NCBI GenBank assembly: GCA_041393775.1
Contig: JAWKJM010000003.1
Location: forward strand, 30,811 to 94,810
DNA from: Candidatus Nanopelagicales bacterium
Lineage (GTDB): Bacteria > Actinomycetota > Actinomycetes > S36-B12 > UBA10799
Direction: 5' to 3'
DNA length: 64,000 nucleotides
Part shown: positions 1 to 64,000 of the stretch, one piece after another
How the letters are laid out: the number at the start of each line of letters is the position of its first letter
Position numbering within the stretch: the stretch's first letter is position 1
Notes under the pieces: generated by a model
Database searches by the model: none
Told to the model about the DNA's origin: nothing
The model's input: the letters and a program-made list of their open reading frames with translations, nothing else
Program-made: the position numbers and the translations under genes

Positions 1-786
1 TTCACCGGCCGGTACCGCCTCGGCGGCGGCACGGGCGGCAACCTCGCGGCCGACCGCTTGAGCCGCTGGCTGCACCGGCCCGACGGCAGCCCCGCGCACG
101 ACAGCAGCGCGGCGCTCACGGTATGGAACCCGCTACCTGCCACGGGGGGCACCGATCCCGAGCAGGTGGCGGCGGTGCAGCAACTGGCGCCCAGCGCGTT
201 CCGCACACAGCTGCGGGCCGTGACCGCCCAGGACCACGCCGAGGCCGCCGACACGGTGTCCGGGGTGCAGCGTGCCGTCACCCGGCGGATGTGGACCGGG
301 TCGTGGTACGCGATGCGGACCATGGTGGACGCGGACGCCGGCGCGGATCCGTTCGCCGCCGTGGCCACGCTGCTGGAGACCCGCCGGATGGTGGTCACCG
401 ATGTGGAAGTGGCCCCGCCCGCGCAGGTGCCTCTGCACATCGGACTGTTCGGCTGCGTGCTGCCGGGATTCCTGCAGTCCGAAGTACGCGGGCAGATCCT
501 GGCCGCGCTCTCGGCGCACCCGCCCACCGGCTTCTTCAACCCCGACCGGTTCACATTCGGCCAGCCGCTGTATGTCAGCGACCTGGTGGCTGCCGCGATG
601 GCGGTGCCCGGCCTGACCTCGCTGGACGTGAGGGTGTTCGCGCCGCTGGGGGCCGAGGCGCAGACGGCCGCGAACCTGGCCGCCGGGCGGATCGTCACCG
701 GGCCGCGCGAGGTCCTGCGCTGTGACACCGACCCGAACAACCCCGAGGCGGGCCGGGTCGACGTGGAACTGGGAGGTGGCTCGTGA
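1..786 (+). CDS. Baseplate J/gp47-like wedge protein, C-terminal part (5-prime end outside window)
   Basis: Frame 1 is open from nt 1 (FTGRYRLGGGTGGN...), and ORF-track 58..786 is the in-frame remainder. The stop TGA 784-786 overlaps the GTG start of the next gene (GTGA). It sits directly upstream of other contractile-tail baseplate genes. Family assignment is by recall only. Confidence 0.6.
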   Translation, partial: FTGRYRLGGGTGGNLAADRLSRWLHRPDGSPAHDSSAALTVWNPLPATGGTDPEQVAAVQQLAPSAFRTQLRAVTAQDHAEAADTVSGVQRAVTRRMWTGSWYAMRTMVDADAGADPFAAVATLLETRRMVVTDVEVAPPAQVPLHIGLFGCVLPGFLQSEVRGQILAALSAHPPTGFFNPDRFTFGQPLYVSDLVAAAMAVPGLTSLDVRVFAPLGAEAQTAANLAAGRIVTGPREVLRCDTDPNNPEAGRVDVELGGGS

Positions 787-3293
787 GCGATCAGTCACCC
801 GTGGCCAACCCCGCCGGGCAGCCGGTCCTGCAGCGCCGGGTCGCCACCCACGCGGTCGCCCTGGCCCGCATGCGCGAGGACCTGGCCGCACCTGGCCACC
901 ACCCCACCGTCCGGTCCCTGGCCCACGCCCCCGCCGACCCGCCGGCCGATCCCGGCATCGCGGTTCTGGACGCCTTCGCAGTCGTGTCCGACATCGTCGC
1001 GTTCTACTCCGAACGCATCGCCACCGAAGGGTTCCTGCGCACCGCCACCCGGCTGGAGTCGGTGCGGGAACTGGCGCGGATGCTCGGCTACGAACTACGG
1101 CCGGGTGTGTCGGCGCAGACGGACCTCGTGTTCACGTGCGAGGACGCCGACGGTTCCCCCGGGTCCGTCGACGTCCCGGCCGGAACCCCCGTGCAGTCGG
1201 TGCCCGGCGACGGGGAGTTGCCGCAGACCTTCGAAACCGCCGAGCAGTTCGAGGCGCGCGCCGTGTGGAACGCACTGCCGGTGCTGGACACCCGGGCGCA
1301 GGAACTCGGGTACGGCCGGCGGCACATCTGGCTGAAGGGCCGCTCCGATGTGGTGGTGGGTGACGCCGTGCTGGTGGTCGGCGCCGAGCGGGTCGGATAC
1401 GGCGAGTGGCCGCCGGCCCAACCACGCGAACCACAGACCCTCGACGACGACGAACGCTGGGACTTCCGCACGGTCACGGCCGTCGACGCGGACGCCCTGC
1501 CCGGCTGGACCCGGTTGGATCTGGAGCGGCCCATCGGCTATCGCCGCTCACGGACGCTGACCGCCGAGCGGGACGTGACCGTGCACCGCTTCGCCAAGGC
1601 GGCCCGGCTGTTCGGCGCCAACGCCCCCGACCCCAACCTGCTTGCCGACGACGACGGCCCGCCGCCCGGCGCCTCGCTCGGGCGGCGCAAGACGTATGTG
1701 TGGGACGGCTTCGACGTCGTCAGCGCGGACGCCCCGACGGTGATCGAGGTCGACGGCGCCCACCCCGACCTGCAGCCCGGCTCCTGGGTGGTGCTGGAGC
1801 AGCCCGGCAAGACCGAGGCGTATCTGGTGGCGCGGGTGACCCCGGACGGCGCCGCGAAGTTCGCGGTGACCGGGCCGCTGACCCGGGTGCGCCTGGACCT
1901 CGCGGACGGGCTGCCGGACTTCGACCGCCGACGTGCGACCGTGCACTGCATCTCGGCCGCGCTGCCCGCCGCGGAGGAACCCGACGACTCCCCGCAGGCT
2001 GTCCGCACGCTGCGGGTGCCCGCCTGTGACCCGCCGCTGGCGGCCGGCCGGCGGGTCGTCCTGGCCGGGACCGACGCCGACACCGGGGCCGCGAGGGCGC
2101 AGGCGGCGACCATCGCATCGGTCACCGTGACCGGCGACGTCATGGAGGTGGTGCTCGACACCGGCCTGGCCGGTCGTTTCCTGCGGCAGGAGCTGATGTT
2201 GCACGCCAACGTGGTACGTGCCTCCCACGGCGAGGGCGTCGAACAGGTGCTCGGCAGCGGGGACGGCCGGGAGGCGTTCGCGACGTTCACCACCCGTCGG
2301 GCGCCACTGACCCACCTGCGCGCGATTTCCCCCGCGGGCGCCCGGGCGGAACTGACCGTACGGGTGGACGGCGTGGCCTGGGAGCAGGTCGAGAGCCTGG
2401 ACCAAGCCGGCCCGCGAGACCGGGTGTACACGCTGGCCTACGACGAGCAGGGAGCGGCCCTGATCACCCTCGGCGACGGGGTGAACGGCGCGCGGCCCGC
2501 GACCGGCACGGAGAACATCAAGGCTGCCTATCGCGTCGGCATCGGCCAGACGGGGGCGCTGCTGGCCGGGCAGTTGAGCCTACTGACCCGGCGGCCGCTG
2601 GGGATCCGGGCGGTCACCAATCTGGCGGCCACCAGCGACTGGGCGCCGCCGGAGACCCTCGAGCAGGCCCGGGTCAACGCCGGCCTGCGAGTGCGCACCC
2701 TCGACCGGGCGGTGTCGGTCGCGGACTACGCCGACTTCGCGCGCACCTACGCCGGGGTGGGGCCCGCCCGGGCCGACCTGGTGTGGGACGGCCGGTCGGA
2801 CCGGGTGGTGGTCAGTGTCCTGGGCACCGGCGCCACCCCGCCCAGCGACGGCCTGATCGCCGATCTGCACACCGCGCTGGACGGGGCCCGCGACCCCGGC
2901 AGCCGGCTGGACGTCCAGGTCGGCGTGCAGACCTGGTTCGCGGTGCGGGTGGAGGTCGCCCATGACCTCGCATACGAGCGGGACACAGTGGTGGCCGGGG
3001 TGCGGGCCGGGTTGACGGCGCGGTTCGGGCCGGCCTCGCGGGTCTTCGCCACGCCGGTCACCGCGGCTGCCGTTCTGGTGGCGGTGAAGGCGGTGCCCGG
3101 GGTACTGGCATGCACCATGCCGCGATTGCTGCCGCTGGCATCCGTGCCGCCGGAACCGCAGGTCCCGGACGTGCCGCCGGACAGCCTGGCGGTGGATCCG
3201 GCGGCGGCCCTGCCCGCCCGGTGGGACGGCCGCGTGCTGCCCGCGCAACTGCTGGCCCTGGTGGCCACGGAGATCGGGGAGATGCGGCCATGA
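783..3293 (+). CDS. Putative baseplate assembly protein (baseplate-J-like core), 836 aa
   Basis: The N-terminal block DPGIAVLDAFAVVSDIVAFYSERIATEGFLRTATRLESVRELARMLGYELRPGVSA resembles the conserved core of the putative-baseplate-assembly/baseplate-J proteins of tail-like clusters. Start and stop both overlap neighbouring genes (GTGA at 783-786, ATGA at 3290-3293). Confidence 0.7.
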   Translation: MSDQSPVANPAGQPVLQRRVATHAVALARMREDLAAPGHHPTVRSLAHAPADPPADPGIAVLDAFAVVSDIVAFYSERIATEGFLRTATRLESVRELARMLGYELRPGVSAQTDLVFTCEDADGSPGSVDVPAGTPVQSVPGDGELPQTFETAEQFEARAVWNALPVLDTRAQELGYGRRHIWLKGRSDVVVGDAVLVVGAERVGYGEWPPAQPREPQTLDDDERWDFRTVTAVDADALPGWTRLDLERPIGYRRSRTLTAERDVTVHRFAKAARLFGANAPDPNLLADDDGPPPGASLGRRKTYVWDGFDVVSADAPTVIEVDGAHPDLQPGSWVVLEQPGKTEAYLVARVTPDGAAKFAVTGPLTRVRLDLADGLPDFDRRRATVHCISAALPAAEEPDDSPQAVRTLRVPACDPPLAAGRRVVLAGTDADTGAARAQAATIASVTVTGDVMEVVLDTGLAGRFLRQELMLHANVVRASHGEGVEQVLGSGDGREAFATFTTRRAPLTHLRAISPAGARAELTVRVDGVAWEQVESLDQAGPRDRVYTLAYDEQGAALITLGDGVNGARPATGTENIKAAYRVGIGQTGALLAGQLSLLTRRPLGIRAVTNLAATSDWAPPETLEQARVNAGLRVRTLDRAVSVADYADFARTYAGVGPARADLVWDGRSDRVVVSVLGTGATPPSDGLIADLHTALDGARDPGSRLDVQVGVQTWFAVRVEVAHDLAYERDTVVAGVRAGLTARFGPASRVFATPVTAAAVLVAVKAVPGVLACTMPRLLPLASVPPEPQVPDVPPDSLAVDPAAALPARWDGRVLPAQLLALVATEIGEMRP

Positions 3294-5344
3294 CCGAACG
3301 GCTCTTCGACCTGCTGCCGGTACATGTGCGTACCCGCGACGAGCAGTCGGGCGGGTTGTTGGCCGAACTGCTGTCAGCGGTTTCGGGAGAACTCGCAGTG
3401 CTCGAGAGGGACATCGACGAGTTGTACGCGTCGTGGTTCATCGAGACCTGTCCGGACTGGGTGGTGCCGTACATCGGGGACCTGGTCGGGGTCGACGATC
3501 TGCCACCCGCGGCCACCGCCCGGGCTTACGTCGCCAACACGGTGGCCTACCGCCGGCGCAAAGGCACACTGGGCGTGATCGAACAGGTCGCCCGGGACGT
3601 CACCGGCTGGCCCGCCGTCGCTGTGGAGTCCTATCGCCTGCTGTCGGCGACCACCGCACTGAACCATGTGCGCACCGAACGGCCCGCGAGCGCACTCGTC
3701 CGCCACCCGGTCACCGCGGCCGGGCCGCTGGAACTGGTCACGACCGGGCGGGGTGCGCTCGATCCCCTGCCGCACACCGCGGATGTGCGCAGGTCGGGCC
3801 GTTACGGCATCGACAAGGTCGGCGTGTTCCTGTTCGACGACCAGGTGTACGCCACCGGGTGGTGCGCCGCCCGGGCACCGGCCGACCCCGCCGACGGCTG
3901 GACCGTGCACCCGGCCGGCTGGGACACCCCGCTGTACGCGGCGCCGGCTGCGGAGCAGACCATCGAGACCCACGCCGGGGAGCCGAACCTGCCGGTCCCG
4001 CTGCGACCGCGCCGGCTGCTGGCCCAACTTGTCGCCGCCCGCAGCGGGGAGGGCGACCCCCTGCCGATCGCGGTCAGCGTGGATGGGACCGGGGCCGACG
4101 CGCGCCGGTTGCGGGTCTGTGGCCTGGAGGACCTCGACCCGGACCTGACCGGCTGGCAGGTCATGGTCGACGCGGTCCGCGGGCGACTGTTCCCCACTTT
4201 CGACGGCAGTCCCGCCGCGCCCGCCTCGCTGGCTGTCCGGTACGCGTACGGGGCGACCGCCGACGTCGGTGCCGGCACGTACGACCGGGCTGAGGTCCAC
4301 GAGGACTGCCTCGCGGCCGACCCGTACACCGGCGACCCGGCCCGCGGTGGGCCGGGGGTGACGGCGCAGACCGCCGTGCTGTCGACCGACACCTCGGTGG
4401 CCGCCGCGCTGTCCGACGCTGAGACCGCGTGGGCCGGCAGCGATTCCCCCGCCGGCGGCACGTACGTGATCTCCATCGGCGACAGCGCCACGTATCCCGA
4501 CGACCTGGCGGTCCACATCCCGCCGGCCACCCGGCTGGTGCTTGTGGCCGCCACCTGGCCGCAACGGGAACTGGGGCCCGGCGAGGTACTGCCCCCGGTG
4601 CCGGGGGTGTACGCGCCGGTGGGCTTGCGCCCCCGCCTGGGCGGCTCGGTGACCATCACTGGCGACGGCGGGTCCAGCGTGATCCTCGACGGGCTGCTGA
4701 TCGACGGCGACCTCGAGGCGACCGGCGCTGACGTGACGATCAGCCAGTGCACCGTCACGGGGTCGGTGAAGCTGCACCGACCTCCAACGGTCAGCATCGT
4801 GCGCAGCGTCACACGTTCGGTTACCTTCGACCCGGCAGCGGCCACCCTGCTGGTCCGCGACAGCAGCATCGACGTCGCGGGGGCCGACGCGATCACCGGG
4901 GAGGGCCTGACGCTCGACCTCGACGGCGCCACGGTGCGCGGCGGGATCGCGGTCCGTGCGATGCACGCCACCAGCAGCATCCTCGACGGCCCGGTCGCCG
5001 TCGAGAACCGGCAGACCGGCTGCGTGCGGTTCAGTTTCGTGGAGCCGGGCGCCCGGGTTCCGCGGCAGTACCGCTGCGTGCCGGGACCGGACGACGACGC
5101 CGATCTGCGCCCGCTGTACCACGCGGTGGACCCCGGGTCGCCGCACTACCTGACGCTGGCCGGGCCGCCGCCGATCACCGGCGGCGGGGAGGCGGATTCC
5201 GAGATGGGCGTGCACCACCATCTCCACCGGCCGGCCCGGGTGCGGGCCGCACACCGCCTGCTCCCCGGCTTCGTGCCGGTGGGTACCGAGATCGTGTTCG
5301 CCTCGTACGTGGCGACGGGAAGGAGCGCGGGACATGCATGGTGA
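3290..5344 (+). CDS. Phage tail protein, P2 gpI-like baseplate wedge, with beta-helix-like C-terminal half, 684 aa
   Basis: ATG 3290 overlaps the upstream stop (ATGA), so the ORF-track start at 3110 is an unsupported extension. The N-terminus LFDLLPVHVRTRDE...CPDWVVPYIGDLVGV...AYRRRKGTLGVIEQV fits the gpI-like phage-tail-protein signature. The C-terminal half has short repeats such as VTISQCTVTGSV, LLVRDSSIDVAG and LDLDGATVRGG. Confidence 0.65.
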   Translation: MTERLFDLLPVHVRTRDEQSGGLLAELLSAVSGELAVLERDIDELYASWFIETCPDWVVPYIGDLVGVDDLPPAATARAYVANTVAYRRRKGTLGVIEQVARDVTGWPAVAVESYRLLSATTALNHVRTERPASALVRHPVTAAGPLELVTTGRGALDPLPHTADVRRSGRYGIDKVGVFLFDDQVYATGWCAARAPADPADGWTVHPAGWDTPLYAAPAAEQTIETHAGEPNLPVPLRPRRLLAQLVAARSGEGDPLPIAVSVDGTGADARRLRVCGLEDLDPDLTGWQVMVDAVRGRLFPTFDGSPAAPASLAVRYAYGATADVGAGTYDRAEVHEDCLAADPYTGDPARGGPGVTAQTAVLSTDTSVAAALSDAETAWAGSDSPAGGTYVISIGDSATYPDDLAVHIPPATRLVLVAATWPQRELGPGEVLPPVPGVYAPVGLRPRLGGSVTITGDGGSSVILDGLLIDGDLEATGADVTISQCTVTGSVKLHRPPTVSIVRSVTRSVTFDPAAATLLVRDSSIDVAGADAITGEGLTLDLDGATVRGGIAVRAMHATSSILDGPVAVENRQTGCVRFSFVEPGARVPRQYRCVPGPDDDADLRPLYHAVDPGSPHYLTLAGPPPITGGGEADSEMGVHHHLHRPARVRAAHRLLPGFVPVGTEIVFASYVATGRSAGHAW

Positions 5345-8228
5345 CTTCTCCCGCCGGACGTTCGACAGCGCCGACGGGTACCGCGCGGTCCTGTTCCAGC
5401 AGGGCCGGGTCATGCTCGACGCGGACTGGAACGAACAGACCGACATCACCGCCCACCACGACGAGGTCCGCACCGCCGACATCGTGGGTCCCGGCGGCGG
5501 CCCGGCGACCTCCGGCCCGGGGCCGTTCGCGATCACCGCGGCCGACGGGTCGGTGCCCGGCGCGACCGCGTGGGCCGACCTGCGGGTGGCCGGCGGCACG
5601 TACTACGTCGACGGGATCCTGTGCGAGGCCGACCCGGCCGGCCGCTGGCCGCTGACCGATCAGCCTCACCTGCCGCAGGTGGGCAGCTCCCCGGGACTGT
5701 CCGAACCTGCCGCCGACCGGGTGGCCCTGTACTTGGACGTGTGGGCGCGGCAGGTCACCGCCGAGGAGGACCCGGCGCTGCTCGAGGTCGCCCTCGGCGG
5801 GCCCGACACCACCACCCGCGCGCAGACGGTATGGCAGGTGCGCGCCGAGCCCGTGGACCCGGGCGTCACCTGCGTCGACGTGCACGACCCGGGATGGCTG
5901 CACCGCACCCCGCGCCCGATGGCCGCCGGCCTGCAGCCAGCCGGTTCCACGGCCGACCCGTGCGAGATCTCCGGCACCGGCGGCTACCAGCGCCTGTCCA
6001 ACCAGCTGTACCGCGTCCAGATCCACGACGACGGCAGCGCCGGACCGGCCACTTTCGTGTGGTCGCGGGACAACGGCAGCGTTTTCGCCGGCCTCACCGG
6101 CATCGACGACGCCACCGCGTCCACCGCCACCCTGGGCCTGGACCGGGTGGGCCGTGACGACCAGTCGTCGTTCGCCGACGGCGACCTGGTCGAGGTGACC
6201 AGCACGGACCTGGAGTTGCGCGGGCTACGGGGCTTCCTGGCGCGCGCGGGCACGCCGGTCGTGGTCGCGGACAGTGCCGGGGCGGCCGCCGCAGTGACAC
6301 TGCCGGTCGAGTGGCTGGACAGCGCCCACCGCCCGGCCGACCTGACCGCCCTCGGCCGGGCACCGATCGTGCGGCGCTGGGACGGGGGCCCGCTGCCCCT
6401 GCGGGTGGGCGCGACCGAGCTGGAAGCCGGGATCACCGTTCGCTTCCCGAACTCCGGGACACCGGCCACCGGTGACCACTGGCTCATCCCGGCGCGAACC
6501 GTGCGGATGGCCTACGGCCTGGCCCAGCAGTCCGGCACCATCGAGTGGCCGCCGGGCGGCCGGGGTCCCGACGAGCAGCGCCCGGTCGGGCCGGTGCACC
6601 ACATCGCGCCGTTGGGGGTCCTGGAACGGGCCGGGGCCGGGTGGTCCCTGGCCAGCGACTGCCGCACCCTGTTCCCCCCGCTGACCGCGATGGTCACCAT
6701 CGACCTGGTGGGCGGCGACGGGCAGGAGGCCATGCCAGGCCGGCCACTGCCCGAACCGGTGCGGGTCGTGGTCCGCAACGGCAGGCTGCCGGTCGTCGGC
6801 GCCCCGGTGCGGTTCACGAGCGCCGGCGGGCACCTGGCCGACACCGGCCTGCCCACCGCCGGCTCGCCGCCATCGGTGACGGTGACCACCGGGCCGGACG
6901 GTGTGGCCGACGTGCGGTGGTTGCTCGATCCGAACGGTTCGTCCACGCAGGCGCTGACCGTGCGGCGCCTCGACGGCAGCGGCGACCCCGTCGACGCCGC
7001 TGTGGTCGTCACCGGGCGGCTGTCCGTGGCACGGCAGGTGCAGTGGGATCCACCTCGCGGCTGCGACCGGTTCGCCGCCACAACCACAGTGCAGCAGGCG
7101 CTCGTGGGCCTGGTCACGACCCGTCAGTTGCGACTGCTCGGCGGCGACGGCCAAGAGGTCGCGGAAGCCGGCCGGTGTGTGCCGCAACCGGTGCGGGTGG
7201 TCCTGGACAGCCCGTGCGGACCTTTGGCGAAGGCCGAGGTGGTGGCCCTGGACGAGGCCGGCTTGGTGGCCGTCGCCGACGCCGGGCAGCCCACGCCGGG
7301 AACCCTGACCGGGGCCGACGTGAAGGCGGTCTTCGTCACCGGCGCTGACGGGGTGGCCGCCTTCTGGTGGCAGCCCGGTTTCGGCGGCGACGGTTCAGCG
7401 ACCCTGGACATCATGGTCGATGGCGGCGACGCCCCGATCAGGGTGACCGCGCAGCTCGACCCGCCCGGGAGCCGGCGCCCGGGCCTGCACATCACCGACC
7501 TCGGCTTCGGCACGGGCAAGCCCTTCCGCAACGACACCGACGTGCACCCCGACGAACTCGCCTCCGGGATCGTCGTCGACCTCGACGGCGAGCTCGATCC
7601 GGACTCGGTGGCCGGGAAACCCGTGGCCCGGGTGGAACTGGAGTTGCCGTGGCCGGTCCACAGCGACGGGGACGCCTGGGCGCCGGTGCCGATCGGCTAC
7701 CACAACGTGACGCTGGCCGCGGACCTGGCCGCCGAGCGCGAGCGGTTGTTGTGGACTCCGCGCGGGCGGACCGAGGGCTGGCTGCGCGACGGTCTCTGGT
7801 CGGCGCTCGCCGACGCCCACTGGGACGAGCCGCTGCTCGGCCGGTTCATCGTCGAGGGCTGGGCGCTCATCTCGGCCAAGGACCGTGACCTGCATGTCAA
7901 CGGCCACGCCTTGACCCGAATGCGCGGCACCCGCACCCTGTTCGCCCTCCCCACCGACGACGAGATCACCGGCGGGGTGTTCACCCAGTGGTTCCGGCTG
8001 ACCCGCGCGCCTTTGCGGCCGCAGCGCAAGCCGGTCCCCGACCTCGTCCGGCGCACCGGCGCCGTCGCCGAACGCCTGCTGGCCGCCGAGGGCCTGCCGC
8101 TGGCGGGCACCGTGGTGGAGCGCGACGACCGGATCCGCAAGGGCCTGGTCCTGCGCACCGAACCTGCTGCGGGCACGGTCGTCGACGAAGGCACCCCGAT
8201 CACACTGGTCGTGTCCGCAGGGCGGTGA
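5334..8228 (+). CDS. DUF6519-type tail-fibre/distal baseplate protein with two Ig-like (Big_1-type) modules and a C-terminal PASTA domain, 964 aa
   Basis: A GGGAAGGAG RBS at 5317-5325 lies 8 nt before ATG 5334. The N-terminus is MHGDFSRRTFDSADGYRAVLFQQGRVMLDADWNEQ. Two modules start GGDGQEAMPGRPLPEPVRVVV and GGDGQEVAEAGRCVPQPVRVVL. The last ~65 aa, VPDLVRRTGAVAERLLAAEGLPLAGTVVERDDRIRKGLVLRTEPAAGTVVDEGTPITLVVSAG, fit the PASTA consensus. Confidence 0.7.
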   Translation: MHGDFSRRTFDSADGYRAVLFQQGRVMLDADWNEQTDITAHHDEVRTADIVGPGGGPATSGPGPFAITAADGSVPGATAWADLRVAGGTYYVDGILCEADPAGRWPLTDQPHLPQVGSSPGLSEPAADRVALYLDVWARQVTAEEDPALLEVALGGPDTTTRAQTVWQVRAEPVDPGVTCVDVHDPGWLHRTPRPMAAGLQPAGSTADPCEISGTGGYQRLSNQLYRVQIHDDGSAGPATFVWSRDNGSVFAGLTGIDDATASTATLGLDRVGRDDQSSFADGDLVEVTSTDLELRGLRGFLARAGTPVVVADSAGAAAAVTLPVEWLDSAHRPADLTALGRAPIVRRWDGGPLPLRVGATELEAGITVRFPNSGTPATGDHWLIPARTVRMAYGLAQQSGTIEWPPGGRGPDEQRPVGPVHHIAPLGVLERAGAGWSLASDCRTLFPPLTAMVTIDLVGGDGQEAMPGRPLPEPVRVVVRNGRLPVVGAPVRFTSAGGHLADTGLPTAGSPPSVTVTTGPDGVADVRWLLDPNGSSTQALTVRRLDGSGDPVDAAVVVTGRLSVARQVQWDPPRGCDRFAATTTVQQALVGLVTTRQLRLLGGDGQEVAEAGRCVPQPVRVVLDSPCGPLAKAEVVALDEAGLVAVADAGQPTPGTLTGADVKAVFVTGADGVAAFWWQPGFGGDGSATLDIMVDGGDAPIRVTAQLDPPGSRRPGLHITDLGFGTGKPFRNDTDVHPDELASGIVVDLDGELDPDSVAGKPVARVELELPWPVHSDGDAWAPVPIGYHNVTLAADLAAERERLLWTPRGRTEGWLRDGLWSALADAHWDEPLLGRFIVEGWALISAKDRDLHVNGHALTRMRGTRTLFALPTDDEITGGVFTQWFRLTRAPLRPQRKPVPDLVRRTGAVAERLLAAEGLPLAGTVVERDDRIRKGLVLRTEPAAGTVVDEGTPITLVVSAGR

Positions 8229-8234
8229 CACACG

Positions 8235-8261
8235 GTGGTTCGGCCGCCTCCCACGAACCGC
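8235..8261. terminator. Weak hairpin in the 43-nt gap between the two convergent eCIS modules (possible bidirectional terminator)
   Basis: GTGGTTCG (8235-8242) can pair with CGAACCGC (8254-8261), including one G:U pair, around an 11-nt loop. There is no T-tract. Confidence 0.3.
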
Positions 8262-8271
8262 TGCAACGTCC

Positions 8272-9945
8272 CTACAACCGGAAGATCCAGTTCACCAGGC
8301 TCGCCCCGGCCAGCCCGTCGACCGGGGATTGCTGCCCGGCAGTCAACCGGTAGGCGGTCGTGATCTGCGCCAGCAACTGTGTCTCCAGCGCCGTCCGGCC
8401 CCGGTTCAGTAGGGCCGCGACAGTGGCTGCCGGCACCGGCGGGCTGCCCGCCGCGGCCAAGCCGGCGACCAGCGGCTCGAACCTGGTGCGGTCCGACAGC
8501 GTCTCCACGAGCATCCCCCACAGCGCCAAGGCGCCGATCCGCCCGGCCAGGGTGCTCAAGATCGCCGGACGGTCGGTGGTCGAGGTCGCGGCCAGTTCAG
8601 TGAGCAGGTACCGGCCCTGCGCCCGGTACGCCCGCGCCTCGAGTTGCCCGGTGTCGGTGAAGGTCACCGTCGCACCCGCGGCCGCTCGGTCGTCGTGCGC
8701 GTGGGTGAGTTCGTGGACGACGTTGGAGCGGTCGCTGAGGTCGTAGATGTCCAGGGTCGTCTGCACGTAGATGGTGTCCCCCTTCGCGCCACTGGCCTGC
8801 GCGACGGTGGCGTAGAAGGCGACCATCGTCGCGGCACCCGGCAGAGAGGCGAACGCCGACGGGATCAACGCGTCCACCTTGATCCGGCCGGCGAGCACCT
8901 CCCCGGCCTCCGGCATCCCCGCGGCCTGCGCGATCGTGTAGACCATCGCGGCCAGTACGCGGTCGCCCGGCGAGCTGTCCGAGGCGGCGGCGAGCATCGC
9001 GGTCAGCACGTCGGGCACCGACACCCGGTGGTCCGCCGCCCAGTCGATGACATCCTCCGCGGTGTCCCTGTAACTGCCGGCCCGGCTGACGATCTCCCGC
9101 CGGGCAGCGGCGTCCGCGGTCGACAGCTCGGCGATCACCTGCCCCACTTCCAGGCTCGCCAGGGCCGCACGCGCCCGGGCCATGGGCGCAGTCACCGTTG
9201 CGGGAACGGTCTCCCGGCCGAGGTCCTCGACGGTCACCATGTTCGGCGTGATCGTAGCCAGCGGAAACGTGACAGACGCGGTGGCGTTGAGCGGGGTGGC
9301 CGCCAGGGTCGTGGCGTTGGCGGCCACCGTCAGCCCGGCCATGAACATCCGCTCGTGGTCGTCCACAGTCCCATGGGAGTTCAGCGCATCGGCTCGCAGT
9401 GCCCGCAACCCGCGGGTGTGAAGCACGCCGCCGCCGAGCAGGTTCTTGGCCAGTTGCATGAAGGAAAGCCGCAACTCGACGCCTGCCCGGAACTCGAAAC
9501 TCACCGGGTTGCCGAGGGCATCGTTCACGACCGCCCGGTGGACGAGCGCCGGCGCGACAGTCAAGGCCGGCGTCATGCCCGAGGCAGCGGCGACCGCCTG
9601 CACCTCAGCCGCCTGTCCCGGCTGCGACAGGCCCACCGGCTGCCTCGGGACCGACTGCACCACGTGTGCCGCCTCGTGAACCAGCAACTGCCGGCCCGGC
9701 ACAGACTGAGGGTCGTACCGGCCGGCGCCGAAGACGATGTGCCGACCCACCGTGAACGCCTGCGCCCGCAGCCGCTGCGCGGCACGTGCAGCCTGCGGAT
9801 CGGCGTGCACGGCCACATCGCCGAAGTCATGGCTGAAGCGACGGCCGAGGTCCGCGGCGACGTCGGTGGGCAGCCGCTGCCCCGCGTCGCGGGTGGCGGC
9901 CACCGCCTCGGCGGTCAGCGCACGCTGGGCCTCGTGCTCCCTCAT
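8272..9945 (-). CDS. DUF4157-domain protein with zincin-like HExxH motifs; putative eCIS cargo/effector, 557 aa
   Basis: I chose the start ATG at 9945 because it forms an ATGA overlap with the stop of the upstream ATPase gene; the longer ORF-track start at 10161 is Arg/Gly-rich junk. The block FSHDFGDVAVHADPQAARAAQRLRAQAFTVGRHIVFGAGRYDP...LLVHEAAHVVQ is the DUF4157 signature with HExxH. A second HExxH (VVHELTHAHDD) lies at about 8701-8718. Confidence 0.8.
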   Translation of the reverse strand: MREHEAQRALTAEAVAATRDAGQRLPTDVAADLGRRFSHDFGDVAVHADPQAARAAQRLRAQAFTVGRHIVFGAGRYDPQSVPGRQLLVHEAAHVVQSVPRQPVGLSQPGQAAEVQAVAAASGMTPALTVAPALVHRAVVNDALGNPVSFEFRAGVELRLSFMQLAKNLLGGGVLHTRGLRALRADALNSHGTVDDHERMFMAGLTVAANATTLAATPLNATASVTFPLATITPNMVTVEDLGRETVPATVTAPMARARAALASLEVGQVIAELSTADAAARREIVSRAGSYRDTAEDVIDWAADHRVSVPDVLTAMLAAASDSSPGDRVLAAMVYTIAQAAGMPEAGEVLAGRIKVDALIPSAFASLPGAATMVAFYATVAQASGAKGDTIYVQTTLDIYDLSDRSNVVHELTHAHDDRAAAGATVTFTDTGQLEARAYRAQGRYLLTELAATSTTDRPAILSTLAGRIGALALWGMLVETLSDRTRFEPLVAGLAAAGSPPVPAATVAALLNRGRTALETQLLAQITTAYRLTAGQQSPVDGLAGASLVNWIFRL

Positions 9946-11783
9946 GGCGCACCCCGCCTCGGGACCCGCCCGGACTTGGCCAGCTCCCAGCGCGCCGCGG
10001 TCCGCACGTGCTCCTCGCCGACCCCGCCACCGTCCTCGGCCGCCAGGTAGGCGGCGGTGAGCGCGACCGCGGCGATCCCTCCGCCCGGCAGATCGATGTC
10101 GGCCAACTGGCGCGGCTGCACACCGTCGGTCGGCGCATCGGCCGGGAAGACTCCCGCCCACAACCGTTCCCGCAGCCCCGGATCCGGGTACGGGAACGTG
10201 ACGACGGTGCGCAGTCGACGCAGGAACGCCGGGTCCAGCCCCGACCGCGCGTTGGTGGTGAGAATGGCCAGGCCACGGAACTGTTCCATGCGCTGCAGCA
10301 AATAGCCGACCTCGATGTTGGCGTAGCGGTCGTGACTGTCGCGCACCTCGGTGCGCTTGCCGAACAAGGCGTCCGCCTCGTCGAACAGCAACAGTGCGCC
10401 GCCGTTCTCAGCTGCGTCGAACACCCGCGCGAGGTTCTTCTCGGTCTCCCCGAGCCACTTGCTGACGACTCGGCTGAGGTCCACCTGCAGCAGGTCGAGA
10501 TCCAGGTCCCGGGCGATCACCTCGGCGGCCAGCGACTTGCCGGTGCCGCTCGGACCGGTGAACAGCGCGGTGGAGCCGAGCCCGCGCGGCCCTTGTTGCG
10601 CGAACCCCCAGTCGTCGAGGACGGTGCTGCGGTGCCGCACGGACGACGTCAGTGCCCGCAACTGCTCCATCTGCGCCTCCGGCAGTACGAGGTCGTCCCA
10701 TGTGGCCCGCGGGGTGATCAGGGTGGCCAGTCCGCCGGGATGGGAGCCCACCCGTGCCCGGCAGGCGGCCCACAGCGCCGCGCCGTCCGCGACCTCCCCG
10801 GCGATCTCCTCGATCTCGGGCAGGGACACGTCGAAGACGGCGGCTGCCACGTCCGAGTCCGCTGCCGGCACCGTGCATCCGGCCCGGCGCAGGGCCGAGG
10901 AGAGCACCTCGCGTCGCTCGGCCACCTCGAGTCGGTCGATGCGCACCTCGACGGCGTCGGGCACCGCCTGCACCGACAGCAGGGCGACCGGGGCATGCAA
11001 GCCACCCAGTGCGGTGATCCCGTCGGCCGGGCCACCGGTCAGGTCCACCAGCCAGGCGGCCCCGCCGAGGACTGTCTCGCGTTCCATCCGACGCAAGAAG
11101 TCCCACCGTGCCAGCGGATCGGCCGGCACGTCACCGGCATCCAGTGCGTAGCCGGTGAGACCCACCCGCTCGGCGGCACCGGCGAACACCGCGTACACGT
11201 TGCCCCGCTGCATGCCGTTCAGCACCACCGGCCGGTCGGCACGCCATGCCGCGACCACCTCCCCGACCGCGGCCGACAGCGTCGCGGGCAGCCAACCGGC
11301 CGCGGGTACTGGCCGGCCAACCGCCGCGAGCCGCACGTCGAGATGCCCGGTGCCGGCGAGGTGGTTCAGCACCCGCTCGTCGACGGTCAGCGGGCTGCGG
11401 ACTGCGGACACGGGGTCGAGCAACTCCACGAGCCCCCAGTGCCGCAAGGGGCCCGGCGGCGTCACCGCGCTCCAGTGGGCGCCGGGCAGCACCGACATCG
11501 CACCCGCGAAAGTGATCCGGTCCCCGGCGCCGAGGGTGGCGATGTCCGCGACGGACTCGCCCACCAGATCGGGCCCGGCCGCCAGCAGCAGCACGGACCG
11601 CTCGAATCCGGTGAGCCCGAACCCGTCGGCGATCTCTCCCAGGCTGCTGCGGCCGTCGAGCAGTTCCCGCGCCTGCGTCAGGTTCTGGGCCTGCTCGTCC
11701 CCGGACTCCCCGCGCACCAACGCCCGCAGCCAGTCGAGTTCGGCTGCCACCGCATCCCGGTTGCGCAACGGTCGGGCTGTCAC
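9942..11783 (-). CDS. AAA+ ATPase of contractile injection systems (Afp15/Cis15-like), 613 aa
   Basis: Walker A is FTGPSGTGKSLAAEV and Walker B is ALLLFDEADALFGKR. The GTG start overlaps the upstream stop (GTGA, 11780-11783). It sits between the DUF4255 and DUF4157 genes, as in eCIS loci. Confidence 0.85.
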   Translation of the reverse strand: MTARPLRNRDAVAAELDWLRALVRGESGDEQAQNLTQARELLDGRSSLGEIADGFGLTGFERSVLLLAAGPDLVGESVADIATLGAGDRITFAGAMSVLPGAHWSAVTPPGPLRHWGLVELLDPVSAVRSPLTVDERVLNHLAGTGHLDVRLAAVGRPVPAAGWLPATLSAAVGEVVAAWRADRPVVLNGMQRGNVYAVFAGAAERVGLTGYALDAGDVPADPLARWDFLRRMERETVLGGAAWLVDLTGGPADGITALGGLHAPVALLSVQAVPDAVEVRIDRLEVAERREVLSSALRRAGCTVPAADSDVAAAVFDVSLPEIEEIAGEVADGAALWAACRARVGSHPGGLATLITPRATWDDLVLPEAQMEQLRALTSSVRHRSTVLDDWGFAQQGPRGLGSTALFTGPSGTGKSLAAEVIARDLDLDLLQVDLSRVVSKWLGETEKNLARVFDAAENGGALLLFDEADALFGKRTEVRDSHDRYANIEVGYLLQRMEQFRGLAILTTNARSGLDPAFLRRLRTVVTFPYPDPGLRERLWAGVFPADAPTDGVQPRQLADIDLPGGGIAAVALTAAYLAAEDGGGVGEEHVRTAARWELAKSGRVPRRGAP

Positions 11784-13012
11784 GGCAGGCTCAATCGCGG
11801 CTCGGAGTACACCTCGCCGTCGAGTTCCGGCAGGCTGTCTGCGCCGTCGACGGTCACGCGTATCAGCCAGTCCCCGTCGGGGATGTCATCACGGCGCAGC
11901 TCCACGGCCGGGGACGGGGCCGCATCCGGGGGTAGCACGTCCAGGCCGAAGCGCAACGACTGCGGCTCCCCGGGGGTCAACCGGGTCAACCGCACTTCCG
12001 CGCGCTGACCCGGGTACAGCGCAGGGACGACCGCCAGCGATACCACGGTGGCCGACACGGCGTCCACTGCGACCGTGGGCCGCACCAGCACCGGGACGCT
12101 GTTGGAACGCGCGGTCACCCGGGTGACGCCGTCAGTGGTGGCACTGTGCACGACCTGCAGCGCGTGGATCCCGGCAGGCACTACCGCCGGCACCACCACT
12201 CGCAGGCGATCGGGTCCGGTGGCGACCGGCGTCAGCGACTCCGCACCGATCCGCACCACCGTGGCGGTGCTCAGCAAGCCACTGCCGACCACGTGCAACT
12301 CGGTGCCGGTCAGCACGGGTCCGTGCGCTGGATCGGTGTCCACCGAGCGAATGCGTGGTGGGGCGATCGGCGCCACCCCGACGCTGCGCTGCCGCACCGG
12401 TAGCACGACCCGAGGGCTGACGTCCGCCTCCAGCAGCACGACGGTCGCCGTGTAGGCCAGCGACAGCAGGTACGGTGCACCCAGCATCCCCCACAGCCGT
12501 GACATCTCCTCGAGCGTCACCGCCGCCGGCGCCAGTTTGACCAGTTCCACCTGATCGGCGAGATCCGCGTCGGCCAGGAAAGCGGTGGCGATGTCCCCGT
12601 CGTACTGGTCGAGCGCCGCTGCCACCAGGTCGCGGGTGAGCACCGGGGTCATCGCCAGCGCCAGCACGGCCCGGCCGAGCAGGCGCTGGGCGTCCAGGTG
12701 GGTGTCGTCGCCGAAGCAGGAGATCAGGTAGTGCAGGTCCAGCGCCGCTACCGGCCTGTGCGACAGCGACCCGTCGGCGCGGCGGGTCGGTAGATCGGTC
12801 AGGTTCCACGCGTGGTTGGGCGTGACCTGGTGCAAGTAGACGTTGATCCCCTTCGCAGGCTCGCCGAGATCGTCGTGCGCGGCGACCTGGTCCGGGCGCA
12901 TGGTCGTGACCGCGGCCGAACCCACCGGGCCGGGCTGCGGTCCGCCGAGCGCCTGGCTGAGCACGAACCGGATGGTCGAGGTCACCGCCGCGATCGCCAG
13001 CGTGTTGCTCAT
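11780..13012 (-). CDS. DUF4255 (Pvc16/Afp16-like tail terminator/cap) protein with Ig/TIG-like C-terminal extension, 410 aa
   Basis: The N-terminus MSNTLAIAAVTSTIRFVLSQAL...INVYLHQVTPN is typical of the Pvc16 N-terminal domain. The C-terminal part, PRIRSVDTDPAHGPVLTGTELHVVGSGL...VVRIG, looks like a TIG/IPT fold. There is an ATGA overlap at 13009-13012. Confidence 0.8.
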   Translation of the reverse strand: MSNTLAIAAVTSTIRFVLSQALGGPQPGPVGSAAVTTMRPDQVAAHDDLGEPAKGINVYLHQVTPNHAWNLTDLPTRRADGSLSHRPVAALDLHYLISCFGDDTHLDAQRLLGRAVLALAMTPVLTRDLVAAALDQYDGDIATAFLADADLADQVELVKLAPAAVTLEEMSRLWGMLGAPYLLSLAYTATVVLLEADVSPRVVLPVRQRSVGVAPIAPPRIRSVDTDPAHGPVLTGTELHVVGSGLLSTATVVRIGAESLTPVATGPDRLRVVVPAVVPAGIHALQVVHSATTDGVTRVTARSNSVPVLVRPTVAVDAVSATVVSLAVVPALYPGQRAEVRLTRLTPGEPQSLRFGLDVLPPDAAPSPAVELRRDDIPDGDWLIRVTVDGADSLPELDGEVYSEPRLSLP

Positions 13013-13824
13013 CGCCGGTCCTCCCGCCGTGCCGCGAGGTACTCGCCGAGGTCGGGGCCGGGCTTCGTCCGCGGTTCAGACGCCGCAGCCGGTGGCCGCA
13101 CCTCCACCCGTGCGATATGCACGTTCACCTGTGGTCTGCCATCAACCACGAGCTGCTCCACCACCGGCTCCGCCGCAATCCGCACCACGTCGGCGTCGGC
13201 ACGCCCCGAGGGTGCGCCGACCGCCGTGGGCCCCACCACGCGCTCGTCGACGAGTGCGGGGACGACGTGCTCGGCCAGCAACCCGGGCGGGACTGCGTCA
13301 ACCTCGGGAGCCACGGGCTCGGGCTCCGGCGGCCGAGTGCTGGTGGGAACCGGCTCCGCTGCGGGAACCGGCTGTGGTCCCGGCTGCACCGCCCGCGCAA
13401 CGGCAGGCATAGGCCGGACCACAGGCGTCACCGGCGCGGGCGCCCCCCGTGCGGGCGCCCGGGTCGCGGGGGACTGGGTCGAGGAGGCACGCTCGGCCGC
13501 CGGTTCGACCGGCGGCACGGGATCGGCCACTGGTTCCGCCGATGGCACGGCCTGCACGATTGGGCCCACCGGGGGCTCCGGCTGAGCAGCCGGGTTCCGC
13601 GGCGGGCCGGGCTCGGCAACCGGGCCCCGAGTCCTGCCGGGTGGGGCGACCGGCGCTGCCACCACTTCGGGGGCGACTCGCTGTGTGGCGGCCGGTTGCA
13701 CTGGACCGATCGCCGTCTCCGGCGCCGCCACAGCCTCCGATTCGAACACCGACCGCGGTCGCATGGACACCGTCAGCGCCGTCCCCGAGGCGAGGGCGGC
13801 CAGCCGGTCCAGGGCTCTGCTCAT
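13009..13824 (-). CDS. Pro/Ala-rich hypothetical protein; possible tape-measure/length-determinant analogue, 271 aa
   Basis: The internal start ATG at 13824 forms an ATGA overlap with the stop of the upstream gene; the rest of ORF-track 13009..14949 overlaps real genes in other frames. The centre is low complexity (PEPPVGP, PVPPVEP, PEPEPVAPE). The ordered C-terminus reads VVEQLVVDGRPQVNVHIARVEVRP. The role is inferred from position only. Confidence 0.55.
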   Translation of the reverse strand: MSRALDRLAALASGTALTVSMRPRSVFESEAVAAPETAIGPVQPAATQRVAPEVVAAPVAPPGRTRGPVAEPGPPRNPAAQPEPPVGPIVQAVPSAEPVADPVPPVEPAAERASSTQSPATRAPARGAPAPVTPVVRPMPAVARAVQPGPQPVPAAEPVPTSTRPPEPEPVAPEVDAVPPGLLAEHVVPALVDERVVGPTAVGAPSGRADADVVRIAAEPVVEQLVVDGRPQVNVHIARVEVRPPAAASEPRTKPGPDLGEYLAARREDRR

Positions 13825-14489
13825 CGAGCCGCCAGTTGCAGATAGGCGCTGCGCCGTGCCGGCGACAGGGCGAGGATCTCCGGCTCGGTCCAGCCGTACG
13901 CGGCGGCCAGTGCCGCGACGTCCTGCAACAACCCCGGTGCGGTCGCCGCCACCTGCTGCCACAACAACCCGGCCGCATCGACCACCCCGGTGACCTGCTC
14001 GCCGCAGTCCGGGCACTGTGCACGCACCTCTGGCACGGCATCCCCGGCGAGTTCTTCGAAGGCCTGTTCCACCAATTCCAGATCCGCGGCGGTCAGCTCC
14101 TGCCAGCCGTCGACGCACCGCTCCAGCAGCACCTTCCGGGCATCGGGGCGACCGCCCGCGGCCAGCAGGTCCCGCACCGTGGGGCAGCGCACCGACACCT
14201 CCCCGAAAGACACCGGGCACTGCACGGATGCCACACGGGCCCCTACCATCTGGCCCAGCGCCAGCTGCAGGTCCAGCAGGGTCCCGCACCGCTGGCAGGT
14301 GAGCACCACGTCGACCAAGTCCGCCAATGACTGCGCCGCCACCACAGCCACCTCGGCGACCGGGCGGTCGACCCACGGGCTGCCGTCCAACGCCGTGAGC
14401 ACGGCCGCCCCCCGCACCGGCTCGGGCGCACGTTCCCCGGCCTCCCAGGCCGCGAGCAGCGTCGCTGGATCCTGCAGGCCGGGTCGCAT
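13821..14489 (-). CDS. Conserved-position eCIS hypothetical protein with split zinc-ribbon-like Cys pairs, 222 aa
   Basis: The ORF starts 3 nt after the tube-gene stop. It has CQRC ... C ... C ... C ... CPDC cysteines (CQRCGTLLDL..., AQCPDCGEQV). Third-position GC is high. I recognise no family with certainty. Confidence 0.6.
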   Translation of the reverse strand: MRPGLQDPATLLAAWEAGERAPEPVRGAAVLTALDGSPWVDRPVAEVAVVAAQSLADLVDVVLTCQRCGTLLDLQLALGQMVGARVASVQCPVSFGEVSVRCPTVRDLLAAGGRPDARKVLLERCVDGWQELTAADLELVEQAFEELAGDAVPEVRAQCPDCGEQVTGVVDAAGLLWQQVAATAPGLLQDVAALAAAYGWTEPEILALSPARRSAYLQLAAR

Positions 14490-14492
14490 GGG

Positions 14493-15014
14493 CTACGGCT
14501 CCACGAACGACGGTTCCGTCGGTTCGGTCACGGAGATGTCGCGCTCCCAGCCCTCGTTCTCCAACTTGATGCTCTGGATGGCCACCGCGTTGGCGTTCGC
14601 ATCGAGCTCCGGCAGCGCCTCGAACTCCGACACCCAGCACCGGTAGACGTGGTAGGCGATCACGAGTTGGCCGGCCTCGTTGTACATCTCCAGGATGATG
14701 TCCTTGCGGAAGTCCTTCAGCGATGTCTCGGCTCCGAGCCCGGAACCGTAGTTCCAGACTTTGTTCGCCCACCGCTCGAACTCCACGTCGTGGGTGACAC
14801 CGCGGTGCAGCATGATCGCCTCGAACTCCGAGCGCCCGGGCGACTTGCGACTGCTGCTCGGGTCGCCGCCACTGCGGTGCTTGACGACTTCGGTGGTGCG
14901 TTTGAGCGCCCCGACCTTGCTGACGCCAGCCACGTAGCGGCCGTCCCACTTGACCCGGAACTTGAAGTTCTTGTACGGGTCGAAGCGATTGGCATTGACC
15001 GTGAACTCAGCCAT
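14493..15014 (-). CDS. Contractile-tail tube protein (T4 gp19-like, Afp1/Cis1-type), 173 aa
   Basis: MAEFTVNANRFDPYKNFKFRVKWDGRYVAGVSKVGALKRTTEVVKHRSGGDPS is the classic conserved phage-tail-region tube signature. It lies immediately downstream of the sheath gene. Confidence 0.9.
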   Translation of the reverse strand: MAEFTVNANRFDPYKNFKFRVKWDGRYVAGVSKVGALKRTTEVVKHRSGGDPSSSRKSPGRSEFEAIMLHRGVTHDVEFERWANKVWNYGSGLGAETSLKDFRKDIILEMYNEAGQLVIAYHVYRCWVSEFEALPELDANANAVAIQSIKLENEGWERDISVTEPTEPSFVEP

Positions 15015-15029
15015 GGGTTCCTCGCTCTC

Positions 15030-16580
15030 TCACGCGCCCGCCGCAGCGGTCTTCTGCTGGATGCTGATGATCACGAACTCGGCGGGCTTCAGCGGAGCGA
15101 ACCCGACGAGGATGTTCACGATCCCGCGGTCGATGTCGTACGCAGTGGTCGTGTCCGCGTCGCAGCGCACGAAGTAAGCGTCGCGCGGGGTTGCCCCCTG
15201 GAACGCCCCCCGCCGGAACAGGTCCTGCATGAACGCGCCGAGCGACACCCGTATCTGCGCCCACAGGGGCTCGTCGTTGGGTTCGAAGACCACCCACTGC
15301 GTGCCGCGGAAGAGACTCTCCTCGAGGAACAGCGCGAGCCGGCGCACCGGCACGTACTTGTACTCGTCGCTCAGGATGTCGGACCCACGCAGGGTGCGCG
15401 CCCCCCACACGACCGGCCCAACCCCGCGGAAGGTACGCAAGCAGTTGATGCCCAGCGGATTCAGCCGGCCGTTCTCGGCGTCGGTCAGCGGCACCGTCAA
15501 GCCACTTACCCCGGCCAGCCCCGCCTCGGTACCCGCCGGCGCCTTCCACACCCCGCGGGCGGCATCGGCGCGCGCAAACGTGCCGGCAACGGCCCCGCAC
15601 GCCGCGAAGTCGGCGGCCGCGCCGCCCCGCAGCGGGTCGGGCCGTCGGATGCGCGGGAAGTACAGCGCGGCGTTGCGCATGTTCACGCCGGTCAACGCGC
15701 CGTCCCCGGCCGCCCAGTCGTCGATGTTCGCAGCAGTGGCGGTGGCAGGCGCGTCGACGATCAGGAAGGCCCGTCGCCGCGCACAGAAAGCGGCCGCATC
15801 GGCCCACAGATCGTCGGGCACGTCGGTGGCCGGGGTGGGCGGCGGGATGCACAGGATGTTGAACAGATCCGCGCGCAACAGGGCGAACATGCCGGTCTTG
15901 TCGTCCTCGTCCCCGCTGTAGTCGGCCAGGCCCGGGGCATCGCCGTCGGCACCCTCGGTGGCGACGGTGTAGATGTCCTCGTCCGGTCTGTCATCGGGCA
16001 GGTCACCGTCCACCTCCACCAGGCCGGAGGCCGCCAGCACCACGTCGACCCGGCGCGGGCCGTCCGCGACCGTGACATTGAGGTAGGTCTCACTGGGCGC
16101 GTCGTCCGCATCGGACTCCCGGACCACCACGCTGAACAGGTCGTCGGCCTGAACTCCCTGCGCCTGCGCGATGTCTTCGGCGTCCTGCCCGCTCGGGTGC
16201 GTGACCTCGACGACCAGGGTGTTGGCCCATGCCCCGGGGCCGGTCGCCACGAGCGGCAGGCCACCGGCGTCCACGGTGGCGCTCGATGCGCTGTCGTCCG
16301 GGGCGTTCTCATCGGTGTGCACGACCCGTACGACGAGCGCCTCGCCGCCGCCGTTGAGGTAGAAGTCGCGCACTGCGTACCCCAGACCACTGCGGCGCCA
16401 CAACCCCCCGAAGGCCCGCTCGAAGTCCGCGAAACTGGCGATCGGTACCGGCTCGTCGACGGGACCGCGCAAGGCCGCGCCGACGAAAGCCGTGATCGAA
16501 GTGGCGACCCCGGTGACTGTGCGGCTGCCGCTGGGCAACTCCTGGACGTACACCCCCGGGTAACTGGTCGTGACCGTCAT
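15030..16580 (-). CDS. Contractile-tail sheath protein (Afp2/Cis2-type), 516 aa
   Basis: The N-terminus SYPGVYVQELPSGSRTVTGVATSITAFVGAALRGP and the C-terminus GINCLRTFRGVGPVVWGARTL...YKYVPVRRL are hallmark sheath motifs. Confidence 0.9.
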   Translation of the reverse strand: MTVTTSYPGVYVQELPSGSRTVTGVATSITAFVGAALRGPVDEPVPIASFADFERAFGGLWRRSGLGYAVRDFYLNGGGEALVVRVVHTDENAPDDSASSATVDAGGLPLVATGPGAWANTLVVEVTHPSGQDAEDIAQAQGVQADDLFSVVVRESDADDAPSETYLNVTVADGPRRVDVVLAASGLVEVDGDLPDDRPDEDIYTVATEGADGDAPGLADYSGDEDDKTGMFALLRADLFNILCIPPPTPATDVPDDLWADAAAFCARRRAFLIVDAPATATAANIDDWAAGDGALTGVNMRNAALYFPRIRRPDPLRGGAAADFAACGAVAGTFARADAARGVWKAPAGTEAGLAGVSGLTVPLTDAENGRLNPLGINCLRTFRGVGPVVWGARTLRGSDILSDEYKYVPVRRLALFLEESLFRGTQWVVFEPNDEPLWAQIRVSLGAFMQDLFRRGAFQGATPRDAYFVRCDADTTTAYDIDRGIVNILVGFAPLKPAEFVIISIQQKTAAAGA

Positions 16581-16731
16581 GTTCGCTCCTCAGCACGGTT
16601 GCCCCGACCCTGCCGAGCCGGCGTCACAGTCGCGTCACCGACGGGTCACGCGGGCCCAGGCGCCTCACAACCTCTGTCGATCCTCGACCAGCCACTGCCG
16701 TGGCGTTCAGGCGGGGGCGGAGACCGCTCGC

Positions 16732-16799
16732 GTTAGAGAACGTGCACGCGGTTAGAGAACACACGCGTGGCTTCTCTAACCTCGTGCACGTTCTCTAAC
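16732..16799. promoter_or_regulatory. 68-bp near-perfect palindrome with four GTTAGAGAA boxes upstream of the sheath operon
   Basis: The outer 17-bp arms GTTAGAGAACGTGCACG (16732-16748) and CGTGCACGTTCTCTAAC (16783-16799) are perfect inverted repeats. The inner arms are GGTTAGAGAAC (16750-16760) and CTTCTCTAACC (16771-16781), centred on ACGCGT. By my hand alignment, 31 of 34 positions match. The element is AT-richer than its surroundings and lies 152-219 nt upstream of the sheath start. Confidence 0.6.
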
Positions 16800-16925
16800 C
16801 TCGCGGCCAACTCCCGCGAGCCGTAGTCAGACTGGACGCATCGCCGGCCGGGATCGCCGACCCAGTTCTCCGTGCAGCGCTCAGCCGCCGCGATCGGGCC
16901 CGCCGGCTTCTGCCGCACGCCCGCT

Positions 16926-18086
16926 CTACAGGTCCGGTTGCTCCGGCAGGTCCGCGCCCTTCACCTTCTTCTCCGCCGTCGCGATGGCCGCCTGCCACGC
17001 GTCGTACGCCTGGCCGTAGCGCGCGGTGATCCGGTCGGACTCGGTCTGGAACTGCTCCCACTGCGCATCGAACTCGAAGTAGCACTCGCCATAGATGCAC
17101 TCGGCGTCCTCGAGGGCTGCAACGGCTGAATTGATGGCGTCGGCAGCGTCGCCGATGACCGTCACGATGCGCGCGTGAACCGCGCGCAATGCGCTCGGCG
17201 GCTTCAGCGCCGCCATCTGGGTGGCGACCTCACGCCGATCGGTGCCCGCCTGCGTGAAGTAGTCGATCACGTCGTACATGTAGACGTCGTCGCTGCGCAT
17301 GTAGTCGACGTAAGCCGCCGTGTCATTGCGCAGAGCCGTGTATTGATCGATCAACGACTCCATCTGTGTGTGGTAGGTCCGCACGTCCTGGCGCTGCGAC
17401 TTGGCGGTGGCCTTCGCCTTCTTCACCTGCTTGCGGTACTTGGCCATGGCTTGATCCACCCGACGGGTCAAGTCGTCCAGCGTCCGGACCGCATCGTCGC
17501 CCTCGGCAGCGGCGGGCTCCATGTCGCCGCCGTAACTGGTCAGCGTGTCCAAGTCGTCCACGAGGTCGTCGCGGTTGTCGGTCCACACCTGCGTGTTCGT
17601 CTCCTCGTAGGCCTGCAGTGCAGCGAGCGCGGCGAACGCATCCCGAAGGGTGGTCAGCCGGTCCGCGCCCTTGGCGCCGGGATCCTCGTCGAGGGTCGCG
17701 TTGATCGTGGTCAGTTCCGCCTGCGCACCGCCGGCCACGTCCTGGACCATCTCGGTGGACTGCGCCCCCGACATGCCGTCCAGCGACGCCATCAGCACGG
17801 GGCCGGAGGCGTTGTACTGGTCCTTCGCCGCGCTGGTCTGCGTGAGACCCCACCACGCCGCGCCTGCCAGGATCAGGCCGATCGCGGCGACCCCTGCGAT
17901 TACCAGACCCCGGCGAGGGCGCCGCGCCGATTGCGTCGGCCCATGCGGCTCCTCGGTCGCTGCTTCCTCAGGCTCGTCGAGGACCTCGACGACCTCGATC
18001 TTGTGCCCGCACTCGTGGCAGAACTTGTCGCTGTGCTGTATCGGCTGCCCGCATTCGCTGCATACGGCCGCGGCGTCGTCCTCCAT
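16926..18086 (-). CDS. Zinc-ribbon / single-pass membrane protein with large extracytoplasmic helical domain, 386 aa
   Basis: ATG 18086 is preceded by a GGGAGG RBS. The protein has CSECGQPIQHSDKFCHECG (CxxC-x11-CxxC), an acidic linker, a TM segment GLVIAGVAAIGLILAGAAWWGL, and then ~290 aa of helical sequence. Confidence 0.75.
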   Translation of the reverse strand: MEDDAAAVCSECGQPIQHSDKFCHECGHKIEVVEVLDEPEEAATEEPHGPTQSARRPRRGLVIAGVAAIGLILAGAAWWGLTQTSAAKDQYNASGPVLMASLDGMSGAQSTEMVQDVAGGAQAELTTINATLDEDPGAKGADRLTTLRDAFAALAALQAYEETNTQVWTDNRDDLVDDLDTLTSYGGDMEPAAAEGDDAVRTLDDLTRRVDQAMAKYRKQVKKAKATAKSQRQDVRTYHTQMESLIDQYTALRNDTAAYVDYMRSDDVYMYDVIDYFTQAGTDRREVATQMAALKPPSALRAVHARIVTVIGDAADAINSAVAALEDAECIYGECYFEFDAQWEQFQTESDRITARYGQAYDAWQAAIATAEKKVKGADLPEQPDL

Positions 18087-18188
18087 CTTGGGACCTCCCG
18101 TGTGCACGCCCCTTCAGGGTAGGACTGACACGTGCGACGATGCGCGGTTCGCGTCGCCGGGCCCAGTGCTGCCGAGCGACGAGTGCGG

Positions 18189-19775
18189 CTACTTCTTGAC
18201 CTTCACCTTCGTCGTGGCCTTCACCTTGTCCTGGAAGCTCAGCCGCAGTCTGTACTTGCCGGGCTTGAGCCGCTTCGGCAGTTTCCACTTCAGCGTGTTG
18301 ATGCCCGCCTTCGCCTTGCCCCTCTTGGTGAGAGTCTTCTTGCCCTTGAGCGTGAACTTCAGAGTCGCCGCGTGCGTCACGCCGTACTTCACCCGCAACT
18401 TCTTGCCGGCCTTCACCGATTTCACCCCGGGCACCCACACCGCAGCCAACTGCGCAACCCCGTTAGCACCCGGCGGTCCCGCCGGACCGGTCTGCCCGGT
18501 CTGGCCCGTCGGTCCGGTCAACTGCGCAACCACCGTGATCGGATTGCTGACCGCGGACATCGTCGTGAGCAACGCCGGGAGCCGTGCGGTGGAGGTGCAC
18601 GTGACCACCGCACCCAGATCAGCGGCTGTCGGCGTGTAGACCAGCCCCGACTCTCCCGCGACCGCGGCCCCTGCCCGCTGCCAACTCACTGTGACCGAGG
18701 ACTTCGGGCCCCACACGTCCGCCCCGCACACCAACGGCAGACCGACCTGGCCGGACCCGGCCAGCCCCGGACGACGGTCGGCCGCGGACACACCTGAGGT
18801 GATCCTCCCGATCTTGTTCGCACTGAAACTGCCCTCAGCGAACCACAGGTTGCCGTCCGCGCCCGCCGCGATCCCGTACGGGGAACCGTTGGCCGTGGTC
18901 ACCGGGAACTCCGTGACCGCCCCCGACGGCGTGACCCGTCCTACCTTGTTCTCCGCGCGCTCGGTGAACCACAGATTGCCGTCCGGGCCCGCCGCGATCC
19001 CATACGGTCCGCTGCTGGTCGTCGTTACCGGGAACTCCGTGACCACCCCCGACGGCGTGACCCGTCCGATCGCGTTCCCGGTGCTCTCCGTGAACCACAG
19101 ATTGCCGTCCGGGCCCGCCGCGATCCACCACGGCTGACTGTTCGCCGTCGTCACCGGGAACTCCGTGACCACCCCCGACGGCGTGATCCGCCCGATCGCG
19201 TTCCCGATCGCTTCTGTGAACCACAGATTGCCGTCCGGACCCGCCGCGATCCCGCGCGGACGACTGTTCGCCGTCGTCACCGGGAACTCCGTGACCACCC
19301 CCGACGGCGTGATCCGCCCGATCGCGTTCCCGTAATACTCCGTGAACCACAGGTTCCCGTCCGGACCGCCGGCGATTCCGCTCGGCCGACTGTCCACCCC
19401 GGGCAGCGGGAACTCGGTGATCACCCCCGACGGCGTGATCCGCCCGATCCTGTTCCCGGTGTACTCGGTGAACCACAGGTTCCCGTCCGGACCGCCGGCG
19501 ATCCCGGACGGCCCACTGTTCGCCGTCGTCACCGGGAACTCCGTGACCACCCCCGACGGCGTGGTCCGCCCGATCCTGTTCCCGTTGAACTGTGTGAACC
19601 AGAGGTTCCCGTCCGGACCGCCGGCGATCCCGATCGGCCCACTGTTCGCCGTCGTCACCGGGAACTCCGTGATCACGCCTGGGTCGGTGGCCGCGTTCCC
19701 GGGCGCGGCCGCGAGACCCTGCATTCCCACTACGACGGCAACCACGACTTCCGCCAACTTCGCGAACCTCATCAT
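18189..19775 (-). CDS. Secreted seven-blade Vgb-like beta-propeller repeat protein with Ig-like domain, collagen-like GXY stretch and Lys-rich C-terminal module, 528 aa
   Basis: Translation probably starts at MMRFAKLAEVVVAVVVGMQGLAAAPGNA, a signal peptide. Seven 42-aa repeats follow (TEFPVTTANSxPxGIAxGPDGNLWFTExxGNxIGRITPSGV), seen as a 126-nt DNA period (for example 19141 vs 19267). The stretch GPTGQTGQTGPAGPPGANG lies at 18459-18515. The last 89 aa are rich in K. Confidence 0.8.
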   Translation of the reverse strand: MMRFAKLAEVVVAVVVGMQGLAAAPGNAATDPGVITEFPVTTANSGPIGIAGGPDGNLWFTQFNGNRIGRTTPSGVVTEFPVTTANSGPSGIAGGPDGNLWFTEYTGNRIGRITPSGVITEFPLPGVDSRPSGIAGGPDGNLWFTEYYGNAIGRITPSGVVTEFPVTTANSRPRGIAAGPDGNLWFTEAIGNAIGRITPSGVVTEFPVTTANSQPWWIAAGPDGNLWFTESTGNAIGRVTPSGVVTEFPVTTTSSGPYGIAAGPDGNLWFTERAENKVGRVTPSGAVTEFPVTTANGSPYGIAAGADGNLWFAEGSFSANKIGRITSGVSAADRRPGLAGSGQVGLPLVCGADVWGPKSSVTVSWQRAGAAVAGESGLVYTPTAADLGAVVTCTSTARLPALLTTMSAVSNPITVVAQLTGPTGQTGQTGPAGPPGANGVAQLAAVWVPGVKSVKAGKKLRVKYGVTHAATLKFTLKGKKTLTKRGKAKAGINTLKWKLPKRLKPGKYRLRLSFQDKVKATTKVKVKK

Positions 19776-19904
19776 GAGCACTCCCTCCGTTGTGCAGGAG
19801 TTTAGGAGGTCGGTCAACCCGCCAGAGTTGGTCGCGCAACGACCGGTGCCCGCCCCGAGGGTGCTTCGCGGTGACACGAGACGGCTTCAGCAACAGCGCC
19901 GGCC

Positions 19905-19959
19905 GGGGGACTTTGGGCAGATATGGTCACCAGGTGACCTGAAATGACCAAAGTCCCCC
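19905..19959. repeat. Palindromic intergenic repeat, family P copy 1 (GGGGGACTTTGG ... CCAAAGTCCCCC)
   Basis: The outer 12-bp stem spans 19905-19916 and 19948-19959. The inner perfect palindrome GGTCACCAGGTGACC is at 19925-19939. Related copies are at 42213-42263 and 49670-49717. Confidence 0.8.
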
Positions 19960-20047
19960 AGGGGCCTGCCGTGACCCCTTCGGACGGTGGCCAGGCCGCA
20001 CGCACGTCGCTACGCTTGGGCAATCCGAAGCCGCGGGAGTGCGCCGT

Positions 20048-22090
20048 ATGGAAGCCGAACACGCTCTGCTCATGCTCGCGAACTGGCCCGTCGCTGCGGT
20101 ACGGGCGGCGACCGCGGACCTGCCCGAGCGGGCGATGGTGGTCATCCGCGTCACCGGCCCCGACGGCGACCGCCACTACGCAGTCGACGCAGGCAGCGTG
20201 CGGCTGGTCCTCGAGGGCGCTGATCCCGATCGGACACTCGCCGACGTCATCGACCTGAGCAGTTTCCCCGAGAGCCGCACGGTCGAGATGGATGAGCCTG
20301 GGGTGGTCGATCCGGTCCCGGGGGACGTGCTGGTCCGCGGTGCCGAGGTGCTCGGGGTCGTGCGGGGAACCGACAGCGTCCGCGGGGTTGAGGGCGGCCA
20401 GCGGGCGCGGCCGCCGAGCCCGCCCCGGGAGACCGTCGGGGACGAACTCGAAGAATCCATGGCCGAACCCGATGCCGCCGACTCTGCGCCACCCGAACCG
20501 CCCTCGACAAGACGCTTCCGCGCCTTCCCCGCGCTCGATGCCCCAGCCGAGGTCAAGGAAGGCGACAGTTTCACTCTGAAGGCCGGGTTCCAGACGCAAC
20601 CGCCCACCACGGACCCGGCCGAGCAACCGGTGATCGTCGCGTCGGCACCTGAACAACTCACGTTCGTGGTGCAGGTGGGCGGGTTCGGCTTCGGCTTCCC
20701 CGACGGCATCCGCACCGAACTGACCGTCGAGCGCGACTCCCCCGACGGACCAGTCGCCGAGTTCACCGTGGTGGCCGGCGACGTCAACGTGCGCGCGACC
20801 CGCACCCTGGAAGTGTCCTTCGAGTACGCCGGCGAGTTGTGCGGGCTGGCGTGGCGCGACGTGCAGGTGGTCTCCGAACCCCCCGATCAGCCGCCCACAC
20901 ACACGCCCGCGTCCGGCGGCACCGGGGTGACCCTGAACGTCGATGCCGGCGCCCCGAGCCTCACGGTTGTGATCCGCAGCGAGCCCGGATCGGCACAACT
21001 GGAGTGGCTGTTCCACCCGCGGGAGAACATCGAGCGGCCCTCGCAGCGGGTGACGACCACGCTGGAGGCGCCCTCGGCCGAGGCCTTCGCCGTCCAGCTC
21101 ATGGCCCAGTTGCCTGCCGCCAAGGACGCGGTGTCGCTGCCGCTGACGGTCCGGGGCATGGGCAAACTCGTCAACCGCGTCATCCCCGACGAGTTCTGGG
21201 CGATGATCGAGGCGACCTGGCGGGCCGCACCTGACGGGGGGATCCCCTCGTTGCTGCTGACCACCAGCGAACCGTTCGTGCCGTGGGAACTGGCGTGGGT
21301 GGACGACGAGGTGGTGGATCCCGCGCTGTTCCCGGACGGGGTGACCGAAGGCCCGCTGGGCACACTGTGGCGGGTGGGCCGGTGGGTGCCACCGGTTAGA
21401 CGCCGTCGCGGCCCCGACCGGCCTGCGGTGCCCCCGGTGGGGCAGGTTAATGCCGATGCTGTCGCTGTGGTGATCGGCGACTACGCGGCCGACACCAAGA
21501 TCCGCAGCCTGCCGCACGCGGTGGAGGAGGGCAAGGCGATCGCCCTGCGCTACGCGGGCCTGCCGCTGACGGTCAGCGAGGGCGACGTCGACCGACTGAT
21601 GAGCGGCGGCCTGGAACGCGACGGTGCCGCGTACGCACCCACCGTCGTGCATTTCGCGGCCCATGGGCAGGTCAGCACCGCGCAGCAGCAGTACACCGGG
21701 ATCCTGCTCTCCGGCGGCCGTCGGCTGGACCTGCTCACGGTGGAGGGCAGCAGACTTGGTGAGTCCGGCGCGCCATTCGTTTTCCTCAACGCCTGTCAGG
21801 TCGGCACCGCGAGCACCGTGTTATCCACATACGGCGGGCTGGCCGGTGCGTTCCTGGGCAACGGTTGTCGTGGGTTCCTGGCACCGTTGTGGAATGTCGA
21901 TGACGAAGTGGCCAAATCGATCGCACTGGACTTCTACCAGCGGACTCTCGGGGACGGCTTGTCCGTCGGCGAGGCGGTGCGGCAGATCCGCGCCGGCTTC
22001 GGCACCGGGCAGGCGGGCACGGCCACCCCCTTGGCCTACGTCTTCTACGGTCACCCGGAACTACAACTGCGACACGGAGGTGGTCCCTGA
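20048..22090 (+). CDS. CHAT-domain (caspase-fold) protease with N-terminal small domain and Ig-like middle region, ~680 aa
   Basis: ATG 20048 is 8 nt after GGGAG; the ORF-track GTG 20039 is an alternative start. The C-terminal half has LLLTTSEPFVPWELA, the catalytic-His context VVHFAAHGQV and the catalytic-Cys context FVFLNACQVG, followed by GFLAPLWNVDDEVA. Confidence 0.8.
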   Translation: MEAEHALLMLANWPVAAVRAATADLPERAMVVIRVTGPDGDRHYAVDAGSVRLVLEGADPDRTLADVIDLSSFPESRTVEMDEPGVVDPVPGDVLVRGAEVLGVVRGTDSVRGVEGGQRARPPSPPRETVGDELEESMAEPDAADSAPPEPPSTRRFRAFPALDAPAEVKEGDSFTLKAGFQTQPPTTDPAEQPVIVASAPEQLTFVVQVGGFGFGFPDGIRTELTVERDSPDGPVAEFTVVAGDVNVRATRTLEVSFEYAGELCGLAWRDVQVVSEPPDQPPTHTPASGGTGVTLNVDAGAPSLTVVIRSEPGSAQLEWLFHPRENIERPSQRVTTTLEAPSAEAFAVQLMAQLPAAKDAVSLPLTVRGMGKLVNRVIPDEFWAMIEATWRAAPDGGIPSLLLTTSEPFVPWELAWVDDEVVDPALFPDGVTEGPLGTLWRVGRWVPPVRRRRGPDRPAVPPVGQVNADAVAVVIGDYAADTKIRSLPHAVEEGKAIALRYAGLPLTVSEGDVDRLMSGGLERDGAAYAPTVVHFAAHGQVSTAQQQYTGILLSGGRRLDLLTVEGSRLGESGAPFVFLNACQVGTASTVLSTYGGLAGAFLGNGCRGFLAPLWNVDDEVAKSIALDFYQRTLGDGLSVGEAVRQIRAGFGTGQAGTATPLAYVFYGHPELQLRHGGGP

Positions 22091-23565
22091 TGGCGGACCT
22101 CGATGGCAGCGGCATACCGGTCGATCTAGGGGCGGGCGTAACACTGGTCGCCCCAGGTCTGCTCGGGACCGCCGAACGGGCGCCGGAACTGCTCGGTGGG
22201 CGAGCCGACGAGGAACCACCCGCGACGCCGGCCCTGACCGACGCCCTGACCGGGGCCGGTCTGCAGCAGGTGCACGGGGTCCAGATCGACGCCACCGAGG
22301 TGCCCCCGGTCGGAGCCGACGTGCGAGGGCCGCACGACGAGGGTCTGATGTTGCTGCAGGTCCCCGACCTCGGCCCGGACTCCCCACAGGTCCTGCTGCA
22401 GGTCGACGAGGCCGGGATCGCCACCTGGCACTTCCCCGAGCCCGTCACCGGCATGGCCCCGGGCACCCTCGAGTTCAGCGTCCCGAGGGAGGTGGCCACC
22501 GACAGCGTCGAGGGGGCATCCGACGACCGCGGCCTGGCCGCTGCGATCGGGCGAAAGTTGCTTTCCGTGCTGGTGTTCCCGGCGATCGAAAAGGGGGTCG
22601 GCCTGCTGGCCCGGGTGCTGGCGGAGAAATACGAGAAGACCTCACGCCCCTACCGACTACGCACGTTCGCGCCGGGCGAGACCCGCACCCCCGGGGCCGG
22701 CGACCTGACCGACCGCGGTTGGGACGGCATCGACGGCCGGGCACTGCTGTTCGTCCACGGCACGTTCGCGACTAGCCACGGGACCTTCTCGGGCTTGCCG
22801 GACGAGGTGATCGGCCACTTGTGGAACGCCTACGGGGGCAACGTGCTGGCGTTCGACCACCCGAGCCTGTCGGTGACGCCGCAGCAGAACGCCGCCCAAC
22901 TGCTGTCCATGATCCCGCCCGACCGCAGGCTCGACGTGGACATCGTCTCGCACAGCCGGGGCGGTCTGGTTGCGCGCGCGATCGCCGATATTGCGACAGG
23001 TTCGCCGCTTCAGGTGCGCAGCACGGTCTTCGTCGCCGCCCCGAACGGTGGCACGCCCCTGGCCGACGACGCCCACATCAAGTCCTTCATCGACCGCATG
23101 ACCACGATGTTGAACCTGATCCCGGACGGGCCGTTGTCGTTGCCGGCCGACATCCTCGGCGGCGTCCTGGACGTCGTCAAGATCCTCGCCGCGGGCGCCG
23201 TGGAGGGACTGCCCGGGTTGCGCGCGATGGACCCGACCGACCCCGGACTGGGGACATTGGGCAGCGCCGCCAGCCCCGACATCGTGCGCTACGCCGTGGA
23301 CGTCGACTTCGAACCAACCGGCAGCCTGCTGTCGCTGACACGGGTCAAGGACGCCGCCGTGGACCTGGTATTCGGGCAGAAGGCCAACGACATGGTGGTG
23401 CCCACCGATGGCGCCGCCGGGGCGGCAGGCCTGCCCGGATTCCCGGTGCCCGCCGACCGACGACTGTCGTTCGGGCGCAGTTCCAGCGTGTGGCACTGCT
23501 CCTTCTTCTCCCAGCCCCAGACCGCTCAGCACCTGCGCCAGTGGTTCCGACCCGAGCAAGGATGA
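22090..23565 (+). CDS. Alpha/beta-hydrolase-fold serine hydrolase (lipase/esterase-like) with ~180-aa N-terminal domain, 491 aa
   Basis: The start overlaps the upstream stop by 1 nt (TGATG). Motifs are LLFVHGTFATSHGTF, the nucleophile elbow DIVSHSRGGLV, and later NDMVVP and VWHCSFF as candidate Asp and His. Confidence 0.7.
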   Translation: MADLDGSGIPVDLGAGVTLVAPGLLGTAERAPELLGGRADEEPPATPALTDALTGAGLQQVHGVQIDATEVPPVGADVRGPHDEGLMLLQVPDLGPDSPQVLLQVDEAGIATWHFPEPVTGMAPGTLEFSVPREVATDSVEGASDDRGLAAAIGRKLLSVLVFPAIEKGVGLLARVLAEKYEKTSRPYRLRTFAPGETRTPGAGDLTDRGWDGIDGRALLFVHGTFATSHGTFSGLPDEVIGHLWNAYGGNVLAFDHPSLSVTPQQNAAQLLSMIPPDRRLDVDIVSHSRGGLVARAIADIATGSPLQVRSTVFVAAPNGGTPLADDAHIKSFIDRMTTMLNLIPDGPLSLPADILGGVLDVVKILAAGAVEGLPGLRAMDPTDPGLGTLGSAASPDIVRYAVDVDFEPTGSLLSLTRVKDAAVDLVFGQKANDMVVPTDGAAGAAGLPGFPVPADRRLSFGRSSSVWHCSFFSQPQTAQHLRQWFRPEQG

Positions 23566-23568
23566 ACG

Positions 23569-24288
23569 ATGGACCTGATTCCGCTGTACCAAGCCACCGC
23601 CGACGGAGAACTGAAGCAAGCCCTCGATGCACAGCCGGAACTGGTGTCCGAGGAAGCCGCGGAACAAGCGCACGCCGACTTCGTCGGGGCCAGCGAGGCG
23701 GGCAGAGCCGACATCGCGTACTTGGCCGCGACGACCGGGGCCATCATCCGGCTGCAACTAGGGCAGCGGGAGGAGGCCCTGTCCGAGAGGTTCGGAGCGG
23801 CACAAGCGCTGTTCCTACTCGCCGAGGACGTGCCGGCGTACGACAACGCCCGGGCCGAGGCTCAGGAGATCGGTGCCCATGCCGTCGAGATCGGTGCACT
23901 GGGCCTGGTCTTCCGGTGCTGGGTGCAGGTGGCCGACTGCTCCTGGTTCGCCTTCGATGCCGACCCCGACGATCCCCGACCACGGCTGATGCAGTCCATG
24001 CGCGACTGCGCGGACGCGCTGGACTGGGCGGGACGGCTGCCGGACCTCGAGGAACAGGACAACTGGCTCGAGCGGCTCGCGTCGCTGGTCAGCGTCGTGT
24101 CGGGTGAGGCCATGAGCAGGGTCTGGTCGGAGGATCTGCTGGAGGCCGACGCCGTCATGCGCCGGCTGGCCAGGGGCACTGAGGCGCTCCCGGTCGACAT
24201 GGCCTTCGAGTCGACCGGCGGGGTGGCGAAGACCGCGCAGGTCGCTTCGCTGCTGTCCGAGCTGGAGTCCCGGTACGGTGCTCCCTGA
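23569..24288 (+). CDS. Hypothetical acidic all-helical protein, 239 aa
   Basis: ATG lies 3 nt after the upstream stop. It follows the coding-frame GC3 pattern. I recognise no motif. It is packed between the hydrolase and the second CHAT gene. Confidence 0.6.
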   Translation: MDLIPLYQATADGELKQALDAQPELVSEEAAEQAHADFVGASEAGRADIAYLAATTGAIIRLQLGQREEALSERFGAAQALFLLAEDVPAYDNARAEAQEIGAHAVEIGALGLVFRCWVQVADCSWFAFDADPDDPRPRLMQSMRDCADALDWAGRLPDLEEQDNWLERLASLVSVVSGEAMSRVWSEDLLEADAVMRRLARGTEALPVDMAFESTGGVAKTAQVASLLSELESRYGAP

Positions 24289-24300
24289 CGTGGTTGCCGG

Positions 24301-26001
24301 ATGACATCGCGCGCGCTGCTCCGGCTGCGCTCGGCCATGGAAGCGGCGGCGGCGGCGGGCGACATGCAGGCCTGGCTCACGGCCGCCACCTCGTTGCAGG
24401 GACTGCTCGAACGGCAGGAACCGGATGCCGCTGGCCGGACCGAACTGTACGCGGACATGGTTGCGGCCTGCGACCAGTTGCGGTGCGCGTGGCGCAGCCG
24501 GCCCGGGCGGTTGCGGGTCTCGCAGGACGCCGACCGGGTGACCGGTCCGCTGCTGCGCGACCTGCTCGACGACCCGGATCCCGACCTCGGGCAGATCCTC
24601 GCGCTGACCGAGGCGGCGAGGGCACGGGTGCTGCTGGACGCGTTGTCGGGGCTGTACCGAGGTGACAGCGGCGACCCCGACGAGAAGCGGGAAGCCGACC
24701 GGGTGCTGGCCTTCCCGCCCGACCCCGACCCGGATCCGCTGCGCCGCGAGATGGGCCTGATCAGTGCGGTGCGCGCGCTGGACGACCATCTCGCCCAAGC
24801 CCGGCATGAGGCCTTGGCGGCAGTGGAGTCGATGTACGCACGGGCTGCGGGCACGGGCTTCGAGGGCGGTGCCGCGCCCGTCGGCCTCGCTGCCGTGCAA
24901 GCGGCACTGCACCCCGCTGAGGTCCTGGTCGAGTACCTCGTCCCCCACCACCCGCTGCACCCCGCACTCGGCCTGGCAGCGTTGGTGATCACTCCCGACG
25001 ACGCGCGGCTGGTGCCAGAACTGCAGTTGCCTCATCGTTTCGTGAGCGGCTTCACCGGCAGCTACGGCATCGACGGCCGGGCCCCGGTCGACGCAAGTCC
25101 GCTGGGCGACATGGTCGTGGGCGCGCGGCGCGCCGTGCAGGGCCCGGATCCCGTGGCGGCCCGGGAGGCCGGGCGCATGCTCCACGACGTGCTGATCCGG
25201 CCCCTGGACGTGCCCACCGGCAGGTCGCGGTGGATCATCGTGCCGCACCGGCAGTTGCACCCGGTGCCGTGGATGGCGTTCGTGGATCCGGGCGGCGACC
25301 CGTGGCTCATGACCACGACCCTGACCCTGAGTCCGAGCGCGTCGGTGTGGGAGGCGCTGACCCGCCGCCGCCACGAGGGGTCGTCGGCGCTGGCGCTGGG
25401 GGACCCCCTGCTGGGCTACGCGGGAATGCCCGCCCTGCCCCAGGCCGCCGACGAGGTCGACCACCTCGGGCAGGTGTGGCGCGTGCGGGGGCTGGCGGCG
25501 GATGTGCGGATCGGCGCGAAAGCATCGGTGGGCGCGCTGCGGGAGGCGGGGCCCGGCGCGTCCGTGGTCCATCTGGCAACGCACGGGACCTTCCCGGACA
25601 GCGCGTCGGGCGAGGACCACCAACTGCTGCTGAGCATGTCCGCCGGGTCGAACGGGCGCGTGCCCGCGTCGTTGCTGCGGGGGCTGGACCTGCGCCGGGC
25701 CTGGTGCACCACCTTGAGCGTGTGCAACGGCGGGCTCTACCGCATCGGCGCCGGCGACGAACCCCTGGGACTGCTCCCGGCGGCGCTTGAGGCGGGGACG
25801 TCCAGCGTGATCGCCGCGCAGTGGGCCGTCGATGATGCCGCCGGCCGCCGGCTGATGACCTCGGTGACGGACGCGCTGCCCGGCCGAGATCCGGCAACCG
25901 CTGTGCAGGAGGGGGTGCTGGCAATGGCAGACGCCGGAGCGCCGCCGCGGGACTGGGCGGCCTTCACGGTGATCGGGTCGGGCCGCGGGCCAGCTCCTTG
26001 A
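24301..26001 (+). CDS. Helical-repeat (TPR-like) N-terminal domain plus C-terminal CHAT protease, 566 aa
   Basis: ATG lies 12 nt after the upstream stop. CHAT contexts are IIVPHRQLHPVPWMAF, VVHLATHGTF (His), TTLSVCNGG (Cys) and VIAAQWAVDDAAG. Confidence 0.8.
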   Translation: MTSRALLRLRSAMEAAAAAGDMQAWLTAATSLQGLLERQEPDAAGRTELYADMVAACDQLRCAWRSRPGRLRVSQDADRVTGPLLRDLLDDPDPDLGQILALTEAARARVLLDALSGLYRGDSGDPDEKREADRVLAFPPDPDPDPLRREMGLISAVRALDDHLAQARHEALAAVESMYARAAGTGFEGGAAPVGLAAVQAALHPAEVLVEYLVPHHPLHPALGLAALVITPDDARLVPELQLPHRFVSGFTGSYGIDGRAPVDASPLGDMVVGARRAVQGPDPVAAREAGRMLHDVLIRPLDVPTGRSRWIIVPHRQLHPVPWMAFVDPGGDPWLMTTTLTLSPSASVWEALTRRRHEGSSALALGDPLLGYAGMPALPQAADEVDHLGQVWRVRGLAADVRIGAKASVGALREAGPGASVVHLATHGTFPDSASGEDHQLLLSMSAGSNGRVPASLLRGLDLRRAWCTTLSVCNGGLYRIGAGDEPLGLLPAALEAGTSSVIAAQWAVDDAAGRRLMTSVTDALPGRDPATAVQEGVLAMADAGAPPRDWAAFTVIGSGRGPAP

Positions 26002-26077
26002 CGACGCGGTCGCACGACTAGGTCGCGCGCGCGACAATGGAGTCCCTTGGAGGAGCCTTGCTACTCTGCTCCACGAG

Positions 26078-26608
26078 GTGATGACTGTGAAGACCGCTGT
26101 TGTGTTGGGCGCTGTTGCTCTGGCCACCGGATTGGGGGTGGCCCCGGCACACGCCGATGTGGTCTGGTCGGGATGCGACACCGACACGTTCGTGAAGAAG
26201 GTCAAGAAGAAGGGCAAGGTCAGACTCAAGGTCAAACAGACCGCAACTGGCTGCGCGGAACGACACGTGCTCAGCGATGGCCGCACCTGCCGCATCGTGA
26301 CGGCCTACAACTTCGCACAGACTTCCAAGGCGACCACGCGCAAGGGGGTCAAGACCGTCACCAAGTGGGGCCCGTTCCGCGGACTCCCCGAAGGGAAGAC
26401 CTTCGACAACTGCAGCATCAACGGTCAAACCCCCCTGCTCACGACGGACCAAGACTTCACGGGCGAATTCACGATGAAGATCAAGAAGAAGCAGTTCGCC
26501 GCCAGCCCCAGGCTGTATGTCCGGGTGGATGCCGAAACCACGGACCCCGAGGGGATCGTCACCATCGAGAATCGCGGGGGATGGTTCTTCAAGGCCTACA
26601 GCGGGTGA
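26078..26608 (+). CDS. Small secreted Lys-rich, four-Cys protein, 176 aa
   Basis: The signal peptide is MMTVKTAVVLGAVALATGLGVAPAHA followed by DVVW. Lys runs include KKVKKKGKVRLKVK and KIKKKQ. GC content and GC3 are visibly lower than in the neighbours (gct gtt gtg ttg ggc gct gtt gct). Confidence 0.7.
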   Translation: MMTVKTAVVLGAVALATGLGVAPAHADVVWSGCDTDTFVKKVKKKGKVRLKVKQTATGCAERHVLSDGRTCRIVTAYNFAQTSKATTRKGVKTVTKWGPFRGLPEGKTFDNCSINGQTPLLTTDQDFTGEFTMKIKKKQFAASPRLYVRVDAETTDPEGIVTIENRGGWFFKAYSG

Positions 26609-26617
26609 ACCAGCACC

Positions 26618-28120
26618 TCACGACGCCGCAGGCCGCTGCCTGACCACGTATCCTCCCGACTCGCTGAGCACGTCCCACTCCTGCAGGCACGGCACCTGCA
26701 CCGCGGCCGGCAGCAGGACCCAGTCGATCCCGGTGCTCCAGTCGGCACCGCAGAAGGACTGCGGATCCTGCTCGAAACCCGCGACCTGGTCGTAGCGGCG
26801 CCACCACTCCTGCAGATCCGGACCTGCGTAGGGCGGGCTCTTCCAGTCGACGTAGATGGGGACCTCCGCGTTGAGCCGGACGTTCTGGGCGGCCAGCGGT
26901 ACGAGTCCGACTCCTTGCGGGTGCGCCGCCAGGACCAGTGCGGTGGCCGGATCTGCGACTTCGGGCGGCTCGACCTGCACGCAGGAGTACAGCCCGTAGC
27001 CGCCGATCACAACGGCACAGGCCAGCACCGGCAAGGTCCAGTCCCGCACCGGCAGCCGCGTCAGCACCCGGCCCAGTCGCACCGCCACCACAGTCGCGGC
27101 GACCGGGACCGCCACCACAGAGATGCGCCAGGGGAACGGCAGGGCGAGCCCGGCCCAGCGCGTGAACTCGACCACCACCACCGCGAGCAGGCCCGGCACC
27201 GTCGCGGCGATCAGCCATACCGAGAGCCACCGCCCGTGACGCAATGGGCGCACCAGAATGGCCGCGGCCGCGATGAGCACCAGATACGCCACGTCGTACC
27301 AGCGCCATGACGAGAGCAACGTGTGGTGCGGGATGCGTTCGAAGGCGAACCGGTCGCGAGCCTCACCGCCGGCGATCGAGAACACCGCGGGGTTGGCGAG
27401 AACCGCGATGCCCACGCTGGCAGCGCCCACGATCAGGTAGCCGGGAAGCCGCCGCCAGCCGGAACCGGCCACCAGATCTGCCAGCAACGCTGCGCCAAGG
27501 CCGATGCCCGTGACCATCAGATACGTGGGGTGCACCGCGCACGCCACGACCACCAACCCGGCCGCAGCAGCCGAGCGCCTACGGTCGTTCTGCGCGCCCA
27601 GCCACAGGCCGAGGGCCACCAGGAGCAGGACACCGGCCGAACTCGGCTGCAGATAACCCGGCTTGTTGATCAGGTACTGCCCGACCAAACCGTGGAAGGC
27701 CGACAACTCCCCGAGCGGTATCGGCGCCGTCGTCCACGGGATCAGGGTCGCGCCCAGCATCACAATCGCGATCGCCGCTACTGTCCGGCCCGGATTGAGC
27801 GCACGCGCGATGAGGTACCCGCCGGTCAGCGCCACGACGGTCACGAGGTAGGCGGCGGCCCGAAGCGCGAAGTCCCCGCCGGCATCGATCAGCAGCCCCC
27901 CGAGCCACGTGAACAGCGGGTAGGGGTCCACGGTGGTCACCAGCCAGTCGGCCTGCAGCTGCGGCACCCGCTCGCCCAGCGCGTGCGCGAGGTATTGGTT
28001 CTGGTTCTGGTAGGCAGGCACCGCCAGCACGTTGGCGAACCCCAGCAAGGCGATGAGCAGAGCCGGAACCGCGCGGTTGAGCCGGCGCGGCTCGAGTTCG
28101 GTCCCCGTCGGCACTCCCAT
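26618..28120 (-). CDS. Polytopic integral membrane protein (GT-C-like glycosyltransferase fold suspected) with C-terminal soluble domain, 500 aa
   Basis: About 12 hydrophobic segments run through the first ~390 aa. The C-terminus reads ...YVDWKSPPYAGPDLQEWWRRYDQVAGF.... Function is not established. Confidence 0.6.
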   Translation of the reverse strand: MGVPTGTELEPRRLNRAVPALLIALLGFANVLAVPAYQNQNQYLAHALGERVPQLQADWLVTTVDPYPLFTWLGGLLIDAGGDFALRAAAYLVTVVALTGGYLIARALNPGRTVAAIAIVMLGATLIPWTTAPIPLGELSAFHGLVGQYLINKPGYLQPSSAGVLLLVALGLWLGAQNDRRRSAAAAGLVVVACAVHPTYLMVTGIGLGAALLADLVAGSGWRRLPGYLIVGAASVGIAVLANPAVFSIAGGEARDRFAFERIPHHTLLSSWRWYDVAYLVLIAAAAILVRPLRHGRWLSVWLIAATVPGLLAVVVVEFTRWAGLALPFPWRISVVAVPVAATVVAVRLGRVLTRLPVRDWTLPVLACAVVIGGYGLYSCVQVEPPEVADPATALVLAAHPQGVGLVPLAAQNVRLNAEVPIYVDWKSPPYAGPDLQEWWRRYDQVAGFEQDPQSFCGADWSTGIDWVLLPAAVQVPCLQEWDVLSESGGYVVRQRPAAS

Positions 28121-28685
28121 GCCGAATCACGTTACGTGGCGCGGAACACAGCGGGCGTTCTGTGCCAAGGAATGTTCACCGGGAATCGGCGTCGATGTCC
28201 TTCACGCGCGCTTTCGGTTGGTGTGCGGTCATCGAGCACAAGTGCGGCATCGTCTGGTTCGACTACGATTCGCCGGCGTCCGCTGGAGCGAGCCGGAGTA
28301 GCCGGTCGGGTGCACCGAACCGCGGTTGTCGGCTCACCCGTGTCGGGCACGTGGGCATCGGGACGGTGCTCGCGGCCGCAGCCAACGCCTGAGGGCGAGT
28401 GCACGCCGGGCCGTTCCTCGATCCGCACCTTCGTGGTGGCTCCGACCGTGAACGGCCGTCTGGTGTCGCGTATCCATGCCGGGTTCTCCCGCGCCGGCGT
28501 GACCCGCACCTTCGTCACAACCGTGCACGGACCCCTCACCTTCCTCAAAACGCCCCGTGCCGGCACGAGGCACCAGACGACCGGCCGAGCGAGTGTGTCC
28601 GAACGGACCCTGTCGCAACCCAGCCACGCGTGCCTACGGTGGCCGCGCGCCGGACCGCCCGGCCCGGTTAGCGCCGGAGGTCCCG

Positions 28686-29069
28686 ATGTTGTCCGCCTAC
28701 ACCCCAGCCACCACTCTGGCCACCGCCGATCCCGAACGATCGCGGGCCTTCTACGAGGGCGTGCTGGGCTTCGAGCCGGTCGAAGAAACCGATGAAGGTG
28801 TCTTCTACGAATCCGGAGACAGTGCGTTCTTCGTGTACCAGTCCGGTTTCGCCGGTACGAACCGCGCCACGTCGATGTCCTTCCAGGTCCCGAACGACGA
28901 GTTCGACGCCGAGATCCAGGCACTGCGTGACGCGGGGGTCTCGTTCGACACCTTCGAGATGGACGAGATCGAGTGGCAGGACGGGGTCGCGATCAGGGAA
29001 GGGATGCGCAGCGCGTGGTTCAGCGACCCCGACGGGAACATCCTCAACATCATGACCCGAACGGCGTAG
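28686..29069 (+). CDS. VOC/glyoxalase-bleomycin-resistance family protein, 127 aa
   Basis: A GGAGG RBS at 28677-28681 precedes ATG 28686. Motifs are ADPERSRAFYEGVLGFEPV and WFSDPDGNILNI, typical of the VOC fold. Confidence 0.8.
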   Translation: MLSAYTPATTLATADPERSRAFYEGVLGFEPVEETDEGVFYESGDSAFFVYQSGFAGTNRATSMSFQVPNDEFDAEIQALRDAGVSFDTFEMDEIEWQDGVAIREGMRSAWFSDPDGNILNIMTRTA

Positions 29070-30655
29070 TTACGCGAAGTCCTCCGGCAGGATCGTCGGC
29101 TTCGTCTCGCCGTACAGCCACTGCTGGAAGTACTGGTGCAGCAGCGCGAGTTTGGCGCCCTTGAAGTTGCTGGCCCTCTTCGCCTCGGCGATGAACTGCC
29201 GCGTGTTGATGTTGCCGTACCGGTAGCGCTGGTTCAGCCGCTGCGCCAGGCTGAAGAACTTCGTGTCGCCGACGATCTCCCGGTACCCCTGCACCGTCAT
29301 CGCCCCGCGCTGGTAGGTCGGGAAGTACTCGAACAGATTCGCCGGGTCACCGTCGAGGACCGCCGGTGCGACCTCCCAGTCCTCGGCCGGCGTGGAGGCA
29401 TAGAGCGCGTCGAAGCGCGCAGCAGGATCGGTTCCGCCTTGGGTCTGCGCGCTCCAGTACCACTGGCTCCAGTTGGCCCAGCCCTCGTTGAACCAGATAT
29501 CCGCCCAGGTCTGCAACGTCACGCTGTCGCCGAACCATTGGTGGGACAGTTCGTGCAACTGGGTGCCGACGTTGATCGACGGGTTGCCGCTGCTGAAGGC
29601 TCCGGCGTAGTGCGGCTTGCCCTGCACCTCGAGCGCGTACCCCACGCCCGCCGCCCGATCGGCGACGGCACCGGTCGAGTCGAACGGATACGGCCCGTAC
29701 AGACCGCTGAGGAAGTTCACCTGCCCGGGAGCCTGCTCCAGGGATTTCTGGATCGCGGCCTTCTGCAGTGCGTTGGCCGAACTGTCGACCGCGTTGTAGA
29801 CCGGCAGGCTGCGTCCCGTCGACGTCTCAGTCATCGAACCAACGTCGTAGTCGAAGTCGCCCACGGTGGCGGTCGTGAGGTAGGTGGCGGTCGGGTTGTT
29901 CTCGCGCCAGTGCCAGTCACTGTGCCGTCCCCGTTGTCCTTCTTCCCCACGTTCTCGCCGGTGCCCAGGGCGGTCTTGCCGGCCGGAACCCGGATGAAGG
30001 TCTCGAACGTCGCCTTGTCACTGGGGTAGTTGTTCGACGGGAACCAGCTCTGCGCACCGATCGGCTCATTGACGACGAACGAGCCGTCGCAGGTCTGCGG
30101 CGGGGTGAGCGGGTAGCACGCGCGCACCCAGCCCTCGATCGACTCGTCGGCGTCGGTGATGGGTTCGGGAGTCCCGGAGTACCTCACCTCGACCGTGAAG
30201 TGGCGGCCCGCCTTGGGCCGGCTCGACGGGTGCGGCGTGACGACCAGTTTCATCGGCTGGGTCACCTGGCTGTTGGAACTCAGCACCGGGGTGGCATCGA
30301 CCTGCTGGAACCGCGCGGCGCGGCCGTTGACCTTGACACTGGACACGTGGAGGTCCTGGAAGTCGAGGCTGAACTCCTTCAACCTCTGGTCGGCCGTCGC
30401 GCTGACGGTGGTGCTGGCGGACTTGAAGGTGTTGGTGGCCGGGTCGTAGTCCAGGTAGATCCGGTAGTGGTCAACGTCGTAGCCACCATTGCCGACCTGC
30501 GGAAGCAGCGGATCGCCGAGGGTGCGGGCACCGGCGACCGGCTTGCCGTTGCCGTGGCCATGCCCGTGACCCGTCGGCGCTGCGCTGCTGCTCCCGGGCG
30601 TGAAGACCACCAGCAGAGCGGACGCCGCGGCCACCAGACCTGCCTGAAATCCCAT
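29070..30655 (-). pseudogene. Secreted M1-family zinc aminopeptidase interrupted by a single-base frameshift near 29915-29917
   Basis: ORF 29831..30691 encodes the signal peptide and the M1 N-terminal domain. ORF 29070..29864 carries HELSHQWFG ... WFNEGWANW (the HExxH-x18-E motif). Shifting one base at GTGAC-TGGCAC restores ...DGTVTWHWRENNPTATYLTTATVGDFDYDVG.... Confidence 0.75.
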
Positions 30656-30827
30656 GGAGCGGACCTTCCCGTGTGGATCGACCATATGCATGCTGCCCGG
30701 ACGATGGACAGGGGCCGTTCAGCGGATCGCCGGGACGGCGGCGGGCGACGTAAGGTCGCGGCGCATCGGCGCGACCTTACGCGGACCGGATCAGCGGCTG
30801 GATTCGCGGACCCGTCAGGCGACCCGC

Positions 30828-31733
30828 TCAGGCTCCGGCCGTGGGTCGCTCCACCCAGTCCAAGACATCGCGGACGAGCCCGGAACTCATCGCCGCGCGC
30901 ATGTGACCGATCCCCTCGTACTCGATGTGGGTGCAGTCGGAAATCCGTCCCACCGTTTCCGCGACGATCTCGGGGGTGAAGAACATGTCACCCTCTGCGC
31001 TGATGAGCAGCACCGGCACTGTGATCCTCGGCAACGCCTCTCGGGCATCGAAGGCCAGTTCGGCCTCCGCCTCGACCATCAGGTCCCCTGCCAGCACATG
31101 CTCTCCGGAGGTCACGCGGCTCAGCAGCGGGGCGACCCTGCGGCGTTGCCGTTGCGCCGCGTCGTCCGGGTAGATGTACTCGGCCATGATCAGCCCGGCA
31201 TCACTGTCGCGGCCTTGCGCCCGCGCCTGCGCCCAGCGGTAGTCGACGTCACGGCCCCAATCGGTGATCTGGTCGGCCGAAAGCGCGATCACGAGGTGGT
31301 CGAAGCAACTGGCATGATCTGCGGCCAGGTACTGCGCGATCATCCCGCCGTAGGAGATGCCCACCACCGCATCGACATGCCCGCCGAACCGGTCCGCGAT
31401 GAGTTGCGCATAGTCATCTGCCATGTCACTGACGCTGTGCCCTGCCGGCATGTTCGCGCGGCGGGCCACCTGCCAGACCGCGAAACCTGCATCGGTCAGC
31501 GGCTTGAACTGTCGCCCGTAGATCGCGCTCATCGAACCGTGCGGCACGTCGCTGCCCGGCCCGCCTGGAATCCACAGCAGGTTCTTGGGCCCGTCTCCCC
31601 ACCGGGCGTACCGCATCCCGTTGTCGAACTCGCCCGTTTCAGCCCGCCCGGTCTGCAGCACCCGGCGCACCTTGAGCGCAGCCACCATCGTCAGGGCCGC
31701 CGTCCCGAGACCCACAACCTTCCGTTTCCTCAT
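30828..31733 (-). CDS. Alpha/beta hydrolase with N-terminal anchor, ~301 aa
   Basis: The probable start is MRKRKVVGLGTAALTMVAALKV. Motifs are LLWIPGGPG, the nucleophile elbow VVGISYGGMIA, and a C-terminal GIGHM. Confidence 0.75.
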   Translation of the reverse strand: MRKRKVVGLGTAALTMVAALKVRRVLQTGRAETGEFDNGMRYARWGDGPKNLLWIPGGPGSDVPHGSMSAIYGRQFKPLTDAGFAVWQVARRANMPAGHSVSDMADDYAQLIADRFGGHVDAVVGISYGGMIAQYLAADHASCFDHLVIALSADQITDWGRDVDYRWAQARAQGRDSDAGLIMAEYIYPDDAAQRQRRRVAPLLSRVTSGEHVLAGDLMVEAEAELAFDAREALPRITVPVLLISAEGDMFFTPEIVAETVGRISDCTHIEYEGIGHMRAAMSSGLVRDVLDWVERPTAGA

Positions 31734-32254
31734 CGCGATCGCCTCCAGTTCGAGGGTATGCCTGTGAATCTGGGACATTTCGACCCCTACCGTGCCGGGT
31801 CACGGGCGAAGCCTGAAGCACTATGCAAAATGATCGAGCCATCAGCGCGGTTCTCCCCCAGGAACCCAGCCGCCAACCGGTGATCATTTTGCGAACTGCG
31901 TCATGGTCGGCGCCGCATCGAGGCATTACACGGCGTGCACAGTGCCATCAGGGCGTTGGACCGGGCATCGGGACGCGTCATGGCCGCAAGGATCGGAGTA
32001 ACAGGACGTCCGTGCCAGAGCAGGGGGGATCGTGAGCGGTGCGAAGGGGCCAGCAGCGGTGTCGCAACAGGTCGGATGCTCTCCTTCAGCAACGACGTAC
32101 CACTTCTCGGGTCTCGACGACTTGCTCGGCGAGGCGGATCGGTTCAACGTCGCAAGCCGAACGCGTGACTGAGGCGACGCTAGCGGGCAAGATCACGGTG
32201 ATCCTCAGTGCGACCCGTCCCACCCACCCCTCCGCTGGTGAAGGCTGCTTGCGC

Positions 32255-32902
32255 CTACGCCTGCACCGCCCTGATCAGCGCCACCAGCTGCGCCGTGGAC
32301 TCTGCGATCTGCGCACCCGCCGGCTCGTGCCACTCGAACCCCATGACATGGGGATCGGGGACGTCGTCGGGGTGTGGAACCTGTTCCTGCCGCCGGCCCA
32401 GCCGGCGCTTCGGGGGGTCCGGCGGCGCGGAGGCCGGCGCCATCCCGCGCGCCGCGTCCAACTCGTCGACGAGCCACCTCGTCACATCGCCCTGCAACGG
32501 CGACACGAAGGCCCGCGGGTCGCCCTGTTCGAAGTCCCCCGGCGATCTGGCCGCTTCAACCATCCCCGCGTCCAGCAACCACTGCGCCAGCCGACCGGCC
32601 TGCCTGATCGTGAACGTGCGGGACCGGGCCCGGGGATCCAGGGACACGACCGCGGGCTGGTGCTCCCTGGCCGCAGTGAGCACCAGGTCCGCCCACGCGA
32701 GATGCCCGGCGGTGAGCCGTTGGGACCGATGCTGGTCACTGCGCCCCTGGAGCGCGGTCGCCATCGCACACCCCGGTGAACCGTCCGACGCCACCGTGCC
32801 GGCTGAGGTCACCTGGACGTCCGGCAGGCAGGCATCGCGCAGGATCGCCGCCGCCGACGGCGAGCGGCAGATGTTCGCGGTGCAGACGTACAAGACCTTC
32901 AT
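32255..32902 (-). CDS. Low-molecular-weight phosphotyrosine phosphatase / ArsC-like family protein, 215 aa
   Basis: The N-terminus is MKVLYVCTANICRSP (CX5R(S) P-loop). A DPH motif near the C-terminus (DDVPDPHV) is the candidate general acid. Confidence 0.75.
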   Translation of the reverse strand: MKVLYVCTANICRSPSAAAILRDACLPDVQVTSAGTVASDGSPGCAMATALQGRSDQHRSQRLTAGHLAWADLVLTAAREHQPAVVSLDPRARSRTFTIRQAGRLAQWLLDAGMVEAARSPGDFEQGDPRAFVSPLQGDVTRWLVDELDAARGMAPASAPPDPPKRRLGRRQEQVPHPDDVPDPHVMGFEWHEPAGAQIAESTAQLVALIRAVQA

Positions 32903-32939
32903 CGCGCATCCCCCCGGACCATTGTGGCGCGACCGCGTT

Positions 32940-33947
32940 TCAATGCGCAGCCCGGTACGCCGCCCAGATCTGCGGGCGCAGCCGGCCGCGATCCGAGACC
33001 GTCAACCCCTGCTCCTGGGCCCACGCGCGAACCTCTGCCACCGTGGGCTCGGCCGGGGCCAACGGACCCGCGGTCGGGAACTCGACGGCCGCGGCGGCAG
33101 ACTCCTGGGCGAGTTCGGCCAGGCCCGCGGCCAGGAACCGGTAGGTCCACTCCTCAGCCAGAGTCCGGGTCTCCGCGAACACGATCGGCACGCTCGGGCA
33201 GCGCACTTGTGCCTCCGCGAGCGCATCGGCGACCATTGACGGCCGCACGTGCTCGAGAGCGAACACCTTCGAGTACCTGTCCTCGACCACCACCGCAGCG
33301 CGCGGCAACGCCGCCAACTCCGCCATCGCGAAACGCAGTTTCCCGTCGAGCAGACTGCTGGACAGATCGGCAAGCGACTTGCGTTCGACGGCGACCGCGA
33401 CCTGGCCGTCGAGTTCCACCGCGTAGTCCCCGGCAGGCAGGCCCCGGCGCCGCGTTTCGACATGGCCGCGTCCGGACTGCCGGGCGAACGTATAGGGGTA
33501 GCGCTCATGGCTGTCCACCAGCACCACGATGCCGCCCAGCCCCTGCGCCCGTCCCGTCGGCATGGGCACGTTCGGGCGGGCCTTCTTGGTGGTGCGCGGG
33601 GACTGCCAGAAGATCGCCTCCCGACCTCCGCGGATGCGGGTGATGACGAACTGCGAGCGGTTCTCGCGGCCACGATCCAGCACCAGGTCGATGGCGGCTC
33701 CCCGTCGCCGGCAGGAACGGACCGGCACCCGCTCGACAATGTCCGGGGCCACCGGCCACCCCGACGCGCGGTGACAGTAGACCTTGGACGTGCGCGGCCA
33801 CGTGTCGCGCACCTTCAGCACGATCCCGTGCTCCCCGATCGGTATCCGCACAAGATAGGGAAGACTCGAGTCGGGGTCCGGGTTGCGCGCTATGACGAAG
33901 TCGTCGGGCACATCGCGAGTCTGACACAGCCAAGCCCGTGCATTCAT
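32940..33947 (-). CDS. ERCC4/XPF-type nuclease domain fused to an unknown N-terminal domain and a C-terminal Lsr2-like DNA-binding domain, 335 aa
   Basis: The ERCC4 signature is VVLVDSHERYPY ... GDYAVEL ... VAVERKSLADL. The C-terminus, PTVAEVRAWAQEQGLTVSDRGRLRPQIWAAYRAAH, matches the Lsr2 C-terminal RGR DNA-binding motif. Confidence 0.7.
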   Translation of the reverse strand: MNARAWLCQTRDVPDDFVIARNPDPDSSLPYLVRIPIGEHGIVLKVRDTWPRTSKVYCHRASGWPVAPDIVERVPVRSCRRRGAAIDLVLDRGRENRSQFVITRIRGGREAIFWQSPRTTKKARPNVPMPTGRAQGLGGIVVLVDSHERYPYTFARQSGRGHVETRRRGLPAGDYAVELDGQVAVAVERKSLADLSSSLLDGKLRFAMAELAALPRAAVVVEDRYSKVFALEHVRPSMVADALAEAQVRCPSVPIVFAETRTLAEEWTYRFLAAGLAELAQESAAAAVEFPTAGPLAPAEPTVAEVRAWAQEQGLTVSDRGRLRPQIWAAYRAAH

Positions 33948-34009
33948 CCGGCAACGCGTAGGCGCACAATGAAACCAGCGACCGGCGGCCGCGGTTTGGG
34001 GCTTGAACA

Positions 34010-34666
34010 GTGATCAGCAACGTGTTGCGCCGTACGTTGGTGCCGGCAGTCGGTGTCTGCCTGGGACTTGCCATGGTGACCATTCCGGGGACGGCCACAG
34101 TCGCAACCAGGACAGTCCCTGGGAAGACACTAGTTGTCACCGTCGCGGGTCTCGGGTCCCAGACCACGGCCAAGGTGAAGGTCACCGGACCCAAGAAATA
34201 CAAGAAGACACTGCGTGTTCGCGGACGCACCCGACTGACCGAACTGCGCCCCGGCCGCTACACCCTCAAGGCCAAGGCGGTGGGCCAGAAGCGCGCGGTG
34301 GACCGGGTCCAGCGGGTCCGGGTCAAGAATAGCCGCGGCGCGAAGGTGCGCTTCGTGTACAAGGCGCAGGTCAAACCGGACACCACCGCCCCCTTGCCGG
34401 TGTCCAACATCAGGGTGGTTCGGTTGACCGCGCACACCATCGTCCTGTCCTGGGATCTGCCCGAGGACCTGCTCGAGGTGACCGTCGAACGCTCCGGCGG
34501 CACGGACGCCGACCCGCTCGACTTCGTCCTGAACGACGCCGGTGACGGCCTCGTCGACACCGGGCTGACCGCGGGCAAGGAGTACACCTACCGGGTGGCG
34601 ACCATCGACGACGCGGGTAACACCTCGAGTTGGAAGTCGATCACGGTCAGCACGCTGGCCGAGTAG
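34010..34666 (+). CDS. Secreted protein: basic Ig-like module plus fibronectin type III domain, 218 aa
   Basis: An N-terminal signal/anchor is followed by KVKVTGPKKYKKTLRVRGRTRLTELRPGRYTLKAKA. The FN3 pattern is APLPVSNIRVVRLTAHTIVLSW...GKEYTYRVATIDDAGNTS. Confidence 0.7.
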   Translation: MISNVLRRTLVPAVGVCLGLAMVTIPGTATVATRTVPGKTLVVTVAGLGSQTTAKVKVTGPKKYKKTLRVRGRTRLTELRPGRYTLKAKAVGQKRAVDRVQRVRVKNSRGAKVRFVYKAQVKPDTTAPLPVSNIRVVRLTAHTIVLSWDLPEDLLEVTVERSGGTDADPLDFVLNDAGDGLVDTGLTAGKEYTYRVATIDDAGNTSSWKSITVSTLAE

Positions 34667-34736
34667 GTCCCGCCCGGTTGGGCGCCTCACCAAGCGAGTC
34701 GTCCGGGGCCCTGCCTCCCCCGTGGAGGGTGATCGG

Positions 34737-36770
34737 ATGCGTAAACGCAGGCGACGCCCGCGCGAAACTGCGAAACTGGTCGGCGTGACCGACACGAACC
34801 GAGACCTCGATCTGTCCGCACAGTCGGGCATCCTGCTGGGCGCTTTCATGGTGGGCCGCTCGCTGCAGCCCAACCTGCTCTCCCGCGGCACCCGCGACCA
34901 GGCGATCCTGTCCGGGGTCGCGGCCGCCACCGGATACGGATGGGGCACCTCCGGGCACTCGCTGCTGCGAGCAGTCGCACGGCGCGCGGGGTGGCGCAAC
35001 CTCGCCTCCAGCATCGCCATCGACGCGGTGACGTTGGGCGTCGGAGTTGCCGCGACCCGCGCGCTGCCTGCCAGAGAACACGAAAAGCCGCGCCGTGCCC
35101 TGCTGCGACTGGTGGCCACGGCCAAAGCCGCCGACGCCGCCGGTGGCCTGGTGGCGTCCGGGCTCCGGTTCGTGCCGGCCCGGCGCTCCGCGGTCACCTC
35201 GGCAGCCGCCCTCGCGACCGCCGGCGCCGGCTACCTGACGATCCGCAATGCCGTCGTCGGGGCCGCCGATGCGACCGACGGGCGCGCGCATGAGGACGTG
35301 AGCCGCACGGTCTCCGCACCGGCGGCACTGGCGGCCAGCACTGTGACCACGGCCGCTCTGATAGCCGCCGGACACGGCGAGTCCATGCTGAGTTCCGGCC
35401 TGTCGGTGTTGGCCGCCAAAGTCTTCGGCGGGGATCCGGCCGACCACCGGACCGCGGGCCGGCTCGCCTCCTTCGCAGCGGTGGGCGCCGCCGGCTGGGC
35501 CGCAGTGACGATGGTCAACCGCAAGCTGGCGGTCGGCGGAGACTCCCCCGACAACTCCAACATCGCACCCCCCGAACTCCCCGAAGTCACTGGCGGGCCG
35601 GGGTCGTTGATCCCCTGGGAGAAGCAGAGCCGGGAGTCGTCACGGTGGCTGCGCCAGGTGCTGCGGCCCAACCAGATCGCCGAGGTCATGGGCGAGCACG
35701 CGCGCCAGCCGATCCGGGTCTATTCCTCCTTGGACTGCGCGGCCAGCGAGGAGGCGAGGGCGCAACTGCTGCTGTCGGAGATCGACCGGACCGGCGCGCT
35801 GGACCGCAAGGTGTTCGCACTGTTCTCGCCCACCGGGTCCGGGTACGTCAACTATGTCGCCTGCGAGACGCTGGAGTACTTGAGCCGCGGGGACTGCGCC
35901 TCTGCCTGCATCCAGTACTCGGTGCTGCCGTCCGCGTTGTCGCTGAACCGCGTCCACATGGGCACCCGCCAGACGAAGCTGGTCGTGGACGGGATCGTCG
36001 AGCGAATGCTCAAGATGCCGGCCGCCCAGCGGCCGAAGTTCGTCATGTTCGGCGAGAGCCTGGGCTCACAGGTGAGTCAGGAGATGTTCCGCGGCCAAGG
36101 CATCGCCGGGCCCGCCGGGATCGGGCTGGACGCGGCTGTGTGGATCGGCACCCCCAACGCCACCAAATGGCGAGCGGAGTTGTGGGGCGACCGCAGCGTC
36201 ACGCAGCGGCCCGAAGTCGGACCGGGCCGTGCCTACCTGTCGCGGGCGGTCCGGGACTGGCGGGCGCTGAGCACACAGGAGAAGTCGCAGGTGGACTTCC
36301 TGCTGCTGCAGAACGGCGATGACCCGATCCCCAAGTTCGGGCCGCAGGTCGTGTGGCGCCAGCCCGACTGGCTGGGCCCGGACGCCACCCGCCCGCCCGG
36401 CGCCCCGCGCGGTAGCCGCTGGCAGCCGGTGGTCACCTTCTTCGCCACGTTCCTGGACATGCAGAACGCGCTGACCCCTACCCCGGGCGTCTTTGACGAG
36501 GGCGGTCACGACTACCGCCGGGAGACCCCGGAGGCGGTGCGGCAGGTCTTCGGTCTGGACGCCACCGATGAACAGATGGCCCGCGTCGAACGGACGCTGC
36601 AGGCCCGCGAGTTGCACTTCGAGGTCCAGCGGGACTGGGACGCAGCGCAGTCCTCGCCCGAGCAGACGCGCACCGAGGCCGAGAACAAGGTCGAGCAGCG
36701 GGTCTCCGAATGGGTTGGGCACGAGGTGGACGCCGCCGAGGTGGAGAAACTGGCGAACGACGAGGAGTAG
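34737..36770 (+). CDS. Membrane-anchored alpha/beta-hydrolase family protein (Abhydrolase_9-like), 677 aa
   Basis: A GGAGGG RBS precedes ATG 34737. The N-terminal third is hydrophobic. The C-terminal hydrolase core has FALFSPTGSGYVNY, FGESLGS and LLLQNGDDPIPKF. Confidence 0.7.
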   Translation: MRKRRRRPRETAKLVGVTDTNRDLDLSAQSGILLGAFMVGRSLQPNLLSRGTRDQAILSGVAAATGYGWGTSGHSLLRAVARRAGWRNLASSIAIDAVTLGVGVAATRALPAREHEKPRRALLRLVATAKAADAAGGLVASGLRFVPARRSAVTSAAALATAGAGYLTIRNAVVGAADATDGRAHEDVSRTVSAPAALAASTVTTAALIAAGHGESMLSSGLSVLAAKVFGGDPADHRTAGRLASFAAVGAAGWAAVTMVNRKLAVGGDSPDNSNIAPPELPEVTGGPGSLIPWEKQSRESSRWLRQVLRPNQIAEVMGEHARQPIRVYSSLDCAASEEARAQLLLSEIDRTGALDRKVFALFSPTGSGYVNYVACETLEYLSRGDCASACIQYSVLPSALSLNRVHMGTRQTKLVVDGIVERMLKMPAAQRPKFVMFGESLGSQVSQEMFRGQGIAGPAGIGLDAAVWIGTPNATKWRAELWGDRSVTQRPEVGPGRAYLSRAVRDWRALSTQEKSQVDFLLLQNGDDPIPKFGPQVVWRQPDWLGPDATRPPGAPRGSRWQPVVTFFATFLDMQNALTPTPGVFDEGGHDYRRETPEAVRQVFGLDATDEQMARVERTLQARELHFEVQRDWDAAQSSPEQTRTEAENKVEQRVSEWVGHEVDAAEVEKLANDEE

Positions 36771-36781
36771 GGGTCGCCTTT

Positions 36782-36893
36782 GTGACGAAGGTGCGGCCAC
36801 CCCCACGCCGCTGCAACGAAGGTGCGCACGACACGCCGATGGCACCCCGCAACTTCGTCACAGACTGCCGCCGGGACCCCGCACTTTCGTCAC
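36782..36893. repeat. Four-box inverted-repeat array (GTGACGAAGGTGCGG motif, two direct plus two inverted) in a convergent intergenic gap
   Basis: The boxes are at 36782-36796 (GTGACGAAGGTGCGG), 36813-36827 (GCAACGAAGGTGCGC), 36847-36861 (reverse complement GTGACGAAGTTGCGG) and 36879-36893 (reverse complement GTGACGAAAGTGCGG). Confidence 0.7.
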
Positions 36894-36894
36894 G

Positions 36895-37848
36895 TCAGGC
36901 GGCCGCCACTGCCGGTTCCCTGGACAACGTGTGGCGCCGCCAGATCCTGGCCACCGTCAGCGCAGCGATGATGTCCCAGATCCCCCACCATGCCGCGACC
37001 AGGGCCATGCCGCCGAGGCCGTCGAAGTTGCTGAACACGATCAGCAGCCCCAGGCCGGCGTTTCGCACCCCGACCTCGAAGGTCATCGCCTTGCGCTGCG
37101 GAACCGCCAGTTTGAAGGTCCGGGCGATGCTGTAGCCGAGGCCCAGCGCCAGTCCGTCGTGGATGGCCACCGCGATCGCGACCACGCCGATCCAGTCCAG
37201 GAACAGGGCCCAGTTGCCCAGCAGCGAGATCAGGATCAGGCCCCCGAGCGCGGCGAATGCGATCGGGCCCACGATCTTCGACCCCCGGGCCGCGAACTTC
37301 GGGTAGAAGTGCGCGACCGTGATCCCGACAGCGAACGGTACCCCGATCACCAGCAACACCTCGCTGAGCATGTCCCACGCGCTCAGGTCGATCGCCCGGA
37401 TGATCTCCGAACCGGTGGGGTGCAGCCCGCCCCACAGCGCGAAGTTCAGCGGCATCAGGAAGATCGCGAGCAGGTTGCCGACGGCGGTCATCGACACCGA
37501 CAGCGCGACGTCACCGCCGGACAGGTGGGTGACGATGTTGGACACGTTGCCGGGCGGGCAGCATGCCACGAGGATCATGCCCAGCGCCACCGAACCCCGC
37601 ACCCCGAGGATCAGCGTCAGGCAGAAGGTGATGAACGGCAGCAGGATGAACTGGGCGGCGATGGCGATGGAGATGGCCAGGGGCCGTCGGATCGCCTGCC
37701 GGAAGTCGTCCACCGTCGTGCCCAGCGCGATGCCGAACATGATGCATGCGATGACCACCCGCAGGATCACCATGGAGTTCTCGTTGAATGAGATCTTGAT
37801 CTCGTCGACGTCGCCCGCCGCCGCCATCACATCCATGAACTGATTCAT
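36895..37848 (-). CDS. Bile acid:sodium symporter (BASS/SBF) family transporter, 317 aa
   Basis: It is polytopic, with the motifs GMILVACCPPGNVSNIVTHLSGGDVALSVSMT and GVRNAGLGL. The start overlaps the upstream SDR stop (37845-37848). Confidence 0.8.
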   Translation of the reverse strand: MNQFMDVMAAAGDVDEIKISFNENSMVILRVVIACIMFGIALGTTVDDFRQAIRRPLAISIAIAAQFILLPFITFCLTLILGVRGSVALGMILVACCPPGNVSNIVTHLSGGDVALSVSMTAVGNLLAIFLMPLNFALWGGLHPTGSEIIRAIDLSAWDMLSEVLLVIGVPFAVGITVAHFYPKFAARGSKIVGPIAFAALGGLILISLLGNWALFLDWIGVVAIAVAIHDGLALGLGYSIARTFKLAVPQRKAMTFEVGVRNAGLGLLIVFSNFDGLGGMALVAAWWGIWDIIAALTVARIWRRHTLSREPAVAAA

Positions 37849-38585
37849 GCTGCGCCTCCCTCATCCTTGTGCATCCGCCGGATCATGAGCCTCATGTACA
37901 GCGAGGGTGCCAGGCGACTGACCGTCCACGCGAGTTTGGCGGTCCGGCCGACCAGCACGAGATCGCGGCCGTGTTCGACCCCGTCGAGCAGTGCCGCCGC
38001 GACGTCCTCCGAGGTGATCTCCTCACCCGTGGTCTTGCGCTGAGCACCCGGCGCCCTGCCCGCCTCGGTCATGCCGCCGGCGACGAAGGTCGGATGCACG
38101 ATGGTGACGCTGACCCCCTGCGCTTCGAGTTCGGGCCGGATCGCGGTGAACAACGCCGTCACCGCGTGCTTGGCTGCGACGTACGGCGGACGGCCGAGGA
38201 CCGGCGCGAAACCGGTGACCGAACCGATCAGGACCACCCGCCCGCCCGCGCGTCTCAACGCCGGCAACGCGGCCTGCGTGATACTCACCGCACCGAAGTG
38301 CGTGACGTCCATGACCTTGCGGTGGACCGTGATGTCGTGGTCGGTGAACGCACCGATCGCGGACAGCCCGGCGCTGTGGATCAACAGGTCGATCCGGTCG
38401 ATCTGCGAGAACAGCTCCGCCACCGCGGCGTCGTCGGTGATGTCGAGGGGCCGGTACCGCGGGTCGTCGGGCGGGCAGGCTCTCGGCAGGTCGAGGCCGA
38501 TCACGTTGTAGCCGTCGAGCCGGTCGACCAGGACCCGGCCGATGCCGCCGCCGGCGCCGGTGACGACGGCGACACGCTCAGCCAC
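37845..38585 (-). CDS. Short-chain dehydrogenase/reductase (SDR), ~246 aa
   Basis: I chose the GTG start at 38585, which overlaps the upstream stop, giving MAERVAVVTGAGGGIG (Rossmann TGxxxGIG) and YVAAKHAV (YxxxK). The ORF-track 5-prime extension is not supported. Confidence 0.8.
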   Translation of the reverse strand: MAERVAVVTGAGGGIGRVLVDRLDGYNVIGLDLPRACPPDDPRYRPLDITDDAAVAELFSQIDRIDLLIHSAGLSAIGAFTDHDITVHRKVMDVTHFGAVSITQAALPALRRAGGRVVLIGSVTGFAPVLGRPPYVAAKHAVTALFTAIRPELEAQGVSVTIVHPTFVAGGMTEAGRAPGAQRKTTGEEITSEDVAAALLDGVEHGRDLVLVGRTAKLAWTVSRLAPSLYMRLMIRRMHKDEGGAA

Positions 38586-39519
38586 GACGGCCTGTCCGGA
38601 AGACCTCGTAGACCTCGCGAGTCGTCTTCGTCGGCAACCCCGGGAAGTCCCGGTGCAGCCGCGTGTTGTCCAGCACCGGCCGGTGCAGCAGGAAGTCGAC
38701 CTGCTCCGGGCCGTACCGCCCGACGCCCACCCGGTGCATGACCGCCAAAGCCGTGCGCACCACCTCCGAGGGGACCGCGACAACTCTGGTGCCCTCGGCC
38801 GCGGCGATGTCGCGCATGGTCATCACGCCGTCTCCGGCCACGTTGTAGATCCCGGTGCGCCGGCGCATCACCCCGCTCACCACGATCTCGGCGACGTCCT
38901 GGTCCCAGATGAAGTTGAACGGCCCGTCGGACTCCCGGAACGTCATGATCACCCGGCCGGTGAACAACGCCGTGATCTGGTTGTCGGTGCCCGCGCCCAG
39001 GATCGTGCCCGGCCGCAGGACGAGCTGCCCGAGTTCCGGGTGCAGCCGCCGCGCCCGTGCGAGCAGCTTCTCGACGGCGGCCTTGTGCCGGGAGTAGGCG
39101 AACTCGTCGCTGCCCGACACCGGCGCGTCCTCGGTGAGCCAGCGGCCGTCGTTGCGCGCGTAGTAGCCGTACGCGGCACCCGAGGAGGTGACCGTCAGGT
39201 GCTTCACGCCGGCTTCCACGCACGCATCCACCACGCGCTGGGTGCCGCCGACCTCGATGTCCTCGAGCTCCTTCTCGGTCATCCCGCGCGGCGGTTCCAC
39301 GATGGCCGCCAAGTGCACGACCGCGGCGACCTCGTGGTCGTGCAGCAGTTGCGTGAGGTCGACGTCCCGCAGGTCGCCGATGACGTACTCGACGTCCCGG
39401 ACCGGCTGCCGCGGTGCGCGCACATCCAGCGCGACGACCGGCACGCCGCGGTCCGCCAGGCGGGCGACGACCAGCGAGCCCAGGTACCCGGTTCCGCCGG
39501 TGACGAGGACCGTGTCCAC
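38578..39519 (-). CDS. NAD-dependent epimerase/dehydratase family protein, 313 aa
   Basis: Motifs are MDTVLVTGGTGYLGSLVVARL and YSRHKAAVE (YxxxK). Confidence 0.8.
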   Translation of the reverse strand: MDTVLVTGGTGYLGSLVVARLADRGVPVVALDVRAPRQPVRDVEYVIGDLRDVDLTQLLHDHEVAAVVHLAAIVEPPRGMTEKELEDIEVGGTQRVVDACVEAGVKHLTVTSSGAAYGYYARNDGRWLTEDAPVSGSDEFAYSRHKAAVEKLLARARRLHPELGQLVLRPGTILGAGTDNQITALFTGRVIMTFRESDGPFNFIWDQDVAEIVVSGVMRRRTGIYNVAGDGVMTMRDIAAAEGTRVVAVPSEVVRTALAVMHRVGVGRYGPEQVDFLLHRPVLDNTRLHRDFPGLPTKTTREVYEVFRTGRRG

Positions 39520-39525
39520 GGCGCG

Positions 39526-41298
39526 TCAGCCCTTGGGCTCTTGGTGCATCTTCTTGAACGACTGCAACGCGGGCGCCCAGAGGTGCTCGACGTTGTTCAC
39601 ATCGACCTGCACGACCGCCGGGCCACCGCAGTCACGGGCCTTCTCGAGCGCCCCGCGCAGATCGGCGCTGTCGGTGACGTGCTCTCCGTGGGCGCCGAAC
39701 GCCTCGGCCATCAGGTCGTAGCGGCACGGTGCGAAGTCGGCGTAGACCACCTGGTCGTCGGGCAGCGACTTGTTGGTCAGCATCTTGCGGGCCACGGTGG
39801 CGACCGGATGCGCCGCGATCTGCTGGCTCATCTTGACCATGCCCCACTGGCCGTCGACGAGCACGACGAACACGATCGGCAGGTTGAGCCGGACAGCGCT
39901 CTCGACCTCGCTGGAGTGCATCCCGAACGCACCGTCGCCGGTGAGCAGGCAGACCCGTCGATCCGGTGCGGCGACCGCCGCGCCGAGCGCCTGCCCCATA
40001 CCCGCGCCGAGCATGCCGAACTTGAACGTCGACAGCGTCGACCGGGTGATGTTCGCGTCGTGGTAGAAGTTCGACCACACTGCGGTGTTGCCGCCGTCGA
40101 AGACCCACAGCGTGTCCTCGGGCATCACGGCTTGCGCGACCGACGGGACGTGAGCCGGGTGGACCGGTGAGCCGTGCGAGGCCAGCGGCTTGTCCAGCTT
40201 CTCGCGCTCCTTGGTCCACTCGTCGCGCCAGCCCTTGAGCTTCTCGGTGCGGGCCGACTGGTTCTTCGGCGCGCCGAGTTCGGCCACCGTGTCCGCCAGC
40301 GCGCGCAGGGCTTCCTTCGCGTCGGCGAGGATGGCGACCTCGACCGGCTTGTTCACCCCGAGCCGGTCCTCGTCGTTGTCGATCTGGATGGTGCGCTGTC
40401 TGCCTGGCTGCGCCCAGTTCGGGGCCTTGCCCCACCAGTCCGTCTCACCGACCCGCGAGCCCACGATCAGCGCGACGTCCGCTGCGTTGCGGACCTCGTC
40501 GCACACGGCCAGCGCGGTCATCGGGATCGACTCCAACTGGCCCTCGGGAATCGCGCCACGGCCCGCCCACGAGGTCGTCACCGGCGCGGCCAGCAGTTGC
40601 GCGAGCCTCGCCAGTTCTTCCTCGGCACCGGCGTGGTAAACCCCCGACCCGGCGTGGATCACGGGCTGCTCGGCGTCGAGCAGCATCCGGGCGGCACGCT
40701 CGACCAGCACCGGGTCGGCCTGGATCGGCGTGGTCCGCCGGTAGCTCTCCGGCGCGCGGATCGCGGACTCCTCCAGGCCGGTCGGCTGGTTGATGATGTT
40801 CTCCGGGATGTCGAGGTGCACCACCCCGGGGCGTCCGGTGAAACTCACCCGCAACGCCCGCCGCAGCAGTTCCGGGATGCGGTCGGCCGAGGGCACGTGC
40901 CCGGCCCATTTGGTCATCGGCGCGGTCACGTCGACCTGGTCGAAGTACTGGTACGTGCCACCTCGGTCGGGGTAGGCGATGCCCACCCGGCGCGACGAGG
41001 TGATGAGCAGGATGCGGTTGCCCTCGCCTTGTTCCACAGCGACGCCGGGGAGCACGTTTGCCACACCCGGGCCGTTGGAGGCCATCGCCACCCCGAGCCT
41101 TCCCGTGACTCGTGCATAGGCGCCAGCCATGTGCATCGCGGCCGCCTCGTGGCGGGGCGAGTGGAGTTCGATCCCGCTGTCGGCCAGCGCCCGATAGAGC
41201 CCGAAGTACGTCCCGTCGATGATCCCGAACATGTCCTCGACGCCCTCCGCGGCGAGCATCTTCGCGACTACCTGACCACCGGTCAGTCCCTTTGCCAT
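39526..41298 (-). CDS. Thiamine-pyrophosphate-dependent enzyme (acetolactate-synthase-like family), 590 aa
   Basis: ATG 41298 is preceded by an AAGGAG RBS, giving MAKGLTGGQVVAKMLAAEGVEDMFGI.... The TPP-binding block is GDGAFGMHSSEVESAVRLNLPIV. The ORF-track start at 41502 is an extension. Confidence 0.8.
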   Translation of the reverse strand: MAKGLTGGQVVAKMLAAEGVEDMFGIIDGTYFGLYRALADSGIELHSPRHEAAAMHMAGAYARVTGRLGVAMASNGPGVANVLPGVAVEQGEGNRILLITSSRRVGIAYPDRGGTYQYFDQVDVTAPMTKWAGHVPSADRIPELLRRALRVSFTGRPGVVHLDIPENIINQPTGLEESAIRAPESYRRTTPIQADPVLVERAARMLLDAEQPVIHAGSGVYHAGAEEELARLAQLLAAPVTTSWAGRGAIPEGQLESIPMTALAVCDEVRNAADVALIVGSRVGETDWWGKAPNWAQPGRQRTIQIDNDEDRLGVNKPVEVAILADAKEALRALADTVAELGAPKNQSARTEKLKGWRDEWTKEREKLDKPLASHGSPVHPAHVPSVAQAVMPEDTLWVFDGGNTAVWSNFYHDANITRSTLSTFKFGMLGAGMGQALGAAVAAPDRRVCLLTGDGAFGMHSSEVESAVRLNLPIVFVVLVDGQWGMVKMSQQIAAHPVATVARKMLTNKSLPDDQVVYADFAPCRYDLMAEAFGAHGEHVTDSADLRGALEKARDCGGPAVVQVDVNNVEHLWAPALQSFKKMHQEPKG

Positions 41299-41662
41299 CA
41301 CGACCTCCTTGTACGCGGTTCCACTTCCGACCCTAGGCGGGTGCTCGTGGGGATGTCCGGTGAACGGGGACGGACCATCCGTTCGGCGGGGTGGCGCCGT
41401 CTCGAGTGTCATGGAGTTGACGAGGCCGGGGTGTCCGGGAATCCCGCGGCAATGTGCTCTCCCCGGTTGGCCAGCACCAGGCGGTGAACCGTAGATTCGC
41501 AAGCGTGGCTCATCTTCTCCTCGGACGCGGCGACGGTGTCAAGGTGCCGACCGACGACCTCGTGATGCACGAGGTGTCCGCCCGGCACGACGAGGGGCAG
41601 GCGAAGGCGGGCCTGCAAGGCCGGGTCACGGACCTGCGTCTGGTTCGGATTCCGGTGGGCTG

Positions 41663-42211
41663 ATGGGCGAGCGCGAGCCCGGTTTCTCGGGCATCGAAGG
41701 AGTGGTCCGGCCGATCGTGCAGGTGGGTGACCCGGTGTTGTCCACGCGCTGCGAGGAGGTGACCGTCTTCGGCGACGACCTGCGCCATCTGCTGGCCGAC
41801 ATGTTCGCCAGCATGTACGCCGCCGACGGGGTGGGCCTGGCCGCGAACCAGATCGGCGTGGGCGTGCGGGTGTTCGTCTACGACTGTCCCGACGCCGACC
41901 AGAAGTACCACCGCGGCGTCATGATCAACCCCACCCTCGTCATGCCGGCCGAGCGCCGCCTGGACTCCGACGACGAGGGGTGCCTGTCGGTGCGCGGGCA
42001 GTTCGCGCCCCTGGCCCGCCCGGATTTTGCCGCCGTCACCGGCTTCGACCAGGACGGGCAGCCGATCGAGGTCAGCGGTGACGGGCTGCTGGCACGGTGC
42101 CTGCAGCACGAGTACGACCACCTCGAGGGGATGTTGTACATCGACCGGTTGCCGGCACGCGCGCGCAAGAAGGTGCTCAAGGCCTACGCCGAGGAGCACC
42201 AGGCGCTTTAG
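41663..42211 (+). CDS. def: Peptide deformylase
   Basis: The three Def motifs [18 protein letters not shown] and QHEYDHLEG are all present. The exact start is uncertain; an internal GTG near VVRPIV is possible. Confidence 0.9.
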
Positions 42212-42212
42212 C

Positions 42213-42263
42213 GGGACTTTGGGCAGAACGCGTCACTGACTGACCGGATACGCCCAAAGTCCC
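42213..42263. repeat. Palindromic intergenic repeat, family P copy 2; probable bidirectional terminator between def and the oxidoreductase gene
   Basis: GGGACTTTGGGC (42213-42224) pairs with GCCCAAAGTCCC (42252-42263). The inner sequence is GTCACTGACTGAC. It fills the gap between convergent stops. Confidence 0.75.
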
Positions 42264-42268
42264 CGGCG

Positions 42269-43345
42269 TCACCCCGTCGGCGGCGGCGGTGGCCCGGGCT
42301 CGACGTCGATCCGGGTGCCCTCGGCCGCCGAGCGGTGCGCGGCCAGCGAGAACGCCAGCAGGTCGCGTCCCTGCTCGCCGGTGAGTACCGGATCACCGCC
42401 GTCCTCGAGTGCGTGGACGAAATGCCGGCCGGACTTGATGAACGACACCCCCCAGTCGGATTTCATGTCGTCCATGTGGGTGGTCACCTGGTTCTTGTAG
42501 AGGATCACCGGCGCGACGTCCAGCATCCGGCCGTGCCCGCGCGTCACCCAGATCACGCCCTTGCTCCCGACGACCTCGATGCCGTCGTCCTGGCCGTAGT
42601 AGCGCCCGTGCATCTGCAGTTCCGGCGAGAAGGTGGCCTGGAACGTGCCCACCGCGCCGTCGGCGTACTGCCACGAAACCAGCGACGGCGAGTCCAGCAT
42701 CCCGTTGAAACTGTTGCCGATGTAGGCGTGCACGCTCTTGGGGAACCCGTGCAGGTACCACGCGGAGGAGAACTTGTGGTGCCCGTCGTCGAAGACCTGC
42801 GGGCCGCCACCGCTTCGGCTCATGTCGAAGCGCCACGCCATCGCCTCGGCCGGCACCTCCCAGCCCTGTGTCGAGTAACCCGCCGACGACTTCACCCGGA
42901 TGCTCAGCACGTCCCCGATCTCGCCGTTGTCGATCAGGTTGCGGGCACGCTGGATCGGCGGGTAGAAGACGAAGTTCTCGAACAGTTTCAGCCTCACCCC
43001 GGCCCGGGCTGCCGTGTCGATGATCGCCTGTGCCTGGGCGACGTCCATGGCCATCGGCTTCTGCAGCGAGATGTGCTTGCCTGCCGCCGCCGCCTGTTCG
43101 GCGATCTGTTCATGCAGATCGTGAGGCACCAGCACTTCCACCATGTCCACGTCGTCGCGCGCCAGCAGTTCGGCGGCGTCGGCGTGGCGGGCGGACTCCG
43201 GCACCGACCAGGCCGCCCCGCGGGTGTTCCGGTTCTTCTCGTCCGGATCGGCCACGGCGGTGATCGTGGCGTGCTTGGTCTTCAGGTAGGCTGCGGCGTG
43301 CAGGTCGGAGATCCGCCCGCAACCGATGATGCCGACTCTGATCAT
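42269..43345 (-). CDS. Gfo/Idh/MocA family oxidoreductase, 358 aa
   Basis: It has the MIRVGIIGCGRISDLHAAAY Rossmann N-terminus typical of the family. The start overlaps the upstream stop. Confidence 0.85.
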   Translation of the reverse strand: MIRVGIIGCGRISDLHAAAYLKTKHATITAVADPDEKNRNTRGAAWSVPESARHADAAELLARDDVDMVEVLVPHDLHEQIAEQAAAAGKHISLQKPMAMDVAQAQAIIDTAARAGVRLKLFENFVFYPPIQRARNLIDNGEIGDVLSIRVKSSAGYSTQGWEVPAEAMAWRFDMSRSGGGPQVFDDGHHKFSSAWYLHGFPKSVHAYIGNSFNGMLDSPSLVSWQYADGAVGTFQATFSPELQMHGRYYGQDDGIEVVGSKGVIWVTRGHGRMLDVAPVILYKNQVTTHMDDMKSDWGVSFIKSGRHFVHALEDGGDPVLTGEQGRDLLAFSLAAHRSAAEGTRIDVEPGPPPPPTG

Positions 43346-45021
43346 GGTTCCTCCCAGAGGTCGAGGTCCGCACCGAGATGTGCCTGCTGCACATGCTCGT
43401 TGTACAACTTGCGCCAGCCGGTGGCGCGGTCCGGCGGCCGTGTCCAGGCCGCCCGCCGGGCCTGCAGTTCCGCCGCGGGGACGAGCAGGTCCAACCGCCC
43501 GCCCGGGACGTCGAGGCGGATCCGGTCCCCGGTGCGCACCAGGGCCAACGGCCCGCCCACCGCTGCCTCCGGCGCGACGTGCAGCACAACCGTCCCGTAG
43601 GCCGTGCCGCTCATCCGGGCATCCGACACCCGCACCATGTCCCGGACCCCCTGCTCGGCGAGCCGCCGGGGGATCGGGAAGGATCCAGCCTCGGGCATCC
43701 CGGCGCCGACCGGACCGGCGTTGCGCATCACCAGGATCGTGTCGGCCGTGATCGGCAGGTCCGGATCGTCGAGCCGTTCAGCGACGTCCTCCGGCGACTC
43801 GAAGACGACCGCGGGCGCCTCATGCACGAGCAAGTCGTCGCTGGCGGCCGCCACCTTGATCACCGCGCCGTCGGGGGCCAAGGACCCGCGCACCACCGCC
43901 AGCCCACCGGCGGGCTTGACCGGATCGGACAGCGGACGGATCGTCGTGGTGCCCGGCGTCGTAACGGTGCCCAACCGGTCGGCCAGCGTGCCGCCCTCGA
44001 CCACCGGCGCCCCGGGCCGCAGAAACTCGCGCAGCACCGTGAGCAGCGCTGGCACGCCGCCGGCCCGGTGCAGGTCCTCCAAGTAGCCACTGCCCGCCGG
44101 CTTGAGGTCGGCGATGACCGGGACGTCCCGGGAGACCGCCGCGAAGTCGTCGAGTTCCAAGTCGACCCCGGCCCGGTGCGCGATGGCCAGCAGATGCACG
44201 ACGGCGTTGGTCGAACCGCCGATGGCCGCCAGCACCACCAGCGCGTTGTGCAGCGAATCCGCGGTGACCAACTCGCGCATCGGGACGCCGCCGTCGGCCA
44301 GCCCTACCGCGGTGCGTCCGGCCGCCACCCCCGCGCGCAAGCGGTCACCGGTGGGGGCGGGCGCGGTGGCAGAACCCGGAAGCGCAAGGCCCATCGCCTC
44401 CACGATGCAAGCCATGGTCGAGGCCGTGCCCATGACCATGCAGGTGCCGGCGGTGGTGGCTAGAGCGGTCTGCACCTCGTCGATCTCGGAGTCGTCCAGG
44501 TCGCCGGCCCGGTGGCTCGCCCACATGCGGCGGCAGTCCGTGCAGGCGCCGAGTCGCTGGCCCTGGTAGGAGGAGGTGAGCATCGGCCCGGTCACCAGTG
44601 ACACCGCGGGCACCCCGGCCGACACCGCGGCCATCACCTGTGCCGGGACGGTCTTGTCGCAGCCGCCGACCAGCACGGCCGCGTCCATGGGCTGTGCGCG
44701 CAGGAGTTCCTCTGTCACCATCGCGTCCAGGTTGCGGAACAGCATCGACGTCGGATTCAGCAGGATCTCCGGCAGCGACATCGAGCCGAACACCATCGGC
44801 AGGCCACCCGCTTCCAGGACTCCGCGCTTGACCGCGGCCACGAGTTCGGGCATCTGCCGGTGGCACGTCGTGTAGTCACTGGAGGTGTCGACGATCCCGA
44901 TCACCGGCCGGTCCAGGTCGTCGGAGTCGTAGCCGGCCGACGCCAGGAACGCCCCGCGCAGGAAGCGGCTGAAACCCCGGTCCCCGTAGGACGTCAGCCC
45001 GCGATCGAATCCTCGGCTCAT
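43342..45021 (-). CDS. IlvD/Edd family dehydratase (sugar-acid dehydratase type), 559 aa
   Basis: Motifs are PVIGIVDTSSDYTTCH, LVGGCDKTVPAQVMA, TAGTCMVMGTASTM and AIGGSTNAVVHLLAIA. Confidence 0.85.
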   Translation of the reverse strand: MSRGFDRGLTSYGDRGFSRFLRGAFLASAGYDSDDLDRPVIGIVDTSSDYTTCHRQMPELVAAVKRGVLEAGGLPMVFGSMSLPEILLNPTSMLFRNLDAMVTEELLRAQPMDAAVLVGGCDKTVPAQVMAAVSAGVPAVSLVTGPMLTSSYQGQRLGACTDCRRMWASHRAGDLDDSEIDEVQTALATTAGTCMVMGTASTMACIVEAMGLALPGSATAPAPTGDRLRAGVAAGRTAVGLADGGVPMRELVTADSLHNALVVLAAIGGSTNAVVHLLAIAHRAGVDLELDDFAAVSRDVPVIADLKPAGSGYLEDLHRAGGVPALLTVLREFLRPGAPVVEGGTLADRLGTVTTPGTTTIRPLSDPVKPAGGLAVVRGSLAPDGAVIKVAAASDDLLVHEAPAVVFESPEDVAERLDDPDLPITADTILVMRNAGPVGAGMPEAGSFPIPRRLAEQGVRDMVRVSDARMSGTAYGTVVLHVAPEAAVGGPLALVRTGDRIRLDVPGGRLDLLVPAAELQARRAAWTRPPDRATGWRKLYNEHVQQAHLGADLDLWEEP

Positions 45022-46466
45022 GAGGGCGGGCCGGGAAGCAGGACGTTGACGTACTTGGCGTGGGTGTAGGCCTCGACCCCCTCGGTTCCGCCCTCCCGGC
45101 CGAATCCGGAGTACTTGACTCCTCCGAACGGCGCCTCCGCGGTGGCGATCGTCAGATGGTTCACGCCGACCATCCCGGTCTCCAGCGCCTCCGATGCGCG
45201 GTAGGCGGTGTCGAGGTCACGGGTGTACACGAACCCGGCCAGGCCGTAGGCCGTGGAGTTGGCCAGGGCGACCGCGTCGTCGAAGCCGCTGAAGGGGGTG
45301 ATGGGAGCGATCGGCCCGAACGGCTCGTCGGTCATCACCGACATGTCCGTGGTCACGTTGGTCAGCACGGTGGGTTCGAAGAAGAAGCCGGCCTGGAACT
45401 CCTCGGGCCGCACCCCGCCGTGCGCCAGCGTGGCCCCCTTGTCGACCGCGTCGGCCACCATGGCCTCCACCGCTTCCCGGCGTTTGGCCGAGCCCAGCGG
45501 GCCCATGTCGCTGCGCGGGTCCCGGCCGGGTCCCAGCCGCAGTTGCCGGGTCTGGTCGACGAACGCCGCGGTGAACGTCTCGGCCACCGATTCGTGCACG
45601 AGGAACCGGCTGGCCGAGATGCAGACCTGGCCCGCGTTGCGGAACTTGCCCAGAGCTGCGGCTCGGGCGGCGGCGTCGATGTCGGCGTCGGGGAACACCA
45701 GGACCGGCGAGTGCCCGCCGAGTTCCATGGACACCGACTTCAGCGTCTTGGCGGCCAGCGTGGTCAAGGCGATGCCCACCGGCACCGACCCGGTCAGGGT
45801 CACCTTCCGGATGATCGGCGAGGTGAGCAGTTGCTCGCTGAGCGCGGGCGGCTCCCCGGTGACCATGTTGAGCACCCCGGCGGGCAGTCCGGCGCGCTCG
45901 GCGGCTTCGGCGAACAACAGGCAACTCAGCGGCGCTTCGATCGGTGGCACCACCACCAGCGAGCATCCCACGGCCAGGGCCGGCGCGATCTTGCGCGCGG
46001 GCAGCAGTGACGGGAAGTTCCACGGCGCGAAGGCGGCGACCGGCCCGACCGGCTCGCGCCGCACCGTGATCCGCATCTGCGTGCTGTGCCCGTCGACCGT
46101 GCGGCCGTAGATGCGGCGGGCCTCGTCGGCGTACCAGTCGAACTGGTCGGCGCTGGACAGCACCTCCGCCTTCGCCTGCGCCAGCGGCTTGCCCTGCTCG
46201 GCGGTCATCACCTCGGCGTATCGGTCGACCTCGGCGCGCACGATCCGCGCCATCTCCCGCAGGACCGCGGATCGTTCCCAGGCACCGGTCGCGCGCCAGG
46301 CCCCGAAGCCGGCCTGCGCCGCGGACAGGGCCTCATCCACGTCTGCGGTGGTGGCCACCGGCACCGAGGTCACAGCTTCTTCGGTGGCCGGGTCGAGGAC
46401 GTCCACCCGGGCACCGTCGGACGCCTCGCGCCACTGCCCGTCGATGTACAGGTTGTTCGGGGTCAT
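45018..46466 (-). CDS. NAD(P)-dependent aldehyde dehydrogenase, ~482 aa
   Basis: Motifs are FAPWNFP, MELGGHSP, RNAGQVCISASR and EPFGP. ATG 46466 lies just after the upstream stop; ATG 46484 is the alternative start. Confidence 0.85.
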   Translation of the reverse strand: MTPNNLYIDGQWREASDGARVDVLDPATEEAVTSVPVATTADVDEALSAAQAGFGAWRATGAWERSAVLREMARIVRAEVDRYAEVMTAEQGKPLAQAKAEVLSSADQFDWYADEARRIYGRTVDGHSTQMRITVRREPVGPVAAFAPWNFPSLLPARKIAPALAVGCSLVVVPPIEAPLSCLLFAEAAERAGLPAGVLNMVTGEPPALSEQLLTSPIIRKVTLTGSVPVGIALTTLAAKTLKSVSMELGGHSPVLVFPDADIDAAARAAALGKFRNAGQVCISASRFLVHESVAETFTAAFVDQTRQLRLGPGRDPRSDMGPLGSAKRREAVEAMVADAVDKGATLAHGGVRPEEFQAGFFFEPTVLTNVTTDMSVMTDEPFGPIAPITPFSGFDDAVALANSTAYGLAGFVYTRDLDTAYRASEALETGMVGVNHLTIATAEAPFGGVKYSGFGREGGTEGVEAYTHAKYVNVLLPGPPS

Positions 46467-46467
46467 C

Positions 46468-48324
46468 TCACAGACCGATCTCATGTCGTAGCCGTTGGGT
46501 GTCCGACACCCAGTTACCGACGTTCCAGCTGCCGTACGCGCCCAAGCCGCCGAGTTCGTCGGGGCCGTAGTAGACAGGCACGTGGATCACGGCCATGCCC
46601 TTGTAGGCGAGCGCATCGGCCATCGCCTCCCGCAGGGAATCGACACTGTGACCCCCATGCACGGCCAGGACCCCGTCCACCGCCGACGCCCACCGGACGT
46701 AGTCGACGGCCACGGAATCGCTGGTCGCGAAGTCATGACCGTACTGCGCCTCCTGCAGGCTCGAGATGGCCGCCATGCGCCGGTTGTCGAGGATCACGAT
46801 CACTGCGTCGGCCCCGTGCTGCACCCCGTCGATCAGCGCCTGCGGGTTCATGGTGAACGAGCCGTCGCCGGTGACCGCGACCGCCTGCCAGGGCTGCTCC
46901 GACAGCGCGGTCGCCAGCGTCGCCGAAGTGGCGAAACCCATGTAGGACGCCCCGCCGTCGGTGATCGTCTGTCCTTCGCGCGTATCGGCGCTGATCTGGA
47001 AACCGTTGGCCTGGACGTCACCGGCGTCGAAGAAGCACACGGCGTTCGCCTTCGCGGCTTCGGTGAGGACCGTATGGATCGCCGCGGGCTGGGTCATCAC
47101 TTCGCGCTGCCAGACCTCGTCGAACAGCACCGGGTGGTCGAGCCGTTGCTGTTTGAACGCCTCCCACGCCTTCCGCTGCTGCTGGCACTCGGTCGGCCAG
47201 GTCGTCGGTTGCCTGGTCCCAAGGCGGCGCACCGCCGCGATCAGCAGGTCCAGGGTCGGTCCGGCATCCCCGACCAGCGCGGTGGTGTCGCTGTAGTGCA
47301 TCGCCGCGTCGATGTCGGTGTTGATATTGATCACGTGCCGGACGTTGGGGTATCCGGTCCGGCTGCTGTCGGACTGGCACACCGCGCGGGTGCCGACCGC
47401 GACCAGTACGTCGGCGTTGGTCATCGCGTAGTTGCCGGAGATGGAACCCTTCGAACCGCCCACCGTCATGTTGCGGGGGTCGTCGGCCGGCACGATGCCA
47501 CTGCTGATCGGCGACGTGACGAACACCGCGTCCGTCAGTTCGGCCAGTTGCTGCAGTTGTGTCCCGCAGCCCTTGGCGCCGCCGCCGATCTTGACGATGG
47601 GACGCCGCGACGACAGCAGGATCTCCGCGGCCTGTTCGTACCCGCCTGCGGCCGGACCCATCGCGGGTGGGGCGCCCGCCGGCAGTTCCCGCAATGCGAA
47701 GTCGGCCAGCACCGCGGGCTGGGTGTTCAGCGGCAGCAGCACAAAGAACGGACCCGGCCGGTGGGGGTGGTCGACGGTGTTCAACCCGCGCCGGAGGGCG
47801 GTGGCGAGGGCCGCGGGCGTGTGCAGCGAATAGGCCTGGCCCATCGTGGCGGCCAGCCGCAGGAAGAGCCCCTGCTCGGCGCGGGGGATCTGCTGCATGT
47901 TGGGGCCCTCGTCCTCGGTGGTCTCGTCGCCGTAGATGTGCCAGACACCCACGCCGTCGCTGGCCGCGACCAGGGAACCGGCCATCGCGTGCAGAGCGCC
48001 CGGGCCGATCGAGGTGACCACCGCCGCCTTCTCGCCGGTCACCCAGCGCAACGCTGTCGCCGCGTGGGAGGCGGCGGTTTCGTGGCGCACATTGAAGACC
48101 CGCACGGCGCCGGCCTCGGCGTAGACCCGCAGCACCTCGCCGAGTTCGGTGGAGCCGTGCCCAAACACGGTGATGTAGGTGCGGACACCCTGGCGCAGCA
48201 GGCCGAGCACCAGGGCTTCGGCGAGGGTGAGGTCGGCGCGCGCAGGCAGGGTCCCGCTGTTCAGTGCGTTCTCGAAGCCGCCGTCGTGCGCGATGGCACG
48301 GGCCCTTGCCGAAACCAGATCCAC
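46468..48324 (-). CDS. TPP-dependent enzyme, IolD-like (trihydroxycyclohexanedione acylhydrolase-like) subfamily suspected, 618 aa
   Basis: Motifs are FGHGSTELGEVL..., TSIGPGALHAMAG, GDETTEDEGPNMQQIP and TGDGSFTMNPQALIDG. The subfamily call is tentative. Confidence 0.7.
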   Translation of the reverse strand: MDLVSARARAIAHDGGFENALNSGTLPARADLTLAEALVLGLLRQGVRTYITVFGHGSTELGEVLRVYAEAGAVRVFNVRHETAASHAATALRWVTGEKAAVVTSIGPGALHAMAGSLVAASDGVGVWHIYGDETTEDEGPNMQQIPRAEQGLFLRLAATMGQAYSLHTPAALATALRRGLNTVDHPHRPGPFFVLLPLNTQPAVLADFALRELPAGAPPAMGPAAGGYEQAAEILLSSRRPIVKIGGGAKGCGTQLQQLAELTDAVFVTSPISSGIVPADDPRNMTVGGSKGSISGNYAMTNADVLVAVGTRAVCQSDSSRTGYPNVRHVININTDIDAAMHYSDTTALVGDAGPTLDLLIAAVRRLGTRQPTTWPTECQQQRKAWEAFKQQRLDHPVLFDEVWQREVMTQPAAIHTVLTEAAKANAVCFFDAGDVQANGFQISADTREGQTITDGGASYMGFATSATLATALSEQPWQAVAVTGDGSFTMNPQALIDGVQHGADAVIVILDNRRMAAISSLQEAQYGHDFATSDSVAVDYVRWASAVDGVLAVHGGHSVDSLREAMADALAYKGMAVIHVPVYYGPDELGGLGAYGSWNVGNWVSDTQRLRHEIGL

Positions 48325-48413
48325 CTGTCCTCCCGGTGCACTCGCGACGATACTCCCAGGGGGTAGGGCGATGCAGCAGGCGTCGAGGCCGACGACCGGC
48401 GTAGTCTGCGGCT

Positions 48414-49670
48414 GTGAACCTGCCTTCGCAGGCTCCCGAGGTGGAGGCGCTGAGGGAGCCGACCAAAGAGGTCAACTGGGTGTTCCTCCTATCCATCACG
48501 ATCGCCAACATCGGCATCCTCATGGTGCTGATCACGCCCTTGAACAATCTGCTCCCCCGCTACGCCGACGCCATCACCGGCGGCGACGGGAAGGAGGCCG
48601 CGCTCGCCTGGGTCAGTGGCCTGGGGGCGGTGGCGGCGATGGTCTTCAACCCGCTGTCCGGGGCGTTCTCCGACCGGACCTCGTCACGGTTCGGCAGGCG
48701 GCGGCCATGGATCGTCGGCGGGTCGCTGACTGCAGCCGCGCTCATGGTGGTCATGTCCTACCAGGACAGCATTGTCGGGCTCGCGATCCTGTGGTTCCTG
48801 GTGCTGGCCGCGGCCAACGTCGCCTTCTCCGCGATGACCGCCTACATCCCCGACCAGGTGCCTGTGGACCAGCGCGGTTTGGTGTCGGGCTTCGTGGGTC
48901 TGGCCCAGGTGCTCGGCGTGGTCATCGGGGTGGCCCTGGTGTCGTTCGTGGTCACCGACCTGCAGCAAGGCACCTGGCTGGTCGCCGGCGCGATGGTGGT
49001 GATGCTGATGCCGATGGTCCTGCTCATCAAGGATGCCCGGCTCCCCCGGGAGGCGGTCGCGCCGTTCCACTGGGGGCGGTTCTGGTCGGGATTCTGGGTC
49101 AGCCCCAAGCAGTACCCGGACTTCGCGTGGGCCTGGATCACCCGGTTCCTGGTGTGGTTGGGAACCTCGCTGGCGACGATCTACCTGTTGTTCTACCTGA
49201 AGGATTTCCTGGAGTACCCCGAGCCGGAGCAGGGCCAGACCACGCTCATCGGACTGTACGGCTTGGGCACCATCGTCACCGCGGTGATCGGCGGCAAGTT
49301 GTCCGACCGCTCGGGCAAGCGCAAGATCTTCGTCATCGCGGCCTCCATCGTCATGGGCCTGTCGGTTCTGATCCTCGCGTTCGTCCCGAGCTTCGGCGCG
49401 GCATGCCTGGGGGCGTTCCTGTTGGGCAACGGCTACGGCGTCTACCTGGCCGTGGACCAGGCGCTCATCACGCAGGTGCTGCCGGCAGCCAAGGACCGCG
49501 CACGGGACCTGGGCGTCATCAATATCGCCAACACCGCCCCGCAGATCATCGCCCCGGTGCTGGCCGCGCCCCTGGTCACAATGCTCGGCTATCCTGCCCT
49601 GTTCTCGGCGACTGCGCTGGTCATGGTGCTGTCGGGCATTCTCGTGCGGTTCATCCGCAGCGTTCCATAG
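48414..49670 (+). CDS. MFS transporter, 418 aa
   Basis: It has about 12 hydrophobic segments and the loop motif SDRTSSRFGRRRPW (MFS motif A). It is transcribed divergently from the catabolic operon. Confidence 0.8.
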   Translation: MNLPSQAPEVEALREPTKEVNWVFLLSITIANIGILMVLITPLNNLLPRYADAITGGDGKEAALAWVSGLGAVAAMVFNPLSGAFSDRTSSRFGRRRPWIVGGSLTAAALMVVMSYQDSIVGLAILWFLVLAAANVAFSAMTAYIPDQVPVDQRGLVSGFVGLAQVLGVVIGVALVSFVVTDLQQGTWLVAGAMVVMLMPMVLLIKDARLPREAVAPFHWGRFWSGFWVSPKQYPDFAWAWITRFLVWLGTSLATIYLLFYLKDFLEYPEPEQGQTTLIGLYGLGTIVTAVIGGKLSDRSGKRKIFVIAASIVMGLSVLILAFVPSFGAACLGAFLLGNGYGVYLAVDQALITQVLPAAKDRARDLGVINIANTAPQIIAPVLAAPLVTMLGYPALFSATALVMVLSGILVRFIRSVP

Positions 49671-49717
49671 GACTTTGGGCGCACGGCGTCACTGAGTGAC
49701 CAGATATGCCCAAAGTC
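49670..49717. repeat. Palindromic intergenic repeat, family P copy 3; probable bidirectional terminator
   Basis: GGACTTTGGGC (49670-49680) pairs with GCCCAAAGTC (49708-49717). The inner palindrome is GTCACTGAGTGAC. It lies between convergent stops. Confidence 0.75.
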
Positions 49718-49728
49718 TGCCGGCACAC

Positions 49729-50949
49729 CTACACCAACGGCACGTCGGCGTTGGGCCGCAGCGTCACCTTGACCGCCTGCGCCTTTGGCCCTGCCGACGC
49801 GGTCTCCATGCCCTGCGTCCACTCGTCAAGGTCGTACTGGTGGGTGACCAGGCCATCGACGCGGTACGCCGGGTCGGCCAGCCACTCGGCGACCTGCTCC
49901 ATCGTCCGGCGCCCGCCCAGCGACGGCTCCGGTCCGGAGTTGATGGTCCCCTGCACGGTGAGTTCCCGGCTCCAGACCAGGCTCCAGTCCGCAGTCTGCT
50001 TGCCGGCTGCCCCGACCAGAACCAGCATCCCGCCCGGGCGCAGGATGTGCAGCGACAAGTCGATCGTGTCCGGGTACCCGACGCAGTCGAACACCGCGTC
50101 CACACCCTGCTCCAGGATCGGCAGTTTCGTCATGCGTGGGCGCACGACGCGGCCGCCATCGCTGGCCGCCAGCGTCTCAACCGCCGCCGCCCCGGTGGGC
50201 AAGATCCGCGAGGCGCCGGCTTCAGTGGCCCGGGCCGCGCCGAACTCACCCGGGCTCACCATCGCGATGTCCAGGTCCGGGTGCAGCATGCGTAGGGCCG
50301 CCGTGACCAGCAGTCCGATCGTCCCCGGCCCGATCACCACCACCCGGTCGCCGGTGCGGTCCCATTGCAGCGCCGCGTGCAGGCCGATGGATGCGGGCTC
50401 GGCCAGAACCGCCCGGCGCGACGGTACCGACCCGATCGGGATGCACTGCGACTCGTGCGCGACCAACGACTCGCCCCAGCCTCCCCCGACCGCATCGGCG
50501 AAACCCTGGCCCGGCGCGTGGCATCCGGTGACGCCGGCCTCGTCGAAGCGCTCGCACGCGTACGGCCTGCCCTCCCGGCAGGTACGGCAGGGCTCGAACC
50601 CGCGGTGCACGCATGACAGGATCGGGTCCAGCACCACCCGCTGCCCCGCTCGCGGGCCGTCGACCACCACCCCGACCACCTCGTGGCCGGGGATCGCCTT
50701 GGGCTCGGCGTAGAACGCAGACATGACGAAGGAGTTCTTCGCGTGCGCCAGCCCGACGTCGCTGCCGCAGATCCCGGCGAGTTCCGGCTTGATTCGCAGC
50801 CAGCCTTCGGCCTTCGGCAACTTCGGTTCGGGCACGTCGGTGAGCCGCATCAACCCGCCCGGCCCCCAGCCGGCATCGTGCTTGACCTTGCCCGCCGCCG
50901 CCGTCCACAAGTAGCGCGGAGTGGACAGGTCGGCCAGAACCGCCCTCAT
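49729..50949 (-). CDS. Zinc-dependent alcohol dehydrogenase (MDR) family protein, 406 aa
   Basis: The start ATG at 50949 forms an ATGA overlap with the upstream stop. Motifs are LAGICGSDVGL, GHEVVG and VIGPGTIGLL. Confidence 0.8.
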   Translation of the reverse strand: MRAVLADLSTPRYLWTAAAGKVKHDAGWGPGGLMRLTDVPEPKLPKAEGWLRIKPELAGICGSDVGLAHAKNSFVMSAFYAEPKAIPGHEVVGVVVDGPRAGQRVVLDPILSCVHRGFEPCRTCREGRPYACERFDEAGVTGCHAPGQGFADAVGGGWGESLVAHESQCIPIGSVPSRRAVLAEPASIGLHAALQWDRTGDRVVVIGPGTIGLLVTAALRMLHPDLDIAMVSPGEFGAARATEAGASRILPTGAAAVETLAASDGGRVVRPRMTKLPILEQGVDAVFDCVGYPDTIDLSLHILRPGGMLVLVGAAGKQTADWSLVWSRELTVQGTINSGPEPSLGGRRTMEQVAEWLADPAYRVDGLVTHQYDLDEWTQGMETASAGPKAQAVKVTLRPNADVPLV

Positions 50950-52271
50950 CGCAGGCCCGGGATCTTGCTCAACAACCCGCCCTGGCCGCGCGCCTCTTTC
51001 ATGGTCCGGATGTATCTCCAGTAGTCGACCTGCATGGTGTGGCGCTCCGAGCGCACGTACCGCTTGCCCATGGCTTTCTGGTCGGCGTCGACCCACTTGT
51101 TCATCTCCTCAGCCGACGGCACAGGGAGCGCGCCGGTCAGCAGATCGCCGACCCACTCGGCCTGGTACTCGGTGAGCGGGATGCCCGAGCCGACGGTCTG
51201 GATGAATCCCATGAAGAACAAACCGGGCCGCTCCGGCGGGACGATCCGCAGGTACAACGGCATCTTGTTGTGCTCGGCGCTGTAGACCGACGGATCGAGG
51301 AACGGCAGGGAGATGTTGTAGCCCGTGGCGTAGACCACCAGGTCGACCTCTTCAGTTGTGCCGTCCACGAACGCCACCTTGTCACCGTCGAACCGCGAGA
51401 TGTCCGGTTTCATCGTGATGTCGCCGTGGCCGACCCGGTCGTACAACTCCGCCGAAACTGTCGGGTGCGCCCCCAGCAGTTTGTGGTCGGGCTTGGGCAG
51501 GCCGCGGTCCTGCGGCCGACCGGTCGCGATGCGCACGATCGCCTCGTAGGCCAGCCGCTCCACCGGGAACGGGACGTAGGCCATCATCGGCGAACTGAGC
51601 TGATCCACCGGCTTGCCCAGGGCGTATTTCGGGATCACGTGCACGCCGTGGCGGGTGGACAGCAGGACCGACTTCGCATTGCGGACGGCATCGCAGGCGA
51701 TGTCCATGCCGGAATTGCCGACCCCGATCACGAGCACACGCTTGCCCGCGAACACCGACAGGTCGCGGTAGTCGTGGGCGTGGAAGGCCTCGCCGGTGAA
51801 GTCACCCTCGAAGTGCGGGGTCTTCGGGCTCGAGTGGTGGCCGTTGGCGACTAGAACGTTGGCGTACTCCCGGGTGTGGCCGTCGGAGGTAGTGACCCGC
51901 CACCCGGTCGCGCCGGGCAGTCCCGGGCCCTCGACTGGCTCCACCTTCTCGACGGCGGTGTTGAACGTGATCAGCTCCCGCAGGCCGAAGTGGTCGGCGA
52001 AGGCCTCGAAGTACTGGGCGACCTGGTAGTACGGCGGGTAGTCGGCCCAGTCCTCGGGCATCGGGTAGCTCGGGTACTCGGTGCGCGGGCGCGACGAGTT
52101 CAGGTGCAGGGAGTGGTAGGCCGCAGCGCCACCGTTGTCGTTGTCGATCTGCCACAGCCCCCCGACGTAGGAACCCTTCTCGAACCAGTCGAAGTCGATG
52201 TTGCGGTCTTTGAGGGCCTTGCCTGCGGCGAGACCCGCCGCCCCGGCCCCGATCACACAGGCGGTCTTCAT
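50946..52271 (-). CDS. Flavin-containing monooxygenase (FMO / class B), 441 aa
   Basis: ATG 52271 gives MKTACVIGAGAAGLAAGK (FAD GxGxxG). The FMO motif is FTGEAFHAHDY and the NADPH motif is VIGVGNSGMD. Confidence 0.85.
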   Translation of the reverse strand: MKTACVIGAGAAGLAAGKALKDRNIDFDWFEKGSYVGGLWQIDNDNGGAAAYHSLHLNSSRPRTEYPSYPMPEDWADYPPYYQVAQYFEAFADHFGLRELITFNTAVEKVEPVEGPGLPGATGWRVTTSDGHTREYANVLVANGHHSSPKTPHFEGDFTGEAFHAHDYRDLSVFAGKRVLVIGVGNSGMDIACDAVRNAKSVLLSTRHGVHVIPKYALGKPVDQLSSPMMAYVPFPVERLAYEAIVRIATGRPQDRGLPKPDHKLLGAHPTVSAELYDRVGHGDITMKPDISRFDGDKVAFVDGTTEEVDLVVYATGYNISLPFLDPSVYSAEHNKMPLYLRIVPPERPGLFFMGFIQTVGSGIPLTEYQAEWVGDLLTGALPVPSAEEMNKWVDADQKAMGKRYVRSERHTMQVDYWRYIRTMKEARGQGGLLSKIPGLR

Positions 52272-52309
52272 GGGATCACGGTACTTCGGCAAGGGCCATG
52301 CCACCACGG

Positions 52310-52382
52310 GTTCGTCGGCGTTCGTGCAGTTCGATGACGCCCCTCGCGCGACGAGCATCAACGAACTGCACGGACGTCAACG
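52310..52382. repeat. Hairpin-containing direct repeat, family H copy A (overlaps the 3-prime end of the DUF559-like gene)
   Basis: The sequence is GTTCGTCGGCGTTCGTGCAGTTCGATGACGCCCCTCGCGCGACGAGCATCAACGAACTGCACGGACG. The stem pairs GTGCAGTTCG (52324-52333) with CGAACTGCAC (52362-52371). Confidence 0.75.
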
Positions 52383-53261
52383 AAGAGGCCACTGCGGAAC
52401 TGGCCTCGGGCGATGGACGGGCACCACCCCGGCCGCCCGCAGTCGGCGATCCACCGAATCCGGCGCGGACAACTGCTCCCACACCACCCGAAGCAACTGA
52501 TAACCAATCTCCTCGAGCCTGCCCTGCCTGACCTTCTCGCGCACGATCCGATGTTCGGCTTGCCCCGGATGTCGACCGCGGTATTTGATCCGCCCGTCGA
52601 ACTCCAACCCGACCCGGGAGTCGTCGATGAGCAGGTCGATATCGGCGTAGCCGTCGTCGGTACGGACCCGGAACTGACTGGTCACCTCGTAACCCAGATC
52701 GCGCACCACCATGCGGGTCCAGGTCTCACCCGGTGATTCGGACAGTGGATCCGCATTGGCCACGATCCACCTGGCTCGCGCGATTCGATGGATCGGCCCC
52801 GCCGCAGCCAGAGTCTCCTCGAGATCGGCCGTGCTGCACAAACCCTCATGCAGCACAGCGTCAGCCACAATCAGGCCATCGCGGCGCGAAAGCATTCGCG
52901 CCGAGTCGACGACCGTCCAGGCCGGCGTGGTGACCAGGACACCACGATGCAGGACGTAGTCGGCCTCGCCGTGCAGAGCCCGAACGCCGCCGGCATGCCG
53001 GCCACGGCTAATGCCGCGCAGGAAGATCTCGCGGGGTGCCTCCATGACCGGCAGATCCCAGTACAGTGCGGCACTCGGTCCGGCAAGGGCCGCGCCCTGC
53101 CGGACGGCAGCGAGTGCGGCTTCACACCTGAGGGAGTAGAGCTGGTCGGACTCCGCGGCCGGTACATAGACGCCACGCCGGATGATCTGCGCACCCCGGC
53201 AGAGTTCGTCGATCTCGGGCCGGGGGATACCGGCGGCAGTCAGGTCGGCGCGGCGGAACAT
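52377..53261 (-). CDS. AbiEi-like N-terminal domain plus DUF559/Vsr-like (PD-(D/E)xK) endonuclease-fold protein, 294 aa
   Basis: The N-terminus MFRRADLTAAGIPRPEIDELCRGAQIIRRGVYV has a wHTH pattern. The C-terminus reads DIDLLIDDSRVGLEFDGRIKY...REKVRQGRLEEIGYQLLRV. This is a common multi-copy actinobacterial family. Confidence 0.7.
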   Translation of the reverse strand: MFRRADLTAAGIPRPEIDELCRGAQIIRRGVYVPAAESDQLYSLRCEAALAAVRQGAALAGPSAALYWDLPVMEAPREIFLRGISRGRHAGGVRALHGEADYVLHRGVLVTTPAWTVVDSARMLSRRDGLIVADAVLHEGLCSTADLEETLAAAGPIHRIARARWIVANADPLSESPGETWTRMVVRDLGYEVTSQFRVRTDDGYADIDLLIDDSRVGLEFDGRIKYRGRHPGQAEHRIVREKVRQGRLEEIGYQLLRVVWEQLSAPDSVDRRLRAAGVVPVHRPRPVPQWPLR

Positions 53262-53335
53262 GACTCAACTTTCGCCCGCGCGCAGCCGCCGGAAGGCGTC
53301 GGCGACGGATCTGTGGATTGGTGGGGTTCCCTGCC

Positions 53336-53412
53336 GTTCGTCGGCCTTCGTGCAGTTGGTTGCCGTTCGTCGCGCGACGAGCGTCAACCAACTGCACGAA
53401 CGGCGACCAACG
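53336..53412. repeat. Hairpin-containing direct repeat, family H copy B (75 nt upstream of the DUF559-like gene)
   Basis: The sequence is GTTCGTCGGCCTTCGTGCAGTTGGTTGCCGTTCGTCGCGCGACGAGCGTCAACCAACTGCACGAACG. A perfect 13-bp stem pairs 53350-53362 with 53385-53397. Confidence 0.75.
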
Positions 53413-53481
53413 TCGCTCTTGGCGGCGTGCCGAGTCACGCTACACCTGCGGCGTCAGCGCGTCGATCGGACGAGGGGCCGG

Positions 53482-54666
53482 TCACCCCCGCCGCGCCGGT
53501 GTCCCCCGGTTGAGGTGCGCCATCGCCTCGGTGAGCCCCTCGGTCGTCAGCGGGAACATCTCGACGACCCGCCCGACCTCCTCGATCGTCGTCCCGGTCC
53601 AGCGGGAGAGGGGCTCGGGGTTGAGCCAGCAGGAATCCCGGAAATGGTCGGTCAGGATCCGCAGCCACTCGATGCCCGGCACCCGGGTGGAGTCGGTGGC
53701 GCTCCAGGGCCCGGCCTGCCCCAGTTCGTAGGGCGCCATGAACGCATCGCCGACCATGATCAGCTTGTAGTGCGGCCCGCATTCCCGCAGCAGGTCGTGC
53801 ACCCAGGTCGGCTCTGTGAAGCGGTCCGTGCCGTAGACCTTGCCGTAGACGCAGTTGTGGAAGTAGTAGGTCCGCAGTTCCTTGAAGTGGGTCGCCTTCT
53901 TCGTCGCGCTGAACAACTGGCTCATCAGTTGCGAGTAGGGGAACATGGACCCGCCGACGTCGATCATCAGCACCACGTGCGTGTTGGGTTTGCTCGGCGG
54001 GCGGGTCACCACCTCGATCTCACCGGCGTTGCGGGCGGTCTCGTCGATGGTCGCCTCGATGTCCAGTTCGACTTCGGCACCCTCCCGCACGAACGCCCGC
54101 AGCCGCCGCAGTGCCACCTCCATCTGCCGGATGTCCAGCGTCACGTCGGAGCGGTACGGCCGGTAGGAGCGCATGTCCGCGATCCGGATCGCCGCCCGGC
54201 CGCCGCCGGAACTGCCGGTGCTCAAACCCTGCGCGGCGGACCCGGCCTGTCCGAGCGGGGACGCGCCGCCGGTGCCGATCCAGTACGGCCCGCCGTCGTG
54301 GCGCTCCTGCTGCTCGCGCTTGCGCTGCTCGAACATCTCCAATAGTTCGGTGACGTCCGGCATCCCGGCGGACTCGGGCAATTCGTCCAGCCGCCCGGAC
54401 TGCTCGTCGAGCCACTCCCGCAGTTGCTCGGTCAGCGACGTGTCCCAGTCGAGGTCGCCGTACTCCGCGAGGAACGCCCGGTCGAAGGCGTCGAGGTGGC
54501 CCTCGTGGTGGATGAGTGTCGCACGCGCGGCGTAGTAGAAACCCCGCACGCTGTCGTCGTGCGCTCCGGCCCGCAGGGCCGCCGACAGGGCCAGCGCCTC
54601 GGTCGGCCCGACCGCGACGTCCTGCTCCCGCAGCCGGTAGAGCAGCCCGAGGAAGAACGGTCCCAT
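53482..54666 (-). CDS. VWA-domain protein, CoxE-like (MoxR partner), 394 aa
   Basis: The N-terminus is FFLGLLYRLREQDVAVGPTEALALSAAL. The C-terminal VWA-like region reads VVLMIDVGGSM.... The start overlaps the MoxR stop by 1 nt. Confidence 0.75.
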   Translation of the reverse strand: MGPFFLGLLYRLREQDVAVGPTEALALSAALRAGAHDDSVRGFYYAARATLIHHEGHLDAFDRAFLAEYGDLDWDTSLTEQLREWLDEQSGRLDELPESAGMPDVTELLEMFEQRKREQQERHDGGPYWIGTGGASPLGQAGSAAQGLSTGSSGGGRAAIRIADMRSYRPYRSDVTLDIRQMEVALRRLRAFVREGAEVELDIEATIDETARNAGEIEVVTRPPSKPNTHVVLMIDVGGSMFPYSQLMSQLFSATKKATHFKELRTYYFHNCVYGKVYGTDRFTEPTWVHDLLRECGPHYKLIMVGDAFMAPYELGQAGPWSATDSTRVPGIEWLRILTDHFRDSCWLNPEPLSRWTGTTIEEVGRVVEMFPLTTEGLTEAMAHLNRGTPARRG

Positions 54667-55481
54667 CAGAACCGCCGCGAGGACCGGGACCGGAAGGCCT
54701 CGATGTCCTGCTCCTTCTTTAGCAGGGTTCCCAGGAACGGGGTGGCGTCGTCGAGTTCCACGGTCTCGACGCCGGTGGTCCGGAGCATCGCGATCCAGTC
54801 CACCAGTTCGCTGGTGCTCGGGGGCTTGCGGATGCGGTCCATGCCGCGCACCGCGAAGAACGCGCTCAAAGCCTGGTCCAGCAGGTCCCGGTCGAGACCC
54901 GGGTGATGAACGTCCACGATCCGCGCCATGAGATCGCGGTCCGGGAAGTCGATGTAGTGGAAGATGCAGCGGCGCAGGAACGCATCGGGCAGTTCCTTCT
55001 CCGCGTTGCTGGTGATGATGACCACCGGCCGGTGCGCCGCGGCCACCTCGTCGCCGGTCTCCATGACCGTGAACCGCATCCGGTCGAGTTCGTGCAGCAG
55101 GTCGTTGGGGAACTCGATGTCGGCCTTGTCGATCTCGTCGATGAGCAGCACCACCCGCTCGGGGGACTGGAAGGCCAGGCCGAGCGCGCCCATGTGGATG
55201 TACTCGCGGATGTCGCGCACGTCGTGGTCGCCGAACCGGGAGTCGTACAACCTCTGCACCGTGTCGTAGTGGTACAGCCCTTCCTGGGCACGGGTCGTGC
55301 TCTTGACGTGCCAGGTGATCAGCGGCATGCCGAGCGCCTGGGCCACGGCTTCGGCCAGTAGCGTCTTGCCGGTGCCGGGCTCGCCGCGCACCAGCAGCGG
55401 CTTCTCCAGCACCAGCGAGCAGCGCACGGCCGCCTCCAGCGCGGGGTTGGTCAGGTAGGCCTCGGTGCCGGTGAACTCCAC
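54666..55481 (-). CDS. MoxR/CoxD-like AAA+ ATPase, ~271 aa
   Basis: Walker A is VRGEPGTGKTLLAEAVA and Walker B is VVLLIDEIDKADIEFPNDLL. I chose the GTG start at 55481 (MEFTGTEAYL); the exact start is uncertain. Confidence 0.8.
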   Translation of the reverse strand: MEFTGTEAYLTNPALEAAVRCSLVLEKPLLVRGEPGTGKTLLAEAVAQALGMPLITWHVKSTTRAQEGLYHYDTVQRLYDSRFGDHDVRDIREYIHMGALGLAFQSPERVVLLIDEIDKADIEFPNDLLHELDRMRFTVMETGDEVAAAHRPVVIITSNAEKELPDAFLRRCIFHYIDFPDRDLMARIVDVHHPGLDRDLLDQALSAFFAVRGMDRIRKPPSTSELVDWIAMLRTTGVETVELDDATPFLGTLLKKEQDIEAFRSRSSRRF

Positions 55482-55554
55482 GGGGACCAGCCTAGGCTCT
55501 CCAACCCGACAGTGGGCCTGGCCCCATCGTTGCCGAGCCGCGCACAATGACCGC

Positions 55555-56016
55555 ATGACCTCCTACACCGTGATCGAACGCACTGCCGTCCTGGGCGCCT
55601 CACCCGAACGCATCCTGACCCTGCTGACGGACCTGCGCGCATGGCAGCGGTGGTCGCCCTGGGAGGGCCTCGACGCTAATCTGACCCGCACCTACTCGGG
55701 TCCCCACACCGGAGTCGGCGCGACCTATGCGTGGTCCGGCAACCGCAAGGCCGGCAGCGGGGTGATGACCATCACCGGCGTCACCGACACCACCGTGGAC
55801 ATCGACCTCACGTTCACCCGGCCGTTCAAGTCCGCGAACCGCACCGGCTTCACGCTGGCGCCGGAGGGCGACGCGACTCGCGTGACATGGCGGATGGAGG
55901 CACCCCGGACACTCGGCATGCGGATCGCCGGGTTGTTCATGAACATGGACAAGTCGATCGGCGGTGATTTCGAGAAGGGGCTCGCGGCACTCAAGGGCGT
56001 CGTGGAGGGCCCGTGA
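55555..56016 (+). CDS. SRPBCC (polyketide cyclase/START-like) family protein, 153 aa
   Basis: MTSYTVIERTAVLGASPERILTLLTDLRAWQRWSPW is a typical SRPBCC N-terminus. The ORF-track start at 55465 is an extension. Confidence 0.75.
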   Translation: MTSYTVIERTAVLGASPERILTLLTDLRAWQRWSPWEGLDANLTRTYSGPHTGVGATYAWSGNRKAGSGVMTITGVTDTTVDIDLTFTRPFKSANRTGFTLAPEGDATRVTWRMEAPRTLGMRIAGLFMNMDKSIGGDFEKGLAALKGVVEGP

Positions 56017-56061
56017 GATCCACCCGGCACTGCGGCTCCCGCCCGACCTAGACTCGACGCC

Positions 56062-57480
56062 GTGGCGGAACGCAGACTCTCCCCGGCCGACGCGGCCTGG
56101 CTGTACAGCGAGTGGGAGAAGAACAACCAGACGGTATCGGCGCTGATGTGGCTCGACCGCGAGATCGACCCCGACGACTACATCGCGATCGTGCAGGAGC
56201 GAATGGTGGACCGGTACCCCACCTTCAGCCAGCGCATCCGGAAGTCCCGAAACCCGCTCATGATGCCGCACTGGGAGGACGACCCGGACTTTGACATCGG
56301 CAACCACGTGGAGGTCCTGCACCTGCCGGCGCCGGGCAGCAAGGAGCAACTGGCCGAGCTCATCTCGCAGCAGCGCGGACAGATGCTCGACCGCGAACGG
56401 CCCCTGTGGAAGATGTACGTGATCCAGGGCTACCGCGGCAACACCACCGCGATCCACGGCCGCATCCAGCACAGCATCGCGGATGGCTGGGCACTGGTGC
56501 GTGTCGTGCTCTCGCTGTGCGACGACAGCCCCGACGTCGAACGGCCCGAGACGGTGGACAAGAGGCGCCGGCGCAAGCGCGACCTCGTGGCCAAGGCTGC
56601 CGGCCCGGCGGTCGACGTGGTCACGAAGCCCATGGAGGTCCTGCAGGACACCGTCAACACAGCCCTGCATCCGCAGCGGTTCATCGAGTTCGGCAGCGAC
56701 GCCCTCGACGTTCTCGGGACCGGCGCGGAGGGCGCCAGGAACGCCCTCGAGTTCCTCTTCGCGCCACGGCCGGGCAAGACGATCCTGCACGGCACAGTCA
56801 GCGGCGAGAAGAAGCTCGACTGGATCGAACCGGTGGGGCTGCAACAGGTCAAGGACATCGGCAAGGCCGCCGGCGCGACGATCAACGACGTGCTGCTGGC
56901 GGTCCTCACCAACGCGCTGCGCAAGTACCTCGTGGAGAACGACGCGTTGACCGTCGACGAACTCTTCACCGCGGTACCGGTGAGTCTGCGCAGACCCGAC
57001 GCCGAGCTGCCGCGCACGCTGGGCAACCGGTTCGGGCTGATCCCGGTGCTGCTGCCGGTCAGCATCGAGGACCCGGTGGAGCAGTTGCACGAGATCAAGC
57101 GCCGCATCGACGAGATCAAGGAGTCGCAGATGCCGATCGTCTCGTTCGGCCTGACCTCGGTCGGGGCGCTGGCCACCCCCGAGGTCGACCGCATGCTCCA
57201 CAAGATCACCCAGGAGCACTCGATCGGCGTGACCACCAACGTGCCCGGACCGCGCCACGAGATCTACGTCGCCGGCGGCAAGGTGCTGGGGATGTGGGGA
57301 ATGGGCGGCTTGAGCGGGAACATGAACCTCTCGTTCGGGATCTTCAGCCTCAACAACGAGCTGAACTTCTCCGTGCACAGCGACACCGGGATCACCGACG
57401 ACCCGGAGCGGATATTGGAGTTGTTCCTGGACTCCATCGCCGAACTGAAGGCCGAGGTGCTCGATGCCGGGGTTGTTTGA
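56062..57480 (+). CDS. Wax ester synthase / diacylglycerol acyltransferase (WS/DGAT) family protein, 472 aa
   Basis: The active-site motif HHxxxDG appears as QHSIADGWAL. Also present are the N-terminus LSPADAAWLY and the C-terminus TNVPGP. Confidence 0.85.
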   Translation: MAERRLSPADAAWLYSEWEKNNQTVSALMWLDREIDPDDYIAIVQERMVDRYPTFSQRIRKSRNPLMMPHWEDDPDFDIGNHVEVLHLPAPGSKEQLAELISQQRGQMLDRERPLWKMYVIQGYRGNTTAIHGRIQHSIADGWALVRVVLSLCDDSPDVERPETVDKRRRRKRDLVAKAAGPAVDVVTKPMEVLQDTVNTALHPQRFIEFGSDALDVLGTGAEGARNALEFLFAPRPGKTILHGTVSGEKKLDWIEPVGLQQVKDIGKAAGATINDVLLAVLTNALRKYLVENDALTVDELFTAVPVSLRRPDAELPRTLGNRFGLIPVLLPVSIEDPVEQLHEIKRRIDEIKESQMPIVSFGLTSVGALATPEVDRMLHKITQEHSIGVTTNVPGPRHEIYVAGGKVLGMWGMGGLSGNMNLSFGIFSLNNELNFSVHSDTGITDDPERILELFLDSIAELKAEVLDAGVV

Positions 57481-57919
57481 CCTCGACGCCGACGACCCGC
57501 AGCTGGCCGCCGACATCCGCGCGGCGTTCGCCGCCGGGAAGCACGCCACGATGGCCACGCTGCGAGCCGATGGAGCACCCCGGATCAGCGGCACGGAGGT
57601 CGAGTTCGAGCACGGCCAGGTCTTCATCGGCAGCGGCAACGACGCCCGCAAGAGCCTCGACCTGCAGCGCGACCCGCGGGTGGCGATCCACAGCCCGACC
57701 CGCGACCCGGTGTCGGCCACCGAGTGGGCGGGAGAGGCGAAACTCAACGGGGTGGCGGTTCCGGTGCCGGTGCCGGAGCACTACCCGCCCGGCGCTGTAC
57801 GGTTCCGGATCGACCTGACCAGCGCGGTCCACACGGGGCTCAGCGACGAGACCCCGCCCCGGCTGCGGATCCGGCTGTGGCGCCCCGGCCGCGCTGTGGA
57901 GACGATGCTCCGGGCGTAG
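57464..57919 (+). CDS. Pyridoxamine 5-prime-phosphate oxidase family (FMN-binding split barrel) protein, 151 aa
   Basis: The pattern is HATMATLRADGAPRISGTEVEFEHGQVFIGSGNDARKSLDLQRDPRVAIH. It overlaps the upstream gene by 17 nt. Confidence 0.7.
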   Translation: MPGLFDLDADDPQLAADIRAAFAAGKHATMATLRADGAPRISGTEVEFEHGQVFIGSGNDARKSLDLQRDPRVAIHSPTRDPVSATEWAGEAKLNGVAVPVPVPEHYPPGAVRFRIDLTSAVHTGLSDETPPRLRIRLWRPGRAVETMLRA

Positions 57920-57929
57920 ACTCCGGCGC

Positions 57930-58682
57930 ATGCTGCCCTCCGATGTCCAGGCATTCATCGATTCCGAGATCGCCGCGAACAGCACCGACTACAGCGATCT
58001 GCGGGCGGTCTTCCTCAACGGAACGCTCAAGCGTTCACCGGAAATGAGCCACACCGAGGCACTGATCGCGATCAGCCGGCACATCCTCGAAGGTGTCGGG
58101 GTGCGCACCGATGTAGTACGGACTGTGGACCACGTGATCCCGCCTGGCGTGCAGCCCGACATGCGCGAGCACGGCTGGGAGCGCGACGACTTCCCGCAGA
58201 TCTACCGCGACCTCGTCGAGCCGGCCGACATCGTGGTGCTGGCCACGCCGATCTGGCTCGGCGACCAGTCCTCCCCCACCCGCTTGGCGATCGAGCGCCT
58301 GTATGGGTGGTCGGGGAAGGTCAACGACGCAGGTCAGTGGGCGTACTACGGCAAGGTCGGTGGGGTGTTGATCACCGGGAACGAGGACGGCGCCAAGCAC
58401 TGCGCCGCCCAGATGCTGTACGCGTTGAGCCACATCGGTCTCGCCGTGCCACCGCAGGCCGACGGCTACTGGGTGGGCGAGGCAGGACCCGGGCCGAGCT
58501 ACCTCGACGACAACCGCGGCGCCCACAACCACTGGACGACCCGCAACACTGTGTTCATGACCTGGAACATGCTGCATCTGGCCCGCATGCTCAAGGACGC
58601 CGGCGGGATCCCCGCAGTCGGCAACGACACCCGCGACTGGGACCTCTCGGATCCGGACCACCCGAACCCCGAGTACCGCTGA
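57930..58682 (+). CDS. Flavodoxin-like NAD(P)H-dependent FMN reductase family protein, 250 aa
   Basis: Motifs are VFLNGTLKRSPEMSHTE and ADIVVLATPIWLGDQSS. Confidence 0.75.
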   Translation: MLPSDVQAFIDSEIAANSTDYSDLRAVFLNGTLKRSPEMSHTEALIAISRHILEGVGVRTDVVRTVDHVIPPGVQPDMREHGWERDDFPQIYRDLVEPADIVVLATPIWLGDQSSPTRLAIERLYGWSGKVNDAGQWAYYGKVGGVLITGNEDGAKHCAAQMLYALSHIGLAVPPQADGYWVGEAGPGPSYLDDNRGAHNHWTTRNTVFMTWNMLHLARMLKDAGGIPAVGNDTRDWDLSDPDHPNPEYR

Positions 58683-58688
58683 CGCGCT

Positions 58689-59567
58689 TCAGTCCAGTCC
58701 CCATGCGGCCAACGCCGCCCGCGCGACCTCGTCCCCGTGCTCCTGGACGAAATGCCCGGCCTCGAGCAGGAGGGGCTCGGGGCATCCCTTGATCACGTTG
58801 CGCATCAACTCCATGACCTTCGGGCCGAGCACCGGGTCCAGGGTCCCGACCGCCATGAACGACTGGCCCGAGAACTGGGTGTTCCACCACATCGCCGCCT
58901 GCCGCGAGACCCCGACCCCGTCGGCATCCTCGCTGGTGGGTACCAAGGCCGGGAACCTGCGCACGCCCGCCTTGTACGAGGCGTCCGGGAAGGGCGCATC
59001 GTAGGCGGCGATCTCGGCAGGGGTCAGCGACGGCTCGGAGCGCGCCATGAGTTCGCCGACGTTGAAGTCCGGCGTGTTGGCGACGTAGTCCCGCCAGGCG
59101 AGGAAACCCCTGCTGGGCGGACTCCCAACGCCCATCCCAGTGTTCATGATCAGCAGCCGTTGCACCAGGTCCGGGTGGGTAACCGGCAACGTGAGCCCGA
59201 GCACGCCGCCCCAGTCCTGCACCACCAGGGTGACCCGTTCCAGCCCGAGGGCATCGACGAACCCCAGCATCGAGTTGTAGTGGAAGTCCCAGGTGTAGTC
59301 GGCGTCGTCGACGGGCTTGTCGCTGCGGCCGAAGCCGAACCAGTCCGGGGCGATGACCCGCATTCCGGCGCCGGAGAACACCGGGATCATCTTGCGGTAG
59401 AGGTAACCCCACGTCGGCTCGCCGTGCAGGCACAGAACAACCTCCCCGTCCGCTGGGCCGACATCGGCATAAGCCATCCGCAGACCGCCCACCTCCACGT
59501 ACTCGGGCGGCCAGGGGAAATCGGGCAGGTCGGCGAACCGGTCCTCGGGGGTGCGCAGGATGTCCAT
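58689..59567 (-). CDS. Haloalkane dehalogenase (HLD-I-like alpha/beta hydrolase), 292 aa
   Basis: Motifs are RTPEDRFADLPDFPW, LHGEPTWGYLYRKMIP, the nucleophile context VVQDWGG, and a C-terminal GHFVQE. Confidence 0.85.
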   Translation of the reverse strand: MDILRTPEDRFADLPDFPWPPEYVEVGGLRMAYADVGPADGEVVLCLHGEPTWGYLYRKMIPVFSGAGMRVIAPDWFGFGRSDKPVDDADYTWDFHYNSMLGFVDALGLERVTLVVQDWGGVLGLTLPVTHPDLVQRLLIMNTGMGVGSPPSRGFLAWRDYVANTPDFNVGELMARSEPSLTPAEIAAYDAPFPDASYKAGVRRFPALVPTSEDADGVGVSRQAAMWWNTQFSGQSFMAVGTLDPVLGPKVMELMRNVIKGCPEPLLLEAGHFVQEHGDEVARAALAAWGLD

Positions 59568-59587
59568 GGTGCGACGGTAGCGCGGGA

Positions 59588-59896
59588 ACGACGGGTAGAG
59601 GACGGCTCAGCGTGACGTACAACGCAAAACCATGAACGAGACGCCCTCCCGACACGCCGAGCAACAACGGGGAGCAGCGGCGCGTCGCCGCCGGACGTTT
59701 TGCGAAGTGCTTCGCGAACCGGCCGCAACCGGCCACGTCACCGTCCGCAAGACGACGGGTAGAGAACGGCTCAGCGTGACGCACAACGCAAACCATGAAC
59801 GAGACGCCCTCCCGACACGCCGAGTACAGCGGGGAGCAGCGGCGTGCCGCCACCGGACGTTTTGCGAAGTGCTTCGCGAACCGGCCGCAACCGGCC
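59588..59896. repeat. Tandem direct repeat: two ~145-nt units (59588-59734, 59752-59896; period 164 nt) in a divergent promoter region
   Basis: Both units begin ACGACGGGTAGAG(G/A)ACGGCTCAGCGTGACG and end GGACGTTTTGCGAAGTGCTTCGCGAACCGGCCGCAACCGGCC, with only a few substitutions or indels between them. Each contains the CGCAAAAC...GTTTTGCG inverted repeat and the GCGAAGTGCTTCGC hairpin. Confidence 0.85.
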
Positions 59897-60033
59897 GCCG
59901 TTCGACACCTCGAGGCGTCACGGCCGGCCGGTTCGGCCCAGCGGTGCAGGCGCACAGCGGTGACCGCCGCCGGACTCCCACCAGGCCACCCGAACCATGG
60001 GCGCGGCGGCTGCAACGCAGGTACCGTTTCCCC

Positions 60034-61512
60034 ATGCCCACCACCGCACTGACCTTCGAGAGTCACTCCCCTGCCGACGGCCGCGTCATCGGCACCTTCC
60101 CGATCATGGAGGCCGACGCTGTCCAGGAGACCGTCGACCGCGCCCGGATCGCTGCGAGTTGGTGGGTGAACCTCGGTTTCGACGGCCGCCGCGAGCGGCT
60201 GCTGAAGTTCAAGGCGATCGTCGCCAAGCGCTCCAAAGAACTCGCCGAACTCGTGCACGCCGAGAACGGCAAACCGATGGACGACGCACTGCTGGAGATC
60301 ATCCTCTCGGTGGAACACATCAACTGGGCAGCGCTGAACGCACAGTCGGTGCTCAAGCGCCGTTCGGTGCGCCCTGGCGTGCTGACCCTCAACCAGGCAG
60401 CACACGTGCAGTACCAGGCGCTCGGGGTCGTCGGGGTGATCGGACCGTGGAACTACCCGGTCTTCACCCCGATCGGGTCGATCGCGTACGCCTTGGCCGC
60501 TGGGAATGCCGTCGTGTTCAAACCTTCCGAGTTCACCCCGGCGGTAGGCAAGTGGCTGATCGACGCCCTCATCGAGGTGATCCCCGAGCAGCCGGTCGCG
60601 CAGTTGATCACCGGCAAGGGCGCCACCGGCGCCGCCCTGTGCGAGGCCGGGGTCGACAAGATCTCCTTCACCGGTTCCACCCCGACCGGCAAGAAGGTGA
60701 TGGCCGCCTGCGCGGACTCGTTGACCCCGGTACTGCTCGAGTGTGGCGGCAAGGACGCGGTCCTGGTGGACAAGGACGCGGACCTGAACAAGGCGGCCGA
60801 TGCCGCCACCTTCGGCGCCTTCAGCAACGCCGGCCAGACGTGCGTGGGAGTGGAGCGGGTCTACGTGCACCACGAGGTCTACGACGAGTTCCTGGCTTTG
60901 GTCGCGGAGAAAGCGCGGGCGCTGGAACCCGGCCACGGCCCCGACTCCTCCTACGGCCCAATGACGATGCCGTCGCAGATCGAGGTGGTCCGCGAGCATG
61001 TCCGCGACGCACTGGAGCGCGGTGGCCGGGCAGTTGTGGGCGGACCGGAGTCGGTCGGTGAAGGCGTCGTGGAGCCGATCGTTCTGGCCGGAGTCCCGGA
61101 GGATTCGCTGGCGGTGATGGAGGAGACCTTCGGTCCCACGCTCGTGGTCAATCCGGTGCGGGACCTCGACGAAGCCGTCGACCGCGCGAACGCGGCCGAC
61201 TTCGGGCTCGCCGCGTCGGTTTTCTCGAGCAGCCGGGCCACGATGGAACGCGCCGCCTCCCAGCTGCGCGTGGGCATGGTGAGCATGAACTCGTGGGTGA
61301 TGTACGCAGGGGTTTCCGCACTGCCCTGGGGCGGCGTGGGCCAGTCCGGCTTCGGACGGATCCACGGACCCGACGGCCTGCGCGAGTTCGCCCGCTCCAA
61401 GTCCACCGTTCGCGAGCGGTTCGCCCTGCCGATCCCGCTGATCAGCTTCGCCCGGCATCCTCGCACGACCGAGGTGGTTCGCAAGATCACCTCGGCGATC
61501 CACGGCCGCTGA
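60034..61512 (+). CDS. NAD(P)-dependent aldehyde dehydrogenase, 492 aa
   Basis: ATG 60034 gives MPTTALTFESHSPADG.... Motifs are IGPWNYP, the catalytic-Cys context LLECGGKD (as I read it), NAGQTCVGVER and ETFGP. The ORF-track start at 59632 runs through the tandem repeat and is rejected. Confidence 0.85.
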   Translation: MPTTALTFESHSPADGRVIGTFPIMEADAVQETVDRARIAASWWVNLGFDGRRERLLKFKAIVAKRSKELAELVHAENGKPMDDALLEIILSVEHINWAALNAQSVLKRRSVRPGVLTLNQAAHVQYQALGVVGVIGPWNYPVFTPIGSIAYALAAGNAVVFKPSEFTPAVGKWLIDALIEVIPEQPVAQLITGKGATGAALCEAGVDKISFTGSTPTGKKVMAACADSLTPVLLECGGKDAVLVDKDADLNKAADAATFGAFSNAGQTCVGVERVYVHHEVYDEFLALVAEKARALEPGHGPDSSYGPMTMPSQIEVVREHVRDALERGGRAVVGGPESVGEGVVEPIVLAGVPEDSLAVMEETFGPTLVVNPVRDLDEAVDRANAADFGLAASVFSSSRATMERAASQLRVGMVSMNSWVMYAGVSALPWGGVGQSGFGRIHGPDGLREFARSKSTVRERFALPIPLISFARHPRTTEVVRKITSAIHGR

Positions 61513-61618
61513 CTCACGCTCTGGCCTCCATCTCGTGGCCAAGTTTCGCGCCCCCGGCACAATCGGCCGCACGAGGGGGGCATCTGCGTCCGTTATGCAC
61601 CTTCTGACCCCATCTGTG

Positions 61619-61665
61619 CCTCCATCTGCTGGCAGCGCGAAGGGCACCCGGCCAGCAGATGGAGG
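61619..61665. terminator. Perfect 15-bp stem hairpin between convergent genes (bidirectional terminator candidate)
   Basis: CCTCCATCTGCTGGC (61619-61633) pairs with GCCAGCAGATGGAGG (61651-61665) around a 17-nt loop. Confidence 0.6.
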
Positions 61666-61673
61666 GACGAGGC

Positions 61674-64000: not shown

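Follow-up and report, generated by a model that had tools for sequence, protein, structure and literature searches.

DUF6519 has been published as ‘eBAP5’, the baseplate anchor of eCIS fibres (Nachmias, Wang, Feng, Jiang and Levy, Nat Commun 2026, PMC12923769). About 90% of eCIS fibres follow Tail_P2_I and baseplate J, eBAP5 is enriched in Actinobacteriota, and the attachment of eBAP5 fibres to the baseplate comes from modelling (PMC12923769). The C-termini named in the text of that paper are beta-helix, lectin and haemagglutinin ends; PASTA domains on DUF6519 fibres appear as rows of its supplementary hmmscan file, without discussion (PMC12923769). Actinobacterial CISs characterised to date are all cytoplasmic (PMC10066040, PMC12237407, PMC13277306), and those of Streptomyces are also devoid of fibres (PMC10066040, PMC12237407). 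In the Anabaena thylakoid-anchored tCIS, as outlined in PMC12923769 and PMC12237407, the fibre-position protein eBAP4, a ‘crown’ structurally related to eBAP5, anchors the CIS inside the producer by a transmembrane helix and thus offers a precedent for fibre-like proteins that work within the cell. Muropeptides or lipid II are ligands of PASTA kinases (PMC6428115, PMC5786024), the parts of PknB implicated in lipid II binding being PASTA4 and the PASTA3-4 linker (PMC6428115).

The window, a 64,000-nt stretch of Candidatus Nanopelagicales bacterium DNA (contig JAWKJM010000003.1), contains a CIS gene cluster with the following genes:

1–786, + strand: Baseplate_J-like gene, 3′ part, cut by the window edge (PF04865, E = 2e-5)
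783–3293, + strand: baseplate wedge subunit, 836 aa (PHROG 219 and 6, ‘baseplate wedge subunit’)
3290–5344, + strand: Tail_P2_I-like baseplate protein, 684 aa (PF09684, E = 9e-5)
5334–8228, + strand: fibre / receptor-binding protein gene, 964 aa (DUF6519 (eBAP5), two beta-sandwiches, distal domain and PASTA)
8272–9945, − strand: eCIS_core (DUF4157) protein with two HExxH motifs (PF13699, E = 4e-26)
9942–11783, − strand: AAA+ ATPase, Afp15/Cis15-like (PF00004, PF22977)
11780–13012, − strand: Pvc16_N cap / tail terminator with a TIG domain (PF14065, E = 2e-40)
14493–15014, − strand: tail tube, gp19-like (PF06841, E = 2e-42)
15030–16580, − strand: contractile sheath (PF04984, PF17482)

The order Baseplate_J, wedge, Tail_P2_I, fibre recurs in two related loci (L001 and L002), with the wedge gene at the same position; in both, Phage_base_V and gp25 lie upstream, in a part of the cluster that falls outside the window. 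Taken across the window and these relatives, the core CIS gene set (sheath, tube, gp25, baseplate J, spike, cap, AAA ATPase and DUF4157 protein) is complete. The initial annotation had the fibre gene closing the baseplate module, and it is indeed the final gene of the + strand baseplate operon, following Tail_P2_I and converging on the − strand gene for the eCIS_core protein, which may be an effector or an adaptor for one. Neither a lysis cassette nor a wall hydrolase was recognised in the window cluster, L001 or L002.

The nearest solved sheaths are those of the Streptomyces CIS (PDB 8bky/9gtp, E = 7e-75, full length). With the CIS-Sc of S. coelicolor and S. venezuelae the locus shares, besides this sheath, an actinobacterial host (PMC10066040, PMC12237407), an AAA ATPase, a Pvc16-like cap and DUF4157 proteins in the cluster, as well as a gene behind the baseplate genes whose product is a candidate for targeting or triggering. 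At that position, however, the fibreless CIS-Sc has the TM protein CisA, whereas the window has a soluble 964-aa fibre, so that the combination of fibreless baseplate and post-baseplate CisA that marks a Streptomyces-type CIS is absent from the window locus. In addition, searches of PDB sequences, S. coelicolor CIS entries included, returned no match to the wedge, Tail_P2_I or cap protein of the window. Thus, the window CIS represents a different lineage. The fibre resembles the published eBAP5 fibres in its DUF6519 anchor, its position downstream of Tail_P2_I/baseplate J, its macroglobulin-like shaft and its enrichment in Actinobacteriota, but ends in PASTA instead of the beta-helix, lectin or haemagglutinin described in the published text. 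Unlike the Anabaena anchor, it contains no transmembrane helix. R-type tailocins acting on Gram-positives, such as the diffocin of C. difficile, are likewise contractile particles whose baseplate-attached receptor-binding protein would need to recognise a Gram-positive envelope, although the diffocin receptor-binding proteins are unrelated to the window fibre in sequence (no phage/PHROG match). These diffocin proteins recognise the S-layer protein and are not known to bind peptidoglycan.

The fibre ORF is a real gene: its GC3 of 0.92 is a strong coding signature, a Shine-Dalgarno sequence (GGAAGGAG) lies 7 nt 5′ of the ATG, and the first 11 nt are shared with the upstream gene. Neither a signal peptide nor a TM segment was found in the protein, and a Pfam search revealed no kinase or transpeptidase domain. 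A homologue search returned 3106 relatives; no match was obtained against 50,697 phage records (tblastn) or PHROGs. The full-length AF2 model is confident (pLDDT 90), and its Foldseek matches in PDB and BFVD were generic multi-Ig/macroglobulin and phage Big-1 tail proteins (TM about 0.1), with no specific relative among them. The protein divides into five regions:

5334–6689, + strand: DUF6519/eBAP5 baseplate-anchor region, aa 1 to about 452 (PF20129, E = 7e-56, 190 bits), with a long helix at aa 29–51
6693–7028, + strand: beta-sandwich (macroglobulin/Ig-like) module 1, aa 454–565, with the GGDGQ...PVRVV motif
7125–7463, + strand: beta-sandwich module 2, aa 598–710, homologous to module 1
7485–8000, + strand: penultimate distal domain, aa 718–889, beta-rich with a helix at 811–827 and no Pfam match
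8025–8216, + strand: PASTA domain, aa 898–961 (Pfam 901–961; 8034–8216), from Pfam, AF2, Foldseek and the profile search against PDB

The DUF6519-type N-terminus read from the sequence at the outset is borne out by the PF20129 match. Together with the place of the gene downstream of Tail_P2_I, this anchor supports assignment of the product to the CIS fibre class, a class already known, to which the gene adds one more member. The Tail_P2_I-like protein is its predicted attachment partner, in line with the published model (PMC12923769) and with the existence of a Tail_P2_I-DUF6519-PASTA fusion protein (P0049). As for the two Ig-like GGDGQ...PVRVV modules of the initial annotation, there are two homologous beta-sandwiches (38% mutual identity, E = 5e-11), which fold as such in the full-length model and draw macroglobulin/Ig-type Foldseek matches (complement C3/C5, CD109, A2M). 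Searched in isolation against Pfam, these modules and the penultimate domain gave nothing significant, including no Ig family, so the label ‘Ig-like’ refers to the fold of the two modules only. Identity within the fibre family drops from the N- to the C-terminus (59, 59, 52, 45 and 39%), the DUF6519/eBAP5 region (mean 59%) being the best conserved part. A drop of this kind resembles that of phage and tailocin fibres.

Judged by profile matches and a structural model, the fibre carries an authentic kinase-type PASTA domain at its C-terminus, after a Pro/Arg-rich linker (aa 890–897). Within the whole protein PF03793 scores 38.4 bits (E = 1.2e-9), and the last 80 aa by themselves score 44 bits, where the gathering cut-off is 23.2 bits; a local match to NCBIfam PknB_PASTA_kin covers the same stretch. 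The AF2 model of the domain (pLDDT 89.4) has a beta-alpha-beta-beta-beta-beta topology, and its top 30 Foldseek matches in PDB are PASTA domains without exception. The best of them belong to M. tuberculosis PknB (rmsd 0.9–2.0 Å, 33–35% identity), with 5e10 at an rmsd of 0.9 Å and TM of 0.79. The initial suggestion that the C-terminal ~65 aa fit the PASTA pattern therefore withstood two of the checks proposed with it, the HMM search of the last 80 aa and the structural comparison with PknB. A profile of the tip family retrieved only PASTA kinases and PonA2 from PDB (E = 1e-38 to 4e-8, with PknB at 1e-38). Exhaustive search of representatives with the tip profile gave 47,510 matches at E ≤ 1e-3, the top ranks being proteins with 6–35 tandem PASTA repeats. 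The fibre tip is the only PASTA domain within the window. We rejected the idea that the likeness to PASTA arose by chance in a protein of high GC and Ala/Gly/Val-rich composition, and give it almost no credence: phmmer with one sequence as query gave a weak result in PDB sequences (E = 0.74), but the Pfam score exceeds the cut-off by 15–20 bits, the confident model, like the family profile, leads to PASTA structures, and the domain is kept in 82 of the best 120 homologues.

The tip shares its fold (rmsd 0.9–2.0 Å, 31–35% identity) and its sequence pattern (VPDV-G-T--A---L---GL...P-AGT-V--G--V-L-VS-G) with the sensor kinases PknB of M. tuberculosis, PrkC/Stk1 of S. aureus and B. subtilis, and StkP of S. 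pneumoniae. These sensors carry 3–4 repeats, whereas the fibre has one copy, rarely two. When the tip-family profile was compared with the individual repeats of M. tuberculosis PknB, PASTA1 (51 bits) and PASTA3 (45 bits) were closest, unlike the terminal PASTA4 (11 bits). The near-invariant residues of the 78-aa tip (T22, A26, G34, P58, S75 and G77) belong to the structural core only. PASTA domains typically occur outside the membrane on a Ser/Thr kinase or penicillin-binding protein; here the domain ends a signal-less, cytoplasmically made structural protein.

A PASTA-tipped fibre is a common layout in Actinobacteria. A local HMM search of the best 120 of the 3106 homologues found the tip in 82, in 78 of which it lies no more than 10 aa from the C-terminus and in four of which it is present in two copies. 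Of the 38 without it, 24 stop directly after the penultimate domain. Homologues of ~900 aa simply have no tip, the penultimate domain being their last, and Streptomyces forms have different C-termini, which indicates that the fibre end is modular. The tip is kept across dozens of genera, unicellular ones such as Cellulomonas, Georgenia and Tessaracoccus included, and all PASTA-carrying homologues and loci with a taxon label are Actinomycetota. Carriers that can be cultured include Humibacillus xanthopallidus (DSM 21776 and KV-663), Georgenia subflava, Cellulomonas terrae and a Micromonospora sp. A genome scan gave the same picture, with PASTA tips confined to Actinomycetota loci and DUF6519 found in many phyla and archaea. 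Many homologues are already named ‘PASTA domain-containing protein’ in NCBI, UniRef and JGI. The claim that a PASTA tip was undescribed holds for the papers searched, none of which combines ‘PASTA domain’ with ‘contractile injection’ or discusses such a tip; it does not hold for databases, given these names and the supplementary PASTA rows (PMC12923769).

The layout of the tip hints at cell-wall material as a putative docking ligand. We give a probability of roughly one half to the reading that the protein is a baseplate-attached CIS fibre whose PASTA tip docks a released particle on Gram-positive wall material. The DUF6519/eBAP5 N-terminus would dock onto Tail_P2_I/baseplate-wedge proteins, the two macroglobulin/Ig-like beta-sandwiches and the distal domain would form the shaft, and a single kinase-type PASTA on its short Pro/Arg linker would form the extreme tip. 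This tip would most likely recognise wall material bearing stem peptides, that is, uncross-linked peptidoglycan, muropeptides or lipid II. A particle released by the producer could then dock on Gram-positive, probably actinobacterial, envelopes, and engagement of the fibre would then make the sheath contract, so that the DUF4157-linked payload encoded nearby is delivered. That the fibre attaches to the baseplate we infer from the published model (PMC12923769); its oligomeric state, its ligand and an extracellular site of action are to be read in the same conditional sense. Several observations speak against wall docking outside the cell: the fibre has no export signal, the cluster has no recognised lysis cassette or wall hydrolase, the sheath is nearest to those of cytoplasmic actinobacterial CISs, and the tip resembles PASTA1 and PASTA3 of PknB, not the ligand-linked PASTA4. 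Furthermore, peptidoglycan is ubiquitous, and a generic binder would also stick to debris of the producer and confer little target specificity. Some PASTA domains, that of PonA2 for example, are not known to bind muropeptides.

The likeness to PknB repeats 1 and 3, which are of a scaffold type, equally favours the idea that the tip is a real PASTA domain that does not bind peptidoglycan but is a small generic end module, which might cap the structure, contact another protein, or bind a different envelope polymer (teichoic or teichuronic acid, for instance) or a surface protein, and that the penultimate domain is the main receptor binder. We regard this as possible, though doubtful. It would account for the 38 close homologues that function without PASTA, most of them ending right past the penultimate domain, and for near-invariance limited to the structural core. 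Yet PASTA stays at the extreme end across dozens of genera and is sometimes doubled, its labelled carriers all belong to a phylum with native PASTA sensors, and the kinase type is the class with shown muropeptide or lipid II binding. Binding to the producer’s own wall was put forward in the initial annotation; if it took place after release, it would hold particles to sacculi or to the surface of cells or hyphae, with no choice of a foreign target. All labelled carriers are Actinomycetota and a generic peptidoglycan binder would meet the producer wall before any other, but baseplate fibres in that arrangement would aim the spike at the producer, which amounts to self- or kin-targeting and not to an outward-facing weapon, and we consider it very unlikely.

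An improbable alternative keeps the whole system inside the cell, where cytoplasmic PASTA tips would bind lipid II of the inner leaflet or UDP-MurNAc-pentapeptide, and either docking at places of wall synthesis or the sensing of accumulated precursors during wall stress would lead to firing and death. The fibre, which sits at the cisA gene position of S. coelicolor, would then do in soluble form what the membrane adaptor CisA does. CisA peptides were found in particles from nisin-stressed S. coelicolor, and CisA is needed for firing; nisin, a reported trigger of CIS-mediated death, binds lipid II. The fibre’s want of a signal peptide or TM segment and the nearness of the sheath to cytoplasmic Streptomyces CISs favour such a location. 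However, no sequence match to the S. coelicolor CIS structures was detected for the wedge, Tail_P2_I or cap protein, and while the Streptomyces CIS is fibreless, the fibre of the window system is complete and modular and diverges from N to C as fibres do. Many carriers are unicellular, and PASTA domains are, to our knowledge, otherwise extracytoplasmic. In its specific form, with the tip as a cytoplasmic wall-precursor sensor that docks the CIS at sites of wall synthesis and fires it when synthesis is disturbed, the idea appears quite improbable.

A widespread fibre subfamily thus ends in a domain that Gram-positives otherwise use for sensing peptidoglycan or lipid II. With the studied actinobacterial CISs all cytoplasmic and fibreless, this subfamily bears on what such systems recognise and on whether some of them attack other cells. 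Wall binding by the tip would make it the first candidate receptor module of an eCIS directed at the wall of Gram-positives as such, and might offer a way to retarget engineered injection systems to these bacteria. Binding of precursors within the cell would instead link wall (peptidoglycan) stress to CIS-mediated death in many non-Streptomyces actinobacteria.

The gene at 5334–8228 (+) encodes a fibre protein of 964 aa, with a GC3 of 0.92 and the codon-position GC expected of a real gene in a 70–74% GC genome. Its ATG is preceded, at a distance of 7 nt, by a GGAAGGAG ribosome-binding site. The first 11 nt of the gene are also the last 11 of the preceding one, an overlap that suggests translational coupling. 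Pfam searches identified DUF6519 (PF20129; E 7e-56, 190 bits) at the N-terminus and a single PASTA domain (PF03793) at aa 901–961, the latter scoring 38.4 bits in the whole protein and 44 bits in the isolated last 80 aa (gathering cut-off 23.2 bits); NCBIfam PknB_PASTA_kin matched locally over the same C-terminal stretch. The protein also contains two ‘GGDGQ...PVRVV’ modules, which share 38% identity (E 5e-11). Judging by the Pfam, NCBIfam and module-versus-module scores, the DUF6519 domain, the paired modules and the PASTA domain are therefore real and far above chance, and the initial annotation had placed all three correctly. Its description of the modules as Ig-like held only in part: they form beta-sandwiches in the predicted structure and the model retrieves macroglobulin/Ig chains, but the isolated modules match no Pfam Ig family significantly. 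The protein lacks both a signal peptide and TM segments, and its tip carries the sole PASTA domain in the window.

The full-length model (pLDDT 90) has the following layout.

Domains of the full-length fibre model
aa 29–51, N-terminal helix
to about aa 450, beta-rich DUF6519 region
aa 454–563, beta-sandwich 1
aa 598–708, beta-sandwich 2
aa 718–889, additional distal domain
aa 898–961, PASTA, after a short Pro/Arg linker

Foldseek matched the whole model to complement C3/C5, CD109, alpha-2-macroglobulin, adhesins and phage phi812 baseplate chains, which is generic macroglobulin/Ig-chain similarity; in BFVD, phage Big-1 tail proteins were retrieved with low TM-score. The tip was also modelled separately (last 78 aa, input alignment of 43 tips), giving a strand-helix-strand-strand-strand-strand topology at pLDDT 89.4. 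The best 30 PDB matches of this model were all PASTA domains, bearing out the proposed PASTA identity; PknB, the M. tuberculosis Ser/Thr kinase with four PASTA repeats, led the ranking with structures 5e12, 3ouv and 5e10 (E 1e-5 to 1e-4, rmsd 0.9–2.4 Å, 32–35% identity). S. aureus PrkC and pneumococcal StkP came next, and the PASTA domains of PBP1, PBP2x and PonA2 lower still. Against PDB sequences, matches of a tip-family profile were confined to PASTA kinases and PonA2 (E 1e-38 to 4e-8); by PknB repeat, it scored 51 bits for PASTA1, 45 for PASTA3, 32 for PASTA2 and 11 for PASTA4.

The fibre gene closes a baseplate operon and faces a convergent set of genes of the contractile injection system (CIS).

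Genes of the CIS cluster
1–786 (+), terminal part of a Baseplate_J gene cut by the window start
783–3293 (+), baseplate wedge subunit (PHROG 219 and 6)
3290–5344 (+), Tail_P2_I protein, directly before the fibre
5334–8228 (+), fibre, after Tail_P2_I
8272–9945 (–), eCIS_core/DUF4157 protein with two HExxH motifs, converging on the fibre
9942–11783 (–), AAA ATPase
11780–13012 (–), Pvc16_N cap
14493–15014 (–), tube gene
15030–16580 (–), sheath gene

The same layout is found in two relatives, L001 (a sequencing-run contig bearing the Micromonospora sp. protein P0005) and L002 (Humibacillus xanthopallidus), which have further upstream genes, Phage_base_V and gp25, in a region that the window ends short of. 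The cluster is compositionally uneven, since GC is 0.72–0.745 across the baseplate/fibre/ATPase part (1–14000) versus 0.68–0.70 across the tube, sheath and genes beyond (14001–24000). The eCIS_core protein, with HEAAH within its DUF4157 part, HELTH near the C-terminus and no Pfam match outside DUF4157, is a candidate effector or effector adaptor. Adjoining the sheath gene, 16926–18107 (–) encodes 393 aa that comprise a zinc ribbon at the N-terminus, a single TM segment (aa 66–88) and an extended helical portion outside the cytoplasm. The protein may serve the CIS as a membrane partner; in L001 the corresponding position lacks a gene of this kind. Between the zinc-ribbon gene and two CHAT-domain (caspase-like protease) genes lies 18189–19877 (–), whose product, a Vgb_lyase/NHL-type beta-propeller (E 1e-121), has a hydrophobic segment at its N-terminus. 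The CHAT genes (20039–22090 and 24289–26001) stand either side of a DUF7379/PGAP1-like alpha/beta-hydrolase (22090–23565); this trio (20039–26001, +), a few kb past the sheath gene, may form a module for cell death or defence, or be cargo associated with the CIS. Ordinary metabolic genes fill the rest of the window. The IlvD encoded there is nearest to metagenome proteins and to MAGs assigned to Candidatus Nanopelagicales, at 80–89% identity, which marks the producer as an uncultured actinobacterium.

The characterised actinobacterial systems, those of S. coelicolor, S. venezuelae and S. lividans, are cytoplasmic and fibreless; in S. coelicolor the gene following the baseplate genes encodes CisA, a membrane adaptor required for firing. 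The window sheath is nearest to Streptomyces CIS sheaths among PDB sequences (8bky/9gtp, E 7e-75; 8bl4/9gts, E 3e-72) and no PDB sequence detectably matches the wedge, Tail_P2_I or cap protein, so the system is a lineage related to, yet distinct from, that of Streptomyces.

The fibre belongs to a published class. Nachmias et al. (Nat Commun 2026, PMC12923769) list DUF6519 as eBAP5, among five N-terminal baseplate-anchor domains of extracellular CIS (eCIS) tail fibres, correlate it with Actinobacteriota, place ∼90% of eCIS fibre genes after Tail_P2_I and Afp11/12, and describe macroglobulin-like shafts with beta-helix, lectin or haemagglutinin ends. The main text makes no mention of PASTA. The supplementary hmmscan file has at least 14 PASTA entries, and the rows examined are on proteins also bearing DUF6519. 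Public databases already name homologues ‘PASTA domain-containing protein’ and ‘DUF6519/PASTA domain’. The suggestion that such a tip is undescribed for tail-like particles thus stands for the literature search, which returned no paper combining ‘PASTA domain’ with ‘contractile injection’ or tying PASTA to tail-like particles, but not for these supplementary rows and database names. New here are the explicit reading of PASTA as a receptor tip and the range of actinobacteria found to carry such a tip.

The homologue search yielded 3106 proteins. Among the best 120, precomputed PF03793 and PF20129 occur together in 70, and a family HMM found PASTA in 82 (one copy in 78, two in 4), within 10 aa of the C-terminus in 78 of the 82 carriers. 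The 38 PASTA-less proteins form two groups: one of 856–945 aa stops after the penultimate domain, and one of 1032–1208 aa, mostly from Streptomyces and Kitasatospora, has other C-termini. Identity to the query drops from N- to C-terminus (59, 59, 52, 45, 39%), the usual tail-fibre pattern. Every carrier with a taxon label is from Actinomycetota, including Micromonospora, Kineosporiaceae, Cellulomonas, Tessaracoccus, Georgenia, Blastococcus, Intrasporangium, Humibacillus, Cellulosimicrobium, Propioniciclava and Serinicoccus. The GTDB species genomes that encode the DUF6519 N-domain include archaea and span many bacterial phyla, and this survey of its C-termini found PASTA ends confined to Actinomycetota loci (L001–L009). 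CIS-like DUF6519 loci L013–L082, from many phyla and the archaea Methanoperedenaceae, Nitrosopumilus and Methanothrix, have no PASTA end by the family HMM. The fibre matched none of 50,697 phage records and no PHROG. One homologue, P0049 (1642 aa), joins Tail_P2_I, DUF6519 and PASTA, encoded in the window by two genes overlapping by 11 nt, in one polypeptide; this hints at a Rosetta-stone fusion and Tail_P2_I/fibre physical contact, or at a 1-nt indel artefact instead. The representative library also holds proteins of 1700–3400 aa (P0121–P0135) with 14–35 tandem PASTA repeats, versus 1–5 in kinases and PBPs.

The evidence best supports a modular fibre that binds a receptor and has a kinase-type PASTA domain as its outermost tip. 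Since muropeptides or meso-DAP lipid II are ligands of PASTA kinases (PMC6428115, PMC5786024), wall recognition is the most economical inference. The same is suggested by a tip that sits at the terminus, is missing from some homologues and doubled in others, diverges more than any other part of the fibre, and has taxon-labelled carriers in Actinomycetota only. The tip would recognise stem-peptide-bearing wall material, and would do so on Gram-positive envelopes after particle release. We give a peptidoglycan-binding tip with extracellular action about even odds (0.5). Against it, the tip is like PknB repeats 1 and 3 and unlike repeat 4, which together with its linker is tied to ligand binding, and peptidoglycan would be a poor specificity determinant; that the tip has a non-peptidoglycan or structural role seems rather unlikely.

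Extracellular action is also opposed by the lack of an export signal on the fibre, by the cytoplasmic location of the nearest characterised relatives and by the fact that no lysis genes were seen. Precursor sensing or docking in the cytoplasm, as conceivable by analogy with CisA, would be less probable again, and retention of the particle on the producer's own wall is a long shot. A chance PASTA match, the least credible reading by far, is ruled out by the Pfam scores (38.4–44 bits versus a cut-off of 23.2) and the 30/30 PASTA matches in PDB. The ligand of the tip, under the favoured reading stem-peptide-bearing wall material, bears on possible extracellular action of actinobacterial CIS and on its targets.

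Follow-up and report, generated by a model that had tools for sequence, protein, structure and literature searches.

Background

The combination of a caspase-like protease with an alpha/beta-hydrolase encoded next to it is not new. Kaur et al. 2020 (Kaur, Burroughs, Iyer and Aravind, eLife, PMC7159879) reported that a caspase domain always has an alpha/beta-hydrolase gene next to it, and they predicted that these systems serve conflict or apoptosis-like responses in bacteria that are multicellular or form aggregates. In biochemical work, Evans et al. 2025 (bioRxiv, PMC12642450) demonstrated how such a hydrolase, made as a zymogen, is activated: a caspase-like protease cleaves it between arginine and glycine. 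Their pair comes from Lysobacter capsici AZ78, where LcCaspase cuts LcHydrolase after R73 and R117, each followed by glycine, and the resulting fragments are toxic.

The locus described here, four genes within a stretch of 64,000 nucleotides from a Candidatus Nanopelagicales bacterium (the window), is a variant of this known module. A first-pass annotation had taken it for a candidate caspase-like conflict or cell-death module of undescribed composition. The protease, the hydrolase and their intact catalytic residues are indeed there; the claim of an undescribed composition has to be given up, as both the pairing (Kaur 2020) and the zymogen activation (Evans 2025) were already known, and the N-terminal domain of the first protein is TCAD7 from Kaur et al. 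2020.

Structure of the locus

The features to which we refer below are as follows.

20035-20039, + strand: ribosome-binding site GGGAG of g1, 8 nt 5' of the ATG at 20048, read from the sequence
20048-22090, + strand: g1, 680 aa; the reading frame is open from 20039, with ATG at 20048
20048-20380, + strand: TCAD7 (ternary-complex-associated domain 7) of g1, from Pfam in orthologs, protein names and the AF2 model
20381-20383, + strand: R112 of g1, followed by glycine, at the end of TCAD7, where a disordered Pro/Glu-rich linker begins
21662-21664, + strand: catalytic H539 of g1, in VVHFAAHGQ
21794-21796, + strand: catalytic C583 of g1, in FLNACQVG
22090-23565, + strand: g2, 491 aa
22324-22326, + strand: R79 of g2, candidate protease cleavage site, Arg in 97% of 194 homologs
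22528-22530, + strand: R147 of g2, candidate cleavage site R-[GS]-L, Arg in 194/194 homologs
22954-22956, + strand: nucleophile S289 of g2, in HSRGG, 100% conserved in 194 sequences
23389-23391, + strand: triad D434 of g2, 98% conserved in 194 sequences
23494-23496, + strand: triad H469 of g2, 98% conserved in 194 sequences
23569-24288, + strand: g3, 239 aa
24301-26001, + strand: g4, 566 aa
25582-25584, + strand: catalytic H428 of g4, in HLATHGT
25723-25725, + strand: catalytic C475 of g4, in LSVCNGG

The reading frames and junctions confirm the close packing that had been reported: g1 and g2 overlap by 1 nt (TGATG), 3 nt separate g2 from g3, and 12 nt separate g3 from g4. A coding signal is present in all four frames (GC3 of 0.84-0.88 against GC2 of 0.47-0.55). 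We prefer ATG 20048 as the start of g1, because GGGAG lies 8 nt upstream and the N-termini of homologs read MEAEHALL. All four proteins are acidic and cytoplasmic, and g3, with a net charge of -25, fits its earlier description as a 239-aa acidic protein. The same annotation had described intact His and Cys contexts in the CHAT domains of both outer proteins, and these motifs are found and are conserved in homologs; its alpha/beta-hydrolase with a VSHSRGG elbow likewise agrees with the Pfam match of g2 and the invariance of S289. Conservation of catalytic residues in alignments, the lack of which it had named as refuting, holds for g1, g2 and g4.

The g1 protease

Along g1 one finds TCAD7, a disordered linker, an Ig-like beta-sandwich and a CHAT caspase-like protease (Pfam, E 2e-19), whose His and Cys are kept in at least 90% of 99 sequences. 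TCAD7 is below the Pfam threshold in the g1 of the window itself (E 0.089) and significant in aligned orthologs (1e-20 to 5e-5), and it is also given for the g1 family in precomputed and NCBI protein names. The AF2 model has a pLDDT of 82, and its best Foldseek matches are separase, Csx29 TPR-CHAT, DdvA and gingipain. An R-[GSAT] motif follows TCAD7 in about 61% of locus-derived g1 orthologs, which is a weak lead only; the motif is no commoner where a second protease is present (23/33) than where it is not (15/29).

The g2 hydrolase as a putative zymogen

According to Pfam, g2 is a DUF7379/PGAP1-like alpha/beta-hydrolase (E 7e-49). It begins with a beta-rich DUF7362-like domain (aa 1-135; DUF7362 is matched by Pfam in the g2 orthologs P0048 and P0050 and in P0181), after which come a loop modelled with low confidence (aa 138-158), a hairpin of helices (aa 148-185) and a hydrolase core resembling lipases (aa 216-491, DUF7379). 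Hydrophobicity is highest in the cap helix of this core (aa 350-373). The AF2 model (pLDDT 75) has its best Foldseek matches among bacterial lipases of families I.1, I.2 and I.5 (E 4e-8), and a profile match in the PDB is 7x2p, a 'putative lipase' (E 1.5e-10).

Among the 194 homologs, R79 is followed by a small residue at P1' (T, G, S or A), with variable P2-P6; R147 is followed by G in 125 and S in 60, with variable residues in its upstream flank. R147 sits between the N-terminal domain and the hydrolase, in the segment aa 138-158 where the model falls below a pLDDT of 50. A third R-G motif occurs in 72% of the homologs and has been lost in the clade of the window. Invariant arginines can be structural, and this caveat applies to R79 and R147 as cleavage sites. 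By analogy with LcHydrolase, g2 is likely a protease-activated effector.

The likeness of g1-g2 to LcCaspase-LcHydrolase concerns pairing, fold, catalytic residues and R-G motifs. In both, the gene of a caspase-superfamily cysteine protease adjoins that of a lipase/oligopeptidase-like alpha/beta-hydrolase, Actinobacteria and Pseudomonadota keep the two genes paired, conserved Arg-Gly motifs are found in the hydrolase, and the protease has additional domains that are not catalytic (PMC12642450). There are also differences. The cuts in LcHydrolase, a protein of about 300 aa, fall within the hydrolase fold itself; g2 has 491 aa and carries R79 and R147 in an additional DUF7362-like N-terminal domain and linker. 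The catalytic Cys of LcCaspase is near the N-terminus (C129), whereas g1 has TCAD7 and the Ig-like domain first and CHAT last. Finally, unlike the Lysobacter pair, the present locus adds a second, split CHAT protease.

Conservation of the g1+g2 pair

We sampled 80 genome loci anchored on g2 homologs, of which 79 were informative; they belong to Actinomycetota, Gemmatimonadota, Acidobacteriota, Pseudomonadota, Desulfobacterota, Planctomycetota and Rhodothermales. A caspase-superfamily protease lies beside the g2 homolog, or is fused to it, in 79/79. The partner is of the g1 type in 76 of these, 71 times directly upstream on the same strand, three times also upstream but separated by a larger gap or disrupted by a frameshift, and twice as part of one and the same ORF; a Peptidase_C14, adjacent or fused, takes its place in the other 3/79. 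One fusion is a single protein with the order DUF7362-DUF7379-DUF7363-CHAT (P0181), and the hydrolase domain is also present in plasmid-borne 'CHAT domain-containing proteins'. Pairwise identities of g1 and g2 are correlated (r = 0.91, matched by 0/500 permutations), a sign of co-inheritance. It is this pair that is conserved, rather than the set of four. Of the four-gene operon that had been proposed as the module, recurrence stood up, since the cassette occurs outside the source genome in L001-L011 and L086, but only g1+g2 form the conserved core.

Some loci have neighbours of a mobile or conflict type, namely PemK, HNH, a Schlafen-like helicase, a serine recombinase, EAD1-trypsin and IS5. 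Among 124 immediate neighbours in 31 loci there were no recurrent defence genes beyond CHAT and C14, no PADLOC model fits any of g1-g4, and no relatives were found on IMG/VR viral contigs. The family is overrepresented among bacteria of soil and activated sludge that lead complex lifestyles.

The vWA-MoxR-VMAP ternary systems and GAP1 GTPase systems share TCAD7 and the hydrolase pairing with our locus (PMC7159879); in our locus, the g1 protease is a separate protein and not the N-terminus of a VMAP. One may suppose, then, that the cassette is not self-contained, and that g1-g2 is the effector arm of an NTPase system of ternary or GTPase-centric type encoded elsewhere, with TCAD7 docking g1 to that complex. 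TCAD7 was defined from ternary-complex systems, Kaur et al. treat the pairing of caspase and alpha/beta-hydrolase as accessory to VMAP and GAP1 systems, and on a Ruegeria megaplasmid a fused hydrolase-CHAT protein is followed by a large AAA ATPase. Nevertheless, we regard this dependence as unlikely. The fixed-order VMAP, MoxR AAA+ and vWA neighbours of the ternary system are absent among the scanned genes of the window, as is an adjacent GAP1 gene, and the only ATPase returned by Pfam scans of the neighbours was the AAA ATPase of an extracellular contractile injection system (eCIS). In the 31 diverse loci VWA_2 appears in 2/124 neighbours and MoxR is not recurrent; the pair travels alone across phyla.

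The split second CHAT protease

The N-terminal half of g4 is helical and is followed by a CHAT domain (aa 289-560, Pfam E 2e-40) whose His and Cys are kept in 9/9 aligned orthologs; it clusters with a TPR_10/TPR-S-CHAT protein of locus L015. No Pfam family matches g3. In hhalign, however, the g3 profile aligns with aa 79-311 of an 873-aa reading frame in locus L013 (probability 96%, E 4e-9), which runs on past the g3-like region as g4-like sequence. Clustered at 50% identity, the g3 family falls into 146 clusters. In about 35 the proteins measure 800-890 aa, and the six of that size that were scanned all have a C-terminal CHAT domain. Hence g3 is the detached N-terminal module of a g3-g4 CHAT protease that is one polypeptide elsewhere, and these fused polypeptides lead us to reject the earlier idea of g3 as an adaptor.

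The g3+g4 combination is limited to a small actinobacterial clade. In locus L090 the g3-g4 protease is paired with an unrelated partner gene, as expected of an exchangeable module. Roughly half of the g1+g2 pairs have a second protease nearby, of CHAT or C14 type, whose non-catalytic domains vary (TPR, CBM9, Big_2 or the g3-like module).

Here, as in type III-B CRISPR systems with their proteolytic cascade from SAVED-CHAT to PCaspase (bioRxiv 10.1101/2023.06.23.546230), a single locus holds two caspase-like proteases, which suggests a two-tier cascade. The type III-E Craspase (TPR-CHAT/Csx29) offers a structural parallel: in structure, the protease half of g1 comes nearest to separase and Csx29, and the layout of g4 resembles TPR-CHAT. 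Neither SAVED nor Cas proteins are matched by Pfam or PADLOC in g1-g4, and the scanned neighbours in the window are eCIS and housekeeping genes rather than a cas neighbourhood. In contrast to the CRISPR CHAT systems, which end in Csx30 or in broad proteolysis, the final target proposed here, by analogy, would be a hydrolase zymogen dedicated to the purpose. In bacterial gasdermin-protease systems (Johnson et al., bioRxiv 10.1101/2021.06.07.447441), too, a CHAT/caspase-like protease with repeat domains adjoins an effector that damages membranes and stays latent until cleavage releases it. Where those systems have a gasdermin that forms pores, the putative effector of the window is a lipase-like enzyme with a Ser-Asp-His triad, and Pfam finds no gasdermin-like gene among g1-g4.

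Proposed mechanism

Starting from the observed pairing, domain architectures, conserved catalytic residues and Arg-small motifs, and g3/g4 fission, we think it probable, though well short of certain, that the locus is a protease-gated effector module of the conflict type, serving abortive infection or regulated cell death. It would be a cytoplasmic module with the translationally coupled g1+g2 as its core. TCAD7 and the Ig-like domains of g1 would probably take in the activating input, and g2 would be a latent lipase/esterase-like hydrolase kept inactive by its DUF7362-like N-terminal region. Activated g1 would cut g2 after conserved arginines, at R147 and probably at R79 too, each followed by glycine; both candidate cuts fall in the N-terminal domain or between it and the core of the hydrolase. 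The freed hydrolase would damage the cell, most likely via membrane lipids or another ester substrate. We base the steps of cleavage, activation and toxicity, as well as a role in defence, on analogy with Evans et al. 2025. The g3+g4 proteins would act as one helical-repeat (TPR-like) CHAT protease, forming an accessory, exchangeable tier outside the conserved core, most likely as an upstream sensor or initiator protease, or else as a parallel one.

It may be argued that the dependency is reversed, with the hydrolase regulating or maturing the protease, for example by taking off an acyl or peptide block, or that the pair has no part in conflict, neither in suicide nor in defence, and instead carries out lipid remodelling and proteolysis of a developmental or housekeeping kind. 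In favour of such versions one can name the lack of defence-gene enrichment in the census of 124 neighbours, the lack of PADLOC matches and the complex lifestyles of the soil and sludge bacteria in which the family is enriched; LcHydrolase itself, moreover, is without an identified substrate (PMC12642450). Yet conflict systems typically show just what is seen here: a patchy spread across phyla, fusions, exchange of CHAT for C14 and second proteases that vary. The conserved Arg-small motifs are located in the hydrolase, not in a propeptide of the protease, and the biochemical precedent runs from protease to hydrolase. In our opinion, these versions taken together are as unlikely as dependence on an NTPase system encoded elsewhere, and we keep the protease-gated effector as our preferred reading.

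Contractile injection system neighbourhood

A further feature of the window bears on the function of the cassette.

8272-16580, - strand: eCIS (sheath, tube, Pvc16_N, AAA and eCIS_core genes), from Pfam scans

The start of the sheath gene is 3.5 kb from g1, and the first-pass annotation raised the possibility of a functional link, or simply of a shared accessory island. Such a link is not conserved in the closest relatives of the locus, although CIS genes do lie sporadically near the pair in two other lineages. Stated fully, it would mean that g1-g4 process CIS cargo, form a death pathway coupled to the CIS, or are cargo themselves. Besides the distance in the window, one can cite an Hcp-like tube gene directly upstream of g1 in seven Micropruina loci, cassettes adjoining Pvc16_N, AAA and eCIS_core genes in L074 and L051 (also Micropruina), and L034, where NucA, g2-like and C14 genes are followed by a sheath gene; three independent lineages with CIS genes near the pair are more than random placement would lead one to expect. 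On the other hand, the same four-gene cassette in the closest relatives (L001, L009, L010 and L011) has no matches to eCIS proteins within 10 kb, the gene list of L086 holds no eCIS genes, GNAT and NUDIX genes flank the cassettes of L003 and L004, and in L001 the cassette is placed differently relative to the shared Zn-ribbon and Vgb-lyase-like genes. CIS genes are absent nearby in more than 70 of the 80 loci, the acidic, cytoplasmic g1-g4 proteins have no obvious disordered N-terminus of the cargo type, and accessory genes gather in variable regions anyway. We therefore consider a tie to the neighbouring CIS very improbable, the least probable of the readings discussed.

Hardly more probable is an extended form of our preferred reading, in which g3+g4, as a split sensor CHAT protease, activates g1, g1 licenses the lipase-type death effector g2 by a cut after arginine, and the module has been repeatedly recruited beside CIS. 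If true, such a two-tier cascade near a CIS would couple CIS activity, or the detection of tail-like particles, to regulated cell death. The CIS-adjacent cases in this extended form are three: the window, the Hcp-linked cassette of Micropruina and the sheath-linked L034.

The four-gene locus

The DNA of the window is high-GC and actinobacterial in character (66-75% GC), and the locus under study consists of four open reading frames:

20039/20048-22090, + strand: g1, caspase-like protease with TCAD7, Ig-like and CHAT domains
22090-23565, + strand: g2, lipase-like alpha/beta-hydrolase with DUF7362-like and DUF7379 regions
23569-24288, + strand: g3, acidic protein of 239 aa
24301-26001, + strand: g4, helical-CHAT protease of 566 aa

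The first-pass annotation described four tightly packed genes on the + strand, and this is what we see: g1 and g2 overlap by 1 nt (TGATG), g2 and g3 are separated by 3 nt, g3 and g4 by 12 nt, and the coding GC3 signal is 0.84-0.88 in all four frames. Its start for g1 at 20048 is also the best supported one, with GGGAG 8 nt upstream and with homologs that begin MEAEHALL. Every sequence motif that it quoted is present in the translated proteins, and its assignment of two CHAT genes and an alpha/beta-hydrolase agrees with Pfam, which finds CHAT in g1 and g4 and DUF7379 in g2. All four proteins are acidic and none has a transmembrane segment. No PADLOC model matches any of them, and an NCBIfam scan of the four returned nothing useful. 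The nearest relatives of g2 (83-90% identity) are in MAGs labelled Micrococcales, Actinomycetota or 'Mycolicibacterium'.

Conservation of the g1-g2 pair

The hydrolase belongs to a large family. Its full-length relatives are 36-50% identical, and among species-representative genomes at least 583 stretches match it; these come from Actinomycetota, Gemmatimonadota, Acidobacteriota, Pseudomonadota, Desulfobacterota, Planctomycetota and Rhodothermales. We fetched 80 of the g2-family loci with 10-kb flanks, and the four proteins of the window served as queries against them (loci, here and below, are numbered L0xx where they need to be told apart). In 71 of the 80 the gene immediately upstream of g2, in the same orientation, is of the g1 type; three more have such a gene upstream, with a frameshift or at a greater distance, and in two it shares an ORF with g2. 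As for the remaining four, one contig begins inside g2 and three have a Peptidase_C14 instead of g1, either adjacent (L034) or as an N-terminal fusion (L067 and L072). The hydrolase is therefore coupled to a caspase-superfamily protease in every informative locus. Further, the pairwise identities of g1 and g2 are strongly correlated (r = 0.91, a value reached in 0 of 500 label permutations), and the two genes are co-inherited.

The four genes were proposed to form a single unit. We reject this on the basis of the 80 loci and of the variability of the second protease: g1 goes with g2 widely, while g3 and g4 are restricted to a clade.

Several arrangements seen along the way deserve mention. The ORFs at L067:8057-11443 (Solirubrobacter phytolaccae) and L072:7829-11437 (a Gemmatimonadales MAG), of about 1130-1200 aa with the Peptidase_C14 domain N-terminal to a g2-like hydrolase, are protease-effector fusions that use a different caspase family. 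Hydrolase and CHAT can also be fused: P0181 carries DUF7362, DUF7379, DUF7363 and CHAT in one protein and is followed by a Peptidase_C14 gene (L089:1993-6369). Plasmid-borne 'CHAT domain-containing proteins' include the hydrolase domain as well, and on the Ruegeria pomeroyi DSS-3 megaplasmid (L091:7392-13289) such a fusion (WP_051420469.1, 966 aa) has an IS5 transposase next to it and a 986-aa AAA ATPase directly after it. Downstream of the g1-g2 pair in L088 (11626-13790) are genes for an uncharacterised 387-aa protein and an EAD1-Trypsin_2 protein, with a serine recombinase upstream; EAD1 is one of the effector-associated domains of Kaur et al. 2020 (PMC7159879). In L086 (13944-16415), a 90%-identical relative, the four-gene cassette is followed by a gene with Transglut_core and by a partial second copy of g1-g2, and the g1 of the first copy appears frameshifted.

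Relation to known systems

The first-pass annotation knew of no characterised system of this composition. For the core pair this is out of date, because of two precedents. According to Kaur et al. 2020 (PMC7159879), the caspase domain of VMAP ternary systems 'always' has an alpha/beta-hydrolase encoded next to it, and a related hydrolase occurs in GAP1 GTPase systems. In the list of Evans et al. 2025 (PMC12642450), the module with the alpha/beta-hydrolase is one of the most abundant of the protease-effector kind; in Lysobacter capsici, LcCaspase cuts LcHydrolase at R73|G and R117|G, the resulting fragments kill E. coli when co-expressed, and 161 homologs retain the R|G motifs. Among the papers covered by a full-text search, none mentions DUF7379 or TCAD7.

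What sets the present locus apart from the known modules is a larger hydrolase, whose N-terminal domain carries conserved arginines, a TCAD7-CHAT protease and a split second CHAT protein. The locus is a real, conserved module, and a new architectural variant of protease-effector systems rather than a categorically new system.

The g1 protease

Pfam places CHAT at aa 477-651 of the 683-aa GTG-start translation of g1 (E 2e-19). The N-terminal 100 or so residues of the window copy match TCAD7 below threshold (E 0.089); in aligned orthologs, which NCBI names 'TCAD7 domain-containing protein', the same domain scores E 1e-20 to 5e-5. An AF2 model (mean pLDDT 82), numbered here on the modelled 672-aa protein P0135 (add 8 for numbering from the ATG at 20048), divides the protein as follows:

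aa 1-96: small alpha/beta domain
aa 100-145: disordered Pro/Glu-rich linker
aa 149-330: beta-sandwich domains
following the beta-sandwich domains: helical and caspase-fold half

The top structural matches of this last half are separase, Csx29 (TPR-CHAT), DdvA and gingipain R, and H539 and C583 are conserved across homologs. An R-[GSAT] motif after TCAD7, represented by R112 in the window copy, is moderately conserved; it could be a processing site, a weak lead in our opinion. We asked whether the motif tracks the second protease and it does not: it is present in 23 of 33 loci with a second protease and in 15 of 29 without.

The g2 hydrolase and its arginines

Pfam identifies DUF7379 and PGAP1-like regions in g2 (E 7e-49). 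The AF2 model (mean pLDDT 75) has four parts:

aa 1-135: beta-rich N-terminal domain, matched by DUF7362 in orthologs
aa 138-158: low-confidence loop
aa 148-185: helical hairpin
C-terminal to the hairpin: alpha/beta-hydrolase core

Structurally the core is closest to bacterial lipases of families I.1/I.2/I.5 (E 4e-8), and the g2 profile matches PDB 7x2p, a 'putative lipase' (E 1.5e-10). In an alignment of 194 sequences S289 (in HSRGG), D434 and H469 are 98-100% conserved. R147, which lies inside the low-confidence loop, is arginine in 194/194, with G or S as the next residue and L as the one after; R79 is arginine in 97%, and the residue after it is T, G, S or A. The N-terminal region of 72% of homologs has a third R-G, which is deleted in the clade of the window. 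These conserved arginines sit within otherwise variable stretches. R290-G291, in the nucleophile elbow, was considered as the counterpart of R73 in LcHydrolase and rejected, since cleavage at this position would destroy the catalytic site and the Lc site is at the end of a helix.

The second protease

Another CHAT protein is found within the flanks of about half of the 80 loci, often directly adjacent, and its architecture varies (CHAT-CBM9, CHAT-Big_2, CHAT-TPR, TPR_10/TPR-S-CHAT or the g3/g4 type); in some other loci the second protease is a Peptidase_C14. A second protease near g1-g2 is thus frequent and optional. We looked for a further partner in two ways: the flanking ORFs were clustered all against all, and Pfam domains were counted in 124 immediate neighbours from 31 diverse loci. 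In the clustering only CHAT recurs, the other clusters reflecting synteny within Micropruina; in the Pfam count CHAT occurs 10 times, C14 twice and no other family more than twice, and apart from CHAT and C14 no defence gene recurs among these neighbours. A scan of IMG/VR found no phage-borne relatives. As a separate observation, L020:6946-12352 has the order NucA (Endonuclease_NS type), g1, g2, C14.

The CHAT domain of g4 spans aa 289-560 (E 2e-40), and g3 has no Pfam match. A word-indexed search with g3 gave 14 clusters, and the contexts recovered always had the order CHAT-DUF7379-g3-CHAT, including a cassette whose g3 is only 49% identical and whose flanks are GNAT and NUDIX genes, not eCIS. 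The impression of a tiny family was overturned by an exhaustive profile search, which returned 146 g3-family clusters (50% identity). They fall into size classes of about 235-260 aa and of 800-890 aa (some 35 clusters), and all six long proteins scanned end in a CHAT domain. Among the surveyed g2 loci, g3/g4 occur only in close relatives of the window and in L013 (Nocardioides iriomotensis) and L031, where a single ORF contains both g3-like and g4-like sequence; the g3 profile aligns end-to-end with aa 79-311 of the L013 ORF (hhalign probability 96%, E 4e-9).

The suggestion that g3 is an adaptor of a new type does not survive this evidence, because g3 is elsewhere part of one polypeptide with CHAT, even beside an unrelated gene in L090. 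Together g3 and g4 are an exchangeable helical-CHAT protease module that is split in the window. The L090 locus (1218-4550) has no g1 or g2: it encodes a fused g3-g4 CHAT protease of 812 aa with, 4 nt upstream, a 296-aa protein without a Pfam match, which may be a different protease-gated effector.

Proposed mechanism

By analogy with the Lysobacter pair, we consider it fairly probable that g1 is the cognate protease of g2 and that cleavage of g2 is the core step. Input through the TCAD7 and Ig-like domains, or through a second protease, would activate g1, whose cuts in g2 would then fall after R147 and probably after R79 too. Cleavage would separate the lipase/esterase-like enzyme from the N-terminal domain, and the freed enzyme would kill or arrest the cell. 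The g3-g4 module would perhaps serve as an accessory sensor or initiator protease; for this order of action we draw only on the variability of the second protease and on the two-protease precedent of SAVED-CHAT to PCaspase (bioRxiv 10.1101/2023.06.23.546230).

The comparative data turn this scheme into testable predictions, namely the candidate scissile residues R79 and R147, the catalytic residues and a removable N-terminal domain. The gating of effectors by proteases is emerging as a dominant logic in the immunity of bacteria, and it has parallels in caspase/gasdermin and caspase/CAD signalling. A natural series of second-tier proteases is available, and its naturally split member, g3/g4, could reveal how sensor and protease modules communicate. 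Identifying the substrate of g2 would answer the question left by the sole biochemical study of such modules (Evans et al. 2025).

Proximity to contractile injection systems

The surroundings of the locus are the following:

3110-8228, + strand: genes with Tail_P2_I and DUF6519/PASTA domains (Pfam)
8272-16580, - strand: eCIS with sheath, gp19-like tube, Pvc16_N, AAA ATPase and eCIS_core protein (Pfam)
16926-19877, - strand: Zn-ribbon protein and Vgb-lyase-like beta-propeller, between the sheath gene and g1
downstream of g4: Peptidase_M1, hydrolases, LMWPc, ERCC4-Lsr2 and TPP enzyme (Pfam)

The genes 3' of g4 look like ordinary chromosomal genes. A link between the module and the eCIS had been raised on the grounds of adjacency, which is real in the window. 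It is not conserved, because CIS genes are absent both near close relatives and near more than 70 of the 80 g2 loci: L001, L009, L010 and L011, which have the same four-gene cassette, show no eCIS-protein match within 10 kb of it, and the gene list of L086 has no eCIS genes. In L001 the cassette is placed differently relative to the shared Zn-ribbon and Vgb-like genes, thus the region 16926-19877 looks like a rearrangement-prone accessory island.

On the other side, CIS genes do recur. In seven Micropruina loci an Hcp-like tube gene (PF05638, E 1e-20) is directly upstream of g1, and in L074 and L051 the cassette lies between divergent Pvc16_N/AAA/eCIS_core genes, which it directly adjoins, and housekeeping genes. 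L034:3548-8292, which lacks g1, has NucA (Endonuclease_NS type), a g2-like gene and C14, then a phage-type sheath gene. Proximity to CIS genes in three independent lineages exceeds random placement. That accessory genes cluster in variable regions is enough to explain it, and for this reason we regard a functional link between the module and the CIS as highly improbable.

The full order of the Micropruina cassette (L074:5422-13720, L050, L051, L056, L058, L059 and L079) is Ig-like/CBM9 protein, Hcp-like tube protein (PF05638), g1, g2, CHAT-CBM9. Two other genes of the window are worth recording. In the single 357-aa ORF at 32943-34013 (- strand) an ERCC4 nuclease domain is joined to a C-terminal Lsr2 DNA-binding domain, an unusual combination. 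At the end of the eCIS operon, 8272-10161 (- strand) encodes a 629-aa protein that is a candidate cargo or toxin of the eCIS; its aa 97-170 are an eCIS_core domain (PF13699), and its C-terminal 450 aa are unannotated.
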